From a plasmid, in sequence record NZ_CP118109.1: 64,000 bases of DNA. One strand, 5' to 3'. Position 1 is the first letter of the stretch. Every line of letters begins with the position of its first letter. A model generated the notes under the pieces. It ran no database searches, had not been told where the DNA came from, and saw only the letters and a list, made by a program, of their open reading frames with translations. The position numbers and the translations under genes were made by a program. Shown one piece after another: positions 1 through 64,000 of the stretch.

Positions 1-3000
1 TCCAGGATCGTTAGGCTCTACTCTGAATCCGGAATCTGACTTATCAAACTCTGGATTTTCAACACCTGCCAATCTACGGATAAGACCAAGCCCAGCATTA
101 GAACTCCCACCTTCATCATTGATCGCATCAACGATGCCGCTAACACCAACACGCTCTACACTAACACCGGCGCTTGTGCCGAATTTCTTATATGGGCTGC
201 TTAATCCTCCATCTTGACCATGAATCTTTTGTAACTCTCGGATCGCGGCCTCATGTCCTGTTGATTGGCTTTCGCTATCAAGGAAGAACTGCCTGTCGAA
301 CTCATAGACCTTTTTCCAATCAGAGTCCGTTCTCGCGCGATACAAGGTATTAATAAAATCCATTGCGCTGTCTATCTCTTCCGCACCGTGCTTAGATGAA
401 ATCAGCTTCTGCTCTAAATCCTGACCGAAGTCATAGATTGCTTGCCGTGCAGCTTCATTATGACCAAGGTAAGTCTTAGCTTGCTGACGCATAGCGTAGT
501 TAAGGTTGGACGCATGACCGATAACCATCTTACCTGATTTCGCCGTAAGCTCGGAACGATCATTCGCCGCAAATTGAGTAAACTCGTCTTCGCTGCTTAG
601 ATTCGGAAGTTCAAAACTTCGAGCCCCTTCATCGCCAGAGAATTTATTGATCAGCTTATCCATTCTTTCTGTACGCTGTTGTTGCTGCTCATTGTAGATC
701 CTGCCCCACTCAGCTTGAATCTTTTCGTCGCTCAGTGCTACGATATTATCGTAGTCACCGTCTGAGTCGGCTTTCATTAGGGATGCCGTCAATGCGGTTA
801 CGTGAAACTCTCCTGGTTTTATATTCTCGTCCATCATGAGTCGAGTGATCTGCATTGCATTATCATGGAACGTAGGGTAGCGAACATTCATTGTATAGAA
901 GGGCTTATCTGGATCGCTCAATTTTTCATAAATCCCCATCTTCTTTGCATCTTCTGGAGAGATGTATGTTCTCTCGCCATCCATAGCATCCGAAGTCCTT
1001 GGGTCGATCAGTTTAAAGATACCGGTACCGGACTCATTCATATTGGTTTTGAATACGCTGCTGTACGTCTGACCTTTAGAAGAAGTTACGTCTTTAACCA
1101 GTTGATTAACGTAGCCATCAATGGATCTTTGCAGGGATTCATGAGCTTCTACAGCTTCCTTGTAATTTGTAACCCCATCGTTCTTGCCGATCCTTGCAGC
1201 ACGCTCATAGATTTTGGCGATATTCTTTTGAAGCTCTCTGAAATGGATATCTCCGCCTTTTCCTTCTTGAGCTGTAAACGGAATAAAGATCTTATCTATG
1301 GCCTTCCTTCTTTCAGAGTCGGCGCCTCTTCCCACAACTTTGTCAACGTAGGTATATTCCAAATCACCAACCTTCGGGAGCTCTAACCAATAACCTTCTC
1401 CGTTCATCCCTTCTCCAAGCATTTGGGATACATGGGATCGATCAAATATGGTTCCCATAAGCGAATGCTCATTCTTGCCATACTTGCTGGTAGGAAGGTT
1501 TTTGAAATCATTAACAGACAGCGTAGGACCTTCAACGGACTCCGGATTTGCAATAGCTCCAAGGGCTGTTATCATATTTCTGGATTCCTGGGCACGATAG
1601 TTTGCTTGATTTGTCTCGAGCATCCGATTATACATGTGCTCTTTTGTAGCTTCCGCACCCATGTTGTCCAGAACTCCGTACTCACGATGTCCCCATGTAA
1701 CACCTTTTATGGCGTTTTCTCCACCTGCATAGATTGGATCGTCACCTCTAAACTCGATAACAACTCTACCTGTCTTATCAGTCATTCGAGAATAATTCTC
1801 CACTTGCGAAGCCCTAACTTCCTGAATCGCAGTCGTTAAGCCTGTGCTAGTCTTGTTATTCAAATTAATATCTGGGTGAGCGAAGAGCTGATCAAATGCG
1901 TCTGTTTTGATGCCCGCATTTGAATTAACTAGGAAACGATCCTCATTCCAGTTTAATCCGATGCCAGATTCCTCGACAGCTCTGATTGCGCGTTGCTGCT
2001 GCTCGGGAGACATCCCTTGAATATGATCAGCCAGTAGTTTGGCTTGACCTGTCATCATGGCTCCAAAGTCTTTATGCTTTCCTACATCAGGATTGTAGAT
2101 GGCTGTGATGTCATCTGATCCTGTAAGATATCTCATTAGCTCTCTTGAGACTGTAGTGTCAGTTGTTTTTTCTCCTTCAATCATGAATTTGAACGGCTGA
2201 TCTTCAGTATGAATCCCGATTCTGTTCTCATCATAATCCGTGAAAATGGTTCCTGTTTTATTTCCGTCATAGAATACTTTCTCTTCAACGCCAGACACCG
2301 TTCTTACTCCGAGCAGATCCCCTGGATTTACCGTTGTCCTTAGATGCCCATCTTCGTAGAAGGCACTATTCCAAGTAAAGGAGTCACCCTTGTCGATAAA
2401 GGTGTGATTATCTACTTTATAAGCATCCATGATTTCTTTAGTAAAGATAGCCTGCTGTTCGTACAATCTAGCTTTTGCCATGGAGTCAGATAGCTGTTTT
2501 TTAATACTCTGACTTACACTACTATCGGCAAGAAGCTGCTGAACACGATCGTCGAGCTGAGCCTGTGACATGTAGGCGACTTTCATATTAACGCCGCGCT
2601 GTGCAGGATTGGCTTTATTTCGCTCTTCCATAGCTGCCGTTGTAACAAGACTATCGAAGTATGAAGGCTTTATTCCGGCTTCAAGAAGCCCCTGCCTAGT
2701 CTTCTCATTAACGTTGTAGCTGTTGAACCACTGGACAGCATTATCACGACCGTTAAAGCTGTACGCACCAAGTGGATGATAATCCTGAATGTTCTTGAAA
2801 GACCATATTCCTCTGGAAACATTTTCGGATTTAACGCTGCCAGCATAAAGATTCAGTTCTTTGCTTGCCGCCCAATCATCAACTTCCTTAATCATTTCAT
2901 AAGCTTTGTTAGGAGAGAGATCATCAAAAGTTGCATGCCGTATATTGCTGCCACGCTGTAGGGCTCTTCCTAGCCAATCTTCCCGTATATCTCTATCAAG

Positions 3001-6000
3001 GTTTATGCGCCCCTGCTCATGCCATTCCTGAATCATAGCCGGAGCTATGCTTACGTGAGATTGCTTTAGGAAGTCAGAGTCATTGTTTGCCCAGTAATAT
3101 CCATCGTTTTGAGATAAAACATTTCGCTTGATTCCAGACAAGGTTTCGATCTCATTTCGCAAAGCCCTCTTGCTCATTAAGTCCGCTTCCTCATACTCAT
3201 CGTTCCTAATGGCATTTAAGATATTGCGCATTTCAAAGGAGTCCGTATATCCTCTAGCGATCATTTCCGCAGAAGAAATAGTTTTAGTATCTCCCCCTTC
3301 GTTGACTAGAAAAGATCGAGCGTTGAGTACTTGGTTTCCGATAACATGTGTTCCATTCTGTTGAATCAGCGGAACGATGATTTCGGATGCTTTGCTGTGC
3401 GACTCACCTGCAAGGAATTTCTCCATGACACTCGCACTGTTTTCACTCTTAAAGATCTGAATCCGCGCTTGAGTTCCTTCTTCATTCACCGAAAGATTGT
3501 ATTGAAGCCCATGCATCCCCATTTTGTCAGCAGTCGTTCTGTATGTTTCCAGAATGTGATTAACAGCCGAAGAGTTGTTGCTTCTCAATCCGGATGCATG
3601 TTCTACACCATCAAGCCGTGAAAAGATATCAACCGCACTTTCATCCATTTTTACCCGCTGATTAGCAATCCCTTGCTGTAAAATAAAGCCTTGAACTCCG
3701 TTAGTCTTCTTGATAGCAGACTGAATCATTTGCTGGTTAACAGCTTCGCTCACTTGCTGCATTTCAGCTCTGCGCCCTACGGATTTAATTTTAAGATTCT
3801 GCTGCATGATATCATGGTTGTCCATCAAGTCTTGAACCATCATACTGATGCTGTCATTAATGGCGAAGCTTCGATTAAATTCGTGGAACTTGTTTGCCAC
3901 TTTCCTATTGATTACGTTGCTCTCTTGAAGTGAAGTAATCAGGTTCCCGAGCCGTTCTTTCCTGAGATCAACGCCGTCATCCGGACTTCCGATCTGACGA
4001 TAAATTGCGTTGCGGGCAGTGGCCATCGTTTCGAAGTTTAGATATCTCTGCTCTTTTCTGGCAGTGCTTCGATCGAAATAGTGTATGCCTCTTTGCTCAA
4101 ATGGCTGTGTTGGGCGTTCAGTTGTATCTCCTCCAATTGTGCCATTCACTTCTTGATTGTAGAGCCTCCAGGCAATATCACGCTGCTGCCTAGTCCGTCT
4201 TGCTTCCATATCGCTCATATCTGGATTGATCGGAAATTGTTCTTCGATAGCTTCAATCGCTTTACTGTAATGAGGAAGCTCATCTACAAGTCGTGGCGCC
4301 ATTCGGAAGAATAGGCGCTGCTCTGTCTCGTTTAACCTACCTCCTGGTAAGCTATTGAAATTCATGCGCTCCATCATCTCTTCATGAGTGATTCGGTTAT
4401 CCATCAAACGTTTGCGAGCTTCTTCAGGATCGTCTTCAATGTGATCTATCACATTTTGGATATGTCCACCCTTTCCTTCTAAGCGCTCACGGTAAACTGC
4501 AGCGTTACTATACATACGCTTGGCTGCTTCAAAGCCTCGAGTGGTTGAGTTTCCACCAGCACCCGAAAGAGAGGTTAGGCTTTCATATCTTCGTCTGGCC
4601 AAGTCTCTTTCTTTCTGGATGCGAATTTCCCGCTGCATGTCTTTTGAAAGACCGTTCCAGTAATAGAATTTTTGCTGGACAAAATTTTCGATTTGCTGAA
4701 TTGCATCATCACCTTCACGAATGATGAATGAATTTGCCTTTGTATCTGGATTGTATAAATCCAGCGCTAATCGATTTGTCTTTAAAGTTCCATCCTCATT
4801 ATAGTCTGAGATATTTCGTAAACCCTGTACCTCGTAGAAAGACTTGCTGTTGACAGCCATACGATTAAAATCCGGTTCATCTGCTACAAACGATCCGTCT
4901 TCTGATCTTGCTTGAAAATCAAACTCCCCATTCCCGTAAGCCATTGCTCCGCCAATTGAAAATAGGCGATCTCCTTTTCTAAGCTGCCGATCACTCCAGC
5001 TTAACTGTGTAGGATGATAATTGAATCCAAAGGTGTCGATCCCAGGAAGTGATTTTGCATCCTCAATTGTTTGACTGACACCATTAAACATTCTGGAGAA
5101 AACTCCACCCAAGCCCTCTTCACCAATATCATGCGCCGCATTATGGGCCGCACCCTGATCAAAGCCAAAAGTTCTGCGCAGCTCCTGCAGCGTACCTAGA
5201 CCTCCCATTGCCGGTTTAGATTCGAATGATCTGCCAAAGCTTGTGTGCAGTCCCTTCATATTTGGATAAGATGATTGGATAACTCTCAAGAAGTCGATAT
5301 GCTTCTTCGGCCCCAAAATAGGCTCACCTATCTTTTTACTCCATTGCTCCAATGCTGGTATATCAAAATTAGTACCATTGTGAGATAAGAAGTACTTGTA
5401 GCGATTATCATGAAGGAATTTGTTATAGCGATTAATAACCCCCAGATGATCCTTTTCTCCATTCGCCTGCAGATCATTAAACCCTTGATTAATATGACGA
5501 AGATAAAATTCAAAATTCTGAATAAACTTCAAATCATCAATTGTTCCATCTGTGCGTAGAATCTGATTCACGACTTGGTTATGGCTGATATTTGTTACTC
5601 CTCGGTTTGTTTGCAGGATAGCACCTGAAACGCCGCCTTCGTTTGAGGTAGAGTAACGCATTAAGTCGATGACCGAACGCTGCTCAGAAGAGGTTAATTT
5701 CCGGAAGCTGTATGGATCTGTTTTGATCTTTTTTATCAGGCCTTTCATTTCTGTTGCTGACTTATTATCTAGGGCAAGCAGTGCATTAAATACACTCTTT
5801 GAACTAGCTTTATAGGTGCCACCTGCCTGTCTGCTAAAGCTTTGCGCTGCAATCTCAGTCACCCCGAATCCTGATCCATCGTTTTTAGATCGATCTCCCA
5901 TGGTCTCAATATCGAAAGCAACATAGGAATTGTGTCTACTGCTTGGATTCTTAGCCCTTTGGACGAACTCTTGGAATACATCAATGGCGCTTCTTGCCTG

Positions 6001-6246
6001 ATTATTGTTAGCTGTGTAAAGCTCAGGCATGACTTTGTAGCGTCCTTGTCCAATGATTGATTTTGCTGACAGCTGTGAATTATTAATCTTCTCCACCAGC
6101 TCGTTTACTTTCCCTTGTCGGCTATCTCTTTTTGCGTAATTTGGACTTGTAACAGGATTAAATGCGGTAACTGGCACCCAGGTTCCGCGGCTGTTTGGAG
6201 CAACCGCTTGGAACCCTTCTGCCATTAGAATTTCCTCAATCCCCAT
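1..6246 (-). CDS. Giant ORF (>=2082 aa, runs off window edge; start ATG 6246..6244 with RBS AAGGAAGTGAG). N-terminal DnaQ-like DEDDh 3'-5' exonuclease domain. C-terminal region has a beta-prime-like double-psi beta-barrel with RYPTFH and ADSDGDYD motifs: candidate virion-type single-chain two-barrel RNA polymerase
   Basis: Manually translated in frame over the whole 6.2 kb with no stops. Exo I AFDIETMG (~5896-5919), Exo II SHNGTNFDIPAL (~5362-5382), Exo III HNAAHD (5128-5145). RYPTFH at 865-882 and DSDGD at 754-768. The ~150 aa around the barrel align with the 51360..54992 protein (FKLIDP../FMVQDP.., RYPTFH/RNPAIA, ADSDGDY/ADNDGDE, IGHASNLNYAMRQQAKTY/IGQLTNIATRLADAVRKV). Confidence 0.6.
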   Translation of the reverse strand, partial: MGIEEILMAEGFQAVAPNSRGTWVPVTAFNPVTSPNYAKRDSRQGKVNELVEKINNSQLSAKSIIGQGRYKVMPELYTANNNQARSAIDVFQEFVQRAKNPSSRHNSYVAFDIETMGDRSKNDGSGFGVTEIAAQSFSRQAGGTYKASSKSVFNALLALDNKSATEMKGLIKKIKTDPYSFRKLTSSEQRSVIDLMRYSTSNEGGVSGAILQTNRGVTNISHNQVVNQILRTDGTIDDLKFIQNFEFYLRHINQGFNDLQANGEKDHLGVINRYNKFLHDNRYKYFLSHNGTNFDIPALEQWSKKIGEPILGPKKHIDFLRVIQSSYPNMKGLHTSFGRSFESKPAMGGLGTLQELRRTFGFDQGAAHNAAHDIGEEGLGGVFSRMFNGVSQTIEDAKSLPGIDTFGFNYHPTQLSWSDRQLRKGDRLFSIGGAMAYGNGEFDFQARSEDGSFVADEPDFNRMAVNSKSFYEVQGLRNISDYNEDGTLKTNRLALDLYNPDTKANSFIIREGDDAIQQIENFVQQKFYYWNGLSKDMQREIRIQKERDLARRRYESLTSLSGAGGNSTTRGFEAAKRMYSNAAVYRERLEGKGGHIQNVIDHIEDDPEEARKRLMDNRITHEEMMERMNFNSLPGGRLNETEQRLFFRMAPRLVDELPHYSKAIEAIEEQFPINPDMSDMEARRTRQQRDIAWRLYNQEVNGTIGGDTTERPTQPFEQRGIHYFDRSTARKEQRYLNFETMATARNAIYRQIGSPDDGVDLRKERLGNLITSLQESNVINRKVANKFHEFNRSFAINDSISMMVQDLMDNHDIMQQNLKIKSVGRRAEMQQVSEAVNQQMIQSAIKKTNGVQGFILQQGIANQRVKMDESAVDIFSRLDGVEHASGLRSNNSSAVNHILETYRTTADKMGMHGLQYNLSVNEEGTQARIQIFKSENSASVMEKFLAGESHSKASEIIVPLIQQNGTHVIGNQVLNARSFLVNEGGDTKTISSAEMIARGYTDSFEMRNILNAIRNDEYEEADLMSKRALRNEIETLSGIKRNVLSQNDGYYWANNDSDFLKQSHVSIAPAMIQEWHEQGRINLDRDIREDWLGRALQRGSNIRHATFDDLSPNKAYEMIKEVDDWAASKELNLYAGSVKSENVSRGIWSFKNIQDYHPLGAYSFNGRDNAVQWFNSYNVNEKTRQGLLEAGIKPSYFDSLVTTAAMEERNKANPAQRGVNMKVAYMSQAQLDDRVQQLLADSSVSQSIKKQLSDSMAKARLYEQQAIFTKEIMDAYKVDNHTFIDKGDSFTWNSAFYEDGHLRTTVNPGDLLGVRTVSGVEEKVFYDGNKTGTIFTDYDENRIGIHTEDQPFKFMIEGEKTTDTTVSRELMRYLTGSDDITAIYNPDVGKHKDFGAMMTGQAKLLADHIQGMSPEQQQRAIRAVEESGIGLNWNEDRFLVNSNAGIKTDAFDQLFAHPDINLNNKTSTGLTTAIQEVRASQVENYSRMTDKTGRVVIEFRGDDPIYAGGENAIKGVTWGHREYGVLDNMGAEATKEHMYNRMLETNQANYRAQESRNMITALGAIANPESVEGPTLSVNDFKNLPTSKYGKNEHSLMGTIFDRSHVSQMLGEGMNGEGYWLELPKVGDLEYTYVDKVVGRGADSERRKAIDKIFIPFTAQEGKGGDIHFRELQKNIAKIYERAARIGKNDGVTNYKEAVEAHESLQRSIDGYVNQLVKDVTSSKGQTYSSVFKTNMNESGTGIFKLIDPRTSDAMDGERTYISPEDAKKMGIYEKLSDPDKPFYTMNVRYPTFHDNAMQITRLMMDENIKPGEFHVTALTASLMKADSDGDYDNIVALSDEKIQAEWGRIYNEQQQQRTERMDKLINKFSGDEGARSFELPNLSSEDEFTQFAANDRSELTAKSGKMVIGHASNLNYAMRQQAKTYLGHNEAARQAIYDFGQDLEQKLISSKHGAEEIDSAMDFINTLYRARTDSDWKKVYEFDRQFFLDSESQSTGHEAAIRELQKIHGQDGGLSSPYKKFGTSAGVSVERVGVSGIVDAINDEGGSSNAGLGLIRRLAGVENPEFDKSDSGFRVEPNDPG

Positions 6247-6258
6247 GAACTCACTTCC

Positions 6259-9200
6259 TTACATCAGAGAATCCATATTCTCTTTGAAATAGTTATCAAT
6301 CTCGTGACTTCGATCTTCCTCGTACCTAAAGTTCACACTGGTTTCATTTCCTCCATTAGGAGCTATGCGAATATCCACATCCGTGAGTCCCTGCCCTTCC
6401 AATACAGCTCGAATGTTATCCTGCATTTCTTGATAGCCTGAGAATTGAGGCCCGTTCAGATAAACGTCGTTGCCTTCAGGTGAGATGTCAGGCAGATAAC
6501 TGGATGAGACAACATCATCTGTCCAGAAATTGAAATCACTCATATCCAATCCGGCTTCTTGAACTGCCTTCACTTTCATATCATCAAGGTCGACTTTTGG
6601 ATTCCATCCGATCCAGCCGGGGTCAGGCAGGACGAACTTGGAGAACACTTCCTCCAAGGGAGCAGGACCTTCATTTTCCATTCCCCATAATGCTTTATAG
6701 ATGCGCCGTTGGTTTTCTGGAATGACTTCTAGGATTCGCTGTCGGTCCTTTTCAGGAGCTTCAACAAAATCATCAAAGAACCATTTATCCTTGTATGGGA
6801 ATGCACTAGCCAGCTTCATTCGATCGCCATATGGGTCAGCACCGTAGACTGTGCGCTCATACATATCTTTGTAATGCATGGCCATAAGCACTTCTTGCGG
6901 CAGTTGCACTTCGTTGAATCCTTGACCCATTAACTCGATCTCTTTATTGATAGCTTTTCGCTGATCTTCCCATCCTTCAGGCTGATCAATGAATAGTCTG
7001 ATCTTCTGATCTTCCAAATCACGCTTTCGCTGCTTATTCATTTCCTGTCGAGCTTCTTCGCTCCCAAGAATAGCATCAACATCATAACCAGCTTCAGCGG
7101 CATCAACCTTGGCTTGCTCATATAAGCCACGAAACTTCATGTATTTAAGGACATCGAAGTATTCGTTAATATCATTCTCTATTCGTCTACGCTCAGGAAT
7201 CCATGCTTCGCCTGTTTCTTTCTCGTAATTCTGTCTATAAAGATTGCCGATTCCAGCTCCCAAGGCTCCAACAATACCACTGCGCAGAATATTCTTCTTA
7301 CTTGCTCCAAAGATATTTAAGAATCCGCCAACAGCTGCGCCAGCAATTGCTCCACGCATCATCGACTCATCCAGATCATGACGGATGATAGATTGGAATC
7401 CAGGGATGAGATAATCATCAATCAAGAAGTTTTCCCATGTTGCCCAGTCCTTACCGTAGACCTGATCCCTCTCATACTCCTCAAGAGCTGTACGCACCTG
7501 CAGGAACTTCGTATTCAGTGGCGACTCATAGTGAGCAATCCGCTCCCATCGTGCGCCCTTGCTAATCTCAGAATCTGAGAATCTTGAGAATACACCTGCT
7601 GCTGAGAAATCAGTTAGATTCTCTTTCATAAGTCCGCGAGCAAGAATGTCACGGTTGATATTTCCGATGTCTTCGTTATAAACGACAACCCGTGCTGTCT
7701 TGTACGTATCATTCGAAATCTGCTTACTCTCATCGCCATTGAGACCGATGGTGACTTGATCGCCAATACCCAAATACGATCGAAGAACGCCTTCTGCTTT
7801 CCCTCTTAAATCGACACCGGCTAGTCTAAAGACTTGATCGCCAAACTCTTCTGTTACAAAGCTGTAGTCGTCCAAGAATTTACGCACTGTAGCCTGTTGA
7901 TATTCAAGTTCAGCGCCCTCAAAGCGATAAGGAGTAAATTCATACTTCTGCTTTCTTTGAGCCACCTGGCGCTTAATTTCAGCCGCTTGTTTTCTCAGCT
8001 CGGCGTCCGTGCTCGTCTCCACGACATAATCACGCCAGAATTTGTATTCGTCACTCCAAGGCGCTACATCAGCCAGTATCTTAAATTTATCGAAGGCACC
8101 GTAAGCACCTGTCTCATCGGGATGAAGTTGATTGAGCTTTTCATATGTTTCTCCCGGTAGTCGGTATTCACCATTCTCTATTTTCTGATAGGGATCGCCG
8201 CTTTGGAAGTCAATGAAATAGTCTGAACCAGGCAGCCAATCTGGCATGGTGTTTCGGATTGGATTAAACTTATCCAACTGTCCATCATCACGCCGTATGA
8301 ACCGGCGCCCAATCTCGGAGAGCTGTCCTCCAAGAGAACCTGCATTCAGGGACTGGAAAGCATTCGATAGATTGTAAGCTGCATCAGCTTTCTCAATAAC
8401 TGTCTTACCTTCATAAGGATTGTATCCGAAGACTTCATCTTGCAGAATCCATTTGTATACCCCTAGAGGTTCTGACCAGTTTTCCCATGCTTCCTGCATA
8501 AGCCATCCGGCCTGTGTTGGATCTTGAAGGTCTTCTAGCTTCCGGTTCTCAAGCTCTTGCTTGTAGGCGAATCCGTCATCAAACATGGCACGAGGTTTCG
8601 TTTTAATCAGAGTATCATCGTCCGTCTTCTCAGCAATATTGAATAACTCTTCGATGGTGTAGTCTTTATTGGCCACATTTGCTGGCACGTAGATGGCTTG
8701 CCCTGTATTGACCTCTTGAGCAACATAAGCCCCTGTTTGATTCCCCTCAGCATCCTTCTGGTGAATCTGGATATAGCGAGGCGCCGAAGTATCAGCATCC
8801 CTTGTATATTGATTAGCACCATAGTCTTCAGAGTCTGCGTATACAACATTCTCCGTTCGACCGCCTGGAGAGAACCGCGTCACGATTGGCGAGTTAGGAC
8901 GATTACCAAATTCCGATGTCTGCTCCTGCATTAAGATAGGATCGCCCCAGTATTCGGGATGCATCTTCTCAGTCGGTTTAATAAGCTGACCAATCGTGGC
9001 ATTTCCGATATCTCCAAAGAAAGGTGTATTCGGGTTGAATAGTGATCCAGTAATCAGATAAGGACGATCATAGAAATGTTTCCTTTCCCAGTAGTACGGA
9101 TCCTTCATCCCGAAGGCGTAAGCCAATCCCCCTAATGGATTTCGGAAGGTTGGCAGCATATTAGCTTCTGACCATCGCTCCTCATTGGTTAGGTCTGTGT

Positions 9201-12132
9201 CACTGTCCTCCGCATCCGACATAGCAAGTCGGTAGCTGTTAGGTCGATGCTCAGTAATACGATCTCCTCGGTAGGCCGACTTAGAACCAAACGCCCACCA
9301 TCTACTCTTACGCACTTCATCCACGCCATACTGCAGGTATTCTTCATACTCTTCAGCAGAGTATGCTTCCTTCTCATCAATCGGCGTTCCGCCATATCCA
9401 AGAGCAGATGCAGCAATGTAGCCCGGACCTACAGGACCAATGCCCGGAAGATAAATGCTAGGCATAGCGGCAAAGTGATCAATCCCAGGAGTGAGCATCC
9501 TTGCCCTTTTCTCTTCCTCTGTCTTTCCACTTTCATCATCAGCCCAAGCTTCAATGAGATTCGTTCTAGCCTTATAGTTTTCCCAGCGATCAGATACACT
9601 CTGTCCTGTAGACTGCTCAACTTCCCAATCCAAATACTGAGCGTACTGTGTGCCAAGATAGATTGGAAGGAATCTCTTGAGCATTAGGGAAGACATCATC
9701 TTCAGTGGGCTTGTCATTGAGTCATCTGAGAATCCAAGCCCAAGATCACCTAGGGCATCCTGCAGACGATAGATCGGATAGTTGGCTCCAAAGATCGAAA
9801 GGTTTGTGAAGTCCTCCATGTTTCTTCGACCCGTCCGAAGTCCCATCTGTTTTGCTTTATCTCCGAAGTCCGTGAAGAACTCAAGAAATCTTCCAGAGGT
9901 AGTCGTTGATTCAAATGCCTTATTCACCGCAATATATTCATCGTTTATACGGTTGACTGGTCTTGTTCCAGAGAACTTTTGAAATAGAGGATTGGTTACA
10001 TGAAGATTAGCTTTCACATTATCCTGGAATTTCAAAGCTTCTGGCGTCTGTCCGGTCATTAGATTATTAATGTCGTTAATTGCACCTGAAGGATTCGAGT
10101 TGATCCCGATTTCTGACTTCTTGTATTGTGCATGGCTGAATAGGAACTGTGTATCTTGCCACTCTTGTTTCGTCAGCTTGTCTGCATCAAAGAGATCGTC
10201 CGTATACTGTCTGAAATCAAATGGACTCATTGTGTTCATTTGCTTCCGGTGAACAAGCTGATTGATCAGATCGATACTAAGCTGCTGATGAATGCGATCG
10301 AATCCCGTTTGAATATTGGTATATTCTCCAAGCCAAGAGGAATCCCCTACGGGTCTTTTAGAATGCAGGAAAGCATCCGGATCGCGCTCATACTTTTGCC
10401 AGAGTGATTTCAGTTCACCGCTTGCCATTCTCTTTCCATCACCTTCACCCATGAAGCGAAACACTTTCATAAAGTCATCTTGCGTGCTGAAGGTAATCTC
10501 ATTAGCCTGAACAAAATCTCTCAAGCTGGCTGGCATATCATCCATCATATTGTTAAGGGATCGGGCAGATAATCCTTTAGTGTACTTCTCAAAATAAGCC
10601 CTGACAGCATAAGAACTCTCTTGATCGATACCGCCTTGAAGGGCTTTATTAATGACATTACGTTCCCAGTCTGGATTAAAGAACTTATTAACTCTCCCTA
10701 GCGCCCCATGAATGGCAGCATCCTTATCCTGCCTTCCTAAATCAAAGACGCCAGCAAAGAAGTTTCTCTGGCCACCTTCTTCGGTCATCATGCCTGACAC
10801 TTGCCGTGTTACCTTGCCAATCGTTCCGAATCTTGATGAGGTAAGAAACATATCACGCTGCTTATTTAGTACTTCCATACCTGCATCTGTGTTGACCGCG
10901 TTATCGTCAAAGAGACGAACGAATTTACCGTTGACGTAGATTAGCGGTTCATGGGCTCTCTCTTTGACATCTAAGCCACGTTGAGCGTTGAGTCCTGGCT
11001 GAACTACATCTCGGTTAAATATGCGGAAACTGGCAATCTCACGAGCTTCTTGCATATTGATGTTATCCCGCATGTGCATGAGTCCGCCCGGCAACGTCTT
11101 GGCGGCCCACTCTTTAACGCCTCTGCGCATATCATCATATGTTTTGTAATCGGTCCAATCGATGATCTTTCCGTTTCTCTCTCTAATGTATACATTCTCA
11201 TCAAACACAGATTGGCCAAACTTTTTGTTGTACTGCATGATCTCTTCCATGTGAGCAACAAGCTTAGGATCTACCTGCATAACTCCATTCTTATTCATGG
11301 CTAAGATGTCTTCTACAGTAGCCTGTCTGTGTCCATTCATTACGCCCTTGTATCGAGCTTCTTTTCGGGTCAGCGTATCCATCTGCTCGGCAGTAAACTT
11401 ACGCATCTTGGTTTGAATGCCTTCGATCCATTCGCGGGCTTCTTCTGAATCAGCACGATAATTCCTATTTCGATAGGCGTCTTGAATACGAGTAAATTGG
11501 TCAATTGCTTCCCGATCAGAAACACCGTGCTTGCGAAGGTGGGATGCCATCTGCTCGGACGGGAGCGATCTTAGGAACCCAGGATCTCCGCTCTCCATTG
11601 CACTTTGAATAGACTTTGCATGCTTAGGCATACGTGTTTCCACTTCTTTAAGAACGTCCCGGTACCGCAATCCTTCTTGGATGTGAAACGGTACTTGCTC
11701 CGTAATCATCTGTTCTCGCTGACGGATGTAGCGCTGCATATCGTATTCTTCTGCACCGCCGCGCCGACTAAACTCTCTCATCTGTTCAGTCTGACGCTTC
11801 ACTAATTCACTTCTTCGTTCATTGAATCTCCGGATCGATCCCGGCAAATCCCTTGTCAGAGTTCTTGAAGGACGCTGCTCTTGCATGATCTCTCTAGCCG
11901 CCTGATAGGAACCTTTAACTTGGGTATCAAAAAAACGCGTGATTTGTCGGGTAGCTCCGGTACGATGCATTAAAGCTCTTGCTGCAATGACACCCCCTAC
12001 TGCGATACCTGCCTTTGCAAAAAAGGACATTTCATCATCCTCTTCATTTGATTGCAAAAAGCGGGTCATTGGACGACTGTCATTATCTAAATAGGGGGTA
12101 AACTTATTCTCATCGTATTGTTCTCGTTCCAA
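6259..12132 (-). CDS. 1957-aa protein, putative tail tape measure protein
   Basis: Position after tube and chaperone-like genes; very long, mainly helical/charged; Gly-rich hydrophobic segments near N-terminus (GIAVGGVIAARALM) and C-terminus (GAIAGAAVGGFLNIFG..GIVGALGAGIGNLY). Confidence 0.5.
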   Translation of the reverse strand: MEREQYDENKFTPYLDNDSRPMTRFLQSNEEDDEMSFFAKAGIAVGGVIAARALMHRTGATRQITRFFDTQVKGSYQAAREIMQEQRPSRTLTRDLPGSIRRFNERRSELVKRQTEQMREFSRRGGAEEYDMQRYIRQREQMITEQVPFHIQEGLRYRDVLKEVETRMPKHAKSIQSAMESGDPGFLRSLPSEQMASHLRKHGVSDREAIDQFTRIQDAYRNRNYRADSEEAREWIEGIQTKMRKFTAEQMDTLTRKEARYKGVMNGHRQATVEDILAMNKNGVMQVDPKLVAHMEEIMQYNKKFGQSVFDENVYIRERNGKIIDWTDYKTYDDMRRGVKEWAAKTLPGGLMHMRDNINMQEAREIASFRIFNRDVVQPGLNAQRGLDVKERAHEPLIYVNGKFVRLFDDNAVNTDAGMEVLNKQRDMFLTSSRFGTIGKVTRQVSGMMTEEGGQRNFFAGVFDLGRQDKDAAIHGALGRVNKFFNPDWERNVINKALQGGIDQESSYAVRAYFEKYTKGLSARSLNNMMDDMPASLRDFVQANEITFSTQDDFMKVFRFMGEGDGKRMASGELKSLWQKYERDPDAFLHSKRPVGDSSWLGEYTNIQTGFDRIHQQLSIDLINQLVHRKQMNTMSPFDFRQYTDDLFDADKLTKQEWQDTQFLFSHAQYKKSEIGINSNPSGAINDINNLMTGQTPEALKFQDNVKANLHVTNPLFQKFSGTRPVNRINDEYIAVNKAFESTTTSGRFLEFFTDFGDKAKQMGLRTGRRNMEDFTNLSIFGANYPIYRLQDALGDLGLGFSDDSMTSPLKMMSSLMLKRFLPIYLGTQYAQYLDWEVEQSTGQSVSDRWENYKARTNLIEAWADDESGKTEEEKRARMLTPGIDHFAAMPSIYLPGIGPVGPGYIAASALGYGGTPIDEKEAYSAEEYEEYLQYGVDEVRKSRWWAFGSKSAYRGDRITEHRPNSYRLAMSDAEDSDTDLTNEERWSEANMLPTFRNPLGGLAYAFGMKDPYYWERKHFYDRPYLITGSLFNPNTPFFGDIGNATIGQLIKPTEKMHPEYWGDPILMQEQTSEFGNRPNSPIVTRFSPGGRTENVVYADSEDYGANQYTRDADTSAPRYIQIHQKDAEGNQTGAYVAQEVNTGQAIYVPANVANKDYTIEELFNIAEKTDDDTLIKTKPRAMFDDGFAYKQELENRKLEDLQDPTQAGWLMQEAWENWSEPLGVYKWILQDEVFGYNPYEGKTVIEKADAAYNLSNAFQSLNAGSLGGQLSEIGRRFIRRDDGQLDKFNPIRNTMPDWLPGSDYFIDFQSGDPYQKIENGEYRLPGETYEKLNQLHPDETGAYGAFDKFKILADVAPWSDEYKFWRDYVVETSTDAELRKQAAEIKRQVAQRKQKYEFTPYRFEGAELEYQQATVRKFLDDYSFVTEEFGDQVFRLAGVDLRGKAEGVLRSYLGIGDQVTIGLNGDESKQISNDTYKTARVVVYNEDIGNINRDILARGLMKENLTDFSAAGVFSRFSDSEISKGARWERIAHYESPLNTKFLQVRTALEEYERDQVYGKDWATWENFLIDDYLIPGFQSIIRHDLDESMMRGAIAGAAVGGFLNIFGASKKNILRSGIVGALGAGIGNLYRQNYEKETGEAWIPERRRIENDINEYFDVLKYMKFRGLYEQAKVDAAEAGYDVDAILGSEEARQEMNKQRKRDLEDQKIRLFIDQPEGWEDQRKAINKEIELMGQGFNEVQLPQEVLMAMHYKDMYERTVYGADPYGDRMKLASAFPYKDKWFFDDFVEAPEKDRQRILEVIPENQRRIYKALWGMENEGPAPLEEVFSKFVLPDPGWIGWNPKVDLDDMKVKAVQEAGLDMSDFNFWTDDVVSSSYLPDISPEGNDVYLNGPQFSGYQEMQDNIRAVLEGQGLTDVDIRIAPNGGNETSVNFRYEEDRSHEIDNYFKENMDSLM

Positions 12133-12275
12133 GCTATCACCTCATTTCATATGCGTATTTCTCATACCATCTCATTAAATAAAGCGCCCAGCAGGTTTGG
12201 ATCATCCACTGCCCATCCCCATACTTTCGATTCACTCTGCGATCGTAATCGATTCGGCTCACCAACTCCCAAGCC

Positions 12276-13049
12276 TTAAACATCGAACTCGCCTCTAAGG
12301 TCGTCCTGAGTTTTAAACAAGGCTAATTCCGGGAAAGATTGATTGGCCATACTTTTACTAAGGTCAACTTTCTGATTTGAAACTTGAGACATCATGGCTT
12401 CTAGTTCTTGCTGTGACAGTTCCTTCCGGCTCACATCGCCTCTTTGTCTAGCTTCTGGTGGCTTCTCTGGATTCGCTAAAGGTGAGGCCTCAGCTCTTTG
12501 TTGTGGAGACATAGCCATAGGCATCGGAGCAGGAGTTGCTTGCGCCTGCTGCATAGCCATTAATTCCTCTTGAGAGTAGACTTGTAAAGGCACCCCTCGT
12601 AGATTTTGCAGTATCCATTCGGCTCGAGCCAAGTAATACATTGTTTTTGGTACCGGCCAGCTCGCTATTTCTTCAAGCGTATATTTAGGGAACGCTTCTT
12701 GGATCACACAATCAACCTGAAAATTATAATCCGTCATATCTTCCCGATGATAGTTTAGCAGCTGCTCTGCCTGATCTTGATTACTCAACATAGAGTTGTC
12801 TAGGATATACGAGCAAAGCGAAGTAGCATACCCATCTGTTGTTCGGAAGTTAAAACCTATAGGATAGATCGTCGCAATCTCACAAAAGATTTCCTCAGCT
12901 TCGCTAGGAGATATATCTTTCATCGACATGACAAAGTTATACTCATTGCGTCCAAGCATTCGATATACGAAGGCTTGCTCATTAATAGTGCATGCAAATA
13001 TTTCTCCGTACTGCTCTTTCCATTGTTCGATCTCTTTTTGTGTATACAT
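12276..13049 (-). CDS. 257-aa hypothetical protein (tail assembly chaperone-like position)
   Basis: ORF with RBS AGGTGA; sits between the acidic chaperone-like ORF and the tape measure candidate. Confidence 0.5.
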   Translation of the reverse strand: MYTQKEIEQWKEQYGEIFACTINEQAFVYRMLGRNEYNFVMSMKDISPSEAEEIFCEIATIYPIGFNFRTTDGYATSLCSYILDNSMLSNQDQAEQLLNYHREDMTDYNFQVDCVIQEAFPKYTLEEIASWPVPKTMYYLARAEWILQNLRGVPLQVYSQEELMAMQQAQATPAPMPMAMSPQQRAEASPLANPEKPPEARQRGDVSRKELSQQELEAMMSQVSNQKVDLSKSMANQSFPELALFKTQDDLRGEFDV

Positions 13050-13061
13050 ATTATCACCTGA

Positions 13062-13093
13062 TAAAAAATGAAGCAGAGCGAACAGCCCTGCTT
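13062..13093 (-). terminator. Hairpin AAGCAG-N11-CTGCTT followed by TTTTTTAT on the minus strand, overlapping the stop of the 151-aa gene: partial terminator/attenuator
   Basis: Stem plus T-run. Confidence 0.4.
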
Positions 13094-13547
13094 ACAATTG
13101 GATTGGCGCCGACTGGGCGACGAATGCACTTTGAGACATAATCATTTCGGACAATACACTTGGTCTTCCTGCGGAATCTGACCTAACCTCTTCGAGTGTC
13201 ATTCTGGGGTGCAGAAGACAGGTGCTGGTCATATGGTCCTCACGATCCATCGTATTTAGATCTTTGTTTTCAATAATATTTCGATACTCTGGACGAGTTA
13301 AAGTCCGCCAAATGTATACTCCGTCTGAAAATGGAGTAAAGTAAATCCTCTTATGCTCTTTCTTCCATTCTTCAACGATTCTGCGTGTTGGTCCTCCTTC
13401 AAAAACAGGAATATTCAACTCTTCTTCTGTATATTCTTCTTGCACTTTTTTAACTTCTTCTTTAGCTGCTGCTCCTGTCTCTTCATCTACAGGAAGCTGT
13501 TTTTCCTTCATATCCTCATCCATATCAAAAAGCGTTGGCTGTTCCAT
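13092..13547 (-). CDS. 151-aa acidic protein, possible tail assembly chaperone
   Basis: Small, highly acidic ORF upstream of the tape measure candidate; motif-carrying promoter region upstream. Confidence 0.5.
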   Translation of the reverse strand: MEQPTLFDMDEDMKEKQLPVDEETGAAAKEEVKKVQEEYTEEELNIPVFEGGPTRRIVEEWKKEHKRIYFTPFSDGVYIWRTLTRPEYRNIIENKDLNTMDREDHMTSTCLLHPRMTLEEVRSDSAGRPSVLSEMIMSQSAFVAQSAPIQL

Positions 13548-13572
13548 CTTTAATCCCTCTCTTAAATCATAT

Positions 13573-13586
13573 TGTAACGCATTACA
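13573..13586. promoter_or_regulatory. TGTAACGCATTACA motif copy, 26 nt upstream of the ATG of the 13547 tail-assembly operon
   Basis: 14-bp near-palindrome recurring at operon starts. Confidence 0.5.
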
Positions 13587-13604
13587 TTTTTATTATACTT
13601 GCTT

Positions 13605-14372
13605 TTATCTTACATATAAAGGACCATTTATATCTCTGGCAATGAAATTGTAGACTTCCGTGATAGGCTGACCTTCAAAAGATGTACCGATGCCGACTTT
13701 GGATAAGCCATTAAGCTGCACTCCGTTTACTGTCTCAACTGTCACATTTGCAGGAGTTCTAAAACTTCCTGCAGTTGTAAAGAACTGCGTCCCCGGATTT
13801 AGCGACTCACTGACTGCACCATAGTTGATCTTAATATCGAAGCCGTAAGGATCAGCAGGGAAAAACGTTGTATATGGATTCGTCAACCTAGATTCATCAT
13901 CGGACGTTCCCCATAAAGCAGCTTCATATTCCTCAGCGATCTGCTCAAAGCTTTCCTTGCCATACATCGTTAGAATCTCATCCAACTTGTACTTTTTGAA
14001 ATCTTCTTTCTTAATAACGCCTTCCTGCTGTGCCTGATTGACCGCATAATTAATTGCGGTTGCATTCTTCAGCACTTCTTTCAGATATCCTACGCCCTTG
14101 AAGTTGATGCTGAACTGTCCTTGAACCATTCTCTGTCCGCGGGCAACCGTATCCATCGTATAGGAATGATATCCGTAAACCGGCAGCACCTGCTCACTCA
14201 GTGCAAACTGAATGGATGTCGCTTCGTCTACCCAAATATCTCCGAAGAATAAATTAACGTCTGCTCCTGAAAAGTAATCTTCATTAAATATCTGATACTC
14301 GACTCGATTATCGGGGCGCTTATAAAGGTTCCCTTGAGGGGATGGTTTTCTCCTTGAGCTATAAATGGCCAT
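13605..14372 (-). CDS. 255-aa tail tube-family paralog (tube initiator/terminator-like)
   Basis: Shares the segment LSEQVLPVYGYHS..RGQRMVQGQFSINF with the two tube proteins (..APIYTMGSPD..RGKRGISGSLVFTQF; ..FPVRALGRST..RGMRTITGVMSFTMF). Confidence 0.5.
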   Translation of the reverse strand: MAIYSSRRKPSPQGNLYKRPDNRVEYQIFNEDYFSGADVNLFFGDIWVDEATSIQFALSEQVLPVYGYHSYTMDTVARGQRMVQGQFSINFKGVGYLKEVLKNATAINYAVNQAQQEGVIKKEDFKKYKLDEILTMYGKESFEQIAEEYEAALWGTSDDESRLTNPYTTFFPADPYGFDIKINYGAVSESLNPGTQFFTTAGSFRTPANVTVETVNGVQLNGLSKVGIGTSFEGQPITEVYNFIARDINGPLYVR

Positions 14373-14857
14373 TATTTAATCACCCTTCTCATTGGATCAA
14401 TATCCAGAGCATAAAACTCATAGACGGATTCGGTGAGTAAGCTGTTAATACTTAATGACATACCTTCTGTATAAGTTGTAACACCATAAATCGTCAGTGC
14501 ACTTTTTGCTCCAAACTCATTTGCCATTGAAATGGTGATATCAAACATAGGCATCTCATCCATAAGCATGTTGTATCCTAGCTTTTTCACTTCTTCCATT
14601 GCTTGAAGAACAATGCTTTCATCAAACATCGTAAAACTCATCACACCAGTGATCGTGCGCATCCCCCTAGTGAAACCTTTCATGGTGCTTCTTCCTAGTG
14701 CTCGAACCGGAAACTTCTCTCTGAATATAGAATATGAAATAGTGGATAATTCACCGAATACTTGCGGCCCTTTTCCGGGCATATTAATAGTGGCTACGAT
14801 ATCTGAACCGGCGTAACTGGTGAACGTATGCATGTAGCCATTGGTCGCTCTTTTCAT
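14372..14857 (-). CDS. 161-aa tail tube protein paralog
   Basis: N-terminal FTSYAGSDIVATIN motif shared with the 240-aa tube protein. Confidence 0.55.
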   Translation of the reverse strand: MKRATNGYMHTFTSYAGSDIVATINMPGKGPQVFGELSTISYSIFREKFPVRALGRSTMKGFTRGMRTITGVMSFTMFDESIVLQAMEEVKKLGYNMLMDEMPMFDITISMANEFGAKSALTIYGVTTYTEGMSLSINSLLTESVYEFYALDIDPMRRVIK

Positions 14858-14884
14858 GGTGGCACCTCTTTCCTATAAGTATGT

Positions 14885-14913
14885 AAAAAAGGGCAGCCCT
14901 TTTGGAGCTGCCC
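14885..14913 (-). terminator. Rho-independent terminator GGGCAGC-N9-GCTGCCC followed by TTTTTT (minus strand), between the two tube genes
   Basis: 7-bp GC stem plus T6. Confidence 0.6.
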
Positions 14914-14921
14914 TTTGTCCA

Positions 14922-15644
14922 TTAGAGTACCGTTCTGAACAAATCGCCTACAGTGGAAATCATACCGTCAGAGCCTTCATTGCGGAGGTTATCTTTCGGA
15001 CGAACACCTTTCAGCTTGCGGGCCACGAACGTATACGCCTTAGCAGTAATAACATCATCTACAGAGAATCCAGAACCTTCATTCAAGACTTGAATACCAT
15101 AGATCTCCATACCCATGCGTTGACCGTACTCATTGGCACCAGTGATTGTGATATTGAATGGCATCAATTGGTCAGCGTATTCTGGTACATAGAAGCCAGT
15201 TAGGTTAGAATCATCGAATGAGTTAGCCCCTGTCTTCGCATAACCAAGACGAGTCATTTCATCATCCCATGCACTAATGCCATAACCGCGTTCTGTGTTT
15301 TTCAGACCGAAGATCAAGTCATCATCCATGTTTGCTTTGTATTGCTGGAAGGTTTGCATTGCCGGTGCGCCGGAATACGTTTTTTCCATTTCGCTAAGCA
15401 GAGCATCACGGTCGAACTGAGTAAATACCAACGATCCGCTGATTCCGCGCTTACCACGGGAGAACGAGCGGGCATCTGGCGACCCCATCGTGTAGATCGG
15501 TGCGACCTCACGAGTAACGGAGTAAGTAATCGCCTGGAGTTCACCAATGAGTCGTCCATTGAATGTTGCGACGATATCTGAACCAGCGAAGGAGCTAAAC
15601 GAGCGTGTATAGTTCTCCATGCTAGTGCCTGCGTTAATAGCCAT
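14922..15644 (-). CDS. 240-aa tail tube protein (major)
   Basis: Immediately downstream of the sheath gene; SFSSFAGSDIVATFNG motif; bracketed by hairpins. Confidence 0.55.
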   Translation of the reverse strand: MAINAGTSMENYTRSFSSFAGSDIVATFNGRLIGELQAITYSVTREVAPIYTMGSPDARSFSRGKRGISGSLVFTQFDRDALLSEMEKTYSGAPAMQTFQQYKANMDDDLIFGLKNTERGYGISAWDDEMTRLGYAKTGANSFDDSNLTGFYVPEYADQLMPFNITITGANEYGQRMGMEIYGIQVLNEGSGFSVDDVITAKAYTFVARKLKGVRPKDNLRNEGSDGMISTVGDLFRTVL

Positions 15645-15694
15645 TAAATTTCACTCCTTTATATTAGTTCTGGGGCAATTAAGCCCAAGAAGTA

Positions 15695-15722
15695 TGGTTC
15701 GGCATGTTTTACTATACCGAAC
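15695..15722 (-). other. Stem-loop GGTTCGG-N14-CCGAACC between the sheath stop and the tube start (no clear T-run)
   Basis: 7-bp perfect stem. Confidence 0.35.
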
Positions 15723-15729
15723 CTGATGA

Positions 15730-18501
15730 TTATGAAGCTTTCAAAACTACAGAAGCATTGAACTTTCTCAGTTCGAACTGTGGAACGAGTTCCAGTGTAA
15801 TGAATGCATTACCAAGGACTTGATCGGCAGCGCTGGAGAAGATAACGAAGTTAAAGCGTTGAAGAACTCCATTTTCTTTCAGTGCATCGAGTCCTGCCTG
15901 AATCTCAGCAGATAGTGCATTTCGCTGAGCCAGACCGTTTGGCAATCCGATATACGGTTCAGCCTTTCTGCGAACCAACTGTACCGACAGGTGAGTGATT
16001 CGGATTGTAGAAAGACGACCATAGTCAGAGTTTGGACGAGCAGCTGTTACACCGTCTTTTACTGAAACCGCGCGATTCGTGCCTGTAGTCGAGAAGGCTT
16101 TCGTATCGAACGTTACATAGCGTCCGCCAATCAGTTGGTCATGCTGCCCTTCGGAAAGACGATAGCGAAGACCGTATACAGAAGGCAATTGCTTGTTAGT
16201 CGTTGCAACTTCGGCATTCAGTGTAGTGATCAGGGAACCGTACACCAGAGCACCCGGCGCAACGTAGTTGCCAACTTGGTCGCTTGTAAGTCCTACTTCT
16301 GGTCCAAATACAACACTCACATATCGACCAACGTCAATGGTCTCACCTTTCTCGTTGAGCACATATTCATGCGTAGCTTCGTTAAACATGCTGTGCATGT
16401 TCACATAGTCCAAACGAATACCCGCATTTTCATATGTCTTCTTCCGCTCATCTGTGATCAGGGTTTCAACACCAGTAGCGATGTCTACATATTCTTGTAC
16501 AGCCAGAAGAGTAGATTCGAGAGCAGGAGCCATACTAATAACACCGATGGTCTCATAAGTCTTCGCAGTAACAACCGCACAGTGCTGTGCCAGCTGTGTT
16601 GCAAAGTTCTTTTCAGGTGCCAGTGGATCGATAATACTGTTTGCATAAGCATCTACCAGTACGATAACGTCAACAGCATAGTTTTCCAGTCGATTGTAAA
16701 TACCTTGGCTTGTCAGCTTGATATTTCCGAAACCGTCTGATTCATAAGTGCCGCCGAGCTTTTCATAAAGCTTAGCCATATCTGCTGGCTTCGTTGGATC
16801 AAAGAGTCCGTTCTGTCCGAGCCATGGGAAACGATCTGGAGAATCAATGGCTTGAGTTGGGTCCTCTTTAATTACACCTGGGCTTTCTTCACCGAGGTAC
16901 ATTGGAGCTGTTTCAAGCAATCCTTGAACTCTTACGCTACCAAACTCATTCGGGCAGAAGAGTCGAACAACGTTGTTGTTTGGATCAGTGTTGACATATT
17001 GAACCAGTTGGCGAAGCGTGCGTACTGCTGTTAGCGCCTTAGTTTTATATCTCAACGCATTATCCTGAGAAGTCAGCTTTTTCTCGGTCGGTTTGTGGAA
17101 GATAATAATCTTCTCTACGCCTGCTGGATCTTCTGGATCAACCTGAATTTCAACTCGAACACCTCGAAGAGTCGTTGGATCGTATTGATCTGTCAGGCTT
17201 CCGTAAACCTCACCATCGTATTTACCGTAAACGAACAACTTAGGATCACTTGCGGTATTGCTGGATGTTTTATATCCTGCATACAATTGAACGCCTACCG
17301 GAACAGCGCCTGCAAAAATAGTTACTTGTTTATCAGAGATATCCAAGCCATACCCTGCTGGATCAACAACAACCTTATTTTGACCTTCCATATAGAAGAT
17401 AGAGAACTGGTCACTCATTGGAGTGTAGTTCAGGTTGTAGGGAGTATCCTGTCCAGGAACAGTTGCAGTCACTTCTGTTTTATTTGCAAAGGAAGAGTAC
17501 CAAGCGTATTCAACAGTAACCGTTACGTTGCCTGTGATATCTGGATATACTCCTTTCGCTACTTCAGCATCATAAGCTGCTGTGAAGAAGATACCGCCGT
17601 CTTTGTAATCACTAGCAGATACCGCATCTGTAAGTGGGTTTGCTGCGTTAAATCCTTTACCTACACGGTAGATCAATTCTCCTGCAGGAGTCGTGGAAGA
17701 AATCGTTGCAACCACGCCAGTAGTATTGTCTTTTACAACAACAACTGGAACGTGTCCACTTTCAAGCTTGTCCGACCAGTTTCTACGGGAAGAATAGAAA
17801 TAATGATTTTCCTGCACATCACGATTCAATGTGTAATCTGGATCGGTGTAATCAGGTATTCCGCCTTCGTCCGCTTTAGGAACCATAGTGTATACATAAT
17901 TCTCGTAATCGAATGACATCTTAACTGTGTTGCCAGGACGCATTTTGTCTGCATAGAAGTATGCTTTTTCTTGGCCAGCGATAGAAGCATCGACATTACG
18001 AATTGCATTTGCAATTACCTTGGACACGCCAGTATCTTTATCAATCTCAGACACTGTGATCTCACCAACAAAACGTCCATTTTCAGGAATGCTCAGATTA
18101 GCAGAGAATGCGGTATTTCCTTTTGCATAATCAAGGAACTGCTCAGTAGCGCGGGCAAGGTCTTTCGCATTCAAGACTGTTTGAGCGGATTTACCGTCTA
18201 CACGAATCAAGCGAATGTCATCGTTGCCAGCTAGAATAGATTCGTACATGCCTCGAACCAGAGAGGAACCATTCGGTTCTTTTGTAGTGCGATCAAGCAT
18301 GCCACCAAATAGCTTGTCCACTTCTTTGATGCCGAGTTCACGGACAGATACTGGTTCACCAGTTGGACCATCCACTGCACTGCCGATAATCAGTTTGGAC
18401 TGAGTAGTCGCAGTTTGCTGAGAGCTGCCGGTAAATAATTGACCGTCTTCATAGGTTACTTTAACACCAGGCAGATTTTCGTACTTTTCAGTAGTTGCCA
18501 T
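15730..18501 (-). CDS. 923-aa contractile tail sheath protein
   Basis: N-terminus ENLPGVKVTYEDGQ...KLFGG...IRLIRVDG resembles the sheath N-terminal PG(V/I)..E...FG..LR(V/L)(V/I)R pattern (T4 gp18-like); size and position before the tube. Confidence 0.6.
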   Translation of the reverse strand: MATTEKYENLPGVKVTYEDGQLFTGSSQQTATTQSKLIIGSAVDGPTGEPVSVRELGIKEVDKLFGGMLDRTTKEPNGSSLVRGMYESILAGNDDIRLIRVDGKSAQTVLNAKDLARATEQFLDYAKGNTAFSANLSIPENGRFVGEITVSEIDKDTGVSKVIANAIRNVDASIAGQEKAYFYADKMRPGNTVKMSFDYENYVYTMVPKADEGGIPDYTDPDYTLNRDVQENHYFYSSRRNWSDKLESGHVPVVVVKDNTTGVVATISSTTPAGELIYRVGKGFNAANPLTDAVSASDYKDGGIFFTAAYDAEVAKGVYPDITGNVTVTVEYAWYSSFANKTEVTATVPGQDTPYNLNYTPMSDQFSIFYMEGQNKVVVDPAGYGLDISDKQVTIFAGAVPVGVQLYAGYKTSSNTASDPKLFVYGKYDGEVYGSLTDQYDPTTLRGVRVEIQVDPEDPAGVEKIIIFHKPTEKKLTSQDNALRYKTKALTAVRTLRQLVQYVNTDPNNNVVRLFCPNEFGSVRVQGLLETAPMYLGEESPGVIKEDPTQAIDSPDRFPWLGQNGLFDPTKPADMAKLYEKLGGTYESDGFGNIKLTSQGIYNRLENYAVDVIVLVDAYANSIIDPLAPEKNFATQLAQHCAVVTAKTYETIGVISMAPALESTLLAVQEYVDIATGVETLITDERKKTYENAGIRLDYVNMHSMFNEATHEYVLNEKGETIDVGRYVSVVFGPEVGLTSDQVGNYVAPGALVYGSLITTLNAEVATTNKQLPSVYGLRYRLSEGQHDQLIGGRYVTFDTKAFSTTGTNRAVSVKDGVTAARPNSDYGRLSTIRITHLSVQLVRRKAEPYIGLPNGLAQRNALSAEIQAGLDALKENGVLQRFNFVIFSSAADQVLGNAFITLELVPQFELRKFNASVVLKAS

Positions 18502-18503
18502 TT

Positions 18504-19139
18504 TTATTCATCCTCCTTAAAGGGTTGCTGACTTGTTTTCTGAGCGTCAAGGTCATTTGTTCTGACCGCGATCTGCTCGATGCGATTAAGGAATTTTGGA
18601 GTTATCTTCTCAAATCGCATAATATATTGAATCGGACGTATGGGCACATTGACCCTTGTGTCCGAACTCACCTGATCTTCAAGCTGCTGTAAGAACGTTA
18701 GTTCATGAACACCGTTCTGTTTGAAATATCCTTTGTACATAAAGATAAAATCTTCTAGCTCTCCTGCTAATTCATCTGCTTCCTCAGCAGTCAGAGCATG
18801 CACATCGAACTGAATAGTGAATAGAAACATTTGGCCCCATAGCTCCACTATTTCACCCGGAACATATGGATGATGAATTTGTGCTCGTAGACGAGGCTTC
18901 CGATCTTTGTAGTCAGGGTCGATTACTCGGCCGATCAGCCGAAATGTAATGAGAGGAACTTCAGCCTCGTCTTTCACTGGAAAGTGTCTTTTAATTGACC
19001 CTTTCTTCTCCGCCCTTTTCCAGAGCTTATTCATTTCATCAATGAATCCTAGAAAGGTAATGGGTTTATCTGCACGGAGACGATTATCCAAGTACGGATC
19101 TTTCGTTGGATCATAGCCAGTTGGGTAATTCAGATTCAT
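18504..19139 (-). CDS. 211-aa hypothetical structural protein (baseplate/neck region)
   Basis: ORF tightly packed in the structural operon. Confidence 0.45.
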   Translation of the reverse strand: MNLNYPTGYDPTKDPYLDNRLRADKPITFLGFIDEMNKLWKRAEKKGSIKRHFPVKDEAEVPLITFRLIGRVIDPDYKDRKPRLRAQIHHPYVPGEIVELWGQMFLFTIQFDVHALTAEEADELAGELEDFIFMYKGYFKQNGVHELTFLQQLEDQVSSDTRVNVPIRPIQYIMRFEKITPKFLNRIEQIAVRTNDLDAQKTSQQPFKEDE

Positions 19140-20176
19140 GTTCTCACCCTTACTTGAGAAGTCTGTGTCATTGCATAGACTGAGAAAATAGGAACGATCT
19201 CGATTTCAATGTTGATGACTCCCCTCAGTCTATCCGGTTCCAGTGTGTAATCGTATCTCTTGATTCGCTGAGCATCCATATGGCTTTCTGCAATCGATTG
19301 AATGATTGCTTCGGCTTCGGAAATGATGTACTCAATACCGATCCTCCCTACGTATTCTTGAAGATGATCAGCAATTTCTTGAATAAGAAACTGCGCAATG
19401 CGTAGATTAGAAATATGCTTGCTTGCACTGCTGGATGTAGCGACTGCACAACTTGAGGAGGAACAGACGACTCCTTTTTTTAAGCTATCTTTAAAACAGA
19501 CGATTCCAGCAGCACTTAGCTCCTGCATATCCTCTTTTGATAGCTCCTGCTTTAATTCCACATTTAGTGTCTTATTAACAGGGCTCTTTTCTGGATTCAA
19601 TGAAGCTACAAGCCCGGCGTATACCGCTGCCGCATGATGATCTTTCATTTGATCAAACACGACTGAAAAGTATTTGCCAAGCTCCTCATCACCGTTCTCA
19701 GTTGTCTGCGTAAGAGACTTAATATCTGAATAGATGGCTCGGATGCTTTCCATTGAATCCAAGTCTTTAACGTCGAAGAATCCATGTATTAGCTGACCTT
19801 GATACTCTTTATCCTGGGCAAATTGGATGAATTTTTGGATGGCCTCCGGATGAGTATTGAAGTATACTCCGTCGATGTATATGAGATCGAATGGGAATTT
19901 AAGGAGTGCACTAAGCGATGTTTGTAACGCATTACGTTCAACTCTCATTAAATAGGCTCCCACTTGACCACCTAGATATAAATCTTTGAAGCGCTCTATT
20001 AATGGTCCTTCGCCAAAGACTTTCTCTGCTAAAGTTACACTGGTGATTGCAATAGGATCATAAAGTGATCCTTTGGTAGATTCCCCAAGAACGATGATTC
20101 GTTTACCTATCGCCAGGTTTACACTGGAATAGATATGAGGAAGTTGAAAATAATCAATATTTGGTGAGGGCTGCAT
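19136..20176 (-). CDS. 346-aa hypothetical structural protein
   Basis: ORF in operon, overlapping starts and stops. Confidence 0.45.
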   Translation of the reverse strand: MQPSPNIDYFQLPHIYSSVNLAIGKRIIVLGESTKGSLYDPIAITSVTLAEKVFGEGPLIERFKDLYLGGQVGAYLMRVERNALQTSLSALLKFPFDLIYIDGVYFNTHPEAIQKFIQFAQDKEYQGQLIHGFFDVKDLDSMESIRAIYSDIKSLTQTTENGDEELGKYFSVVFDQMKDHHAAAVYAGLVASLNPEKSPVNKTLNVELKQELSKEDMQELSAAGIVCFKDSLKKGVVCSSSSCAVATSSSASKHISNLRIAQFLIQEIADHLQEYVGRIGIEYIISEAEAIIQSIAESHMDAQRIKRYDYTLEPDRLRGVINIEIEIVPIFSVYAMTQTSQVRVRT

Positions 20177-20636
20177 TGTCTCCCGCCTCCCCCATTGAAT
20201 GCTTCAGATAAGTCACCCAGAACTCCACTCGACCGCCTTTGCCGTAAAGTGGCTCAGCTACACTTATACTGTGCTTTTGCATAATGCGAACCGGCATGCC
20301 CTTGTCCCATTGGACTTCGAGAATAAGATCATTCTCTTTCGGATTAATATCGTGTTCTAAGTAGTAGACATACTGCTTAGGAACCATGCTACCAAATGCA
20401 GCGGATCTATTCGTATTTGGCAGTGACTCCGGAAAAGAACTAAGTGTTCTTCTGGTTCTCACTTTCTCCATTGATACGACATAGGAAGTCCCGAAGCATT
20501 TAGGACAATTGCTGGTTGGCTCACCGCTTCGTTCAGAATAGCAAGCGCATCGGAATCGTGGATCACGACGAACATAAACGACATTGTGAGCATATTCATC
20601 GAAAAATTTCGCTAAATCTTCTCTAAGGTCTCTCAT
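20154..20636 (-). CDS. 160-aa protein with Cys4 zinc-ribbon (CACY..CPKC)
   Basis: ORF; CxC...CxxC motif. Confidence 0.45.
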   Translation of the reverse strand: MRDLREDLAKFFDEYAHNVVYVRRDPRFRCACYSERSGEPTSNCPKCFGTSYVVSMEKVRTRRTLSSFPESLPNTNRSAAFGSMVPKQYVYYLEHDINPKENDLILEVQWDKGMPVRIMQKHSISVAEPLYGKGGRVEFWVTYLKHSMGEAGDNAALTKY

Positions 20637-21451
20637 TATTCAAGACCTCTGTCGTCTGGTGTCGCGCCGTTATTTACTTTCATCGAAGCGCTAACTGGCG
20701 TTGCGTATCCGCGCTTATTACGTCCCATCATAGCGTCCATCCAGAACTTATGATCTCCAGACAAGGTTTCAAGTGTCTGCTTGATCAGGTTGATCGGAAC
20801 AGTTGCACTTGAGTTGCCGCTTGAAGTAGTAGAAGAAGATCCTCCCGGAACAATTCGGAAATCGCCCAGCTGAACCTCGTCTCCCCCATTAACACTAATG
20901 GTTTCATTTGGGTTCCCGATGTTTTGCTGATCCATGACAGTAACAAGCAAAGAGGATAATAGATTAATCGCTGCTTCATATACGACAAACTTCTGAGTAG
21001 GGTAATAAGAAGTATCACGCTCTTCTAGTAAGTCATATCTATTGTTGTTCGCATCGATAATCATATCTTGAAGCTGATGAGCTTTTTGGCCGGCATCTCG
21101 CAGGGCAACGTATAATTCGTATACGGTGAAATAACTCATCAACTGACGAAGCAATGGTCTTAGCTCTACCGGCTTAGCATACAATGGGCTGAACTCTGTA
21201 CTGATTACGGAGACACTAGGCTCTTCTAAAGCGTCACCATCTGCATTCTTAACCCCGTCCACCACAACAGTGTAGTTGTGATTCAGGAGTATAGAATCTA
21301 CTGGTTTAACTACAAGCTTTCGAATCCCTCGACCCGCCGATTTCGCATCTTCAAGCGTAATCTCCGTTCCGTCATCCAGAATGACAAAGAAATTTACATT
21401 CATTCCGAACATACTAGGAGGAATATAGTCTTTGTATCCAATGTCCATCAT
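20636..21451 (-). CDS. 271-aa hypothetical structural protein
   Basis: ORF in operon. Confidence 0.45.
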   Translation of the reverse strand: MMDIGYKDYIPPSMFGMNVNFFVILDDGTEITLEDAKSAGRGIRKLVVKPVDSILLNHNYTVVVDGVKNADGDALEEPSVSVISTEFSPLYAKPVELRPLLRQLMSYFTVYELYVALRDAGQKAHQLQDMIIDANNNRYDLLEERDTSYYPTQKFVVYEAAINLLSSLLVTVMDQQNIGNPNETISVNGGDEVQLGDFRIVPGGSSSTTSSGNSSATVPINLIKQTLETLSGDHKFWMDAMMGRNKRGYATPVSASMKVNNGATPDDRGLE

Positions 21452-22044
21452 TTCACCACCTTTTCTAAAGTTCGCAGCAGCGTCCCGTTCGGATGTATAA
21501 ATTCGAACTGATAGGACCCCGGATACAATGATGTATGCCAGTGACCTTGCGCATCTGTCGATATCGTATCGATCAGCGTCTTTTTATCCTGACTCCATAT
21601 GCGAACGACTGCGAGCTTCACAGGCCCGCCCGCCATTACGACCGTTGTCGGAAGTCCTGAAGGAGTAAGAATAGTAAGATCAGATACTGCTACTTTTTGG
21701 GTAGGTGTAGACGATGAATCATTACTGGAGCCAATGACTCTAAATCGCTCTAAGACTGTATATAATTCTCCATCAATTGTTGCTTCGTAAGTGATTACAT
21801 AATGCCCGGTATTAAAGCTTTCAGGCACAGTAAAACTCTTCATATATAAGCCATTTTTTGCTTCTTCAAGTGTAACATGGGCCACTTGAGTAAGACCATT
21901 TGAGCTATAATACTCAACGATTGCAGTGGGAAAGAAATCGGCAGGAATGGGCATGCTTTCTTCATCATAGGTCAATAATTCTAAGATAATCTCTTGGTTC
22001 TTCGCATATTCTCCAATGTGCTTCATGGCGATGCCTTCCTTCAC
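21448..22044 (-). CDS. 198-aa hypothetical structural protein
   Basis: ORF with RBS GAAGGAAGG. Confidence 0.45.
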   Translation of the reverse strand: MKEGIAMKHIGEYAKNQEIILELLTYDEESMPIPADFFPTAIVEYYSSNGLTQVAHVTLEEAKNGLYMKSFTVPESFNTGHYVITYEATIDGELYTVLERFRVIGSSNDSSSTPTQKVAVSDLTILTPSGLPTTVVMAGGPVKLAVVRIWSQDKKTLIDTISTDAQGHWHTSLYPGSYQFEFIHPNGTLLRTLEKVVK

Positions 22045-22060
22045 TCATTTTTATGTATAT

Positions 22061-22078
22061 CCCCTCATAATCGAGGGG
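22061..22078 (-). other. Stem-loop CCCCTC-N6-GAGGGG between the fibre gene and the next gene
   Basis: 6-bp stem, weak T context. Confidence 0.3.
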
Positions 22079-22086
22079 AAATTGTG

Positions 22087-23463
22087 CTACTCTACGTTGT
22101 TGACTTGATACTTGATTGTTACCAAGTCGCCTGTAATAAGAGTCGTTCCGTCGCCAACATCGAAGTTGATCGACAAGCCGCCAGCAACTTCTGCATAGTT
22201 GAGCCCTTCATGCTGCAAGCCACCGTTGATATAAACGTCAAGCGTCATGTCTCCGACTTGATAAGGAGGCAGATCCTCTACGTTGAAGTCAGCAAGCTGT
22301 ACAACAGATTCTCCGCCGTTTGCGACATAAACTGCTTTAGGGTGACGGTGAATATCTTTACCTGCCTTAAGCGTTCCATCTTCATTCAGAGCGCGATCCA
22401 GGCGAGCATCGATGGTTTCTGCGGTACCGCGTGCTGCTGTGACTTCTGTTTCCAGATCAGTCGCACGCCCAGCGAGTGCTTCTTCGGCCGCCTCAGCTCT
22501 TTCCTTCTCATCTGCTACTTGCTTAGCAAGAGCAGCAGCGTCAGCTTCAAGACGATCATTCAGTGCCTCATGTTCGCCAGTAAGCGTGGATACCCGAGCA
22601 GCATCTACTTCAACTTGAGTTGTAGTTCCGCCGTTTGAGATTCCAGTAAGAGCCTCAAAGATTTCAGCTAGTACTGCTTCAACCGTAGCGCCTGCGAAGT
22701 GTCCAGCTTCATCCTGTACGCCAATGGTGCTTGCACCTTTGCCAGCTTCATTACTTGCGAAGTCAGTACGAATTGCCTGATCAGCAGCAATACGAGCTTG
22801 AATCTCATCTGCGATTTGCTGAACAATTGCTTTAGGCAAGTTGCCGTTACCATCGCGATCCAGAGAGAACCCTGCGCCGTAAAGGTCTTGTGCCAGCTGG
22901 TTGATGTTCAGGTGAGCTGTTGCATCAGCCGTACCTTCAGCAAACTTCTCGTTCGCTGCGAACATCTCCGAAACCGTCTGAAGGTTGAAGCGTTTCAGGT
23001 ATTGCCAGTCGATCTTCTGTCCTTCAGGCATTGTGAATGGAACTTCACCTGCGCCGTCAGGAGAGTAGAATTTCAGAACGAAGACGCCGCCTTCGAAAGT
23101 CATTCGACCGAATACTTCTTGGTCTTTATCATCCAGAACCGGTTCGCCGGTTACAACGTCACGGAGGATTACTTTATTCTTTGGCGCATCAACGATAACG
23201 CCTTCACCGGAAAGTGGGTCAGACAACACGTTTGGCACGGTTGCCGGAATGATTTCAGAGACATCCAGATTGGCTACGCCGGATACATCTGTCGCAATGA
23301 CTTGAATGTAGTCGGCAACTTTCTTGCCTTCTAGTGCCGTCTGATAATGCTCTTCCCAGTTAACCGCCAGTTTCGACTCAGCAATGGCTGCATCATCGGC
23401 AATATGGCTGTTTTTCAATACGGCATCTCTAATTTGTTCACCACGAAAACGAGTAATTGCCAT
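22087..23463 (-). CDS. 458-aa tail fibre-like protein with central Ala/Glu-rich coiled coil
   Basis: N-terminal AITRFRGEQIRDAVLKNSHIADDAAIAESKL resembles Bacillus phage fibre N-termini; long heptad-like ALAKQVADEKERAEAAEEALAGRATDLETEV segment. Confidence 0.5.
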   Translation of the reverse strand: MAITRFRGEQIRDAVLKNSHIADDAAIAESKLAVNWEEHYQTALEGKKVADYIQVIATDVSGVANLDVSEIIPATVPNVLSDPLSGEGVIVDAPKNKVILRDVVTGEPVLDDKDQEVFGRMTFEGGVFVLKFYSPDGAGEVPFTMPEGQKIDWQYLKRFNLQTVSEMFAANEKFAEGTADATAHLNINQLAQDLYGAGFSLDRDGNGNLPKAIVQQIADEIQARIAADQAIRTDFASNEAGKGASTIGVQDEAGHFAGATVEAVLAEIFEALTGISNGGTTTQVEVDAARVSTLTGEHEALNDRLEADAAALAKQVADEKERAEAAEEALAGRATDLETEVTAARGTAETIDARLDRALNEDGTLKAGKDIHRHPKAVYVANGGESVVQLADFNVEDLPPYQVGDMTLDVYINGGLQHEGLNYAEVAGGLSINFDVGDGTTLITGDLVTIKYQVNNVE

Positions 23464-23477
23464 GTGTGTTTCACTCC

Positions 23478-23771
23478 TTAAAGGATTAATATATAGTCAC
23501 AAATCACAGCATCCTCTGATTCCAATGGAAAGTTAAACCTGAACTTCTGACTACTCAGCTCTATATAATCGTTGTCTTCGCCCTCATGCATTCTCATGCC
23601 GTTTAGACTGACGAATAGTGTCCCTGAGACAAAAGCATTCTTTGTGAGAAAGGTCTGGCTGTCCACGGAATCCGGAATAGGTGATTCATTTCTAACTGAT
23701 GTCATTTGGTTCGTCACCCGAACCGGCATTGCATTTCCGCCCTTCTTTCTGATCTCAGCCATCTCACTCAA
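23478..23771 (-). CDS. 97-aa hypothetical protein
   Basis: ORF in operon. Confidence 0.4.
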   Translation of the reverse strand: MSEMAEIRKKGGNAMPVRVTNQMTSVRNESPIPDSVDSQTFLTKNAFVSGTLFVSLNGMRMHEGEDNDYIELSSQKFRFNFPLESEDAVICDYILIL

Positions 23772-23777
23772 CCTCTC

Positions 23778-24923
23778 TTAGTTTTTTTCAGAAACGACAT
23801 AGACCGTTTCTTCATCAATACTCTTCGGATCAACCTCTTGGCTAAACTCAATGATGATGCTAGATAAGTCTGTGACCATCAAGGAGCCGTTCTTTGGCTT
23901 AACTGAGCTTACGGCCAATACTGGCGCTATCTCTTCAAGCTGAGCTGCGAAGTAATCTCTTAGGGTATCGATCTCAGATGCTGGCGTGGTTTCCCTGCCC
24001 ACGAGTACATCCTGTTTTACAGCGTTGGCAATTCTGAACTCTATTGCATCCTCAGCTTGCAGCGGCTCTACAAACATCATGAAATATTTATCTACTTCAC
24101 GATAGTCTCCATCCGTCACTGTTGGTCCTGAGCAAGGCTGCAATTTCATACCATTCAAGTAGACACTTAACTGCCCGATGCCTGGCGTGTATGGCTTATC
24201 CATGCGGAATAGCACTTCCCCACCCTCAGCCTGTAGCGTTTTAACATGGTCAATGTTAACCGTCTCTTTTTCAGGAGGAGGCTCGGTCTCATCAATTCCA
24301 TCATAGTGATAACGAATCGGATTCGAATAAGCACTTTTCACTCCTTGAATATTGACCGCTCTAATTCGGGCATAGTAGGTAACCCCTTTTTGGTAATCAA
24401 TATCAGGCACCACCTGTGTATCAAAGATCAAACCCGTATTCTGGTGTGGCCAAACCAATACATCGAATGTATTGCTCTTGGATATCTCCAGCTCGTAGTG
24501 ATCTGCTCTGTCTACCGGCAGCCAGGTGAATTTAACATCACCTGTGATTTCGGATAGATCTGTAGGCGATGTGATTAGAGGACGTGCCATTCGAGTCTCA
24601 TTACCGGTTACAAATTCAAACTTGTAACTTTGTAGAAGCGGACGCTCGGTAATATCCCGAATGCCACCTTCTCCCCCGCCAACCAGCTCCACTTGATAAT
24701 GCGTTAGTGGTTCGAGTCTTCTGGCTGGCAGGATTTTAAGTAGCTTGTCTTTATATGCAACGCTGATCTCTTCGCCCTTCTGTGTCTTCAGGTTTAAGAG
24801 CATGACGTTATTTGTATTAATGGATTCTTTAAAGATATCGAATAGAAAAGTGACCTCAATATCGCTATCGAGATCAACTTTCTGACTTAGATGCACCGGA
24901 AACGTTCGAAGGACCAGACTCAT
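23778..24923 (-). CDS. 381-aa baseplate/fibre-associated protein with FN3-like segment
   Basis: FTWLPVDRADHYELEISKSNTF resembles a fibronectin type III strand pattern. Confidence 0.4.
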   Translation of the reverse strand: MSLVLRTFPVHLSQKVDLDSDIEVTFLFDIFKESINTNNVMLLNLKTQKGEEISVAYKDKLLKILPARRLEPLTHYQVELVGGGEGGIRDITERPLLQSYKFEFVTGNETRMARPLITSPTDLSEITGDVKFTWLPVDRADHYELEISKSNTFDVLVWPHQNTGLIFDTQVVPDIDYQKGVTYYARIRAVNIQGVKSAYSNPIRYHYDGIDETEPPPEKETVNIDHVKTLQAEGGEVLFRMDKPYTPGIGQLSVYLNGMKLQPCSGPTVTDGDYREVDKYFMMFVEPLQAEDAIEFRIANAVKQDVLVGRETTPASEIDTLRDYFAAQLEEIAPVLAVSSVKPKNGSLMVTDLSSIIIEFSQEVDPKSIDEETVYVVSEKN

Positions 24924-25231
24924 GATGTCGTCACCTGCAATTTATAATCTACAAGGATTGTGGAGTTTTTAGGCGGCGGCTCAGTGAAGGTAATCTCCTT
25001 GCCGTTAACAACATAGTCGTAATCCGCTCCGCGTCTAAGTCTCATCCCATTCCGAAAGACCTTGTAAGAGTTCTTAATAGGGTTATTCGCTAAAACGAAT
25101 ATCTTATTAACTCCATCTACTGCGCCAAAGGGCTGTTCGCCATCCACGTCGTTTTCGCCGCTGAAATCCGGCATTGTTCCGACCTTCATGCGATACTTAG
25201 GATGAGTAGGGTGCTTGGTTACATGAGCCAT
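24920..25231 (-). CDS. 103-aa hypothetical protein
   Basis: ORF in operon. Confidence 0.4.
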   Translation of the reverse strand: MAHVTKHPTHPKYRMKVGTMPDFSGENDVDGEQPFGAVDGVNKIFVLANNPIKNSYKVFRNGMRLRRGADYDYVVNGKEITFTEPPPKNSTILVDYKLQVTTS

Positions 25232-25244
25232 GTTCTTTCCTCCT

Positions 25245-25757
25245 TTACTTCCACATTAGACAGTAATCATATACAGCTGGTCTTACTGTTCCGGTGTATT
25301 TGCAGTCAATTCGAATTTGTACAAACTTCGTGGGCGTACTCAGGTAAACAGCAACATCTGTTGTCATCTTCTGCCACGGTGAACTTGTATTCACACGATA
25401 GTAGTAATCGACAGATGCACCATTCGCTACGTCCACCTCTTGATTCGCAAGCAAATATAACTCATCTGTTGTTGCTGGTAGCTCATGGAGCACAGAGATC
25501 CATGAGTCTGCTTTAATGGAGTTCGTTAGAGTATCCAGAATTGCAGTACTCGATGGATCTTTGTACACCTCATCCACAAACGGCTCTGCAAAGTAGAGCT
25601 TATATGGAGAGCACAGCAACAGCATGTCATATCGCTCGTACATGGTTTTCAGCTTAATCGCTTCCGAAATGTTTTTCTGCATCGTATTCAAGTGAAAGTC
25701 GTGCAGTACTTGTCCATCCAGAAAGGCGATCCGCTTCATGTAGTTAGGTGTAGCCAT
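25245..25757 (-). CDS. 170-aa hypothetical protein
   Basis: ORF in operon. Confidence 0.4.
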   Translation of the reverse strand: MATPNYMKRIAFLDGQVLHDFHLNTMQKNISEAIKLKTMYERYDMLLLCSPYKLYFAEPFVDEVYKDPSSTAILDTLTNSIKADSWISVLHELPATTDELYLLANQEVDVANGASVDYYYRVNTSSPWQKMTTDVAVYLSTPTKFVQIRIDCKYTGTVRPAVYDYCLMWK

Positions 25758-25774
25758 GCTGTCACCGTCCTATT

Positions 25775-27520
25775 TTAGATTGTCATTGACCAGGTTACTC
25801 TCATGCCTGTGCTTGCGTCTTTAGTAACAGGACCGATACCGGAGATATTAGACATCTTTCCTTCTTCCTGCTCAGCAAACATACCTACTTGATAGATTAC
25901 GTGTGTAGTTTCGCTGTACTGGTACACTACATTCACGCTGTCTGTATCTTGAAGAGAGACTTTGAACGTAATTTGTTTCCCGTCAGCGGACACATCATAA
26001 CCAGTGCCTTCAACCTGAGCCACACCGTTCAGCGTTACGGCAAGGATGAATTTACCCTCAGAATCTTTAGTAGCAGCCTTATTGAGAGTGTAAGTCGTTA
26101 CAGCAGAAGATACGTTCAGTGTTTCTGTTTTCTCCACGTTCATTGGGCCTGGAACTCCTTTAGGGAAGTCAGCTACAAATTGAACGGTAGTACCACTGTT
26201 TACTCGATATTCGAATGTCAACAGTCCTGGAGTTTCTACGACTGGAGGCTTCTTCGAAGGATCAAGAGCATCTACTCCTTGCGGTGCGAGACTGAATTGG
26301 ATAATGCCTTTGCCAGAGTTAACGATCCATACATCGCCTTTGCCGATGCTAAGGCCTTTGTCTACGATCTTGTACTCTTTAACGGTGTTATCCAATGCTT
26401 GATGCTTAACGGATACAAGTTCCATGATTGGTGCGTCTGCCATTTCAAAAGTCAGATGGCTATTGTCCAGCTGATCTTGGAAACGAACGATCACCTTCAC
26501 TCCCTCCGCTGGCGCTTCAGCAAACACGACATTCGATCCTTCCAATGTAACTGTTACGTCTGTTGCATCAGTTTCCAGTTTAGCGCTTAGAATTTTAAGC
26601 ACTTTATTTTCTGGATTCAGCGGGAACGATGTTGCTGCTCCGTCACCCGTTACCGTAATGACTTTCTCAGAGAAAGTAATCGGCTTGGTCGGGAAGACTT
26701 CCACTTCCGGATCGCCCATGCTAATTAGCGAAGGATACTGAATCAACTGACGAGCTCCAGCGTATTCTCCATCCATTTTGATTCGAAGCTTATCAGATTC
26801 AGCGAACTCAACCGGCTTATTTTCTGGATGCCCTTCTGGCTTTCCGCCGAGCCCCATAAAGCCCAAGGAGTAGAACAGCTTGAATTGATAATCTGCTTTG
26901 ACGTTCGTCTTAGCTGCAGCAAAGTAAACCTTACCAAGCTTGTAGTCGATACCGTACTGCTTGTTCTCTTCCGAAGGAACATCTGCAAGCGTATATGCTT
27001 CTCCGCCCACAGTAATTGTCTCTGAACCCGCTACGACCTCAGCATATTCGGAAGCTACTTTCCGGAACTTCACTGTAACTGTATTTTTAGGTGCAACCGC
27101 AAATTTCAATGTTGCAGCGTCAGGGTCTTTAATCGATACGTCTTTATTTAACACAAGGGCTTGGCCATCAGCCTCTACAGAAATGACACTCAAGAGCCGT
27201 GTGATATCCGGAATAACAAGATCTGTGCTTGTATTAGCGGAACCTACATCAGTCGTGTAGGTTCCTTCGGATTCACAGGCAATTGAGAGATCAAATTCGT
27301 AAACGCCTTTTGCATTTGGTGCAAGCGCCGTTTCACCCTTGTCTGTTTGCTTCGCACGAGTCTTGCCAGCCGGATCAGCCATCATTTGTGCAATGATGTT
27401 ATTCAGGCTATGAACGGCAATGTTTTTCTTCTCTTTTGTGAAGAAAACACCCTCATGATCGTTATACATTTCAAGTTTAACGCGGCCCTTAGCGTTTAGG
27501 TTAGTTTCATCTCTAAACAT
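25775..27520 (-). CDS. 581-aa hypothetical structural protein
   Basis: ORF; beta-rich composition. Confidence 0.45.
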   Translation of the reverse strand: MFRDETNLNAKGRVKLEMYNDHEGVFFTKEKKNIAVHSLNNIIAQMMADPAGKTRAKQTDKGETALAPNAKGVYEFDLSIACESEGTYTTDVGSANTSTDLVIPDITRLLSVISVEADGQALVLNKDVSIKDPDAATLKFAVAPKNTVTVKFRKVASEYAEVVAGSETITVGGEAYTLADVPSEENKQYGIDYKLGKVYFAAAKTNVKADYQFKLFYSLGFMGLGGKPEGHPENKPVEFAESDKLRIKMDGEYAGARQLIQYPSLISMGDPEVEVFPTKPITFSEKVITVTGDGAATSFPLNPENKVLKILSAKLETDATDVTVTLEGSNVVFAEAPAEGVKVIVRFQDQLDNSHLTFEMADAPIMELVSVKHQALDNTVKEYKIVDKGLSIGKGDVWIVNSGKGIIQFSLAPQGVDALDPSKKPPVVETPGLLTFEYRVNSGTTVQFVADFPKGVPGPMNVEKTETLNVSSAVTTYTLNKAATKDSEGKFILAVTLNGVAQVEGTGYDVSADGKQITFKVSLQDTDSVNVVYQYSETTHVIYQVGMFAEQEEGKMSNISGIGPVTKDASTGMRVTWSMTI

Positions 27521-27540
27521 TGTCTGTTATCCCCCTATTC

Positions 27541-29601
27541 TTAGAATCCGCCTTTAAAAGCGTCCCCGTTTTTATTCAGTAGCTTAATTGTCCAAGTGAC
27601 ACGGATTCCTGTCGTAACATCTTTCACGGTATCGCCAACACGTACTAAGGAGTAAGCGTCAACTGGGAATCCAGTAAATCCCTCAATTTCATCATCCTTA
27701 CGTGGCCCGTTGAACAATCCCATTTCACGAATCGTCACGTTGTATGCCGGTACTTGCTCAGGGAACTCAGCGATGAAGCTTACTGTTCCTTTATCAAGCT
27801 GGTACCAAGGATAAGCTGTTCCCGCTTTTGGCTTCTCAATGACAGCTCGTGCATAGCCTGTCTCGAATCCTGGAAGTTCCTCAGAAGTATAGTAAATATC
27901 GTAGTTCACGATAGCAGTGCCTTCTGCATCCAGAGTGCTAATGACGATCGATTTCTTATCTTCCGAAAGTTTGAACTTTCCAGTGTTAAATTCATCGTCT
28001 GTTGCTACCAGTGCTAGTTCTTTTCCTGTATTAGCATCAAATACAGTTACTTCTTTCAAGACAGCTGGTGCATTGTACACCTTGCCAGCAGTAGTATAGC
28101 GGTAGTCAGCTGTAATGACTGCGTCTGCTGCAGGAGCATTTGAGAAGGTAATCACGCCTTTGCTGTGACCGAATCCAGTGGTAACGACTTCACCGTTAAC
28201 TTTAAGAACAAGCGATGAGCCTACTACATTCGTATTGGCAAGGTTAAACACCGACACTGTGCCATCGCCTGTACCTACAGCTTCACCGGTTACATTGGAA
28301 GTTACGGTTTGATTCGTCAGTGTTGCAGCTGCTTTCAAATCGTATCTTTCGCCGGTGATATCATAAGTGATGTGCAATCCACTCAGCGTTTTATTAAATT
28401 CAAGCGTTCCTTTTTTCTCATCAAGGAAGTACTTGCCGTCTGCAAGATCAGCTCGATCTTCAACTCGCTCGAAAGTTTCATCTTCATAAGAAACCTCAAG
28501 ACTCTCAGGAACAACAGGGAAATGCTCCAGCTGCGCCGCATAAGGAGGGTTTGTTGAAGTGCTGTATGACGTAATGGTTTGGAACGATTTTGTGAAGTTT
28601 TCAAACTCATGCGCCAAGCCGTTCATTGCTTCAGTAAGACCATCTGAACGAAGTCCAGTAATCACTACATTTGCTCCCTCAGTAATCGAAGGATCTTTTC
28701 CTGTAAAGCGAAGTTCAACTTCATGAGAAGTTTCGCGATCAAGATCTGCAAATACTTTTTCGGCAGCAACCGGTTCTGCAAGGGAAGAATCGTAGGTCTC
28801 AATGGTCTCTTTCAAAGCACCATCAACATAAACTCCGATTTGTCCACCCGTATTGGATTTTTCGTATTTCACAACAAGGCGCCCTAGCTTCTCAGTGAGC
28901 TTCAATGAAGCATTCTCTGTAGTTGCTGCTGCCTTGCCTTCAGCTACCTCAAATCCGCCAGCCATTGCGATGCGCGCATCTTCGAAATCAATTGCACGAT
29001 CTTTCCCGTCACCCAATCCAATGAACATATTGGTTTGAGCACTATAAATCTCAGATGTAATAGGAATCGCACCAGAAGAAGATTTTGTAGAAATGCTGAA
29101 TGCTTTCTTGCCTACCTGCTCAGACACTTCTTCTTTCAGATATACCGTTTTTGGACGGTAACTGTAAGTGATATTAAACTGACTGTCGTCTACTGCTTTC
29201 CAGAAAACATTCGGCGCGAAGTTGAGTTGATCTACCCCATCCACTGCACTAGAAATGTTATCAGTCAAGCCAATATGGAATTTCTGTGTGACACCATTCG
29301 TTGCTTTTGGTGTGCGGTTTTTGTAAAGAGTACGATCCGGATCGCCAGAGAACGCACGGAGCATAATTTCTTCGGCACCATCGACAACCAAGTTTGGTTG
29401 ATCCGCAAGCACGCCTAAGCTGTTGCCAGCCTCGTCGATTCTTTCGATCATGATATGACCCTTCGTTTCAAATTCGAAAGTATCATTCAATCCTCCATTG
29501 GCTTTTGGAGAAATTGCGGACTGAAATCTTTTCATGTAAGATTCCTTCTTAGGTCCATCTGGAAGCTTGCTCAGCAATGCATTGATTGCTTTTAAATTCA
29601 T
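27541..29601 (-). CDS. 686-aa hypothetical structural protein (start moved to MNLKAINALL, TAATG-coupled to upstream stop)
   Basis: Track ORF 27541..29658; the internal ATG at 29601 has RBS AAGGAG and overlaps the stop of the upstream gene by 1 nt. Confidence 0.45.
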   Translation of the reverse strand: MNLKAINALLSKLPDGPKKESYMKRFQSAISPKANGGLNDTFEFETKGHIMIERIDEAGNSLGVLADQPNLVVDGAEEIMLRAFSGDPDRTLYKNRTPKATNGVTQKFHIGLTDNISSAVDGVDQLNFAPNVFWKAVDDSQFNITYSYRPKTVYLKEEVSEQVGKKAFSISTKSSSGAIPITSEIYSAQTNMFIGLGDGKDRAIDFEDARIAMAGGFEVAEGKAAATTENASLKLTEKLGRLVVKYEKSNTGGQIGVYVDGALKETIETYDSSLAEPVAAEKVFADLDRETSHEVELRFTGKDPSITEGANVVITGLRSDGLTEAMNGLAHEFENFTKSFQTITSYSTSTNPPYAAQLEHFPVVPESLEVSYEDETFERVEDRADLADGKYFLDEKKGTLEFNKTLSGLHITYDITGERYDLKAAATLTNQTVTSNVTGEAVGTGDGTVSVFNLANTNVVGSSLVLKVNGEVVTTGFGHSKGVITFSNAPAADAVITADYRYTTAGKVYNAPAVLKEVTVFDANTGKELALVATDDEFNTGKFKLSEDKKSIVISTLDAEGTAIVNYDIYYTSEELPGFETGYARAVIEKPKAGTAYPWYQLDKGTVSFIAEFPEQVPAYNVTIREMGLFNGPRKDDEIEGFTGFPVDAYSLVRVGDTVKDVTTGIRVTWTIKLLNKNGDAFKGGF

Positions 29602-31667
29602 TATGAGTCCACTCCTTTTAGGGTATTGACGCCAAGTATAAATTCCCCGATTGGCCATCCTTCATCAAATCCGTTGCCTAGTGCGTACTGCACTTTCTCC
29701 TTACCGCTAATTTTAAAGAAGTCAGCTGGCTGTGGATGAATGAACGGCATTACACTATCAGAAGCAAGACGTTTTCGTTGATCTCTTATATTTGGCATAT
29801 AGACCGGATAGATGCTGTCGTTAGAATCAAAGCTAATTGCCTCATTCGTTGATCCAGCGAGGTCTTTCCGGATTTGTATATCATCTTGAATCAAAACATC
29901 GTAGTATTCACTTAACCGCTTTTGATAATCTGCGATGATTTGATAAGTGGAGCTTATACTTAATTGTGTTTGATCGATTAGGTTGGCAGAATGCCCAAGA
30001 GTCACATTTAGCCTTTCATCCAAAGCAACGTTTGTGACTTCATTAGCTTTATGCCGTGTAGTCTCGATCCATTTAAAGGATTCATGCAGATTCACATCTA
30101 CACTATCTTTAAAGGCAATCTGAGGCTCAAAATGAGCTTCTAAGCCTTCCAACATTTCGACCACCCAATCCTCTGAGTGGGTCGCTTTAATCGCCATATA
30201 GCCCTGATTCAGACGCTCTCCGATGCCTGCAAAATTGTCGAATGCTTCAACAATTTCATAGTCCACTAGAACGTGAGCCTTTTCTTGTATGCGGCCTATA
30301 AGCTTATCTACCAACTGAACAAAATAATCGTCGATATGAGGCAAAAAGTCTCCGTTTATCAGCTCTTTAACAAGATCCTTAACAATCATGTATTGCATTA
30401 CATCATCATCATGATAGATATCATATCTGACTATGCCATGAGACTTCTTCTTAGACAGATCCGCCTCATCCTCAACTTCCAGATAGAGACTAGCCGCCAA
30501 CTGATCAAGCGCTAGATAAGGGAATAAAGCATCGGTAATAAAGAGCTTCATAAGCATTAGCAGCTCTTCTTCAGGCTCCGCTATCAAAGCCTCAAGGATT
30601 TCATTCTTAAAGTAGTTGAGCTCTGTTTTTGTAGACTCCAAATGGACATAGTCCATCTGTTCTTGCAGAGCAGGCTCTAGTATCAATTGTACTGTACCAT
30701 TAGCTTTTAGAACAAAGTCGTCAGAAGGCATCAGATCATGTGCTGACTTCAATACTTCATGCTTTATATCGAAATCAGTGCTATCACCTAAATAAATCGC
30801 TTGATTTTCGCCGTTTTCTAAGAAGACTTCAATCCTGGACTTTTTAATGATTTTATCGATCGCGTCTTCAAGGAAAACTTCAAGAACAAACGTCACGATA
30901 TCATCTGTCCGATTCTTGATCTGGTCGGACACGCGGTGTAGCCTCATGAGCTCTGAGAACTCTTTCTGTGAGGACATAAAGCTTTCTTTGAACTCATGTC
31001 CTAGCTCCTTGCTGATCAGCTGAAATACTTCCTGAAGTGCAGCTTCCATCTGCTCATGTACACTTTCCATACCGTTAGCTCGAACAATGAATTGCTCGGA
31101 TGTGTCTGTCGTCATTTCATCCTCATGATTCATAAGGAAGTCATGTCTGGTTCGATCCTTGCGGAGCGTTGATTGAAGCGCGTCATCTACTATGAGACTA
31201 ACAAGACTCTCAACTTCTCCTTCTCGAACCATTGTCAGGATATCAAGAAGATCGTAAAGCATTTCATAAACTAAAAGCTCATTTTGATCGTCCTTGAGTT
31301 CTGAATAGATCCAATCACTTCTGTACCCGACATCTGATATTCCACGGATTCGATACTGATTGAGTCTTTTCACTTCACCCGGCTGCGGATTTAACCCAAG
31401 TGTTAGCCAATAGGATTCCGAAACACTGTCGATCGGTGAATCCAGAACGGCTTTAACACGGAATATAGCGCCTTCTACGCTGTCTGCTTCAAGGCCGGTA
31501 TCAACGCGCTTTTGTGTCACTATTGATGCGCTATCGCCTTCGGCTTGAACTACACGAAGACGATAGACACCTTCACTACCCGGAAAAGAAACTTGCCTGA
31601 ATAGCCGCTCTTTCATCGGATTTCCTGCATCAATAGTGAAAGGCATGACGCTCATTTCTTCATTCAT
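29601..31667 (-). CDS. 688-aa hypothetical structural protein
   Basis: ORF in operon. Confidence 0.45.
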   Translation of the reverse strand: MNEEMSVMPFTIDAGNPMKERLFRQVSFPGSEGVYRLRVVQAEGDSASIVTQKRVDTGLEADSVEGAIFRVKAVLDSPIDSVSESYWLTLGLNPQPGEVKRLNQYRIRGISDVGYRSDWIYSELKDDQNELLVYEMLYDLLDILTMVREGEVESLVSLIVDDALQSTLRKDRTRHDFLMNHEDEMTTDTSEQFIVRANGMESVHEQMEAALQEVFQLISKELGHEFKESFMSSQKEFSELMRLHRVSDQIKNRTDDIVTFVLEVFLEDAIDKIIKKSRIEVFLENGENQAIYLGDSTDFDIKHEVLKSAHDLMPSDDFVLKANGTVQLILEPALQEQMDYVHLESTKTELNYFKNEILEALIAEPEEELLMLMKLFITDALFPYLALDQLAASLYLEVEDEADLSKKKSHGIVRYDIYHDDDVMQYMIVKDLVKELINGDFLPHIDDYFVQLVDKLIGRIQEKAHVLVDYEIVEAFDNFAGIGERLNQGYMAIKATHSEDWVVEMLEGLEAHFEPQIAFKDSVDVNLHESFKWIETTRHKANEVTNVALDERLNVTLGHSANLIDQTQLSISSTYQIIADYQKRLSEYYDVLIQDDIQIRKDLAGSTNEAISFDSNDSIYPVYMPNIRDQRKRLASDSVMPFIHPQPADFFKISGKEKVQYALGNGFDEGWPIGEFILGVNTLKGVDS

Positions 31668-31692
31668 GATGGTCCCTGCCTTTCACGCTATA

Positions 31693-32241
31693 TTATTCTT
31701 GAGTTTTTGCTGCAGCTTTAGTGGTGCGCTTAGCTGTTGTTTTTGGCGCTTCTTCCTTGACTTCTTCTTTAACTTCTTCCTTAACTTCTTCAGGAGCTTC
31801 AGCAGTTGTTGCCGCAGCAGCCATGACGTTCATTTGAACGATCTCAGGCTCTCCTGCTTCTTTGGCATTAGGAAGATCGGCATTGCCAGCCAAGAGCTGA
31901 TCTGCACGATCAACGGCCATCGAAGGTTCTGGATGAACGAATTTGCCATCCAACGTTTTACGAACCTCTTTTGTATTTGTTTTAAATACATCAGTAAACT
32001 TCGTCTTCCAGTTCTCAATAACAGAAGCCGGAAGTTCCCCCTCATATAACACTAAAGCTGGCGTCTTACACAACACAGCATGAACGATGTTTTTCATCGT
32101 CTCAGGCTTGGTCTCGTCATATGATAATGACCGTGTAGGATTAGCCAGCGTAAGATAAGTGTTAGTGAGGGGATCAAAGTAGCTAGTTTTGCGCGGTGCT
32201 AAACCGAACGTCACTTGTACAGCCATATTTGATCCCTCCAT
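31693..32241 (-). CDS. 182-aa protein with C-terminal (EEVK)n repeat, possible head decoration/auxiliary protein
   Basis: ORF adjacent to the capsid candidate; low-complexity EEVKEEVKEEVKEEAPKTTAKRTTKAAAK tail. Confidence 0.45.
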   Translation of the reverse strand: MEGSNMAVQVTFGLAPRKTSYFDPLTNTYLTLANPTRSLSYDETKPETMKNIVHAVLCKTPALVLYEGELPASVIENWKTKFTDVFKTNTKEVRKTLDGKFVHPEPSMAVDRADQLLAGNADLPNAKEAGEPEIVQMNVMAAAATTAEAPEEVKEEVKEEVKEEAPKTTAKRTTKAAAKTQE

Positions 32242-32283
32242 TAAAGTTTAGTTTAGTTTCTTATACTATACCCAACCAGCAGA

Positions 32284-33369
32284 TTAAGAGATAACCCGAA
32301 CTGTTTGAGGATTTGGATAACTGCGTTCGAATGCAAGGTTACGAGCTGTTGCTACTGCCTTACCTTCGTTCAATACGCCGATACCATAACGCTCTTTAAC
32401 TTTGATCGTTTGGATATCACGCATCGGATCGTCGAACTGTTCTGTAGACAATGGGTCTTTTACGAGTACGATACCGATATTGGATTTGTCCACAACGTAC
32501 ATATCGAATTTCTTCTCTTCGTAGTTGAATGGAGCAAACGGCGTAAAGTTGATGTTGATGCTGAATGGAATACGTCCTTGTACGCTGTCTGGGTTGATTT
32601 GCAGGTTCGTGATTTGGGAACCGCCCAGTGCTGCATGAGACAGAGATTGCATCAGATCATTTTTGAAGAATACGCTCCAAGTCAGTGGATGCATGATGAT
32701 ATCTGTAGGATTGAAGCCGTTAGCCATAACCGCTACGAACATGTCGATCATATCTTCTGTGCTCAGTGTATTATTCAGGTTGCCATCGATATCGCGGCCA
32801 GTTGTACCTGCTTCCGTATATTTCGTACGAATATCGTTATCATATACGATGTGACCATGCTTAGAGAATTGGTTGAAGATTTTTTCTTCTTTAAGGCGAG
32901 CCATTGCTTCGCCCGCTTTACGAACCAAGATCCCGATTACGTCCCACTGGGAGTCGTTGATCATTTCGTCTGTAACGCGGACCACCATACCAGATTTACC
33001 AACTTTGACTTCTTGCGTGCGGTGCATTTGGAAGTCAACAGTTTCTTCTAGGTACGATTGGCTTTCCCCGATATCATGCGCACGCATTGCGCCGATAGAC
33101 GGGAACTCGATAGAACGTCCTTCTGTTAGACGTACTGTTTGCATCAGGGTGGAGCCCAAATACATAGGCTCAGCTGCTTCACGCATCATACCAGTAATAA
33201 CGCGCGGGATAAGAATGGAAGCATCTTGTGTAGTGAGTGCTTCTTTTACGCCGACAAGGTCACCTTTCGGGATTTGCGTCCAGTCCTCTTCAAGGTTGAG
33301 TTGACGCTGCATTCTCTCGTAGACTTTCACAGCCTCCGGAGACAATTGCATTTCATTTAAGTTCATCAT
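32284..33369 (-). CDS. 361-aa putative major capsid protein (HK97-fold-like)
   Basis: Size and position after the scaffold-like gene; no diagnostic motif, composition consistent. Confidence 0.45.
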   Translation of the reverse strand: MMNLNEMQLSPEAVKVYERMQRQLNLEEDWTQIPKGDLVGVKEALTTQDASILIPRVITGMMREAAEPMYLGSTLMQTVRLTEGRSIEFPSIGAMRAHDIGESQSYLEETVDFQMHRTQEVKVGKSGMVVRVTDEMINDSQWDVIGILVRKAGEAMARLKEEKIFNQFSKHGHIVYDNDIRTKYTEAGTTGRDIDGNLNNTLSTEDMIDMFVAVMANGFNPTDIIMHPLTWSVFFKNDLMQSLSHAALGGSQITNLQINPDSVQGRIPFSININFTPFAPFNYEEKKFDMYVVDKSNIGIVLVKDPLSTEQFDDPMRDIQTIKVKERYGIGVLNEGKAVATARNLAFERSYPNPQTVRVIS

Positions 33370-33400
33370 TAGTGGCTAGGCCCCTTTCTGTGATTACGAA

Positions 33401-34627
33401 TTATTTATGAAGCAGGATACGAACCGCACCGATCGAACCTTTGAAGTCCCAACCTGTTGGGATACCAGGGATTTGACCTGTTGCTTTGTACGTTGCCGTT
33501 ACATTTTTAGGAGTAGCGCCAGCAGTGTTATCAACCGTTACAACAACCAAGCCAAGCTCAGCATTTACGTAATCAGGTTCAATAACTTGTCCATCGAATT
33601 TAACTTCGACAGTTCCGGCTACAGCTGGAAGGTGTTCCAAGCGGAAATCATGACGACCTTTTTGTCCCGGCTGAATTGTACCGATAACTTCATCTTCGTA
33701 TGGCACTTCGATATTGGAACCGTTTGTTAGGCCAGGAATACCTTGTGGCTTGTACTGTCCTTTATCCCAGTTCGCATAAGTTTTTTCGTAAGGGTAGCCA
33801 GGGAAGCCATCTTGAGCACCAATATCTTCTGGACGGAATCCAGAGTTATTAATGTGCTTGTCATCAGAGCGTTGATCTTCTTGGCTCCATCCAACCCATT
33901 TCAACCAGCCTTGTGGAGGCATGTTCGTTTCAACGGACCAGATTTGACCGATAGTTTGATCGCGCATGATACTTTCTTGTTCCATCAAGGCTTTCAATTC
34001 ATCAAGAGTAGTCGCTGCCTTGATTTGCTCACGAATTTGATCAAAGTCGGCTACGATTAGACGTCCGTTTTCATCAGACATTACAAAGTCGCCGTTTTTC
34101 GCAGGACGAGATGGATTCGCATCGTAGAAAGAACCCCAATGGATTTCTTCTGCGTCTGCTTTCACTGGAATGTATGGAAGCTCAATGTAGATTGTATTTT
34201 CAATTGTCGGCTGCATGCCGTTGAAACCATCTACAAATTCTTCATACAAGTTACCGTAAGCTACGCCAATTGCTTTATTGGCTGCACGAGTGTAAGTGGA
34301 GCCGTCTGTTTTATGAACGTCCGTTACATCCTTACCGCCGTTAGCTAGTGTAAGAACTGGAAGCAATGTGCCGCTGTCGAAATCTTTAATTACGCCGTCT
34401 TGTCTTTCGTTAAAGTTATCGGTTGCCGCAGCAACTGCGCGACCTTTAGGAATTACAACCCAGCCATCGCCACCGAAATGATACCGGAATAGACGTTTTA
34501 GACGAGGGTCAATTGCAAATTTCTCGCCGGGACTGTCATGAGTACCTGCTTGAAGCTTGGTATTTGTACGATTGTACTGATCTGGTGTGTCTCTAAGAGG
34601 ACCTGTATTGCCAGAGAATAATGCCAT
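33401..34627 (-). CDS. 408-aa head protein candidate (capsid or vertex/decoration)
   Basis: ORF between the scaffold-like and capsid candidates. Confidence 0.4.
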   Translation of the reverse strand: MALFSGNTGPLRDTPDQYNRTNTKLQAGTHDSPGEKFAIDPRLKRLFRYHFGGDGWVVIPKGRAVAAATDNFNERQDGVIKDFDSGTLLPVLTLANGGKDVTDVHKTDGSTYTRAANKAIGVAYGNLYEEFVDGFNGMQPTIENTIYIELPYIPVKADAEEIHWGSFYDANPSRPAKNGDFVMSDENGRLIVADFDQIREQIKAATTLDELKALMEQESIMRDQTIGQIWSVETNMPPQGWLKWVGWSQEDQRSDDKHINNSGFRPEDIGAQDGFPGYPYEKTYANWDKGQYKPQGIPGLTNGSNIEVPYEDEVIGTIQPGQKGRHDFRLEHLPAVAGTVEVKFDGQVIEPDYVNAELGLVVVTVDNTAGATPKNVTATYKATGQIPGIPTGWDFKGSIGAVRILLHK

Positions 34628-34661
34628 TGAATAGTCAACTCCTTAAATTGGTATACATATT

Positions 34662-36104
34662 TTAGTGTTTTTTGCTTTTAAACATGCCACTAAATAGATT
34701 TACAGCATCTTGTCCTGTCATCGTCTTCGGTGTCTCGGACTCATCTGTATGAACACCAGGGTTTGTTACACTACCTGGAACCGGCTTAAGAGTTTTAGAT
34801 TCTGCAAGAAGATCACTTCTCGTATTTTCCAATGACTCTTTACTACGTGTTGCATGAGCATCGACTGCTTCTTGGTGATCAACACCTACAACATCAGGTT
34901 TGTTAAGCTGACGCTTCATCTGAACAACACTTTCTGCAAGAGATCGATGAGCTGCCTCATTCAATGTCGCATTCTCTTGTGTCAGTCGAGAAACCTCGGC
35001 TTGTGCTTCAGATAGCTTTGCTCCCATGCGCTGATTTTCCATTACGAGATTTGTAATGGTTTGCTGCATCTCTGTCAGATTAACTGCCGGAGCTGGAGGA
35101 GTTGCAGGAGCAGGTGGATTGCTTTCCGTTGTTTGTGCAACTGGATCAGCATTCGTAGCTGCAGGAGGTGTTTGCTCTCCTTCTTTCGTACCAGCTACTG
35201 GATTTGTGTCTGGCTCAGCTGGAGGTGTCTGCTCTCCTTCTTTGGTTCCTGTAACAACTGTAGTTTCTGGATTTTCCTCATTTGGATTAGGCATTGTTGT
35301 ACTCCCTTCCTCAAATCTAAGCAAGTTTTCAAAGGCTTTCTTTTGTCCTTCGTTTAACTGCTCATATAGGTTAGTACCTGGGCTATCTACGTGCTGTAGC
35401 AACCCTTCGGCTAGTTGAAAGATGTTCATTTGAACGGATTCCTGAGAAGACCCGCTTGAGTTGCTTCCTTCATCCTCGTAAACTGCAGTAACACCTGTGT
35501 TGCCGGCATATTCGTCAGCAGGGACATTAACATATGAAACTTCACGTCCATATGTTGTTCCAATAATGAAATGAGCTGTCTGATCCTCGTATTCTTGTCC
35601 GGGATAGTGCTCACACCACTCTTGAGTGCGGTCTGATCCGCAAATGTTGCAAGTAACTTTATCTGTACTCGCCCCGATAGATACTGTTTGGTATCGACCA
35701 TCAAGCACCTTCTCGATTGCGACCGGATCGGTGATCTCTACGGTGAACATAAGCCCTGGCTTACCCGACATCGTCACATCATGGTACTCTGCCTTGATGA
35801 TCCGTCCGATTGGCTCACCGTCAACATCATTGTGGTGAGTCAGTACCGGCTTCGGCCGTGGTGACGTCCAGCTTTCAAGACCTGCAGACAATCCTTCTTT
35901 GGTGTAATACGTATAGTTACGAGTACGACCAACGTGGATTGCTTCAATGGTAACAATCAGCTTTTTGGGTTTTCCTTTGGCTGATTCATTCAACACCTGG
36001 ACTGATTCTCGTTTGATCTTTCCGATCGTTCCTAAATTCTCGTTAAAGGCTTTAGGCACCAGTGTTTTTTGTTCATGTTCTGTAAGCGTGTATACATTCC
36101 TCAC
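34662..36104 (-). CDS. 480-aa scaffold-like/prohead core protein with Pro-rich repeats and coiled coil
   Basis: Tandem TKEGEQTPPA repeats, PAPATPPAPA, then a helical Q/E-rich segment. Confidence 0.4.
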   Translation of the reverse strand: MRNVYTLTEHEQKTLVPKAFNENLGTIGKIKRESVQVLNESAKGKPKKLIVTIEAIHVGRTRNYTYYTKEGLSAGLESWTSPRPKPVLTHHNDVDGEPIGRIIKAEYHDVTMSGKPGLMFTVEITDPVAIEKVLDGRYQTVSIGASTDKVTCNICGSDRTQEWCEHYPGQEYEDQTAHFIIGTTYGREVSYVNVPADEYAGNTGVTAVYEDEGSNSSGSSQESVQMNIFQLAEGLLQHVDSPGTNLYEQLNEGQKKAFENLLRFEEGSTTMPNPNEENPETTVVTGTKEGEQTPPAEPDTNPVAGTKEGEQTPPAATNADPVAQTTESNPPAPATPPAPAVNLTEMQQTITNLVMENQRMGAKLSEAQAEVSRLTQENATLNEAAHRSLAESVVQMKRQLNKPDVVGVDHQEAVDAHATRSKESLENTRSDLLAESKTLKPVPGSVTNPGVHTDESETPKTMTGQDAVNLFSGMFKSKKH

Positions 36105-38350
36105 TTAGCTTCACCCCCTTCGTCATGGATTGTTAGATCACATTCGCAGTTCGTGTGAAACGGAGGAATGCGATAGAATATAGCCATCTCATCGTAGGAC
36201 GATAACTCTACCAGTGAGATAATCTCCTGCGATTTTTCATAGCAGGTTGAACAGCTTCCAGGCTCATGAAGAGCTTTTACGCTAGAGACTCCACTTCTGC
36301 CCAGCGCCAGAACATATCCGTAATGATATGTCTTAATCACTGTCGTCTTGGCAATAGCCTTAATGCGATGCCTTACAGATTCAAACACGCTGCGCGTGAT
36401 TAGAATTGCTTTGTTTTCATCATCTACACCTTTGAGCTTTTCATTTAATACGTGATGTATCGTTTCTTCCATCAAATCAAAAGAATCTTGTGTAAATTCA
36501 GATACCAGTCGAAGCGATTGCGATAAGTTAATACCAGGCGATTTAGATAGCTTTAATTGAGTAGCAGCTTTCTTTGCTCCTTCAAGGAGTACGCTTCTTG
36601 CTTCTTTCTGAATAACTTGATCCATTTTGTCTTTGCTGAAATGTATCGCAGAAAGGGCTTCAGATGGTGAAGTCATTGGAAACCTGTTACGGGTCTTCGT
36701 CCGCTGAATCTCACCAATCACATCCTCCTCCATCATAGAGAAGACTTTACTCATCTCTTTATGAAGGGATTGCACAGTCTCAATAGGAAGTTCAAATTCC
36801 GATTGAATCTGGTCGTATTGGTCTTTTTCTTTCAGCGAAATTCCAATCACTTTGTCGTACATTTCCTTCAAGGATTCTGTACTGCTTTTTGGTCCGGATC
36901 GTGTTCCATTTTGATTGGTTGGCTGTTGCTTATTGTTTGTTTCCGCACTGCCGGATGCCGCGACTGCTGCTTGATCAAGAGTCGCTTGATGCTCTGCTTG
37001 CTGCATCCCAATCATTTGGAAGTGTAATCGACCTTCATCGGTTACGGGGTCCATTCCGATATTCTTACGGGTTTCATCCCACGTCTGAACGTTATGCTCA
37101 AATTTAAAGATCTCATGTGTTTCGACCTTGATACGCATTTCTTGTTCAATTTCATTGAAGACGAAGTTAACTCTAAAATCAGGGTTGGCCATAGGATCAT
37201 AGCCGCCTTCAACCAGAAGTTCTTCGATAATGAATTGATCAATGTACATTTGGATCGTTTTCTGCCAACCTTTCACTCGGTCAGCTTTATTTCCACCCAT
37301 AGCGTCCGCTGTATTTCGATTGGCTGTATCTCCCCGACCGAAATCGACTTGAGACATACCAAGCCCCGAGAACACTCGGTTTTCGAAATAATCCAGATAA
37401 GGACGGCCATCAATGGCTGTTATATTTACAGCTTCTACTTTATGGCGTTCTGGAAGGACGATCGCACCATCCGTCGGTAAATCTTCGATAACAGATCGAA
37501 TAGCTTCAAGCTCTTCATCCGTTGCCTCATATCCCGGCTGTGCAACACCTACCGTATAAGCCAGAAGCGGAAAGATGTGTCGATACAGCAGGAGTGCCGC
37601 ATTCTCTTCAACCTTTCGCAAAAGCCTTACATCATCTATAACAGGAGCAAGAAACGGAATACCAAATGCTTCGCCTGCTGGACGATTCACAGGAATGTGA
37701 ATCATATCCTGCACCTGAAAATCTACTGTGTCTCCGCCTGATCCTGAATCCTGCGTATAGCTGGATACATTACCTTGATCATCCCGCGTAATTGAGATCG
37801 TCGCCGGTGGAAGTCTAAAATATCCGGCTACGGGATCTTTGGCTGGAAGGACTGCTGTTGCGGGAAGACCCGGAGGTAAACCCACTCCATTTTTTGCCCT
37901 GGCTTTGACAATGAAAGAGTTGTGAAATCTTACAACATCATCTGCGATTCCATGAAATAGCTCGTCTGTAGGTACTTGTGTAGCAATCGCCATCATATCC
38001 AGCCTTGTCTTGAGATACTGCAGAGCTTCATCACTACGACTCTTAAATGCATAGCCGCCTTTCATGATTAGCTCACTGTATTTCAGGACTGTCTGTGTTA
38101 GATAACTATCACGCTCTATGGCGGTTGCAATGGCTGCAAAGTCCGATTTCGGAGTTTCAGCATCACTACCACCTGAGCTGTTTTTGACTGCATATCCTAC
38201 TCGCTTGACTTGAGTCGCTTTTGGATCACGATTGACAGTGATGCCGCTACTGGAGCTGCCGCCCGTTGGAGTCGTTGCGTTCTTTAGGCCAATACGTGAT
38301 AAGACATTCATAAAAAGCTTAGCCAAGAAACACATCTCCTTTCCGAGCAA
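36101..38350 (-). CDS. 749-aa putative portal protein
   Basis: Large ORF two genes downstream of the large terminase and upstream of scaffold/capsid candidates; possible TTG start with RBS AAGGAG. Confidence 0.4.
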   Translation of the reverse strand: MLGKEMCFLAKLFMNVLSRIGLKNATTPTGGSSSSGITVNRDPKATQVKRVGYAVKNSSGGSDAETPKSDFAAIATAIERDSYLTQTVLKYSELIMKGGYAFKSRSDEALQYLKTRLDMMAIATQVPTDELFHGIADDVVRFHNSFIVKARAKNGVGLPPGLPATAVLPAKDPVAGYFRLPPATISITRDDQGNVSSYTQDSGSGGDTVDFQVQDMIHIPVNRPAGEAFGIPFLAPVIDDVRLLRKVEENAALLLYRHIFPLLAYTVGVAQPGYEATDEELEAIRSVIEDLPTDGAIVLPERHKVEAVNITAIDGRPYLDYFENRVFSGLGMSQVDFGRGDTANRNTADAMGGNKADRVKGWQKTIQMYIDQFIIEELLVEGGYDPMANPDFRVNFVFNEIEQEMRIKVETHEIFKFEHNVQTWDETRKNIGMDPVTDEGRLHFQMIGMQQAEHQATLDQAAVAASGSAETNNKQQPTNQNGTRSGPKSSTESLKEMYDKVIGISLKEKDQYDQIQSEFELPIETVQSLHKEMSKVFSMMEEDVIGEIQRTKTRNRFPMTSPSEALSAIHFSKDKMDQVIQKEARSVLLEGAKKAATQLKLSKSPGINLSQSLRLVSEFTQDSFDLMEETIHHVLNEKLKGVDDENKAILITRSVFESVRHRIKAIAKTTVIKTYHYGYVLALGRSGVSSVKALHEPGSCSTCYEKSQEIISLVELSSYDEMAIFYRIPPFHTNCECDLTIHDEGGEAK

Positions 38351-38383
38351 GTCACTTTATCTTAAATAATTATATATTAAAAA

Positions 38384-38397
38384 TGTAAGGCGTTACA
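38384..38397. promoter_or_regulatory. TGTAAGGCGTTACA motif copy upstream of the portal-candidate operon
   Basis: Same motif family. Confidence 0.5.
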
Positions 38398-38403
38398 CTT
38401 GTG

Positions 38404-39672
38404 CTAGACTGCGTATCCATTAGTCTCCAAATAACTAATTGCCCATTCTTCATCGATATTGCTTGCCTCTTGCAAATCCTCTAATATCCTCAAGAATCTT
38501 CTGATTTCCTCTTTTTTCTGAATAAGCTGGTATTGTTGACTATAGAAAATTGCCTCTTGCTGATAGAAACGAGTCATATCTGTAATGGATGAATCGTACT
38601 GATTTTTACTTTGCGATAGAGAACCGACAATGATTTCAGCCAGTGCATTCATGGATTCATTTGTATCCGATTGATTATAGAGCCAGTTCTTAACTCCGAC
38701 ACCGGATTTGGATTCCAGCTGCTGATAGAACCACTGCTGCTTTGAAACAAAGGATTCTTTCTGATCGTCAATCAGTGCATACTGCCCCTTCAATGAAGTC
38801 AGCTTGTCTTTTATGTTGCGGAAGGACAGTAGAACATAAGCAGCGACCGAAGACTTATCAGCAAGGGGTGCTACCTGTAGGATCATCCCTTTAAGATCAT
38901 CCTTCATGACAACAGCTGGATTCGTTATAAGAAACTGCATCTGATCAAGCAATTGAGAATACATTGCATATCGGTTTCGGTGTACATATGAAGTATCCGA
39001 TAGGGATACATGCAATGCTTCCATCTGTTGACGAGTCAGGTCTTGGTCATAAATCTGCCGCTCCAGTGAAGAGATTGTCGAGTTCGTTATGTCTTCCTCA
39101 TGGTTCTCCTCATCCGAATACGCAGACTGAATCTCATCTGTTAGCCGATTAAAGACTTGCTCTGCTTCAATCCATTGATTAATCATATTGGCTTCTGATT
39201 CTTCGACAGCACTAACCTCTGCGTTGCCTGTAATCTGAGTACGGTAGTGTCCGTCCACAAATTCAAACTGCATCGAGCAGGATGCCTTCATTCGGTATAG
39301 GATCGTGTAAATTTCAGCATCACCAGAAGCCCGCGGACCGCACAATATATCTTCTTGCTCAATAATTCTGCTCTGATCTCCTGATTCGAGGATTCCCTTA
39401 TACTCAAAGAAGCTAGGGGTTTGATTTCGATCTTCGATCATCTTCATTAAGACATTCATTCGCTCAACTAATTCTGAATAGCCCTTCAGAACACTTGTAA
39501 TTGTAAAATCCTCTGAACGAATAATCTTTTGCACAGTTGCCGGATTAATTCGAAAGAAGCGATCTTTCTTCGGCATCTTCAGATCCGGCCGATAGTTAAC
39601 CTGATTCCGTTCATAGGATGTATCTATACCACGCTGCCCAAAGATATCTTCCGACATGTTAATGACCTCCAT
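38404..39672 (-). CDS. 422-aa acidic hypothetical protein
   Basis: ORF with RBS GGAGG; between the large terminase and the portal candidate. Confidence 0.45.
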   Translation of the reverse strand: MEVINMSEDIFGQRGIDTSYERNQVNYRPDLKMPKKDRFFRINPATVQKIIRSEDFTITSVLKGYSELVERMNVLMKMIEDRNQTPSFFEYKGILESGDQSRIIEQEDILCGPRASGDAEIYTILYRMKASCSMQFEFVDGHYRTQITGNAEVSAVEESEANMINQWIEAEQVFNRLTDEIQSAYSDEENHEEDITNSTISSLERQIYDQDLTRQQMEALHVSLSDTSYVHRNRYAMYSQLLDQMQFLITNPAVVMKDDLKGMILQVAPLADKSSVAAYVLLSFRNIKDKLTSLKGQYALIDDQKESFVSKQQWFYQQLESKSGVGVKNWLYNQSDTNESMNALAEIIVGSLSQSKNQYDSSITDMTRFYQQEAIFYSQQYQLIQKKEEIRRFLRILEDLQEASNIDEEWAISYLETNGYAV

Positions 39673-39683
39673 AAAATATGTAA

Positions 39684-39705
39684 GGCGCAGAGATTAGTCT
39701 GCGCC
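39684..39705 (-). other. Stem-loop GGCGCAG-N8-CTGCGCC just upstream of the RBS of the 38404..39672 gene, embedding a TGTAAGGCGC half-motif
   Basis: 7-bp stem. Confidence 0.35.
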
Positions 39706-39821
39706 CCAGGGAAAGAGAGTTTGATGAGCCTAGCCAGAAAGGATACAGGGGATTTTTGCCTTCCACCAGGCGGCCCAATGGCCACAAGGGACAACGCATT
39801 ACTTCAGGCATTCCAGAGGAT

Positions 39822-41582
39822 TCAAAACTTAGCTCTTGTCGGACGATTCTTCGCATTACCGCGACCCCATATATTCGATCCGCCTCTACTTCTTTTTCCA
39901 CCATATCCAAGTTGAACTTTCTCCCAGTGCCAGTTCGGGTTGTCCCTCGCTTCACGCTCTGGTTTTTTGTTTTGGATATTGAATATATCACGTTGACCGC
40001 CGAATACTTGCTCTGCGATCTTCTCTTCTGATGTGTTATGCGATACGAAAGCACGAGTGGCTACATTGAACTTCTCCAAGACCTTCGCGATCTCAGGAAA
40101 CTCTAATGTAAATCCAAGGATCGTCAGCATGAATGCATCCAGTGCATGCTCATTTTCTGACGTATAGATCGGCTTACCGTTTTGTGAGATACGGATAACT
40201 TGGTAATCCATCATTTGCTTCCACACCATATCATCGAATGGTGAAAGAACGATTCGATCTCGTTCCAATAGGATAGCTGTTTGGTTAACCATGAAGTTTT
40301 TCGCATCTTTCTTATCGACTTCACGAGTCGCTGGATCACGCACTTCAAAGGTTTGTGCGAACTGAATCCGCTTCACCTTTTTATCTAGCTGTGTATATGG
40401 ATTATCTCGGCCGTGAAGACGAAGAGCCTCAACTTGATACTCCCCGCTACCAGCATCTACATAGACAAAGGCAGGGTTATATATGTCATTTAGCTCAATA
40501 ATTCGTTTTACCGCATTATCGAACGTAAAATCGCTCCGAGGTATTTCTGATCTTAGGCAGACTCTGAATTTCTTCAGCTGTTCATCAAACTCCGTAACGA
40601 TAATCTGAGTCGCTGCACCGTATTTATCCCAGTCCACTCCGATGATCCGGAGAGCTTTCGGTGCTGGGTTATTTATAGTATAAGGCCCGTAATAAACAAT
40701 GTCATCTAGGTTGATGCCTTGCTTCTGATACTGCTCACGCTCATACGTATTCAGAGAGCGATAACTATAATGATATTGGCTTTTTGCTCGTTCTACCGCG
40801 TCTTTATTAAATACTCCGACGGTTTCTTCTCCGAACTCTGCCTCAACCTCGTGGATATAACCCTGTTGAGTCATTGTCGCACGCATTTCGCCTTCCATCC
40901 GTTCATCAAAGTCAGGGTTGACGTGAGAAGGGAAGTGATAGGCAATATAACCCGTATCTGGATTCGTACAGATATCATAAAAGAAGTCACGTTTACCTGT
41001 AGGTGTAGAGCTTACCCAAATACCGATACGTTTCGGATCTTCGAGTGCAATGGCGGTTACAGCATCAATACCGTCACGAGACATATAATCAACCTCATCA
41101 AGGAACAACCAGTCTGCCCGCTGACCCCGGACGGATGCACCGGCTTGGCTGCCGGCATTCGCACCAGCTGTAAAGCCCATGATCTTCGATCCATTACCGA
41201 AGGATGCAATAAACGGATTCTTGGTTATGGTGACTGAGGCACTTAGCTCTTCGCAATCTCGAACTAACTCCTGCAGACGCATGAAGATCAAGCGAACCTG
41301 ATGTTCGTAAGGCGTTGCAATAAGTAGACGACTATTCTTATGATGAAACGCGTACCAAAGACAGAATACAACCATGGTCTCTGTCTTGCCAACCCGTCGT
41401 CCCATTCGGGCGGCAACACGCCGGTCGCCATTCATGATCCCTCGGATCATCTTTCGCTGATACCAACGTGCCTTCCAAGCATTCCCCTTCGGGTCTTTCA
41501 GCTTCCAGTACGCCCACTTAATCGGATCAGAGCGAATCTCTCGCTCCATTTCAAATAACTGTCTTTCTTCGACACTTTGCAT
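39822..41582 (-). CDS. terL: 586-aa terminase large subunit
   Basis: Walker A GRRVGKT, Walker B WLFLDE, nuclease-domain acidic motifs (VDAGSGEYQ); basic Gly/Arg-rich C-terminal tail. Confidence 0.75.
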   Translation of the reverse strand: MQSVEERQLFEMEREIRSDPIKWAYWKLKDPKGNAWKARWYQRKMIRGIMNGDRRVAARMGRRVGKTETMVVFCLWYAFHHKNSRLLIATPYEHQVRLIFMRLQELVRDCEELSASVTITKNPFIASFGNGSKIMGFTAGANAGSQAGASVRGQRADWLFLDEVDYMSRDGIDAVTAIALEDPKRIGIWVSSTPTGKRDFFYDICTNPDTGYIAYHFPSHVNPDFDERMEGEMRATMTQQGYIHEVEAEFGEETVGVFNKDAVERAKSQYHYSYRSLNTYEREQYQKQGINLDDIVYYGPYTINNPAPKALRIIGVDWDKYGAATQIIVTEFDEQLKKFRVCLRSEIPRSDFTFDNAVKRIIELNDIYNPAFVYVDAGSGEYQVEALRLHGRDNPYTQLDKKVKRIQFAQTFEVRDPATREVDKKDAKNFMVNQTAILLERDRIVLSPFDDMVWKQMMDYQVIRISQNGKPIYTSENEHALDAFMLTILGFTLEFPEIAKVLEKFNVATRAFVSHNTSEEKIAEQVFGGQRDIFNIQNKKPEREARDNPNWHWEKVQLGYGGKRSRGGSNIWGRGNAKNRPTRAKF

Positions 41583-41591
41583 AATATCACC

Positions 41592-41822
41592 CTAATTTGC
41601 TCGATAGAGGTTGTTTAGGGTGTGGTATCCCTTTTGAGAAAGATTGACTTCAAATCCTCTTTCTCTTTTCCTCATGTGAAGCAACCCTTCGTCAGCTGCT
41701 TGGGTCCAATTCATTTGATCGTGTAGCCCATGCGTCTGCAAATGCTTCAGTGGAACCCATTGATCGTTCCTACGACCATGAAGAAGGATCTTATTTAATG
41801 ATTGATTAGATTTTAAAAACAT
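41592..41822 (-). CDS. 76-aa hypothetical protein
   Basis: ORF directly upstream of terL. Confidence 0.35.
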   Translation of the reverse strand: MFLKSNQSLNKILLHGRRNDQWVPLKHLQTHGLHDQMNWTQAADEGLLHMRKRERGFEVNLSQKGYHTLNNLYRAN

Positions 41823-41887
41823 CCTAATTCAGCACCCCTTCACTATTCATGAAGTTTGCATGAGTGCACCTCCTAGGCAGGATGTTC

Positions 41888-42283
41888 TTAATTATTCATT
41901 CCGTCTGCAATTCCGCCAATTAAAGAGCCACCTAAAGCAGCCGCTCCGTAAGTTAAAGCTTTTGATTTTCCACTTCCAAAAGCTTTTCCGTGATAACCTT
42001 TAACTGACTGGCTAAAAGACGATGCTTTTCTCATTGCCGCATCGCCAACAGTAGCTCTGGCTCTTTGTCCGTCTGTTACTGGAACCCCTGATGCATTGCT
42101 ATATCGAATATCATCATGGGCTCTTCTAGTAAACTCTCTCACCGGCTTTTTCATGCCACGCAAAGCAGCTTTTGTTCCGAATTGTGCTCCCGCAGCAAGC
42201 GTACCTCCTACGATAGCCCCACCGACAAGACCCGATCCAATACCATCATCCACGCGGTTATATGGATTGTTTGATTGCATCAT
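41888..42283 (-). CDS. 131-aa Gly/Ala-rich small protein (paralog D), glycine-zipper-like
   Basis: MMQSNNPYNRV N-terminus and ...GGSLIGGIADGMNN C-terminus, paralogous to the 42295..42642 product; RBS GAGGTGA. Confidence 0.5.
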   Translation of the reverse strand: MMQSNNPYNRVDDGIGSGLVGGAIVGGTLAAGAQFGTKAALRGMKKPVREFTRRAHDDIRYSNASGVPVTDGQRARATVGDAAMRKASSFSQSVKGYHGKAFGSGKSKALTYGAAALGGSLIGGIADGMNN

Positions 42284-42294
42284 TGTTATTCACC

Positions 42295-42642
42295 TCAATC
42301 ACTCATATAGTCAATTCCTGCCCCAATTCCTCCACCAAGCACAGCAGCACCAGCATAAAACCCTGCTTTCTTCCAGCCACCGCCAAACACCTTGCCATAA
42401 CCTCGCTCTACTTTTCCGCCGACTCCGACTGCTTTAGCAGTCTTCTTGGTGGATCCGTACTCCGGTAATAGAGGTGTGGAATCTTTTTTGGCTGATCTAG
42501 CTGCACTTATAAGTGAAGCTCCTTTTGCTCCTGCATGAACTACACCCATGCTCGCCGCCCCAGCCAAAGCCCCATAGGCTGCGCCATTGTAAACAGGGTC
42601 GTGGTTACTGACTCTCTGATAGGGTTCATTGCTTCTCATCAT
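42295..42642 (-). CDS. 115-aa Gly/Ala-rich small protein (paralog C)
   Basis: MMRSNEPYQRV ... GGGIGAGIDYMSD; RBS GGGAGGTGA. Confidence 0.5.
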   Translation of the reverse strand: MMRSNEPYQRVSNHDPVYNGAAYGALAGAASMGVVHAGAKGASLISAARSAKKDSTPLLPEYGSTKKTAKAVGVGGKVERGYGKVFGGGWKKAGFYAGAAVLGGGIGAGIDYMSD

Positions 42643-42659
42643 CTTTACTCACCTCCCTC

Positions 42660-43094
42660 TCAGTAGGCTTTAGATGCCCCGCGCGCATGCCTGTACATAA
42701 TGGCAGAAGCCGTGTTTCTCGCATTGGATGCATTCTGCATACCCGTCTGTTGCATATACATTTGCCCTTCATTCTGCGCGAAGCCGCCTCCAAACATAGA
42801 GGACTTCTGACGAATACCAGCCTTAGCCGCATCGGTCATCCGGATGATCTCAGGCGTCATAGATACGCCTGCCATAACCCCCATTGTAAGGAACCCACCG
42901 GGCATAAGGTTCCACGCGGCGTTAGTCAAAGCTGCTTTACCAATTGCGACAGCTGCATTCTCTCCATCTTTAATCCGAGAAACAGCATCAACTGCAACCA
43001 TCCCGGCACCGAATGCACGGGCTATCTTTCCTTCTTTTCTTATCTGATTGACGCCTTGACCAGGCGGCAACGCTTGTGTTGTCATATTGGACAT
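42660..43094 (-). CDS. 144-aa Gly/Ala/Met-rich small protein (B)
   Basis: ORF; low-complexity G/A/M-rich. Confidence 0.45.
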   Translation of the reverse strand: MSNMTTQALPPGQGVNQIRKEGKIARAFGAGMVAVDAVSRIKDGENAAVAIGKAALTNAAWNLMPGGFLTMGVMAGVSMTPEIIRMTDAAKAGIRQKSSMFGGGFAQNEGQMYMQQTGMQNASNARNTASAIMYRHARGASKAY

Positions 43095-43098
43095 CTAC

Positions 43099-43458
43099 CT
43101 AGCCTCCATGCCTTAAATTGTGCAGGGCAAATACTAGGTCGCCTCTCGCAGCCAGATCTTGATTGCCGGCAGGATCGCCTAGATATCCCATGCCATCCGA
43201 TCTTGTCCCAGGAAGCGACATAATCCCCCGATCATCCATAGCATCCATTGCATTTCGATTACCTGCTTCGGACTGTCCATTTATAACCTGATATCCGCCG
43301 TAAGCTCCCATTCCTGTAAGGGCTACCGCCTTTCCTTTTCTGGATAGTCCAAATCCTGTATACAGGTTATTGATGCTTCGCTGAGTGTTCTTCTCAAACA
43401 TCGAAGGGACTTGTTTCCCTATATATTTGCCCACGTTTACAGCGCCTCTGACATACAT
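43099..43458 (-). CDS. 119-aa Gly-rich small protein (A)
   Basis: ORF; Gly-rich. Confidence 0.45.
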   Translation of the reverse strand: MYVRGAVNVGKYIGKQVPSMFEKNTQRSINNLYTGFGLSRKGKAVALTGMGAYGGYQVINGQSEAGNRNAMDAMDDRGIMSLPGTRSDGMGYLGDPAGNQDLAARGDLVFALHNLRHGG

Positions 43459-43469
43459 GTTCTCACCTC

Positions 43470-44210
43470 CTATTCGATAGGTTCGACTTCAATTGGCGTG
43501 ATATCGATCGGCTCGTTATTGCCTCTCATCTTCTCGTAATATCTTCGTTCCGCCTCATCCTCATTTTCCATGTGAGCGTCCATATCATCGTTTACCTTGA
43601 CCATCTGTGAAGCTCTCGAAGCCGGATCAAGTTCAACTGTAACCTTCGTCCCTTGCTTATCACGGCGCGTACTGTTCAAGAGCTGCAGTGTCTTGTTCTT
43701 GCTGTTTCTCAGCTTCTCTTTATACTCGACTACGGGATGCAATTCTTTCTTCACTAGCGCATCTCCGTCTTCTGTCATACCCACCACGTTCTCTATGATG
43801 AAGTCCGCATCGATTGCCATCTTGTTATCACATCTAAGCAGGGATACATCAATATCAACGAGTTCTTTAACCATGATGAGATCGACCGTATTTTTCGGAT
43901 CCTCTCGATCAATCTTGAGGTCTGTGCAGTATCGGTCAAAGAGATCTTCAATCGCAGCAATCTCAATAGGACACTTCTCGCCAAAGGGTGCCATTTGCAT
44001 TTGCATGAGAGGGCAAGACTCACGATAAGGGCAGGATTCTGCTTTACAGATGATTGGCACGGATGCATATAGCCCATGCTTTGTACTGCGAAGCCTGCGG
44101 GCGACATCTATCGCCTGTATAGCGGCAGGATTCTGTGTCCAAGCCGTAGGATTCAGGTTTTGAGAGACGACCATCTTCCCGGCTTCGGTACGAGGTCCAG
44201 TATTAGACAT
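43470..44210 (-). CDS. 246-aa protein with Cys cluster (CKAESCPYRESCP...CPIE), possible terminase small subunit or DNA-binding packaging protein
   Basis: Position at the head of the packaging module; no diagnostic motif. Confidence 0.35.
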   Translation of the reverse strand: MSNTGPRTEAGKMVVSQNLNPTAWTQNPAAIQAIDVARRLRSTKHGLYASVPIICKAESCPYRESCPLMQMQMAPFGEKCPIEIAAIEDLFDRYCTDLKIDREDPKNTVDLIMVKELVDIDVSLLRCDNKMAIDADFIIENVVGMTEDGDALVKKELHPVVEYKEKLRNSKNKTLQLLNSTRRDKQGTKVTVELDPASRASQMVKVNDDMDAHMENEDEAERRYYEKMRGNNEPIDITPIEVEPIE

Positions 44211-44213
44211 AGG

Positions 44214-44579
44214 TCACTCTCCCTCTGGAATGACGCCACAAATCTCCATGACATTCTTCCATTTCTCTTCTGTGCTATGTCCATCCCAGTTAGGCTTGAT
44301 CTCTGGCAGTGTGCCGACATCAAAGCTGTCTGGAATATGGAATGTAATCGATCCGTTGTTGATGGAAATGACACGAAGCCATCCTTCCCAATTATTATCT
44401 GTATCGTAGTACCATCCACATGGATAATAATCAGGTGTAACCTCCGACATTCCCCAAGCATTGCGAACAGTGTCATTCATATAGTTAGCCAGCAATAACG
44501 CCAGCATATTTCTTTCCCAGTAGGCTCCGTCCTTTGTTTCCTCCAGACTCATGCCCTCTTTCCAAACATATGGCTTCAT
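44214..44579 (-). CDS. 121-aa hypothetical Trp-rich protein
   Basis: ORF with RBS AGGAGG. Confidence 0.45.
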   Translation of the reverse strand: MKPYVWKEGMSLEETKDGAYWERNMLALLLANYMNDTVRNAWGMSEVTPDYYPCGWYYDTDNNWEGWLRVISINNGSITFHIPDSFDVGTLPEIKPNWDGHSTEEKWKNVMEICGVIPEGE

Positions 44580-44602
44580 AACTTTTCCTCCTTGTAAGTA
44601 CG

Positions 44603-44630
44603 AAAAAAGGGGTAGATCTAATGACCCCTT
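44603..44630 (-). terminator. Terminator AAGGGGT-N11-ACCCCTT followed by TTTTTT on the minus strand, downstream of the actin-like operon
   Basis: Stem plus T6. Confidence 0.5.
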
Positions 44631-44796
44631 GACCCCGATCGGTACTGTTTGGGCAGTCTATCCCCTTAGCTTAATTGTACAGGCTCTGGTATTTTCAGGA
44701 CATTTGCGCCTATGAATGCACAAAAAAATAGAGCCCCATGAAGGGACCCTATCTTGTGTAATTCTATTTGATTTCATTTAATTCCGCTAGAAAGCG

Positions 44797-44973
44797 TTAT
44801 TTTCCTTCGTTTTGCTCCGATTCAATAGCTTTCGATAATAATCGTCTGGCTTCTGTTGCCCAATCACCTGGCTTGATCTTATCGAAATGATCTTTAATAT
44901 CTGTATCGACATCACGAATGATGACTTGGACTTTCGGCACCTTCCGTGCTTTCGTCTCTCTTTCTTCAGCCAT
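44797..44973 (-). CDS. 58-aa small basic/acidic protein translationally coupled (TAATG) to the actin-like gene; candidate ParR/AlpR-type DNA-binding adaptor
   Basis: ATG overlaps the stop of the upstream gene; MAEERETKARKVPKVQVIIRDVDTDIKDHFDKIKPGDWATEARRLLSKAIESEQNEGK; below the 60-aa cutoff of the ORF track. Confidence 0.5.
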   Translation of the reverse strand: MAEERETKARKVPKVQVIIRDVDTDIKDHFDKIKPGDWATEARRLLSKAIESEQNEGK

Positions 44974-46166
44974 TACGCTGCCTCGCTTTCGAATATATCT
45001 TTGATGAATCTTTCATAAACCTGCTCAAAGTTCAGACTGCCATCTTCCTGTTCCTTGACTTGGTTCATTGCCGCACGAATATAGAATCCATATACGTTCG
45101 CCATTTGCGGGTCGTCCACTACGGAGAAGGCTTGTACCTTACGCTTCGCAAACTCTTCTTTCAAGAAGTCTTGGAAGATATGTGCGCCCCCGCCTGAAAG
45201 CAAGATGATCTTCACACGGTTCGCATGCTGACCCCAAGACGTAATAACCTCATTTGCGATGACTGCAGAGATCTCCTTCGCGGCTTCTTCTACAAGATGA
45301 TACAGATTATGAGAAGCGCCATTGAACTCGATTTCTTCTCCACGAACGACTGAATCTAGTTCGTCATCCGTTGGGCTGTAAGCAACCCCAAACTCGTTAT
45401 CAAAGTGAATAGCCATACTCACTTTGAGTCGCTTGTACAGCTCAGCAGTCGCAAGTGTCGATCCATAAGTTCCCTCTTCCTCTACATATACGCCTTCGGA
45501 GAATAATGCATAATCTGTAGTGAGGTGCCCGATATCAACGATAGCAGTCAAAGCTCTGTAGAGCGTAGTCGTCAAAAGACCTTCTTTTGTGAAAGCGAAT
45601 TGTGTAGATGTTACACTTCCCTCTGGCTGTCTCAAGATTTCATATCCAATAACATTAATTTTCTTAGTGATTGTTTTTCCATAACCAAGGTAGATCACAA
45701 TTTCAAAACTTTGGTTTATGTACTCTTCCAACCGTGTGCGAATACCTTTATCGAAATCCTCATTCGGCAGACCAGTTGTTAAGTAGACATTATATTCTCC
45801 ATCTTCATGAGGAACACATAGTGCAAGATTGGTTTCAAACATAACTCTGAATGATGGATCGGATGCACGGTCATGATTGGTTGTCCGACTTGTAACCAGA
45901 AGCTTATTACTCTTCATTGCCTGTTCGCCTACATGATAGAAACCGTCAGTAGTCTTCACCATCAAGCGAGATTCATCGACTTCTGTGTGCTTAAAGGAAT
46001 TAGCGAACTTTTCATTTGTAGGCATGACAGTACTCGGTATGACACCGAACATGCCTAAGCTCGACATGCGCTTGCTTCCATTAAAACCAATATCAATTGC
46101 TGCAAGCTCAAAATCAAATAAGTCTTCTAGCTTTAACTTCAAATCTTTCACTTTTTTCACCGCCAT
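44973..46166 (-). CDS. 397-aa actin-like ATPase (ParM/Alp family)
   Basis: Actin-fold phosphate-1 LAAIDIGFNGSK, phosphate-2 IVDIGHLTTDYALF, adenosine motif ILLSGGGA; RBS GGAGG. Confidence 0.7.
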   Translation of the reverse strand: MAVKKVKDLKLKLEDLFDFELAAIDIGFNGSKRMSSLGMFGVIPSTVMPTNEKFANSFKHTEVDESRLMVKTTDGFYHVGEQAMKSNKLLVTSRTTNHDRASDPSFRVMFETNLALCVPHEDGEYNVYLTTGLPNEDFDKGIRTRLEEYINQSFEIVIYLGYGKTITKKINVIGYEILRQPEGSVTSTQFAFTKEGLLTTTLYRALTAIVDIGHLTTDYALFSEGVYVEEEGTYGSTLATAELYKRLKVSMAIHFDNEFGVAYSPTDDELDSVVRGEEIEFNGASHNLYHLVEEAAKEISAVIANEVITSWGQHANRVKIILLSGGGAHIFQDFLKEEFAKRKVQAFSVVDDPQMANVYGFYIRAAMNQVKEQEDGSLNFEQVYERFIKDIFESEAA

Positions 46167-46187
46167 GATTGTTTTCCTCCTAATTCG

Positions 46188-46213
46188 ACATGTTATATCA
46201 TATTATAACATGT
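46188..46213. promoter_or_regulatory. Perfect 10-bp inverted repeat ACATGTTATA-N6-TATAACATGT, 22-47 nt upstream of the actin-like gene start: candidate operator/centromere-like site
   Basis: Read directly from the sequence. Confidence 0.5.
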
Positions 46214-46742
46214 TCTGATGTATTCTCTCGTAAACGATCATAACATATTTAATAGATACCAAGCAACCCTTAATTTGGACAACAAAAAAAGCAGCAGGTG
46301 TGCCGCCCGCCGCTTTTCGAACAAGTGAAGCTGTATGAGGTTGGAGATCTCACGTATCCTTCGCTGAGTTATATTTTAAGCCATTTGGCAAAAAATATCA
46401 AGAACGTATGTTCTCTTTTTGTGATTTCTTTTCACAGAAAAGGCTTCAAGACCGTTGCCAACGTTTCAACATATGATTTCAACACTGGAGGTGTAATTTT
46501 AACAGATAGAGGGTGGCAGTCCTATGACCTGTTGGCTATTTACTTGAAGCCCTTTTCTCTAAAAAGAGTATTGGCATACTCCGGATTATTTTTTTGTAGG
46601 AGGTGTCGTGAGCCCATGCTAAGCATCACGATTAATCCGGAGCAAACCATACTGTGTCCAGTCAGCTATTTTGAGGAGAGCTGCTGCAGTCATCTGCCAA
46701 GTCGGGTCTGTGTTCTCGACTTGAGTTTATTCTATACGATAA

Positions 46743-46756
46743 TGTAATGCATTACA
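46743..46756. promoter_or_regulatory. TGTAATGCATTACA perfect palindrome copy at the edge of a 640-bp ORF-free region
   Basis: Same motif family. Confidence 0.45.
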
Positions 46757-46854
46757 ATATGATTATATATTATTTCACGCGTTTTCTCTCTTTTTTTCTT
46801 TGACGCTTTTGATTTTGCTCTATGATGTACGTTTCCTCTTGATGTGTCGCTTTC

Positions 46855-47712
46855 TTATCCGTTATTACCTGGGGTGCTGTTGCCGATGTCACTAGCAGCA
46901 ATAGTATCGCCAAGGAGCATTTGTCTCGCCTCTTCAGTCGTTTGAAAACTCGCATTTAATCTCCGTCCTCTTCCATGTCTTATTCCATTGAATTTCCGCG
47001 CCCTTGCAAGGTCACATTCGATCTGTAAAGCAATTTGCTCTGCATCCATAAATAGCTCTCCATAACTAGATGGAGCTCTTGGAGAAGGCATGATAAAGGT
47101 CTGGACTTCATGATTTCCGATTCGTGGTTTTATTCGATGACCAAAAAACTTCTTAAACGTGTTATCCAGCAATGCTGTATATGTGGACACCATAATAACA
47201 TCAGCATAGATCATAACTTGTTCCAGCCAGCTTGAATGGATCATCATAGAGTCTGCTTCATCGAATATAACCAAGCAATCGTTTAGTTCTTGTGGTGAAT
47301 ATTCCCCGATCTTCATCTCGAAAGATATCGTCCTACCATTTTCCAAGGAGAACCCATTGGATGTATAATCGTATTGGATTCCATCCTGAATAAGGCGTGA
47401 CCTTATCATATCTCTATGGGCTTGTGATGAAGCAACATACCGATCAAATACAACAACGTTCTTGTTTGACCTGATTACCTTTTCACTTAAGGCAGTAGTC
47501 TTCCCTGCTCTCCTGTGAGCAACGACCGCAATATGGCCGTTATCGCACTCATGGAACAGTCTCCAGCGTTCTTGATAGTCAGACTCTTGGACGACGATAG
47601 GTTCTCCTGTTGCCCTTGATACCCTTTGCAAATATTCCATCAATAGCTCCAAGTGTTGTCCCTCCCTTCTCAAGCTCTCTGAAACGAGGAACAACCTCAC
47701 CTTCGTACTCAA
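46855..47712 (-). CDS. 285-aa P-loop NTPase (Walker A AHRRAGKTT, Walker B LVIFDEAD)
   Basis: Motifs; true start may be downstream (overlaps next ORF by 130 nt). Confidence 0.5.
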   Translation of the reverse strand: MSTKVRLFLVSESLRREGQHLELLMEYLQRVSRATGEPIVVQESDYQERWRLFHECDNGHIAVVAHRRAGKTTALSEKVIRSNKNVVVFDRYVASSQAHRDMIRSRLIQDGIQYDYTSNGFSLENGRTISFEMKIGEYSPQELNDCLVIFDEADSMMIHSSWLEQVMIYADVIMVSTYTALLDNTFKKFFGHRIKPRIGNHEVQTFIMPSPRAPSSYGELFMDAEQIALQIECDLARARKFNGIRHGRGRRLNASFQTTEEARQMLLGDTIAASDIGNSTPGNNG

Positions 47713-47887
47713 TAGGATTGTGCCATTCTAACAGTGGGCGATAAAATTTCTGATCAGGCTCGTCCTCACGATAGTACCAGACTGCTTTTCCATCCTCATG
47801 ACGACTTGCATCAATACCTATGTCAGATATGACATATAGTCCACCTTTGTAGTGCTGCCACCTTGATCCGATCTTCGGGGTTCTCAT
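47579..47887 (-). CDS. 102-aa DUF1653-like protein
   Basis: GSRWQHYKGGLYVI ... VWYYRED matches the DUF1653 signature. Confidence 0.5.
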   Translation of the reverse strand: MRTPKIGSRWQHYKGGLYVISDIGIDASRHEDGKAVWYYREDEPDQKFYRPLLEWHNPIEYEGEVVPRFRELEKGGTTLGAIDGIFAKGIKGNRRTYRRPRV

Positions 47888-48084
47888 ATACTTTCACCTC
47901 CTAGGTCAGACACGTCCAGCTTAGTTTCAAAGGTTATATACTTCATGGGCTGTGCCCTTACAATGTCTAGCTGCCAAGCTCCTGATTCGCAATACATGAT
48001 AATCCTGTCGCCTTCTGCAACTATAGACTCTAAGCCAGGGAAGCTTTCGTCTAAAGCCTTCAGGACTTGATTTGCTATTTTCAT
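47884..48084 (-). CDS. 66-aa hypothetical protein
   Basis: ORF coupled to its neighbours. Confidence 0.4.
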   Translation of the reverse strand: MKIANQVLKALDESFPGLESIVAEGDRIIMYCESGAWQLDIVRAQPMKYITFETKLDVSDLGGESI

Positions 48085-48467
48085 AACTGCAGGTCCTCCC
48101 TAGCCAATTGCCAATCTCTCGCAAGCAAGTCTTCGTCTGTAAGGCTATAGCTTTTCCATCTCTGCAGCTCTTCTTTGAACATCAGGCGACCTTCGATATA
48201 CCTGTACCTTTTTCCAAGCTGTCCGCTTCTCTTTAACTTGTATCCGTTCGTAAGCATACGTATGGCAATACTAGTATCGAATGATTCCATATACTGAATA
48301 TCCACTTCTTCTGGAATAATCATGAGTGGTCTGCCTTGACCGAATCTCATTTTCCATTTGTCCGCCATTTCTTTTGCTTCTTTAAACGGCATCGAACTTG
48401 GTATCTGCATTATATAGATACCGTTAAGAGAATAAACATTATCGATGTACTTCTGCATCAGCTCCAC
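48081..48467 (-). CDS. 128-aa MELM-family small protein
   Basis: N-terminus MELMQKYIDN shared with five other ORFs in the window. Confidence 0.45.
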   Translation of the reverse strand: MELMQKYIDNVYSLNGIYIMQIPSSMPFKEAKEMADKWKMRFGQGRPLMIIPEEVDIQYMESFDTSIAIRMLTNGYKLKRSGQLGKRYRYIEGRLMFKEELQRWKSYSLTDEDLLARDWQLAREDLQL

Positions 48468-48777
48468 TTTCGCGAAACCTCCTTATCTTGTATGAGGCGC
48501 CATAGAAGTCTGGATTAGGAAGCATCATCAATTGGAATGTCCTCATAATGTTTTCCCTGTTGGCTTTCAACGTTTTACAATTTCTTATCTTCTTATCCGT
48601 GAAGTAATAGAATATGTCTCCGCCATCAGTTTCTCTACATCTCACACTGAATAGATGATCACCTGATTCAGCGATCTCTCCGGGTTGAATGTAGTAGACA
48701 ACGTCTGCAAGATTAAGCCACTTGCTTCTCGACAGTTCCTCTTTCCATTTCTCTGAATAGACCTTCATCAATTCCAA
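48439..48777 (-). CDS. 112-aa MELM-family small protein
   Basis: N-terminus MELMKVYSEK. Confidence 0.45.
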   Translation of the reverse strand: MELMKVYSEKWKEELSRSKWLNLADVVYYIQPGEIAESGDHLFSVRCRETDGGDIFYYFTDKKIRNCKTLKANRENIMRTFQLMMLPNPDFYGASYKIRRFRESGADAEVHR

Positions 48778-49122
48778 CTAGGCCCCCGCCTTCCTCTTAG
48801 CCTTCATCTTTTGTTTCAAGCGGCAGGAATCACATGCCCTCTTTGTGCTGTTGTTCTCTTTCCCGCATATTGTGCATAGTCCATTTGCTAAACGATATGA
48901 TCGCTTCGCTCTGGCATAGTGCACAACGCATAGTCCTTTTGAGATGGGCTTCTTATGGCACCCTTCTTCGATACACTCCGTATGCTCGTACATCGGTCTC
49001 CCTGTTCCTGCTAACACAATGGTGGGATCGTTATGCCGCTTAATTCTTCTGTAATGCTTCCAGCAGTGCCCTTTTGCGATAACTTCTTTTCCACAACGAG
49101 GAAATTCGCATATGGCTTTCAT
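48778..49122 (-). CDS. 114-aa Cys-rich zinc-finger repeat protein
   Basis: Repeats of C..GC..(5-8)..GLC..HY.R (CEFPRCGKEVIAKGHCWKHYRR; CIEEGCHKKPISKGLCVVHYARAKR). Confidence 0.5.
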   Translation of the reverse strand: MKAICEFPRCGKEVIAKGHCWKHYRRIKRHNDPTIVLAGTGRPMYEHTECIEEGCHKKPISKGLCVVHYARAKRSYRLANGLCTICGKENNSTKRACDSCRLKQKMKAKRKAGA

Positions 49123-49322
49123 TTCATTACGTCTTCCTGCTGATAGACTATAGATTGTTGCGCTTCTCCCACCGTCTGCAAGCTATCTCCTTGAACATAG
49201 ACCGCATACGTATTTCGATCTATTGAATCCATCTCAATCCCAATGATTGAGATTCCCTCCTTAAGATGAAGCGCTTGCTCGAGCACTTCTTTCGTCACAA
49301 CAATCTTTCCTTGCTTTTTCAT
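49119..49322 (-). CDS. 67-aa hypothetical protein
   Basis: ORF coupled to its neighbours. Confidence 0.4.
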   Translation of the reverse strand: MKKQGKIVVTKEVLEQALHLKEGISIIGIEMDSIDRNTYAVYVQGDSLQTVGEAQQSIVYQQEDVMK

Positions 49323-49696
49323 TATTTGCTTGCCTCCAATTTATGTTCGTCTTCTTCTGCGCGCTTTTTAAGATAATGCCTCCTGCATAGCTTTCTTGCT
49401 AGAGCTGGTTTGCTGCACCCCTCTTCAATACATTCGCAATCGTTATTGGACTTGCCACCGATCATGTATTGATTACATCCCATTTCTTTTCTTCGATTCT
49501 TTGCATAGCAATTAGGGCAGAGGCCGAGCGCTTTCACTTTGTTAATACCACATGCTGAGCAAGACTTTGGTCTATCATAATCTTGCTTCTCGTATGTTGG
49601 GTCTCCGTATAGCCATTTCCTCCGATAGTGTTTTGCACAAAGCCCTGTTGATCTAACATGCTCGTTGCATCCTTCAATCGCGCATTCTTTTGACAT
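49322..49696 (-). CDS. 124-aa Cys-rich zinc-finger repeat protein (paralog of 48778..49122)
   Basis: Three CxxGC...GLCxxHYxR-type repeats. Confidence 0.5.
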   Translation of the reverse strand: MSKECAIEGCNEHVRSTGLCAKHYRRKWLYGDPTYEKQDYDRPKSCSACGINKVKALGLCPNCYAKNRRKEMGCNQYMIGGKSNNDCECIEEGCSKPALARKLCRRHYLKKRAEEDEHKLEASK

Positions 49697-49729
49697 TACA
49701 TAGCTCTCCTCAGTACATGCGTGTTTGTA

Positions 49730-50260
49730 TTATTTTTTGTTTACGAATCCCGTTGCTACGTTTAAACCTATTAGCATATCAGGGTTCACGCCTTCATCAA
49801 ATACAACAGGAGTATCTTGGTCAAACCCTTTCACACTTGCATCGAAAACCGACATAATGCGATCATATTTTGATTGTTCTTTTAATGCCTCTGCAATACT
49901 TCTGTGTCTTACAACAACGATACCTTCGATATCTTTAGCAAACTCAATCAAAGCAGTTGTTTTTCCGACTTGTCTGAGATATTCATCGACATAAATATAA
50001 TTATGATTTTCGGCAGCGTGAAGTAATTTATTCTTGATCGTCATGAGCATCATGGGCCTCAAAGCTTCTCGCAGATCGTCCGACTTCTTCTCTTCTTTTT
50101 TAATTAAATCAAATGACTTTTCAATCGTGCCGCTATCTCCTTCGTGTTTTTCAATAGCTAACATAATCTGCCCATTTGTAGGATACTGTTCGAATGGTCC
50201 TTCTGTTTTGATATAACCGCCGTCTTTTGATATGTGTATTAAGAATGTTTCTTTTAACAT
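49730..50260 (-). CDS. 176-aa protein with C-terminal P-loop (QVGKTTALIEF) and VVFDEG
   Basis: Walker A/B-like motifs; first gene of the minus operon leaving the divergent control region. Confidence 0.45.
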   Translation of the reverse strand: MLKETFLIHISKDGGYIKTEGPFEQYPTNGQIMLAIEKHEGDSGTIEKSFDLIKKEEKKSDDLREALRPMMLMTIKNKLLHAAENHNYIYVDEYLRQVGKTTALIEFAKDIEGIVVVRHRSIAEALKEQSKYDRIMSVFDASVKGFDQDTPVVFDEGVNPDMLIGLNVATGFVNKK

Positions 50261-50287
50261 GGATAATCATTCCTTTTTTATTTTTTT

Positions 50288-50365
50288 ATTTTCTATACTC
50301 AAATTGTAATGCGTTACATTTTATTTGACAACAATTAAATTTTCTATAGGGGGCAATTTTCTATA
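50288..50365 (+). repeat. Three direct copies of ATTTTCTATA (50288, 50339, 50356) in the divergent control region
   Basis: Exact 10-mer repeats. Confidence 0.5.
50305..50318. promoter_or_regulatory. TGTAATGCGTTACA motif copy in the divergent control region
   Basis: 45 nt upstream of the minus gene start at 50260; followed on the plus strand by TTTTATTTGACA. Confidence 0.5.
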
Positions 50366-50389
50366 AAAAAATTTTTGCGTGGGGTACCT

Positions 50390-50450
50390 AGTTGTTTATT
50401 GTTGGCTGATGGTAGCGTTCGACGCCCCACCCCCTCAACAATAAGCAACC
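50390..50450. promoter_or_regulatory. Inverted pair AGTTGTTTATTGTTGG / TCAACAATAAGCAACC with a nested GTGGGG...CCCCAC dyad, ahead of the membrane-protein/polymerase operon
   Basis: Imperfect 16-bp inverted repeat with ~30-bp spacer. Confidence 0.4.
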
Positions 50451-50503
50451 ACATTAGGGTTGGCAGTGATCCCAATCAAACTGCACATCGAAAGGAGTCT
50501 ATC

Positions 50504-50992
50504 ATGACTAACACATTATCAGCTATTGCTAACACTATGGGAGAGGACGCTGTTCTTAAGACTGCATCAGCTTTAGGTATTGCATGGAGAGTAACAAAGA
50601 ATGTAGCAGGCTTCGTATATAAGAACCTTATACATAAGCCTATTGTTAAGGCAGCTAATGTAATACGTAAGCATAAGTGGGAAACAGCTGCTACAGCAGC
50701 CTCTGCTGTAGTAGGTGGTGTAGCCACTACTAGCGTATGTGGTGCAGGGTTGATGGCTGCTGCTGTAGCTATGGTTGCTGTACTCACTATCCATTTCCTT
50801 ATTGCTAAGCGTAAGAAGCAGGCTATGGACTGGCGTAGAGCTATCTTATCAGCCATGGTATGCGGTCTTATAGCAGGGTTCCTGCCTGTAATATCTGTAT
50901 ACCTAACGATGTGGGCATGCATTGGTCTTGACTATGCATGGCTTGCATCTGCATATACGTATCTCTACACTGCTGCTTTGTTCGTGATCTAA
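50504..50992 (+). CDS. 162-aa predicted membrane protein (3 hydrophobic segments)
   Basis: RBS AAAGGAG 6 nt before ATG; strong NNT/NNA optimal-codon bias shared with the polymerase gene downstream. Confidence 0.55.
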   Translation: MTNTLSAIANTMGEDAVLKTASALGIAWRVTKNVAGFVYKNLIHKPIVKAANVIRKHKWETAATAASAVVGGVATTSVCGAGLMAAAVAMVAVLTIHFLIAKRKKQAMDWRRAILSAMVCGLIAGFLPVISVYLTMWACIGLDYAWLASAYTYLYTAALFVI

Positions 50993-51343
50993 TAGGTCAT
51001 GGACATGGCATGGTATAGATGCATAGGGAGTACACGATAACGGTGGATGATCCCCTATGTAGGCTATACCCTCTACCCTACCTTATATGGTGGCATGGGT
51101 GGCAGTACTATGGTTAGCCATATTGTGCCTATGTATATGGGCATATGGGTGTGTAGGTGCACTCTATCATATACAGCCCCTGTGTAGTACGCATGGTCCG
51201 GGTCAGCCGCCCCCATGTGTAGTATGCAGGGGTCTTTTTATTTATTTACACATAGCTCCCTGTATAGGTGCCCTATATAGACCCCCCTCTATATGGACCC
51301 CCCTATATAGGGAGCTGTATGTAAGTACAGCACATTTAACCCC
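50993..51343 (+). repeat. 350-bp ORF-free GC-rich array of about 10 degenerate CCC(C)TRTRTAGG-like words immediately upstream of the polymerase gene
   Basis: cccctatgtagg, ccttatatggtgg, cctatgtatatggg, cccctgtgtag, ccccatgtgtag, ccctgtatagg, ccctatatag, cccctctatatgg, cccctatataggg; T-run at ~51230. Confidence 0.5.
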
Positions 51344-51359
51344 AAGGAGGAATCACTCT

Positions 51360-54300
51360 ATGTCAACTGATTCAAAGAAAGCTATGTCGTCCGTCCCTAT
51401 GTCCAACAAACAAACTAAAACAAACAAAAAGGAGCAATCTACAATGACTAACAACAAACAAGCACAAATCAACAAGCAACTGGCTGAGGTAAACCGTCTT
51501 TTCAACAAAGCTATCAAAGGTAACAAACTAGAGGCGCAAATGTCTGATTACAAGTCTACTTCTGTAGTATTGGATGCTATTGCTGAGTTCCCAGGATTGG
51601 GCGTTAAAACAAAGAATTATGAGGCTATCACAGCTGCTATCGCTAGTGGTAAGGATATCCGTACTGTTATGGAGAACCCGGAGCTTACTGGTGTTCCTAA
51701 GAATCAATATCGCTTCTTCCGTGCATTCATGGAAGAGAAAGGTGCAGAGATTCCTGCTATGGTGATTGCACCTACTCGTAAGCGTGTACGTACTGTATCT
51801 GTCGATCTATTGAAACATTCCCGCAACGAAGCTGGTGAAGTGGTGCTCAACGCGGAAGTCAGCTATCAATCTCAGTCTCAGCTTGCTGATGCATTCGGTA
51901 AATTGGTTCCAGCTACAGATAGCAATGATCTACACTTGGATGCGACTCACATTGTCTATATCGATTTGAATATCGCTGATCAAGAGAATCAAGAAATGAA
52001 AGACTTGCAAATCGAGATCGTCCGTAATGGATTCTATTACACAGTGGAAGGCGTTACACGCAAAGCTAACTTCTTTATTCAGACAGCAAATCAAACTCGT
52101 CAATTGCAAGGTATCTATATTGCAGAGGACTTCATGACGATTCCTCAAGCATTCCGCAAGCTTGGTCATAGCTTCCTGTCTTATTGCAAACTGGATAAGG
52201 CTACTGGTGTCTATACACTGGATATCACGAAGTATCTGAAACGTCCAGGTCTGTCTGGTACAAGCTCTGTGCCATCTAAGGTAGTAACCTTCCCTAATGC
52301 TCATATCGACAAGCTGCCTAACATGAGAACAGGAGAATACTTGGTTAACTCTGATCGTCACTCTATGGCAGTGATTGATGATCGCTTTGCTAAGATCAAG
52401 AATGGTAAGTTCAAAGCATTCTATAACAACCGTGTAGTCACTGTATCTGCGGTTGATGGTACATTCACAGCTACATGGAAAGAAGGACGCATGACTAAAG
52501 AAGAAGTCCTGCCTATGAACTATCTGAAGCTTGGCGTAGGCGATGGCTTGGTTCTAGCTTCCGAGTCGATCTACTGGGCATTGAAGGCTGAGTTTGGCAA
52601 TGATTCCGATGCATGGCAAGTACGTATCACCCCATTCGTTAAAGGCTTGATGGTATTCGTGCCAGGCTTGCGTCAATACTATGATGCAGATATCGTTGCA
52701 TTCAAGTCTGCTGTGAAAGGTGACTTCCGTTTGCTTGCTGATAGCGAAGGTAAGATTGACTTTGGTATTGAGCTGCGTATTGCACGCTTTGCTAAGCGTC
52801 CTGCTATGAAGTCTGAGTATGTAGAGCTTCCATATCAGTTTGCACATGTATCCAGCATTACAGCAGAGCAAATGATTGATGTTGCTCAACCACGCCTGGA
52901 TGAAGCTAAGAGTGTACTTACTAATCCTGCACTGATTCAAAAGTATGCAGGGGTTGCTCACTTGGAGAAGCTGAACAAGCTGACTCTTGCACAAGCTGAG
53001 TTTCTACGTGATCGCTCCCTTGTTTCTGTATTTGCTAACTTCATGCACTATGCTCCATTCACATTCCAAGATGCTTACATGCAAACAAGAGCACTGAGAC
53101 TGATGGGGCAGCAAGTAGACAAATGGGTTGCTGGTACGATTCCTGTAGAAGGCGAGTATCGCTTCATGGTTCAAGATCCATATGCATTGCTTCAAGCTGT
53201 GGAAGATGAGAATGGAGATATGATTGTCCCTGATCACGTTGGTCTTAAGCCACACCAAACATTCATGACAGCACGCGATAACCAACACTTTGTAGAGGGC
53301 CCTGTTGCATCCTTCCGTAACCCTGCTATTGCTAAAGGTGAAGGACGTATCTTGAATGGTGTAGCTCCACAAAACTATGTGACTGCTTCTGCTAAAGGCG
53401 CATTCAACTCTGTATGTGTAATGAGCTGCCATGACTTGGATACATTCGCTGAAGGCGGAGCTGATAACGATGGTGATGAAACATTCATTACACAAGTACG
53501 TGCTATCGTTAATGGCATCATGGGTAAAGATGGTCAATCTAAGTTCTTGGCTATGCTTGACCTGCATGTAGATAAAGATGGTGAGTGGTCTTCTGGATGC
53601 CCGTTCCCTATGGAATCTGATGAGAAGCTTGCATTTGATGCTCCTTGCGTATCACACGATGGACAATTCAAAGTGAAGTTCACTGCCGATCAATATAATG
53701 ATGCATTCATTCAAGCTGTACATGAGCTAAGCAAAGAGTATGTCATTCGTACACTGACTCCTAACAAGATCGGTCAACTGACTAACATTGCTACTCGTCT
53801 TGCTGATGCTGTACGTAAAGTAGGATATATGTATGCAGAGAATACCAATGAGTTTGGTCAAAAGACTGAACGTTCAGATGCTGAGAAACAAGAGCTGATT
53901 AGAGAGATCGCTCGTATGGAAGATATGATCGACTTGATTCGTCTGGCTCAAGGATGGGAGATTGACCGTGCTAAGCATGGTGGTGCATATGAGGAAGCAT
54001 TGGCTGCTGAATTGGAGTTCATCAACAATCCTCCAAGATATGCAGGATTCCAAGAGTCACCTAAATCCAAGCGTCAATGGATCAAGCAAGCATGGCTCGC
54101 ACATCACAAAGGTGCTGAGGGTGGAGTAGACACAGGTTCTGTAATGTCCCGTGTGCATAACCACATGAAAGCATTCGTACAAGAGAATGTAATCGACAAG
54201 TCCGAAGAGATCATGAACGATGTAGAGAACAACAACCTGATTCATATCCTGAGAGCTGAGTATGTTATTGATCCAGTTATCTATGACAGAATCGCTAACT

Positions 54301-54992
54301 CTATTCGTTCCATTCGCTCTATCTATACAAACGACATCAAGAACGCTCGTCAGAAGCATGAAGAGTTCATCAAGCTTGCTGAGCTGAAATATGGTGAGGC
54401 TGATCCTGCACTGGCGATGGCTAAAGAGAAGATCGAGCGTATCTATAGAGATGATTGCGATGCGATCACCTATAAGAGTCAAATGACACTTGGCGCTTTG
54501 GAGTTCTCTTTCTCTGCGACTGATATCGGCTATGTTGCATACATGGTGACATACACTGAGAGAGGTCAAGATAACAATCGTTCGATCAGCTTCCCTTGGG
54601 TCGTGGCTAAGAAGCAATTCTTGGAGCTGTGTGCTGCTATCTCTAATCGTGAGATTGTGAAGAACCCTTATGTTGTCCCTGCATCTGATATCAAGGCAAA
54701 CTTCCGTATTGGGGCTGATTCAACTGGTCGTGTGTTTGATGGAGAGAGAATGGCACCTGTCATTGCGAATGCAGGTATGGTAACAGTGGAGTATATGTAT
54801 AACGAAGTTACTGAAAGCTACATGTATGTTGTTTATGTTCCAGTAGGCAGCAGAAATGTATATGTAGGCGACTTCTACCAAGATCAAGTTGGATTCTTGA
54901 CTGGTGCAACACGTTTCAATCTTACAGTGTCCAATGCTGAAGCTAAAGGCAGAACTATGAGTCTGACGATCTCCAGCATCGAACGCATGTAA
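51360..54992 (+). CDS. 1210-aa single-chain two-barrel (YonO/RDR/crAss gp66-like) RNA polymerase candidate
   Basis: Beta-prime DPBB signature VASFRNPAIAKGEGRIL ... GGADNDGDETF (compare NRAPTLHRLG ... NADFDGDQM); RBS AAGGAGG 9 nt upstream of ATG 51360 (alternative ATG 51444 also has an RBS); the track N-terminal extension from 51087 translates a repeat array and is rejected. Confidence 0.65.
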   Translation: MSTDSKKAMSSVPMSNKQTKTNKKEQSTMTNNKQAQINKQLAEVNRLFNKAIKGNKLEAQMSDYKSTSVVLDAIAEFPGLGVKTKNYEAITAAIASGKDIRTVMENPELTGVPKNQYRFFRAFMEEKGAEIPAMVIAPTRKRVRTVSVDLLKHSRNEAGEVVLNAEVSYQSQSQLADAFGKLVPATDSNDLHLDATHIVYIDLNIADQENQEMKDLQIEIVRNGFYYTVEGVTRKANFFIQTANQTRQLQGIYIAEDFMTIPQAFRKLGHSFLSYCKLDKATGVYTLDITKYLKRPGLSGTSSVPSKVVTFPNAHIDKLPNMRTGEYLVNSDRHSMAVIDDRFAKIKNGKFKAFYNNRVVTVSAVDGTFTATWKEGRMTKEEVLPMNYLKLGVGDGLVLASESIYWALKAEFGNDSDAWQVRITPFVKGLMVFVPGLRQYYDADIVAFKSAVKGDFRLLADSEGKIDFGIELRIARFAKRPAMKSEYVELPYQFAHVSSITAEQMIDVAQPRLDEAKSVLTNPALIQKYAGVAHLEKLNKLTLAQAEFLRDRSLVSVFANFMHYAPFTFQDAYMQTRALRLMGQQVDKWVAGTIPVEGEYRFMVQDPYALLQAVEDENGDMIVPDHVGLKPHQTFMTARDNQHFVEGPVASFRNPAIAKGEGRILNGVAPQNYVTASAKGAFNSVCVMSCHDLDTFAEGGADNDGDETFITQVRAIVNGIMGKDGQSKFLAMLDLHVDKDGEWSSGCPFPMESDEKLAFDAPCVSHDGQFKVKFTADQYNDAFIQAVHELSKEYVIRTLTPNKIGQLTNIATRLADAVRKVGYMYAENTNEFGQKTERSDAEKQELIREIARMEDMIDLIRLAQGWEIDRAKHGGAYEEALAAELEFINNPPRYAGFQESPKSKRQWIKQAWLAHHKGAEGGVDTGSVMSRVHNHMKAFVQENVIDKSEEIMNDVENNNLIHILRAEYVIDPVIYDRIANSIRSIRSIYTNDIKNARQKHEEFIKLAELKYGEADPALAMAKEKIERIYRDDCDAITYKSQMTLGALEFSFSATDIGYVAYMVTYTERGQDNNRSISFPWVVAKKQFLELCAAISNREIVKNPYVVPASDIKANFRIGADSTGRVFDGERMAPVIANAGMVTVEYMYNEVTESYMYVVYVPVGSRNVYVGDFYQDQVGFLTGATRFNLTVSNAEAKGRTMSLTISSIERM

Positions 54993-55629
54993 TAGGCGAG
55001 CCACCTATATCTGTAGTCGGCATGTTCCTAGGCATGTCGGCTACTCCTTTATTATAGCACACCCTTCGGGTAGGTGCTAACGCCATCGACAGCTCCACGC
55101 TTCCACCCTAAGACGCCCTGCCCTTTGCAGATGACGAATCATACTACTTGTAGGATGCTTTCGTTAGACGCGAAGGCAGGATGCTTATATGGGACATGCA
55201 TGGACGGCAACTTACGGCAATACAGCTAGACAGCTGAATCATATGAATATAACGTCCGGTGGGGGAGGAAGCTGCTTCGCAACGTGGACGCTGATCTATA
55301 TGAGCAAGCTCTTTCCCTATGTTGTCGATGGCTGTTATCACCTATCCGAATCGTGTGTAATCTCAAGTGTGACGCTACTTTATGTACGATGACTTATATC
55401 ACAGAGAGCTACATCCTGCTGTATATCATACTTCGGATGCTATATTCCCTATTTCGTATATCATATGCTACTGAAAGTGGTGAACCCTCATCCGAAAATT
55501 TTCTTCATCCTGCGTATGATTATCTTATGTGCTCTATAGTGTATGACGATGTAATAGATAGTGCAGACGATGGTCGCTAACGCTCCTGTGGCATTGTGAA
55601 TGTTTAACTTGAACGAGGAGGTTATCTAT
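54993..55629 (+). other. 637-bp apparently non-coding spacer downstream of the polymerase gene, with related word composition (cacctatatctgtag, cttatatggg), a GGCATGT/GTCGGC duplicated segment and a small ACCC-TTC-GGGT hairpin
   Basis: No ORF with a credible RBS or codon usage; composition unlike neighbouring coding DNA. Confidence 0.4.
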
Positions 55630-55968
55630 ATGAGTAACAAATTGCTAACTGAAGGACGTAGCTTATTCGACCATAGTTTATCTAAGGAGGAAGTACGTAA
55701 TCGCAACCTAGACGTATTTGCCTTTATGATGGATATGCTTAGACTATATACAGAAAGAAGTATCTCTGGTAGTCAGCTCTGCATGCTACATGCTAGTTAC
55801 CATAGTGTGAATATGAAGTATACTATGGGCAAGAAAGAGTTCCAGTATCGTCTTGTCGTGTTGATCAATGCTGGCTTTATAGATAGAGAGACTATAGAGA
55901 AAGATGATGTGCTCTCTCCTACTGAGCTTGGTATGAATAGATATGATGCTGTATGTACTGTAGCTTAA
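55630..55968 (+). CDS. 112-aa small protein, possible winged-helix regulator (paralog 1)
   Basis: RBS GAGGAGG; C-terminal SPTELGMNRYD shared with the next ORF. Confidence 0.45.
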   Translation: MSNKLLTEGRSLFDHSLSKEEVRNRNLDVFAFMMDMLRLYTERSISGSQLCMLHASYHSVNMKYTMGKKEFQYRLVVLINAGFIDRETIEKDDVLSPTELGMNRYDAVCTVA

Positions 55969-55988
55969 CTATATAGGAGGTTAATCAT

Positions 55989-56279
55989 ATGAATCGCTAT
56001 GATGAAGACTATAGTAGAATGGAGATACGCCTTCGCAATATGGAGGCGTTCTCTGCTGTAAAGAAGATGATTGAGCATGGAGATGTAGATGAAGCACCGT
56101 TGAATACTATAGTGTCTATGTATCCTTTGTTTGAGATGGATATAGATATGCCTCTTCATGAGCTTGAGTATCGTATTCGTCTTCTGCATAATGCTGATTA
56201 TGTTTATATACGTAATGGAGCTTATGGTTCTGAGATGGTATCCATAACTGAGTTAGGATTAAGGAGATATACTTCTTAG
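55989..56279 (+). CDS. 96-aa small protein (paralog 2, ITELGLRRYTS)
   Basis: RBS AGGAGG. Confidence 0.45.
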   Translation: MNRYDEDYSRMEIRLRNMEAFSAVKKMIEHGDVDEAPLNTIVSMYPLFEMDIDMPLHELEYRIRLLHNADYVYIRNGAYGSEMVSITELGLRRYTS

Positions 56280-56363
56280 GTATCTATAGTCTTATCTTCT
56301 ATGTGTTCTTATACTGTATATTGTTTATATAGTGAGCTATAGTATTAATGGTATGCGTCTTGG

Positions 56364-56400
56364 ATTTTTTTCTTTTTGCCGATCCTTGCGGAACGGCACT
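56364..56400 (+). promoter_or_regulatory. Conserved element TTTTTTCTTTTTGCCGATCCTTGCGGAACGGCAC (T-run followed by a 7-bp-stem/3-nt-loop hairpin), copy 1, 40 nt upstream of the 56440 start
   Basis: Near-identical second copy at 58556. Confidence 0.45.
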
Positions 56401-56439
56401 AAAACCTTTTTAAAACCCTATACATTGGAGTGGTATTCT

Positions 56440-56649
56440 ATGAAGTTTGATGTCAAATTTAAAGAACGCATTACAGGTGTTCCATTACAGCTAATTGACG
56501 CTTTTATGATATCTTCCCGCTCTGAACCTTGTATGATCTGCAAAGAACCAACTGTTTTCATTGATTACTGTTCCGAAGGACGGCTTTGTTCTGATGAATG
56601 CGATTCTGTATTCTATTCTAAGGTTGAAGAATCTGGGGGTGTCTTATGA
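56440..56649 (+). CDS. 69-aa Cys-rich small protein (CMICKEP...CSEGRLCSDEC)
   Basis: RBS GGAGTGG; zinc-ribbon-like Cys spacing. Confidence 0.45.
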   Translation: MKFDVKFKERITGVPLQLIDAFMISSRSEPCMICKEPTVFIDYCSEGRLCSDECDSVFYSKVEESGGVL

Positions 56650-56825
56650 GTCCTATACTCTGGACTTCGATAGTTATCTCTTTAGCATCTATTGTCATTA
56701 ATGTATTTAACATTCTTGCCATACGCCGATCACATAAGCGTATGGATGAAGCTTACAACAGAGAGGGTCAAGCTCTTGATAATCTAAGTAGAGAGCTTGA
56801 TAAGCTTATTAAGAAAGGAAGATAG
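56646..56825 (+). CDS. 59-aa small membrane protein (ATGA-coupled)
   Basis: MSPILWTSIVISLASIVINVFNILAIRRSHKR..; below the track cutoff; verified stop at 56823-56825. Confidence 0.45.
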   Translation: MSPILWTSIVISLASIVINVFNILAIRRSHKRMDEAYNREGQALDNLSRELDKLIKKGR

Positions 56826-56826
56826 T

Positions 56827-57024
56827 ATGAGTCAAGAGATTACCCATGAGTATGTATCAGCTGAGATAACTAGGCTGATTGGTGAATATGATTTCCCGCT
56901 GGTTGCCCTGCAAGATGTAAAGAATAGGCTTAGCGATAGTGATGATCCACACTATGCAGCACAGCAGCTACGTTATCTTAATAATCTCATTAATGCTGGT
57001 CATGCTATAAGAAAGCATCAATAG
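56827..57024 (+). CDS. 65-aa hypothetical protein
   Basis: ATG 2 nt after the previous stop. Confidence 0.45.
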   Translation: MSQEITHEYVSAEITRLIGEYDFPLVALQDVKNRLSDSDDPHYAAQQLRYLNNLINAGHAIRKHQ

Positions 57025-57035
57025 GAGGTATTGTT

Positions 57036-57296
57036 ATGGGTGCTAAGCCTATAAAGCGCCATACTCTTACTAAAGACAACGTTAAACACTTCTCGCGTAT
57101 TCAGAGGACTGGCAATGTTTTGCCTCAGCCGGCTCGTATTGTTGTCGATAAAGAATACTGGGAAGATGTTGGTGGCTGGCGAGGATGGGAAACCACTCCT
57201 ATATATGATAAAGTGTTTCATGACTGGGAATATGCATACGCTGTCTATGATGAGATCCTGCGCAGAGCGGATCCTGGTAGTGTAAAAGAGCGTTAA
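57036..57296 (+). CDS. 86-aa hypothetical protein
   Basis: RBS AGGAGG. Confidence 0.45.
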   Translation: MGAKPIKRHTLTKDNVKHFSRIQRTGNVLPQPARIVVDKEYWEDVGGWRGWETTPIYDKVFHDWEYAYAVYDEILRRADPGSVKER

Positions 57297-57309
57297 TGAG
57301 GTGTATATA

Positions 57310-57549
57310 ATGGAGCTTATGTCTCCTTACTTTGAACGAACTATTATTACTGCAGATCGACTGATCCGTGGCCAATTTTATTCTTTCTATTACCAAGAAC
57401 AATATTACATTGCTGTTTTCCTTAGCTCTAGACATGAAAATCAAGTTTTAACCTTTAACGCATACACTATCGATAACAAGTATTGCAGAATATCGATGAT
57501 GTTTGCGCCAGAAGAGATAGATCGATTAAGTATTTACTATAGGGAGTGA
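57310..57549 (+). CDS. 79-aa MELM-family protein
   Basis: MELMSPYFER; RBS TGAGGTG. Confidence 0.5.
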   Translation: MELMSPYFERTIITADRLIRGQFYSFYYQEQYYIAVFLSSRHENQVLTFNAYTIDNKYCRISMMFAPEEIDRLSIYYRE

Positions 57550-57555
57550 TATATC

Positions 57556-57792
57556 ATGGAGCTTGTTACTCCTTACCTTAGAGCTATGTTTGAATATGCT
57601 ATAGGTGATGAATATGTATTTGTCACCTTAACTAATGATTATTATCTTGGTATGATCGCGGCTGCCACCGAAGAAGGTGTCACTCTTACATTTGCCCATG
57701 TCTCCTATGGTGGTCGTGATCACATGCTTCATGAAGTTAATTCTTGCTCTATTCCACTATCTAACATAAAGGAGTACTGGGAATGGAATTAA
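57556..57792 (+). CDS. 78-aa MELM-family protein
   Basis: MELVTPYLRA; RBS GGGAGTGA. Confidence 0.5.
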   Translation: MELVTPYLRAMFEYAIGDEYVFVTLTNDYYLGMIAAATEEGVTLTFAHVSYGGRDHMLHEVNSCSIPLSNIKEYWEWN

Positions 57793-58091
57793 TGAATGCT
57801 TATTTAGAGAATACCGGTCCTACCTTTTCTCCGCCAATAATGAATCGCATTACATTTCAGGATGCCGACTTCTATGTAGGTGATTTTGTACGTGTGATAC
57901 ATTATCATGACATAGATTTAGAAAACAAGACTTTATCCAGGTCCTATACAACTGGAGTTATTCAAGAGATCAACGAAGATTTACTTTCTAAATACGTTGT
58001 GATTCACGATGAAAGTACTTCTAATCAACACTATATTCGAGAGTTTGACATAGTAGGTATTATGTATCCCCCATTTTGGAGTGGACCATGA
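57783..58091 (+). CDS. 102-aa MELM-family protein
   Basis: MELMNAYLEN; start overlaps the previous gene. Confidence 0.5.
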   Translation: MELMNAYLENTGPTFSPPIMNRITFQDADFYVGDFVRVIHYHDIDLENKTLSRSYTTGVIQEINEDLLSKYVVIHDESTSNQHYIREFDIVGIMYPPFWSGP

Positions 58092-58318
58092 TGGAGCTAA
58101 TGTCTGCCTATAAAGAGAATACTGATAAGTATTTTAATGGTGTAGTCGATGCCTATAACTATTGCTATGGTTATGTCTCCCTCTACCCTAGTGTGTATAC
58201 TGATGATCCTCAGTATAAGCTTGGTTATGAGTATGGTGAGAAGCTATATCATAGCGATAAAGAGTTAGGTATTCTATATAGTGATGATCGCTTATTTGAA
58301 TTACATGGAGGCCTATAA
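58091..58318 (+). CDS. 75-aa MELM-family protein
   Basis: MELMSAYKEN; TGATG-coupled. Confidence 0.5.
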   Translation: MELMSAYKENTDKYFNGVVDAYNYCYGYVSLYPSVYTDDPQYKLGYEYGEKLYHSDKELGILYSDDRLFELHGGL

Positions 58319-58557
58319 TGATCAATCAAACTAAATTCACAGTTAATGATGTTCCGCTTAAGACTAAGAAGGAGGCTGTACGTGCTTTATGTGCCACAGC
58401 CAACTTCAATTGTTTGCATATAGAAGAATTATGGTGTTACAAAGAAGTTTGTGAATTATTTAGCATTACTCCTGATGATTATTGGAATGACGAAGCAGAG
58501 CTTGATGAAGAACATCTTATGCATGCTGGTAATGATAATTGGAAGCCTCGTATTTAA
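58318..58557 (+). CDS. 79-aa hypothetical protein
   Basis: TAATG-coupled. Confidence 0.45.
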   Translation: MINQTKFTVNDVPLKTKKEAVRALCATANFNCLHIEELWCYKEVCELFSITPDDYWNDEAELDEEHLMHAGNDNWKPRI

Positions 58558-58593
58558 TTTTTTTCTTTTGCCGATCCTTCGGAACGGCGCTAC
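58556..58593 (+). promoter_or_regulatory. Conserved element TTTTTTCTTTTGCCGATCCTTCGGAACGGCGC, copy 2, 28 nt upstream of the 58620 start
   Basis: Same ~34-nt element; T-run precedes rather than follows the hairpin, so it is not a canonical terminator. Confidence 0.45.
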
Positions 58594-58619
58594 ATACTAC
58601 ATTTTAGGAGGATACATAC

Positions 58620-58853
58620 ATGCCTGAGAAAACATACATTCCATGTGTATTAAAAAACAATAGAGATGGTCGCATTATCAACCAGTCTTTTACACCACGC
58701 CAGCTGTTAACAGATTTTTATGACGAGAACGAGCTTGCTGAAGCTATGGTTGCATCTGCTTGCAATTGTCAGCCTATTGGTGAGACTTATGATACAGACT
58801 GCAACTGTTTTGAGGAATGGGAGAATTACAGTATTGTTATAGGAATTGAGTAA
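58620..58853 (+). CDS. 77-aa Cys-containing small protein
   Basis: RBS TAGGAGG. Confidence 0.45.
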   Translation: MPEKTYIPCVLKNNRDGRIINQSFTPRQLLTDFYDENELAEAMVASACNCQPIGETYDTDCNCFEEWENYSIVIGIE

Positions 58854-58862
58854 CTTATCGCT

Positions 58863-58895
58863 CTCGGGAGCCTAACGGCTCCGGGGGCTTTTTGA
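58863..58895 (+). terminator. Terminator GGAGCC-TAAC-GGCTCC followed by GGGGGCTTTTT
   Basis: Hairpin plus T5. Confidence 0.6.
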
Positions 58896-58921
58896 ATTTA
58901 TACATATGGAGGTTATTTATA

Positions 58922-59365
58922 ATGCGTATACATAACGAAAACTTTGAACATGTGATTTCTATGATGTTTTATGGCTACAAAGCATCTTCACACAATCCTG
59001 AGTGCTTCAGCTCTTCTGATCTTCGTATTGAGATGTGGGCAGAAGCATGCTGTAATGACATCATCAACAAGATGCGTGATCAAGGCTATGATCCTGCTCT
59101 TATCGTACCGGTTATCAGCAAGCCTGAAATTGATTTGAAATACTATCCAGATGCTAATCCTGCTTTAAAACAAGAGCTTGATGATGAGTTTGGCGGCTTT
59201 GTGGTTAATAACGATTTATACATGCTTGGTCTTCGCGCTTGGTATGCTGATGGTCATGAATATATCTCTCAGTTTGGCACACCATGCGATGATGAGAATG
59301 ACGGTCCATTTGGTGGCGCCTTTGCTTCTGAAGGCGATTACTACAACTATGTCGGTGCCTTGTAG
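58922..59365 (+). CDS. 147-aa hypothetical protein
   Basis: RBS TGGAGG; followed by a terminator. Confidence 0.45.
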   Translation: MRIHNENFEHVISMMFYGYKASSHNPECFSSSDLRIEMWAEACCNDIINKMRDQGYDPALIVPVISKPEIDLKYYPDANPALKQELDDEFGGFVVNNDLYMLGLRAWYADGHEYISQFGTPCDDENDGPFGGAFASEGDYYNYVGAL

Positions 59366-59392
59366 GAGCCTAACGGCTCCGAGGTCTTTATG
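59365..59392 (+). terminator. Second copy of the GGAGCC-TAAC-GGCTCC hairpin, overlapping the stop of the 58922 gene
   Basis: Identical hairpin, weaker T tract. Confidence 0.45.
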
Positions 59393-59418
59393 ATATTATT
59401 ATGTTATCCGATATATAA

Positions 59419-59432
59419 TTTAACGCATTACA
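59419..59432. promoter_or_regulatory. TTTAACGCATTACA degenerate motif copy 27 nt upstream of the 59459 start
   Basis: 13 of 14 identical to the copy at 13573; same downstream TTTTA context. Confidence 0.4.
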
Positions 59433-59458
59433 TTTTAACTAGATTGGAGACTATACAT

Positions 59459-59863
59459 ATGAATACTATGCAAGTTGTAGAACTTTTAGATTCTATTTTA
59501 CCTCTCTACCCTGCCGCTCAGAATATCTCCCGCAGTCTTTTGATGGACATACTTGAATCAGAAGGCATCTTTATTTATGAGCCTGACTATTCAGTTACTA
59601 AAGCTAAATCTTTACTGTTTGAATACTTAGATAATACATACCGTTACAACTTTGATGCTTATGGCAATCTCGTCTCCCCTGAAAAGATTATGCATTCAGC
59701 CGCAGGTTATTATATTGGCTATGACTCTTATGATTTTGAACTTGATGTCTGCCTTCACCACGATCGTATATCTGGATACTATAAGGATATAGATAAAGCT
59801 AAGATGGCTTTACGTGTAGGAGTCCATTATATGATGCCACCTAGGTTATCTTTTTCTATGTAA
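59459..59863 (+). CDS. 134-aa hypothetical protein
   Basis: RBS TTGGAGA; the TGTAAYGCRTTACA-like motif lies 27 nt upstream. Confidence 0.45.
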   Translation: MNTMQVVELLDSILPLYPAAQNISRSLLMDILESEGIFIYEPDYSVTKAKSLLFEYLDNTYRYNFDAYGNLVSPEKIMHSAAGYYIGYDSYDFELDVCLHHDRISGYYKDIDKAKMALRVGVHYMMPPRLSFSM

Positions 59864-59874
59864 TGTCTTTCATT

Positions 59875-59900
59875 GCCGCTCGTTATTGGGCGGCTTTTAT
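59875..59900 (+). terminator. Terminator GCCGCT-N8-GGCGGC followed by TTTTATTAT
   Basis: Hairpin plus T-run. Confidence 0.55.
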
Positions 59901-60026
59901 TATGTTCATTATTTATTTCATTACATTAATAATTTAATTAGTGAAATAAATCATTAAGCGTATTTATTATGCTAATATGATCAATGAACCGCATTTTCCG
60001 CTTATGAAAGGAGTTCTTTTAGCAAA

Positions 60027-60497
60027 ATGATTCTACATAGAAATGGTGAAGAATATCCCGTATCCTTCCTTCCTTTAACCAAAGCAGATGTCAAATTTAT
60101 GAATAAAACTGGATGGGAGCCTTCTTTTGACTGGAATATTTATTTTAACGCTCCTAAAGTAGAAGTGTATAAAATGGTTGTTACAGGTGATCCTAGTGGT
60201 ACAATACAAGGCGCCATTGCACTGGAAAAGAAAGAAGATCATGTTTTTATGCTTTTAATCGAAAGCTCACCCCGTAATAGGGATCCGATTAATAAACAGT
60301 TTTCTCATATTGGAGCTCATTTATTTGCATTTTGCTGTAAACGAAGCATGGAACTAGGTCACGAAGGTTTTATTGGCCTGAAAGCTAAGACTAAACTGGT
60401 CAATTATTTCTCATCTTTAGGTGCGGTTCCTATAAGTGGCCAAGATATGATTGTATCTGAGACTACCGCTCAGCATTTGGTTAATGTATACTTATAA
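60027..60497 (+). CDS. 156-aa hypothetical protein (weak GNAT-like pattern)
   Basis: RBS AAAGGAG; weak acetyltransferase-like C-terminal pattern only. Confidence 0.4.
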   Translation: MILHRNGEEYPVSFLPLTKADVKFMNKTGWEPSFDWNIYFNAPKVEVYKMVVTGDPSGTIQGAIALEKKEDHVFMLLIESSPRNRDPINKQFSHIGAHLFAFCCKRSMELGHEGFIGLKAKTKLVNYFSSLGAVPISGQDMIVSETTAQHLVNVYL

Positions 60498-60511
60498 GAG
60501 AGGTGATTAAC

Positions 60512-60694
60512 ATGGACAAAGAAATACTTGATCGACGCTTCAAAGAATTAGAAAAAGCCGCTGATCGACACACTAACGGTCATTATGTTGAACAAACATT
60601 GCCTGGAGTTGACACTTCTAATGTCAGTGCCTTTATCAGAAATAGAAAAGAAATTAATAAACGAATACAAGCAACGATTAAAGCTCGCCAATAG
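60512..60694 (+). CDS. 60-aa hypothetical protein
   Basis: RBS GAGGTGA 5 nt upstream of the ATG; terminator overlaps the stop. Confidence 0.45.
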   Translation: MDKEILDRRFKELEKAADRHTNGHYVEQTLPGVDTSNVSAFIRNRKEINKRIQATIKARQ

Positions 60695-60710
60695 GTGAGC
60701 TTTTTTATTT
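60683..60710 (+). terminator. Terminator GCTCGCC-AATA-GGTGAGC followed by TTTTTTATTT
   Basis: Hairpin plus T6. Confidence 0.6.
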
Positions 60711-60729
60711 CATACAAGGACGTGGTCGA

Positions 60730-60984
60730 ATGGATTTAATGTTTGGTTATGATCGCCGCTATGATAGTCTTCTCTCCCCTGGCAAGATCAACACGGTTAC
60801 TGTTATCAATGGAACTCAATATACTGGTGAATGTTTTATCGACCCTAACCTCCCTTATGTTGTCCGCATGAATAATGCTGAAAAGCGTACTGCTGAAGGT
60901 GAGATTACTTTCGATGTGAATTGCCAGTTTTCTTATGAATCAATCATTCGTGTGGACTCTGCGCTTATCAGCGCTGCCGTATAG
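60730..60984 (+). CDS. 84-aa hypothetical protein
   Basis: ORF. Confidence 0.4.
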   Translation: MDLMFGYDRRYDSLLSPGKINTVTVINGTQYTGECFIDPNLPYVVRMNNAEKRTAEGEITFDVNCQFSYESIIRVDSALISAAV

Positions 60985-60995
60985 TAAAGGAGCAT

Positions 60996-61427
60996 ATGAT
61001 ATTGGAAATACGAAATGGGAATCCAATTATAGGACAGCGTGTTGACGTTTATGTGAATCTGAATAAGAAAGGTGTATTCAGTATTCTTGATCGTCAGCCT
61101 AAGAGTCCTACATATAATAAAGTATTGGCTTATGCAGAGCGAGTCACCATTAGGTCGGCTCGTTCTCGTATTATTCAGAGCAAATATGATTCTATTCAAG
61201 AGAAGAAACAACGAGCTGTTTGTGCTGTCTTCTCCGGAACTCTTGTTGCTATTGATTCAGACAAGTCTGCAGATCTTAATGTTCAAGTAAGATATAATCC
61301 TTACCGTTCTCGAGAATTTCATACTCTTGATGGATCCGTAATTGATCAAGCTGAGCTTATTCATTTTGAGGATCAATGCGGTTGGATTAGCACTGCCAAT
61401 CAGAATGATTCTATGCTATTGTTTTAA
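60996..61427 (+). CDS. 143-aa hypothetical protein
   Basis: RBS AAAGGAG. Confidence 0.45.
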   Translation: MILEIRNGNPIIGQRVDVYVNLNKKGVFSILDRQPKSPTYNKVLAYAERVTIRSARSRIIQSKYDSIQEKKQRAVCAVFSGTLVAIDSDKSADLNVQVRYNPYRSREFHTLDGSVIDQAELIHFEDQCGWISTANQNDSMLLF

Positions 61428-61444
61428 AGGTAAATTATTCTATT

Positions 61445-61828
61445 TTGAGGGGACGGATTCTTTTGACAGTAAGCAATTTAGATTTAGATTATTTCCTGCA
61501 TGACTTGATTGATGAATACCTAAATCATGGTCTAACTTCCCACGATGGAGCTACTGTAATAACTGTTGATCCAATTCATAAGTATTTCGAAGAAGTTGTA
61601 AATAAGCTCATTCCATTCATAGAATATGACATCATAGATCGCCTGGATTATATTGTTTTGACCAGAAAAGATAATGGTGATGATGAGATTGTTATTTTCG
61701 AGAAGCGCAATATGTTCAGAGCATTTCCAGACTCGCCTGCCAAATTTAATTATAAATTATTAAGCGTTCCAATATATCGATATGAGATATCAACAGTAAC
61801 TGTCGATATTGGCGAGATGGATGAATAG
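61445..61828 (+). CDS. 127-aa hypothetical protein (non-ATG start, TTG)
   Basis: No in-frame ATG near the 5' end; RBS GAGGGG. Confidence 0.35.
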   Translation: MRGRILLTVSNLDLDYFLHDLIDEYLNHGLTSHDGATVITVDPIHKYFEEVVNKLIPFIEYDIIDRLDYIVLTRKDNGDDEIVIFEKRNMFRAFPDSPAKFNYKLLSVPIYRYEISTVTVDIGEMDE

Positions 61829-61838
61829 TTTTACCTTC

Positions 61839-61868
61839 GGCTGCCACTTAGGCAGTCTTTTTTTATTT
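61839..61868 (+). terminator. Terminator GCTGCC-ACTTA-GGCAGT followed by CTTTTTTTATTT
   Basis: Hairpin plus T7. Confidence 0.6.
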
Positions 61869-61891
61869 CTAATTCAAAGGAGATTTTCTAC

Positions 61892-62125
61892 ATGCAACCA
61901 CCTATTCTACACCCAGTAAACAAAGTTCTCATGATTCCAGGACGACTATACAACATCAAGGACACCAAAGAAAGAAACATTCAGGCGTCTTTTTCTAAAC
62001 GAGAAGGTGAAAACTTTCACTTTGATTATGCTATCTCTTTCGATTTAGCTTCTGGGACTACTCTTCTCATTGATCTTCTTCTTCATGAGGATGAAATTAT
62101 CTCTTGTGAGCAATATCATTTCTAG
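61892..62125 (+). CDS. 77-aa hypothetical protein
   Basis: RBS AAAGGAG. Confidence 0.45.
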   Translation: MQPPILHPVNKVLMIPGRLYNIKDTKERNIQASFSKREGENFHFDYAISFDLASGTTLLIDLLLHEDEIISCEQYHF

Positions 62126-62211
62126 GCTATCTAACGATAGCAAGGGCTTTATGAGGACTGTCTATATAGCAGTCCTTTTTCTTATTCAATCATAAACTGG
62201 AGGTTTTACCT

Positions 62212-62466
62212 ATGAAAACTAAATCACTTGCTATCGCATTCTTTATCACTCTCTGTACTACTATTGGCATTATTGCATGGCAGCCTGATCCTGCATATGT
62301 TGACTATGTTGTTGATTCTGGCGATACACTTTGGAGTATTGCTGAGCAAAGTGACATTGATACAGATAAACGTGCCATCGTCGCCTATATGATTGATAAA
62401 AGCAACTTACATAATCCAGGTGATCTTAAGCCAGGTATGATCGTTCGTATACCAATGCAAAAATAA
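62212..62466 (+). CDS. 84-aa secreted/membrane-anchored LysM-domain protein
   Basis: N-terminal hydrophobic signal/anchor, then YVVDSGDTLWSIAEQ ... LKPGMIVRIP LysM signature; RBS TGGAGG. Confidence 0.6.
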   Translation: MKTKSLAIAFFITLCTTIGIIAWQPDPAYVDYVVDSGDTLWSIAEQSDIDTDKRAIVAYMIDKSNLHNPGDLKPGMIVRIPMQK

Positions 62467-62543
62467 GGGGGGCCTCTCCCCTATTCTGTCTGCGGTAATC
62501 AAACCGTACTGATGAGCTGTACTAGCAGCGAAACAGAATATGA

Positions 62544-62762
62544 TTGGAGGTTATAATCATAGATATAAACCAGACGTATAATACAATTGCTGTTATCATA
62601 TTCGAGCTGTTTCTTTTCCTATGCTTTATCATCGCTATTCCCGCTCTCAGAAATCCTAAAATCCCGCTAAAGCGCAAGTTTGAGGTTATAGGAGCAATTA
62701 TACTTATGATGTTCTTTATTTATTCGGCTTATCTAATGGAGCTATCTGAATCCGCTCAATAG
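62544..62762 (+). CDS. 72-aa putative membrane protein (doubtful; no ATG start)
   Basis: Track ORF starts at TTG; hydrophobic. Confidence 0.25.
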   Translation: MEVIIIDINQTYNTIAVIIFELFLFLCFIIAIPALRNPKIPLKRKFEVIGAIILMMFFIYSAYLMELSESAQ

Positions 62763-62895
62763 TATTTCATATGATTTATAAGATATTTCATATGATTTAA
62801 GTCTTATATCATATGCGATAACAGTTATATCGTATGATATATTATATAATTCCTATTTCATATGATATATTAAATACTTATACGATGCGATTAGG
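62763..62895 (+). repeat. Iteron-like array: six ~16-bp copies of TAT(T/A)TC(A/G)TATG(A/C)(T/G)ATA with a CATATG/CGTATG core, ~20-bp phasing
   Basis: tatttcatatgattta x2 exact, tatatcatatgcgata, tatatcgtatgatata, tatttcatatgatata, cttatacgatgcgatt. Confidence 0.55.
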
Positions 62896-62973
62896 TAATT
62901 AAGCTTGGCTCTTTCATTTATCAGGACGTGTTTTCGTACTATTGATTAGTACTATTAATATGCTTAACACAAT

Positions 62974-62981
62974 TGTATAAT
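62974..62981 (+). promoter_or_regulatory. TGTATAAT extended -10-like element ahead of the 63017 gene
   Basis: TG directly adjoining a consensus TATAAT; no convincing -35. Confidence 0.35.
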
Positions 62982-63016
62982 TCTAGCAAACTACTAGAAG
63001 GAGGAATTATATGTAG

Positions 63017-63253
63017 ATGCCAAAAGATCCTAAGATTCAGAAGGAAATTGAAAGAATAAATAACGCCTACGATTTAATACTTGGTATGATAGGTGGCGAG
63101 CTTTATCAGCGAGGACTCGATTTTGAAATTCGCGAGTATCTTCTCGGAGTTCCTATGCTAGTTGTTTTTAATGAAGAAGGCACAGTAATAGATCGAAAGT
63201 TTGAATACGAGTTTGATGAATACTATAACGAGTTAGAATCAACCACAAATTAA
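63017..63253 (+). CDS. 78-aa hypothetical protein
   Basis: RBS AAGGAGG; preceded by an ATG-TAG start-stop minimal ORF at 63011-63016. Confidence 0.45.
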   Translation: MPKDPKIQKEIERINNAYDLILGMIGGELYQRGLDFEIREYLLGVPMLVVFNEEGTVIDRKFEYEFDEYYNELESTTN

Positions 63254-63259
63254 ACCTAA

Positions 63260-63290
63260 GCCTGTTCCTTAATGGAGCGGGCTTTTTTAT
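63260..63290 (+). terminator. Terminator GCCTGTTCC-TTAAT-GGAGCGGGC followed by TTTTTTATT
   Basis: 9-bp stem (two G-U pairs) plus T6. Confidence 0.55.
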
Positions 63291-63304
63291 TAGGAGGAAG
63301 ACTT

Positions 63305-63451
63305 ATGAAAAATGTATTTATTTTCGACGATCCGGAGTTCCAGCAGATGCACTGGGATTTCGATCCGACTGGCTATGAGCAAGACATTCATACATACAAA
63401 CCATGTGGATGCATAGATGACCATTTCTGTTTAGAATGCGTCCCTTTCTAA
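63305..63451 (+). CDS. 48-aa Cys-rich small protein (CGCIDDHFCLECVPF)
   Basis: RBS TAGGAGG; below the track cutoff. Confidence 0.4.
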   Translation: MKNVFIFDDPEFQQMHWDFDPTGYEQDIHTYKPCGCIDDHFCLECVPF

Positions 63452-63462
63452 GGAGACTAATT

Positions 63463-63735
63463 ATGTTTAATTACACTAGCTTAGATGATCACATCTATTG
63501 TTTACAGCGCACCCCTCTCCCCGCCCAGCTCAGTATTGATTTAATCAGAGCTGATACATTCTATCTTCAAGATAAGGATGACGAATGCCGTCAAATCCTA
63601 GGTGAGATCGAACAAAAGTGTGCTGAACTAAACATCAAGATTTATCGTCCGATGCCGATCAGCTTTAAAGCAGCCGACTGGTATCGACAACAAGCTTTAG
63701 AAGCATATCAAACTCAAATAGATTGGAGCGAATAA
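63463..63735 (+). CDS. 90-aa hypothetical protein
   Basis: ATG 11 nt after the previous stop. Confidence 0.45.
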   Translation: MFNYTSLDDHIYCLQRTPLPAQLSIDLIRADTFYLQDKDDECRQILGEIEQKCAELNIKIYRPMPISFKAADWYRQQALEAYQTQIDWSE

Positions 63736-63736
63736 A

Positions 63737-63988
63737 ATGTTAACTGCTGTCGCACAAGAGAAAATGACCGATGATCAAGCCAAACAATACCTTGATAATA
63801 TGTCCGCTTATATCGAGAATGCTTCATTTGATATCGAAACTGAAAGTAATTTGCTTACTCATTGGGTGTCCGAACAGATCAAAGATATTCCTGAAAGCGC
63901 ACTCAAATTAATGCTCGTTGACTTATTTGTCAAAAATCAGCATCTCAAACAAGAATGCATCAGACAATCAGCATCCCTCTTTTTCTAA
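63737..63988 (+). CDS. 83-aa hypothetical protein
   Basis: Coupled start. Confidence 0.45.
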   Translation: MLTAVAQEKMTDDQAKQYLDNMSAYIENASFDIETESNLLTHWVSEQIKDIPESALKLMLVDLFVKNQHLKQECIRQSASLFF

Positions 63989-64000
63989 GTCGGCTTGGCG

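Follow-up and report, generated by a model that had tools for sequence, protein, structure and literature searches.

An uncultured phage of ~190 kb that encodes its own unusual RNA polymerases carries, twice within the window (the 64-kb stretch of DNA that was analysed), a T-tract followed by a small hairpin, and we asked which signal this element may provide to the early genes between which it lies. Very little is known of the promoters that single-chain two-barrel RNA polymerases of phages use: across the YonO, gp66 and P23-45 literature, motifs have been mapped for P23-45 only (PMC10770324), the YonO promoter was not determined in the 2017 paper (PMC5467207) and the early transcripts of crAss gp66 displayed no common motif in the 2020 preprint (bioRxiv 10.1101/2020.03.07.982082). 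A conserved and structurally constrained short element beside polymerase genes is then a concrete template for in vitro assays.

A T-tract and hairpin element is repeated between early genes

The signal spans roughly 40 nt and its two copies (copy 1, 56365-56401; copy 2, 58558-58592), both on the + strand, share 32 identical bases and are set apart by two 1-nt indels, which affect a T of the tract and a G of the loop. Copy 1 consists of the tract TTTTTTTCTTTTT (56365-56377), of a hairpin GCCGATCC / TTGC / GGAACGGC (56378-56397; an A.A mismatch between 4 bp and 3 bp, with a loop of 4 nt) and of a 3' flank ACTA (56398-56401), which alignments reduce to R-C-K-A in all copies. In copy 2, the tract TTTTTTTCTTTT (58558-58569) directly abuts the upstream gene (58318-58557), starting at the base that follows its TAA stop codon (58555-58557), and it leads into the hairpin GCCGATCC / TTC / GGAACGGC (58570-58588; 3-nt loop) and into a flank GCTA (58589-58592) that the alignments also identify as conserved. 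The initial annotation had described a 7-bp stem with one mismatch and a 3-nt loop: the mismatch is there, the stem has eight positions and the 3-nt loop holds for copy 2, copy 1 having four nucleotides. Its distance of 28-40 nt to the start codons needs correction, as 42 nt separate the end of the hairpin from the ATG at 56440 for copy 1 and 31 nt from the ATG at 58620 for copy 2.

That the element is a genuine two-copy feature, as first proposed, was confirmed: the exact 12-nt T-tract is found at two sites in 64 kb, which are the two copies, and 0.00 matches to the 20-nt hairpin pattern are expected by chance from shuffles. The fold z-scores of the hairpins range from -2.3 to -4.5 as DNA or RNA, with -8 to -12 kcal/mol for the RNA form. 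A covariance model built from five copies (these two and three from related phages) matched just copies 1 and 2 within the window at E < 1e-7. A weak relative at 55044-55083 on the + strand (17.3 bits, E 0.18) corresponds to the T-rich tail of the terminator of a polymerase gene, followed by a hairpin GCACACCC-UUCG-GGGUAGGUGC and then UAAC, and it is kept 3' of the polymerase gene in all relatives.

Sequence and structure of the element are conserved in related phages

The initial annotation had named absence from related genomes as evidence against its proposal. Instead, related copies were found in two relatives, L001 (at 15176 and 17976) and L002 (at 6305), and their stems carry compensatory changes. 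All five full copies have the same core TTTTCTTTT and the same G after it, across genomes whose polymerases are just 46-80% identical, and among these copies compensatory double changes have occurred at four of the eight stem pairs, with 87-95% of stem positions paired against 17-52% in slid-register controls. Because the tract and its G do not vary while half of the stem pairs covary, these comparisons argue that the element is a real cis-element, with its sequence and its structure both under selection.

Conservation also delimits the signal. Copy 2 and the L001 copy at 17976 lie 0 and 9 nt past stop codons that are unrelated, and they share no upstream sequence, so that the T-tract is the 5' boundary of conservation and the whole signal is therefore ~40 nt long, the size of a phage-polymerase promoter. 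A third L001 site, at 16036, is intergenic and in the same orientation; it keeps ATTTTTTCTTTTG-TCTA and lacks the hairpin, which suggests that the tract is the core. In the more distant relatives L128 and L129, the same T5CT4 sequence forms the tail of canonical terminators, where it comes after the terminator hairpins and continues into a conserved CCCCGC motif; part of the conservation of the T-tract may thus reflect a role in termination.

Which strand would fold is a point on which the wobble pairs contradict each other. Internal A.C mismatches in three stems are G.T on the minus strand and would therefore favour folding of that strand, but the ninth pair is T.G in four copies and the L002 hairpin has two G.U pairs, which would favour the plus strand or RNA.

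The full element was found neither in the more distant relatives L128-L130 nor in a syntenic 198-kb contig (L180) of Virgibacillus salexigens (GCA_014905475.1). Exact and degenerate element scans of IMG/VR returned no contig other than L001, a metagenome scan returned just contig L002 besides an unrelated human-gut coding repeat (beginning with GCAGTTGCAGTCTTTTCTTTTGCCTTGCC), and a genome scan gave scattered chance matches. No DNA similarity was detected to 50,697 phage records, and a protein-level search found nothing beyond distant Enterocloster phage RdRP matches. GCTAA alone was discarded as a motif, since its many occurrences in coding DNA make it uninformative.

The element is neither a canonical terminator nor a host-type promoter

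An intrinsic terminator and the element have a GC-rich hairpin and a T-run in common, but terminators place the U-run after the hairpin, whereas the T-run comes first in the element on its coding strand. With this order reversed (T-run 5' on the + strand, A-run after the hairpin on the - strand) and with neither copy reported by a terminator scan, we rejected the intrinsic terminator reading, in agreement with the initial annotation. The sigma-70/sigma-A promoter reading was rejected as well: a promoter scan had no match at either copy, the T-tract has no A and therefore cannot supply a sigma-70 -10 element, and manual reading found only a weak TTGTTT-16-TATTAA upstream of copy 1. Rfam gave 0 matches at gathering thresholds over the whole window and none overlapping the elements at E <= 1.

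Neither copy is preceded by a terminator in the scan, so that the two may be internal to a longer transcript. A canonical intrinsic terminator (58860-58893, + strand; GC-rich hairpin and TTTTT) follows the single gene located after copy 2, and it is the first of a downstream series at 58860, 59875, 60680, 61839, 62153 and 63258. The element-bearing blocks themselves (55612-58853 in the window and 14790-20357 in L001) are free of canonical terminators, and in L001 terminators start straight after the block, at 20357 and 23270.

The phage encodes two candidate two-barrel RNA polymerases

An RdRP/QDE-1-like two-barrel RNA polymerase of 1210 aa, with the active-site motif GGADNDGDE, is encoded at 51360-54992 on the + strand, in an open frame that reaches back to 51087. 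Three of its six homologues match Pfam PF05183 (best E 2e-17), and there is a weak profile match to plant RDR2; protein-guided scans of metagenomes and genomes with the polymerase alignment returned nothing. The other candidate is a giant late-cluster ORF on the - strand (<1-6246) that is cut by the window edge, with at least 2082 aa here and about 2250-2700 aa in its family, which was found by a full HMMER search; a word-indexed search with its C-terminal 800 aa found nothing. It combines an N-terminal DEDD-exonuclease-like region with an invariant RYPTFH...DSDGD motif and weakly matches profiles of the Pol V / Rpo1N active-site region (E 0.015) and of the exonuclease domain of family-B DNA polymerases (E 0.002). 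On these motifs, the giant DSDGD protein is a candidate virion RNA polymerase.

Homology between the giant ORF and the RdRP-like polymerase was not significant by BLASTP or hhalign, and neither candidate has detectable similarity to P23-45 gp64 or gp96. Searches of PHROGs, Pfam and PDB gave no match to a T7/N4-type polymerase for the giant ORFs or for a 1301-aa ORF in the 64 kb of the ~190-kb genome. The candidate injected polymerase invoked earlier thus finds its counterpart in phage polymerase candidates of the window, but these are of two-barrel type (RdRP-like and beta'-like) and not of N4/T7 type.

The element may be a start signal for a two-barrel phage polymerase

The element is most likely a sense-oriented transcription-unit signal of the early region. 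Our leading explanation, to which we give a probability of about 0.35, is that one of the two-barrel polymerases of the phage starts transcription at this compact signal, the candidate user being the RdRP-like enzyme encoded at 51360-54992 or, if it is injected, the giant DSDGD protein. What was observed is the conservation of the tract, the selection on the hairpin, the intergenic sense position, the presence of polymerase genes and the absence of host-type promoter and terminator features. Downstream of copy 2 there is a single gene and then the strong terminator at 58860-58893, a neat unit that counts for a promoter. The presence of just two copies in 64 kb counts against it, as do the loss of the full element in the more distant relatives, the terminator-tail role of the tract in L128 and L129 and the conflicting wobble pairs.

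If the element is a promoter, the invariant pyrimidine tract and its G would be the sequence-specific recognition element and RNA synthesis would begin at the tract or just past it, the 3' flank (ACTA/GCTA) being a possible start site. The hairpin would then cap the 5' end of the transcript or extrude as a DNA hairpin of the template strand, which would aid a polymerase that prefers single-stranded DNA. The two-barrel gp66 of crAss-like phages does transcribe single-stranded DNA far better than duplex (bioRxiv 10.1101/2020.03.07.982082), making a hairpin-assisted start mechanistically plausible.

The closest mapped parallel is the two-barrel virion polymerase of Thermus phage P23-45, whose promoter is an 11-nt T/C-rich motif, cTTATTCCTTTA, with the last A as +1, often located just after terminator hairpins, the second polymerase of that phage using a different motif, TCTAGGGGC / CTATAGGC (PMC10770324). 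In both systems a short T/C-rich non-template motif lies in intergenic early DNA, with a two-barrel phage polymerase as its user or, here, its candidate user, and CTATAGG clusters of our window resemble the motif of the second P23-45 polymerase. However, the tract of the element, T/C-rich as it is, does not follow the TTATTCCTTTA consensus, no hairpin lies downstream of the P23-45 motif, and the polymerases have no detected similarity. A start signal, if true, would show how an RdRP/QDE-1-like DNA-dependent enzyme recognises its promoter and would tell whether polymerases that prefer single strands use hairpins as N4 does.

Antitermination and RNA processing are the main alternatives

Instead of starting a transcript, the element could act within one, as a processive antitermination RNA of the nut/put type: a U/C-rich tract (boxA-like) and a hairpin (boxB-like) in the nascent early RNA would bring a factor to RNA polymerase, or alter the enzyme directly, so that downstream terminators are read through. 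Lambda nutL and nutR likewise lie one near the start of a block and one internally, with two boxB hairpins that differ in their loop. The likeness to lambda nut and HK022 put extends to a linear U/C-rich box that leads into a small hairpin, to two sites (here one near the block start and one internal, after a stop codon), to hairpins that differ in the window just in their loop, and to strong terminators right after terminator-free blocks, in the window as in L001. In several places (61829-61895, for example) a gene begins so soon after a terminator that no promoter would fit in between, which seems to make read-through necessary, and the U.G pairs of the plus strand suit an RNA structure. Compared with lambda, however, the element lacks a boxA consensus (no match by inspection, the literature giving no Firmicute consensus for comparison), its hairpin is unlike boxB with its 5-bp stem and GNRA-like pentaloop, and no arginine-rich N-like protein is evident beside either copy. 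The genes that follow orthologous copies also differ between the window and L001, Rfam is silent and the L001 site at 16036 has no hairpin. Considering both sides, we regard antitermination as a possible but rather unlikely role, behind a start signal.

About as unlikely as antitermination is an RNA processing or stabiliser site, already named as an alternative in the initial annotation, at which an endonuclease (RNase Y or RNase E, for instance) would cut in the single-stranded U-tract of a polycistronic early mRNA and the hairpin at the new 5' end would shield the downstream segment from 5'-dependent decay. The intergenic sense position suits such a site, as do a distance to the start codon that varies from 31 to about 160 nt among the window, L001 and L002, the lack of an adjoining terminator or host-type promoter, and the stability of the RNA hairpin. 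Yet processing needs neither a fixed invariant C in the tract nor a GCTA conserved 3' of the stem, UUC, UUGC, UUU and UGC are not among the stable types of RNA loop, and the A.C mismatches of three stems would fall on the RNA strand. At both copies, the contigs of SRR23401452 break off 5-6 T's into the tract and resume 3-4 nt ahead of the hairpin. These breaks match the look of cleaved transcripts and would speak for processing if the library was RNA, but contig L133 of the same library spans divergent genes and their spacer and therefore looks like DNA, not RNA. Antitermination or processing, if true, would mark the punctuation of early transcripts in a large uncultured clade of Bacillota phages.

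The resemblance to N4 promoters is partial

The initial annotation had compared the element with the early promoters of coliphage N4, which are template-strand DNA hairpins used by an injected virion RNA polymerase and follow a set of rules: a 5-7 bp stem, a triloop with a 3' A, a central purine, a 5' G and a G:C closing pair, together with three features of the template strand, -8G, +1C and an A4 spacer that separates +1 from the stem (PMC4496689). N4 transcripts begin about 11 nt past the centre of the loop, and the hairpin extrudes when the DNA is supercoiled. In both cases, small hairpins lie upstream of early genes in few copies per genome, and there is a candidate for an injected polymerase. 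Read 5'-3' on the minus strand, the loops are GAA (copy 2 and L001 17976), GCA (L002), AAA (L001 15176) and GCAA (copy 1), all five with C:G closing; copy 1 alone has a 4-nt loop, the others having 3 nt, and two of the five fully follow the N4 loop rule. The template-strand loops of copy 2, L001 17976 and L002 are thus GNA-type, purine-rich and C:G-closed. The analogy holds for these loop features in part and fails elsewhere. The N4 enzyme is T7-like but the candidates here are two-barrel, the stem of eight positions with one mismatch exceeds 5-7 bp, and -8G, A4 and +1C are absent: template -8 is C, and the stem is followed by 3'-CGAT-5' in copy 2 and 3'-TGAT-5' in copy 1, versus AAAA-C in N4. 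Moreover, the loop of copy 1 does not fit and nothing in N4 promoters corresponds to the invariant T-tract upstream.

That an N4-like DNA-hairpin promoter arose independently for an injected two-barrel polymerase (beta'-like or RdRP-like) in this Bacillota phage of roughly 200 kb is improbable in our estimation. In such a promoter, the template-strand hairpin with its GNA loop would be recognised, the adjoining pure A/T tract would help extrusion, and the G.T/A.C asymmetry of the stem would leave just the template-strand hairpin stable.

A T-tract stop or a duplex operator is less probable

A slightly fainter prospect is that the long T-tract destabilises the phage polymerase and stops or attenuates transcription without any hairpin, the hairpin being part of the next unit. 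Oligo-T stops RNA polymerase III, and TTTTTNT stops poxvirus early transcription. Such a stop would suit YonO-type enzymes: the flap and lid elements, by which RNA hairpins are coupled to pausing and termination, are missing in them (PMC5467207). At three of six sites, 0-14 nt separate a stop codon from the tract, an identical T5CT4 serves as terminator tail in L128 and L129, and the contigs of SRR23401452 end within the first T's. However, the selected hairpin and the GCTA flank would be left unexplained, the three orthologous copies lie ~80 nt past the stop codon, and an efficient stop would require another downstream promoter, none being visible. Least probable of all is a duplex-DNA operator for a dimeric regulator or a DNA-hairpin replication or nicking site: such a site would be consistent with an inverted repeat in regulatory DNA, with minus-strand GNA-type loops that are stable as DNA and with assembly breaks that could be nicks or tract-length heterogeneity, but the arms covary without a fixed sequence (3-4 differing positions per arm between the two L001 stems), which disfavours a single duplex-reading protein, and in three genomes the element is intergenic and strictly in the sense orientation, which suits transcription better than replication.

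A covarying T-tract and hairpin element shared with related phages

Two near-identical copies of an element made of a T-tract followed by a hairpin lie on the plus strand. Copy 1 consists of the T-tract TTTTTTTCTTTTT (56365-56377), the hairpin GCCGATCC-TTGC-GGAACGGC (56378-56397) and then ACTA; copy 2 consists of the T-tract TTTTTTTCTTTT (58558-58569), the hairpin GCCGATCC-TTC-GGAACGGC (58570-58588) and then GCTA, the differences being a single tract T and a single loop G. Both stems contain four pairs, an A.A mismatch and three pairs. The hairpins fold better than shuffled sequences as DNA or RNA (z -2.3 to -4.5), shuffles gave a chance expectation of 0.00 matches to the hairpin pattern, and no other place in the window contains the exact T-tract. 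The stop codon of gene 55989-56279 precedes copy 1 by 85 nt, and the first base of copy 2 directly follows the TAA stop of gene 58318-58557; the next start codons come 42 nt (copy 1, start 56440) and 31 nt (copy 2, start 58620) after the hairpin end.

Full copies were also found on contigs of two related phages: an IMG/VR contig (L001) whose polymerase is 80% identical to that of the window, and an NCBI metagenome contig (L002) whose polymerase is 46% identical. Five full copies are thereby known, two in the window, two in L001 (15176, TTTTTTTCTTTT-GCCAATCC-TTT-GGATCGGC-GCTA; 17976, TCTTTTTCTTTT-GTCTACCC-TTC-GGGCAGAC-GCGA) and one in L002 (7228, CTCTTTTCTTTT-GCCATCCC-TGC-GGGACGGC-GCTA), together with a tract-only site in L001 (16036, ATTTTTTCTTTTG-TCTA) and a looser T-tract plus hairpin in L002 (6305). 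TTTTCTTTT-G does not vary among the five full copies, and the same is true of stem pairs 1 and 3, of the CC/GG pairs at the top of the stem and, in the 3' flank, of the C and the A; both-sided changes affect four of the eight stem pairs. On the plus strand 87.5% of the cells are paired, and on the minus strand 95%, compared to 17-52% in slid registers. A covariance model matched these five copies only (E < 1e-7), and nothing comparable to the full element was found in the more distant relatives L128-L130 and L180. Altogether, the conservation of tract and stem, the covariance matches and the absence from these distant relatives show that the element is real, that its sequence and its structure are both selected and that it is limited to one sub-clade. 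The proposal of a genuine cis-element made in the initial annotation is thus borne out by full copies with stem covariation in L001 and L002.

The phage and its candidate polymerases

The window is phage DNA. A long late cluster on the minus strand encodes the terminase (39822-41582), the portal (36101-38350) and a 923-aa tail sheath (15730-18501), and it ends with two giant ORFs of 1957 aa (6259-12132) and at least 2082 aa (cut by the window edge at base 1). A plus-strand cluster from about 50.5 kb carries a 1210-1301-aa ORF (51087/51360-54992) and then many small genes. No sequenced phage gave a nucleotide match to the window; database contigs that encode the same proteins or related ones have lengths of 190-213 kb, and one syntenic contig (198 kb) belongs to a Virgibacillus salexigens assembly. 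This contig, together with strong Shine-Dalgarno sites, points to a Bacillota host. Downstream of the genes for sheath and tube, the 1957-aa ORF has no match in PHROGs, Pfam or PDB and may encode a tape-measure-like protein. An Alp7A/ParM-like actin (PF17989, PF21522) is encoded near the terminase in all relatives (L128 2264-3451; L129 3773-4927; L130 2520-3725; L180 1174-2337), with a probable counterpart at 44973-46166 (minus strand) in the window, a hint of segregation in the manner of a plasmid or of a cytoskeletal function during infection.

The 1210-aa protein contains the motif GGADNDGDE, the Pfam RdRP domain (PF05183) is matched by three of its six closest homologues (best E 2e-17) and is also present in more distant ones, and its profile weakly matches plant RDR2. 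From these features, we conclude that it is an RdRP/QDE-1-like two-barrel RNA polymerase; its gene comes first in the early plus-strand cluster of a phage genome of about 190 kb. The giant ORF at 1-6246 (minus strand) is part of a protein family whose members are 2250-2700 aa long (45 clusters at 50% identity) and have invariant R-x-P...D-x-D-G-D residues (RYPTFH...DSDGD). Weak matches of the family profile fall in the active-site region of Pol V and of Rpo1N (E 0.015) and in the family-B DNA polymerase exonuclease domain (E 0.002), and the N-terminal region of the protein is DEDD-exonuclease-like. Because of these motifs and of its position at the end of the structural cluster, the giant protein is a candidate virion RNA polymerase, perhaps with an exonuclease domain fused to it. 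The window yielded no polymerase of the T7/N4 type.

A possible start signal for a phage polymerase

The whole signal spans about 40 nt, has the tract as its conserved 5' edge, is oriented in the sense of the genes and is sequence-specific, which is the format of a phage-polymerase promoter. The only mapped promoter of a phage two-barrel virion polymerase, that of Thermus phage P23-45 (cTTATTCCTTTA), is a short T/C-rich non-template motif that ends at +1 and often comes right after terminator hairpins (PMC10770324); the tract described here is likewise short, T/C-rich and non-template. The crAss-like enzyme prefers single-stranded templates (bioRxiv 10.1101/2020.03.07.982082). Considering this format, the P23-45 precedent and the crAss-like preference, we rank first, with a probability of about 0.35, that the element may be a start signal for one phage polymerase, in which case the hairpin would either cap the RNA at its 5' end or be extruded as DNA.

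The pairing evidence bears on which strand folds. The plus-strand A.C mismatch of three stems becomes a G.T wobble on the minus strand, so that in L001 and L002 the minus-strand DNA hairpin gains 1.4-2.1 kcal/mol in stability. Minus-strand loops (GAA, GAA, GCA, AAA and GCAA, all closed by C:G) are GNA-like, the type used by N4 (PMC4496689). In the opposite direction, the last tract T and the base after the stem form T.G in four copies (T-A in copy 1), and two G.U pairs occur in the L002 hairpin at 6305; these are wobbles on the plus strand only. The wobbles thus point both ways, and the pairs are compatible with a DNA hairpin on the template strand as well as with an RNA hairpin.

The initial annotation had likened the element to the early hairpin promoters of the N4 virion polymerase. 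The likeness is partial. The loop type (fully N4-like in two of the five copies), the C:G closing pair, the small number of copies per genome and a polymerase candidate that may be injected agree with it; the enzyme class and the stem length differ, the -8G, the A4 ruler and the +1C are not matched, copy 1 has a 4-nt loop and the T-tract is extra. The element is N4-promoter-like at most by convergence and lies outside the N4 promoter family.

Among the alternatives to a start signal, a nut/put-like antitermination RNA is unlikely but still deserves weight, and it is favored by the terminator layout. Both copies lie in a block (55612-58853) without canonical terminators, a strong terminator (58860-58893) follows the single gene 3' of copy 2, and five more are found beyond it, with gaps too short for promoters. 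The layout is alike in L001, where a block with three tract sites (14790-20357) precedes terminators at 20357 and 23270. In L128 and L129, the same T5CT4 tract forms the end of ordinary terminators; a conserved CCCCGC motif or a CCC-TTC-GGG mini-hairpin comes next. We consider it just as unlikely that the element is a processing or 5'-stabilizer site, and improbable that it is a T-tract stop that works independently of the hairpin.

A role at the DNA level (in regulation as an operator, in replication or in nicking) appears more improbable still, and a duplex operator is unlikely because the arms covary instead of keeping a fixed sequence. In Logan run SRR23401452, independent contigs of the same phage are broken inside both T-tracts, at copy 1 (L133 ends at 56369, L132 starts at 56374) and at copy 2 (L132 ends at 58563, L005 starts at 58567); the same contigs pass a T7 run and six terminators unbroken, and other contig ends are featureless. 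These breaks could come from tract-length heterogeneity, from sequence-specific sequencing errors beside an inverted repeat, from a strand interruption or, if the library is RNA, from transcript ends.

A host-type promoter was rejected, the -10 and -35 elements being absent and the tract lacking any A, and the element matched no Rfam family. An intrinsic terminator was also rejected, as in the initial annotation: the T-run is 5' of the hairpin, on the other strand the A-run comes after it, and a scan that called six good terminators nearby called neither copy.

Other conserved repeats and motifs

A degenerate pattern scan of metagenome loci (L008-L126, e.g. L019, L028, L038) returned a highly repeated human-gut sequence, GCAGTTGCAGTCTTTTCTTTTGCCTTGCCTTCGGCGAGACCTTC, which is probably a tandem coding repeat unrelated to the element.

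Some 550 nt of conserved non-coding sequence follow the polymerase gene in the window (55045-55600, plus strand), L001 (14125-14790), L002 (5790-6360) and L128-L130. It begins with a cUUCGg-type hairpin, GCACACCCUUCGGGUAGGUGC, present in three tandem versions in L130; the hairpin just 3' of the polymerase gene terminator (55056-55077) is kept in every relative. No Rfam family matches this stretch, which may form a structured RNA or serve as a long leader. The motif GGTCGCTAACGCTCC is found 30-60 nt before several early start codons across the clade (window 55572-55590; L001 14679, 18053; L002 7365; L128 17650, 20080; L129 14250, 15890).

Clusters of CTATAGG / CTATATAG occur in the window (51255-51325, 50340-50360, 56284-56345, 55972, 57538), in L001 and in L002, with one large inverted repeat ahead of the polymerase gene, one cluster 5' of copy 1 and the form CTATAGGAGG directly ahead of start codons. 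This motif is similar to the promoter of the P23-45 non-virion polymerase (TCTAGGGGC / CTATAGGC; PMC10770324). It could represent a second class of promoter or a site for a regulator.

Copies of the palindrome TGTAAYGCRTTACA are found throughout the clade in AT-rich DNA between genes (window 46745-46760, 50300-50320; L001 6515; L128 8185; L129 5600, 19310; L130 19020), including a conserved non-coding region of about 550 nt (window 46270-46850), and the palindrome is probably an operator for a dimeric regulator. The hairpin GGAGCCTAACGGCTCC follows two consecutive genes, at 58867-58901 as part of a strong terminator and at 59365-59399 without a good T-run. Finally, at least four iterated copies of ATTTCATATGAT(T/A)TA (62759-62869), spaced by 21-28 nt in a 550-nt intergenic region, look like iterons or an operator array.
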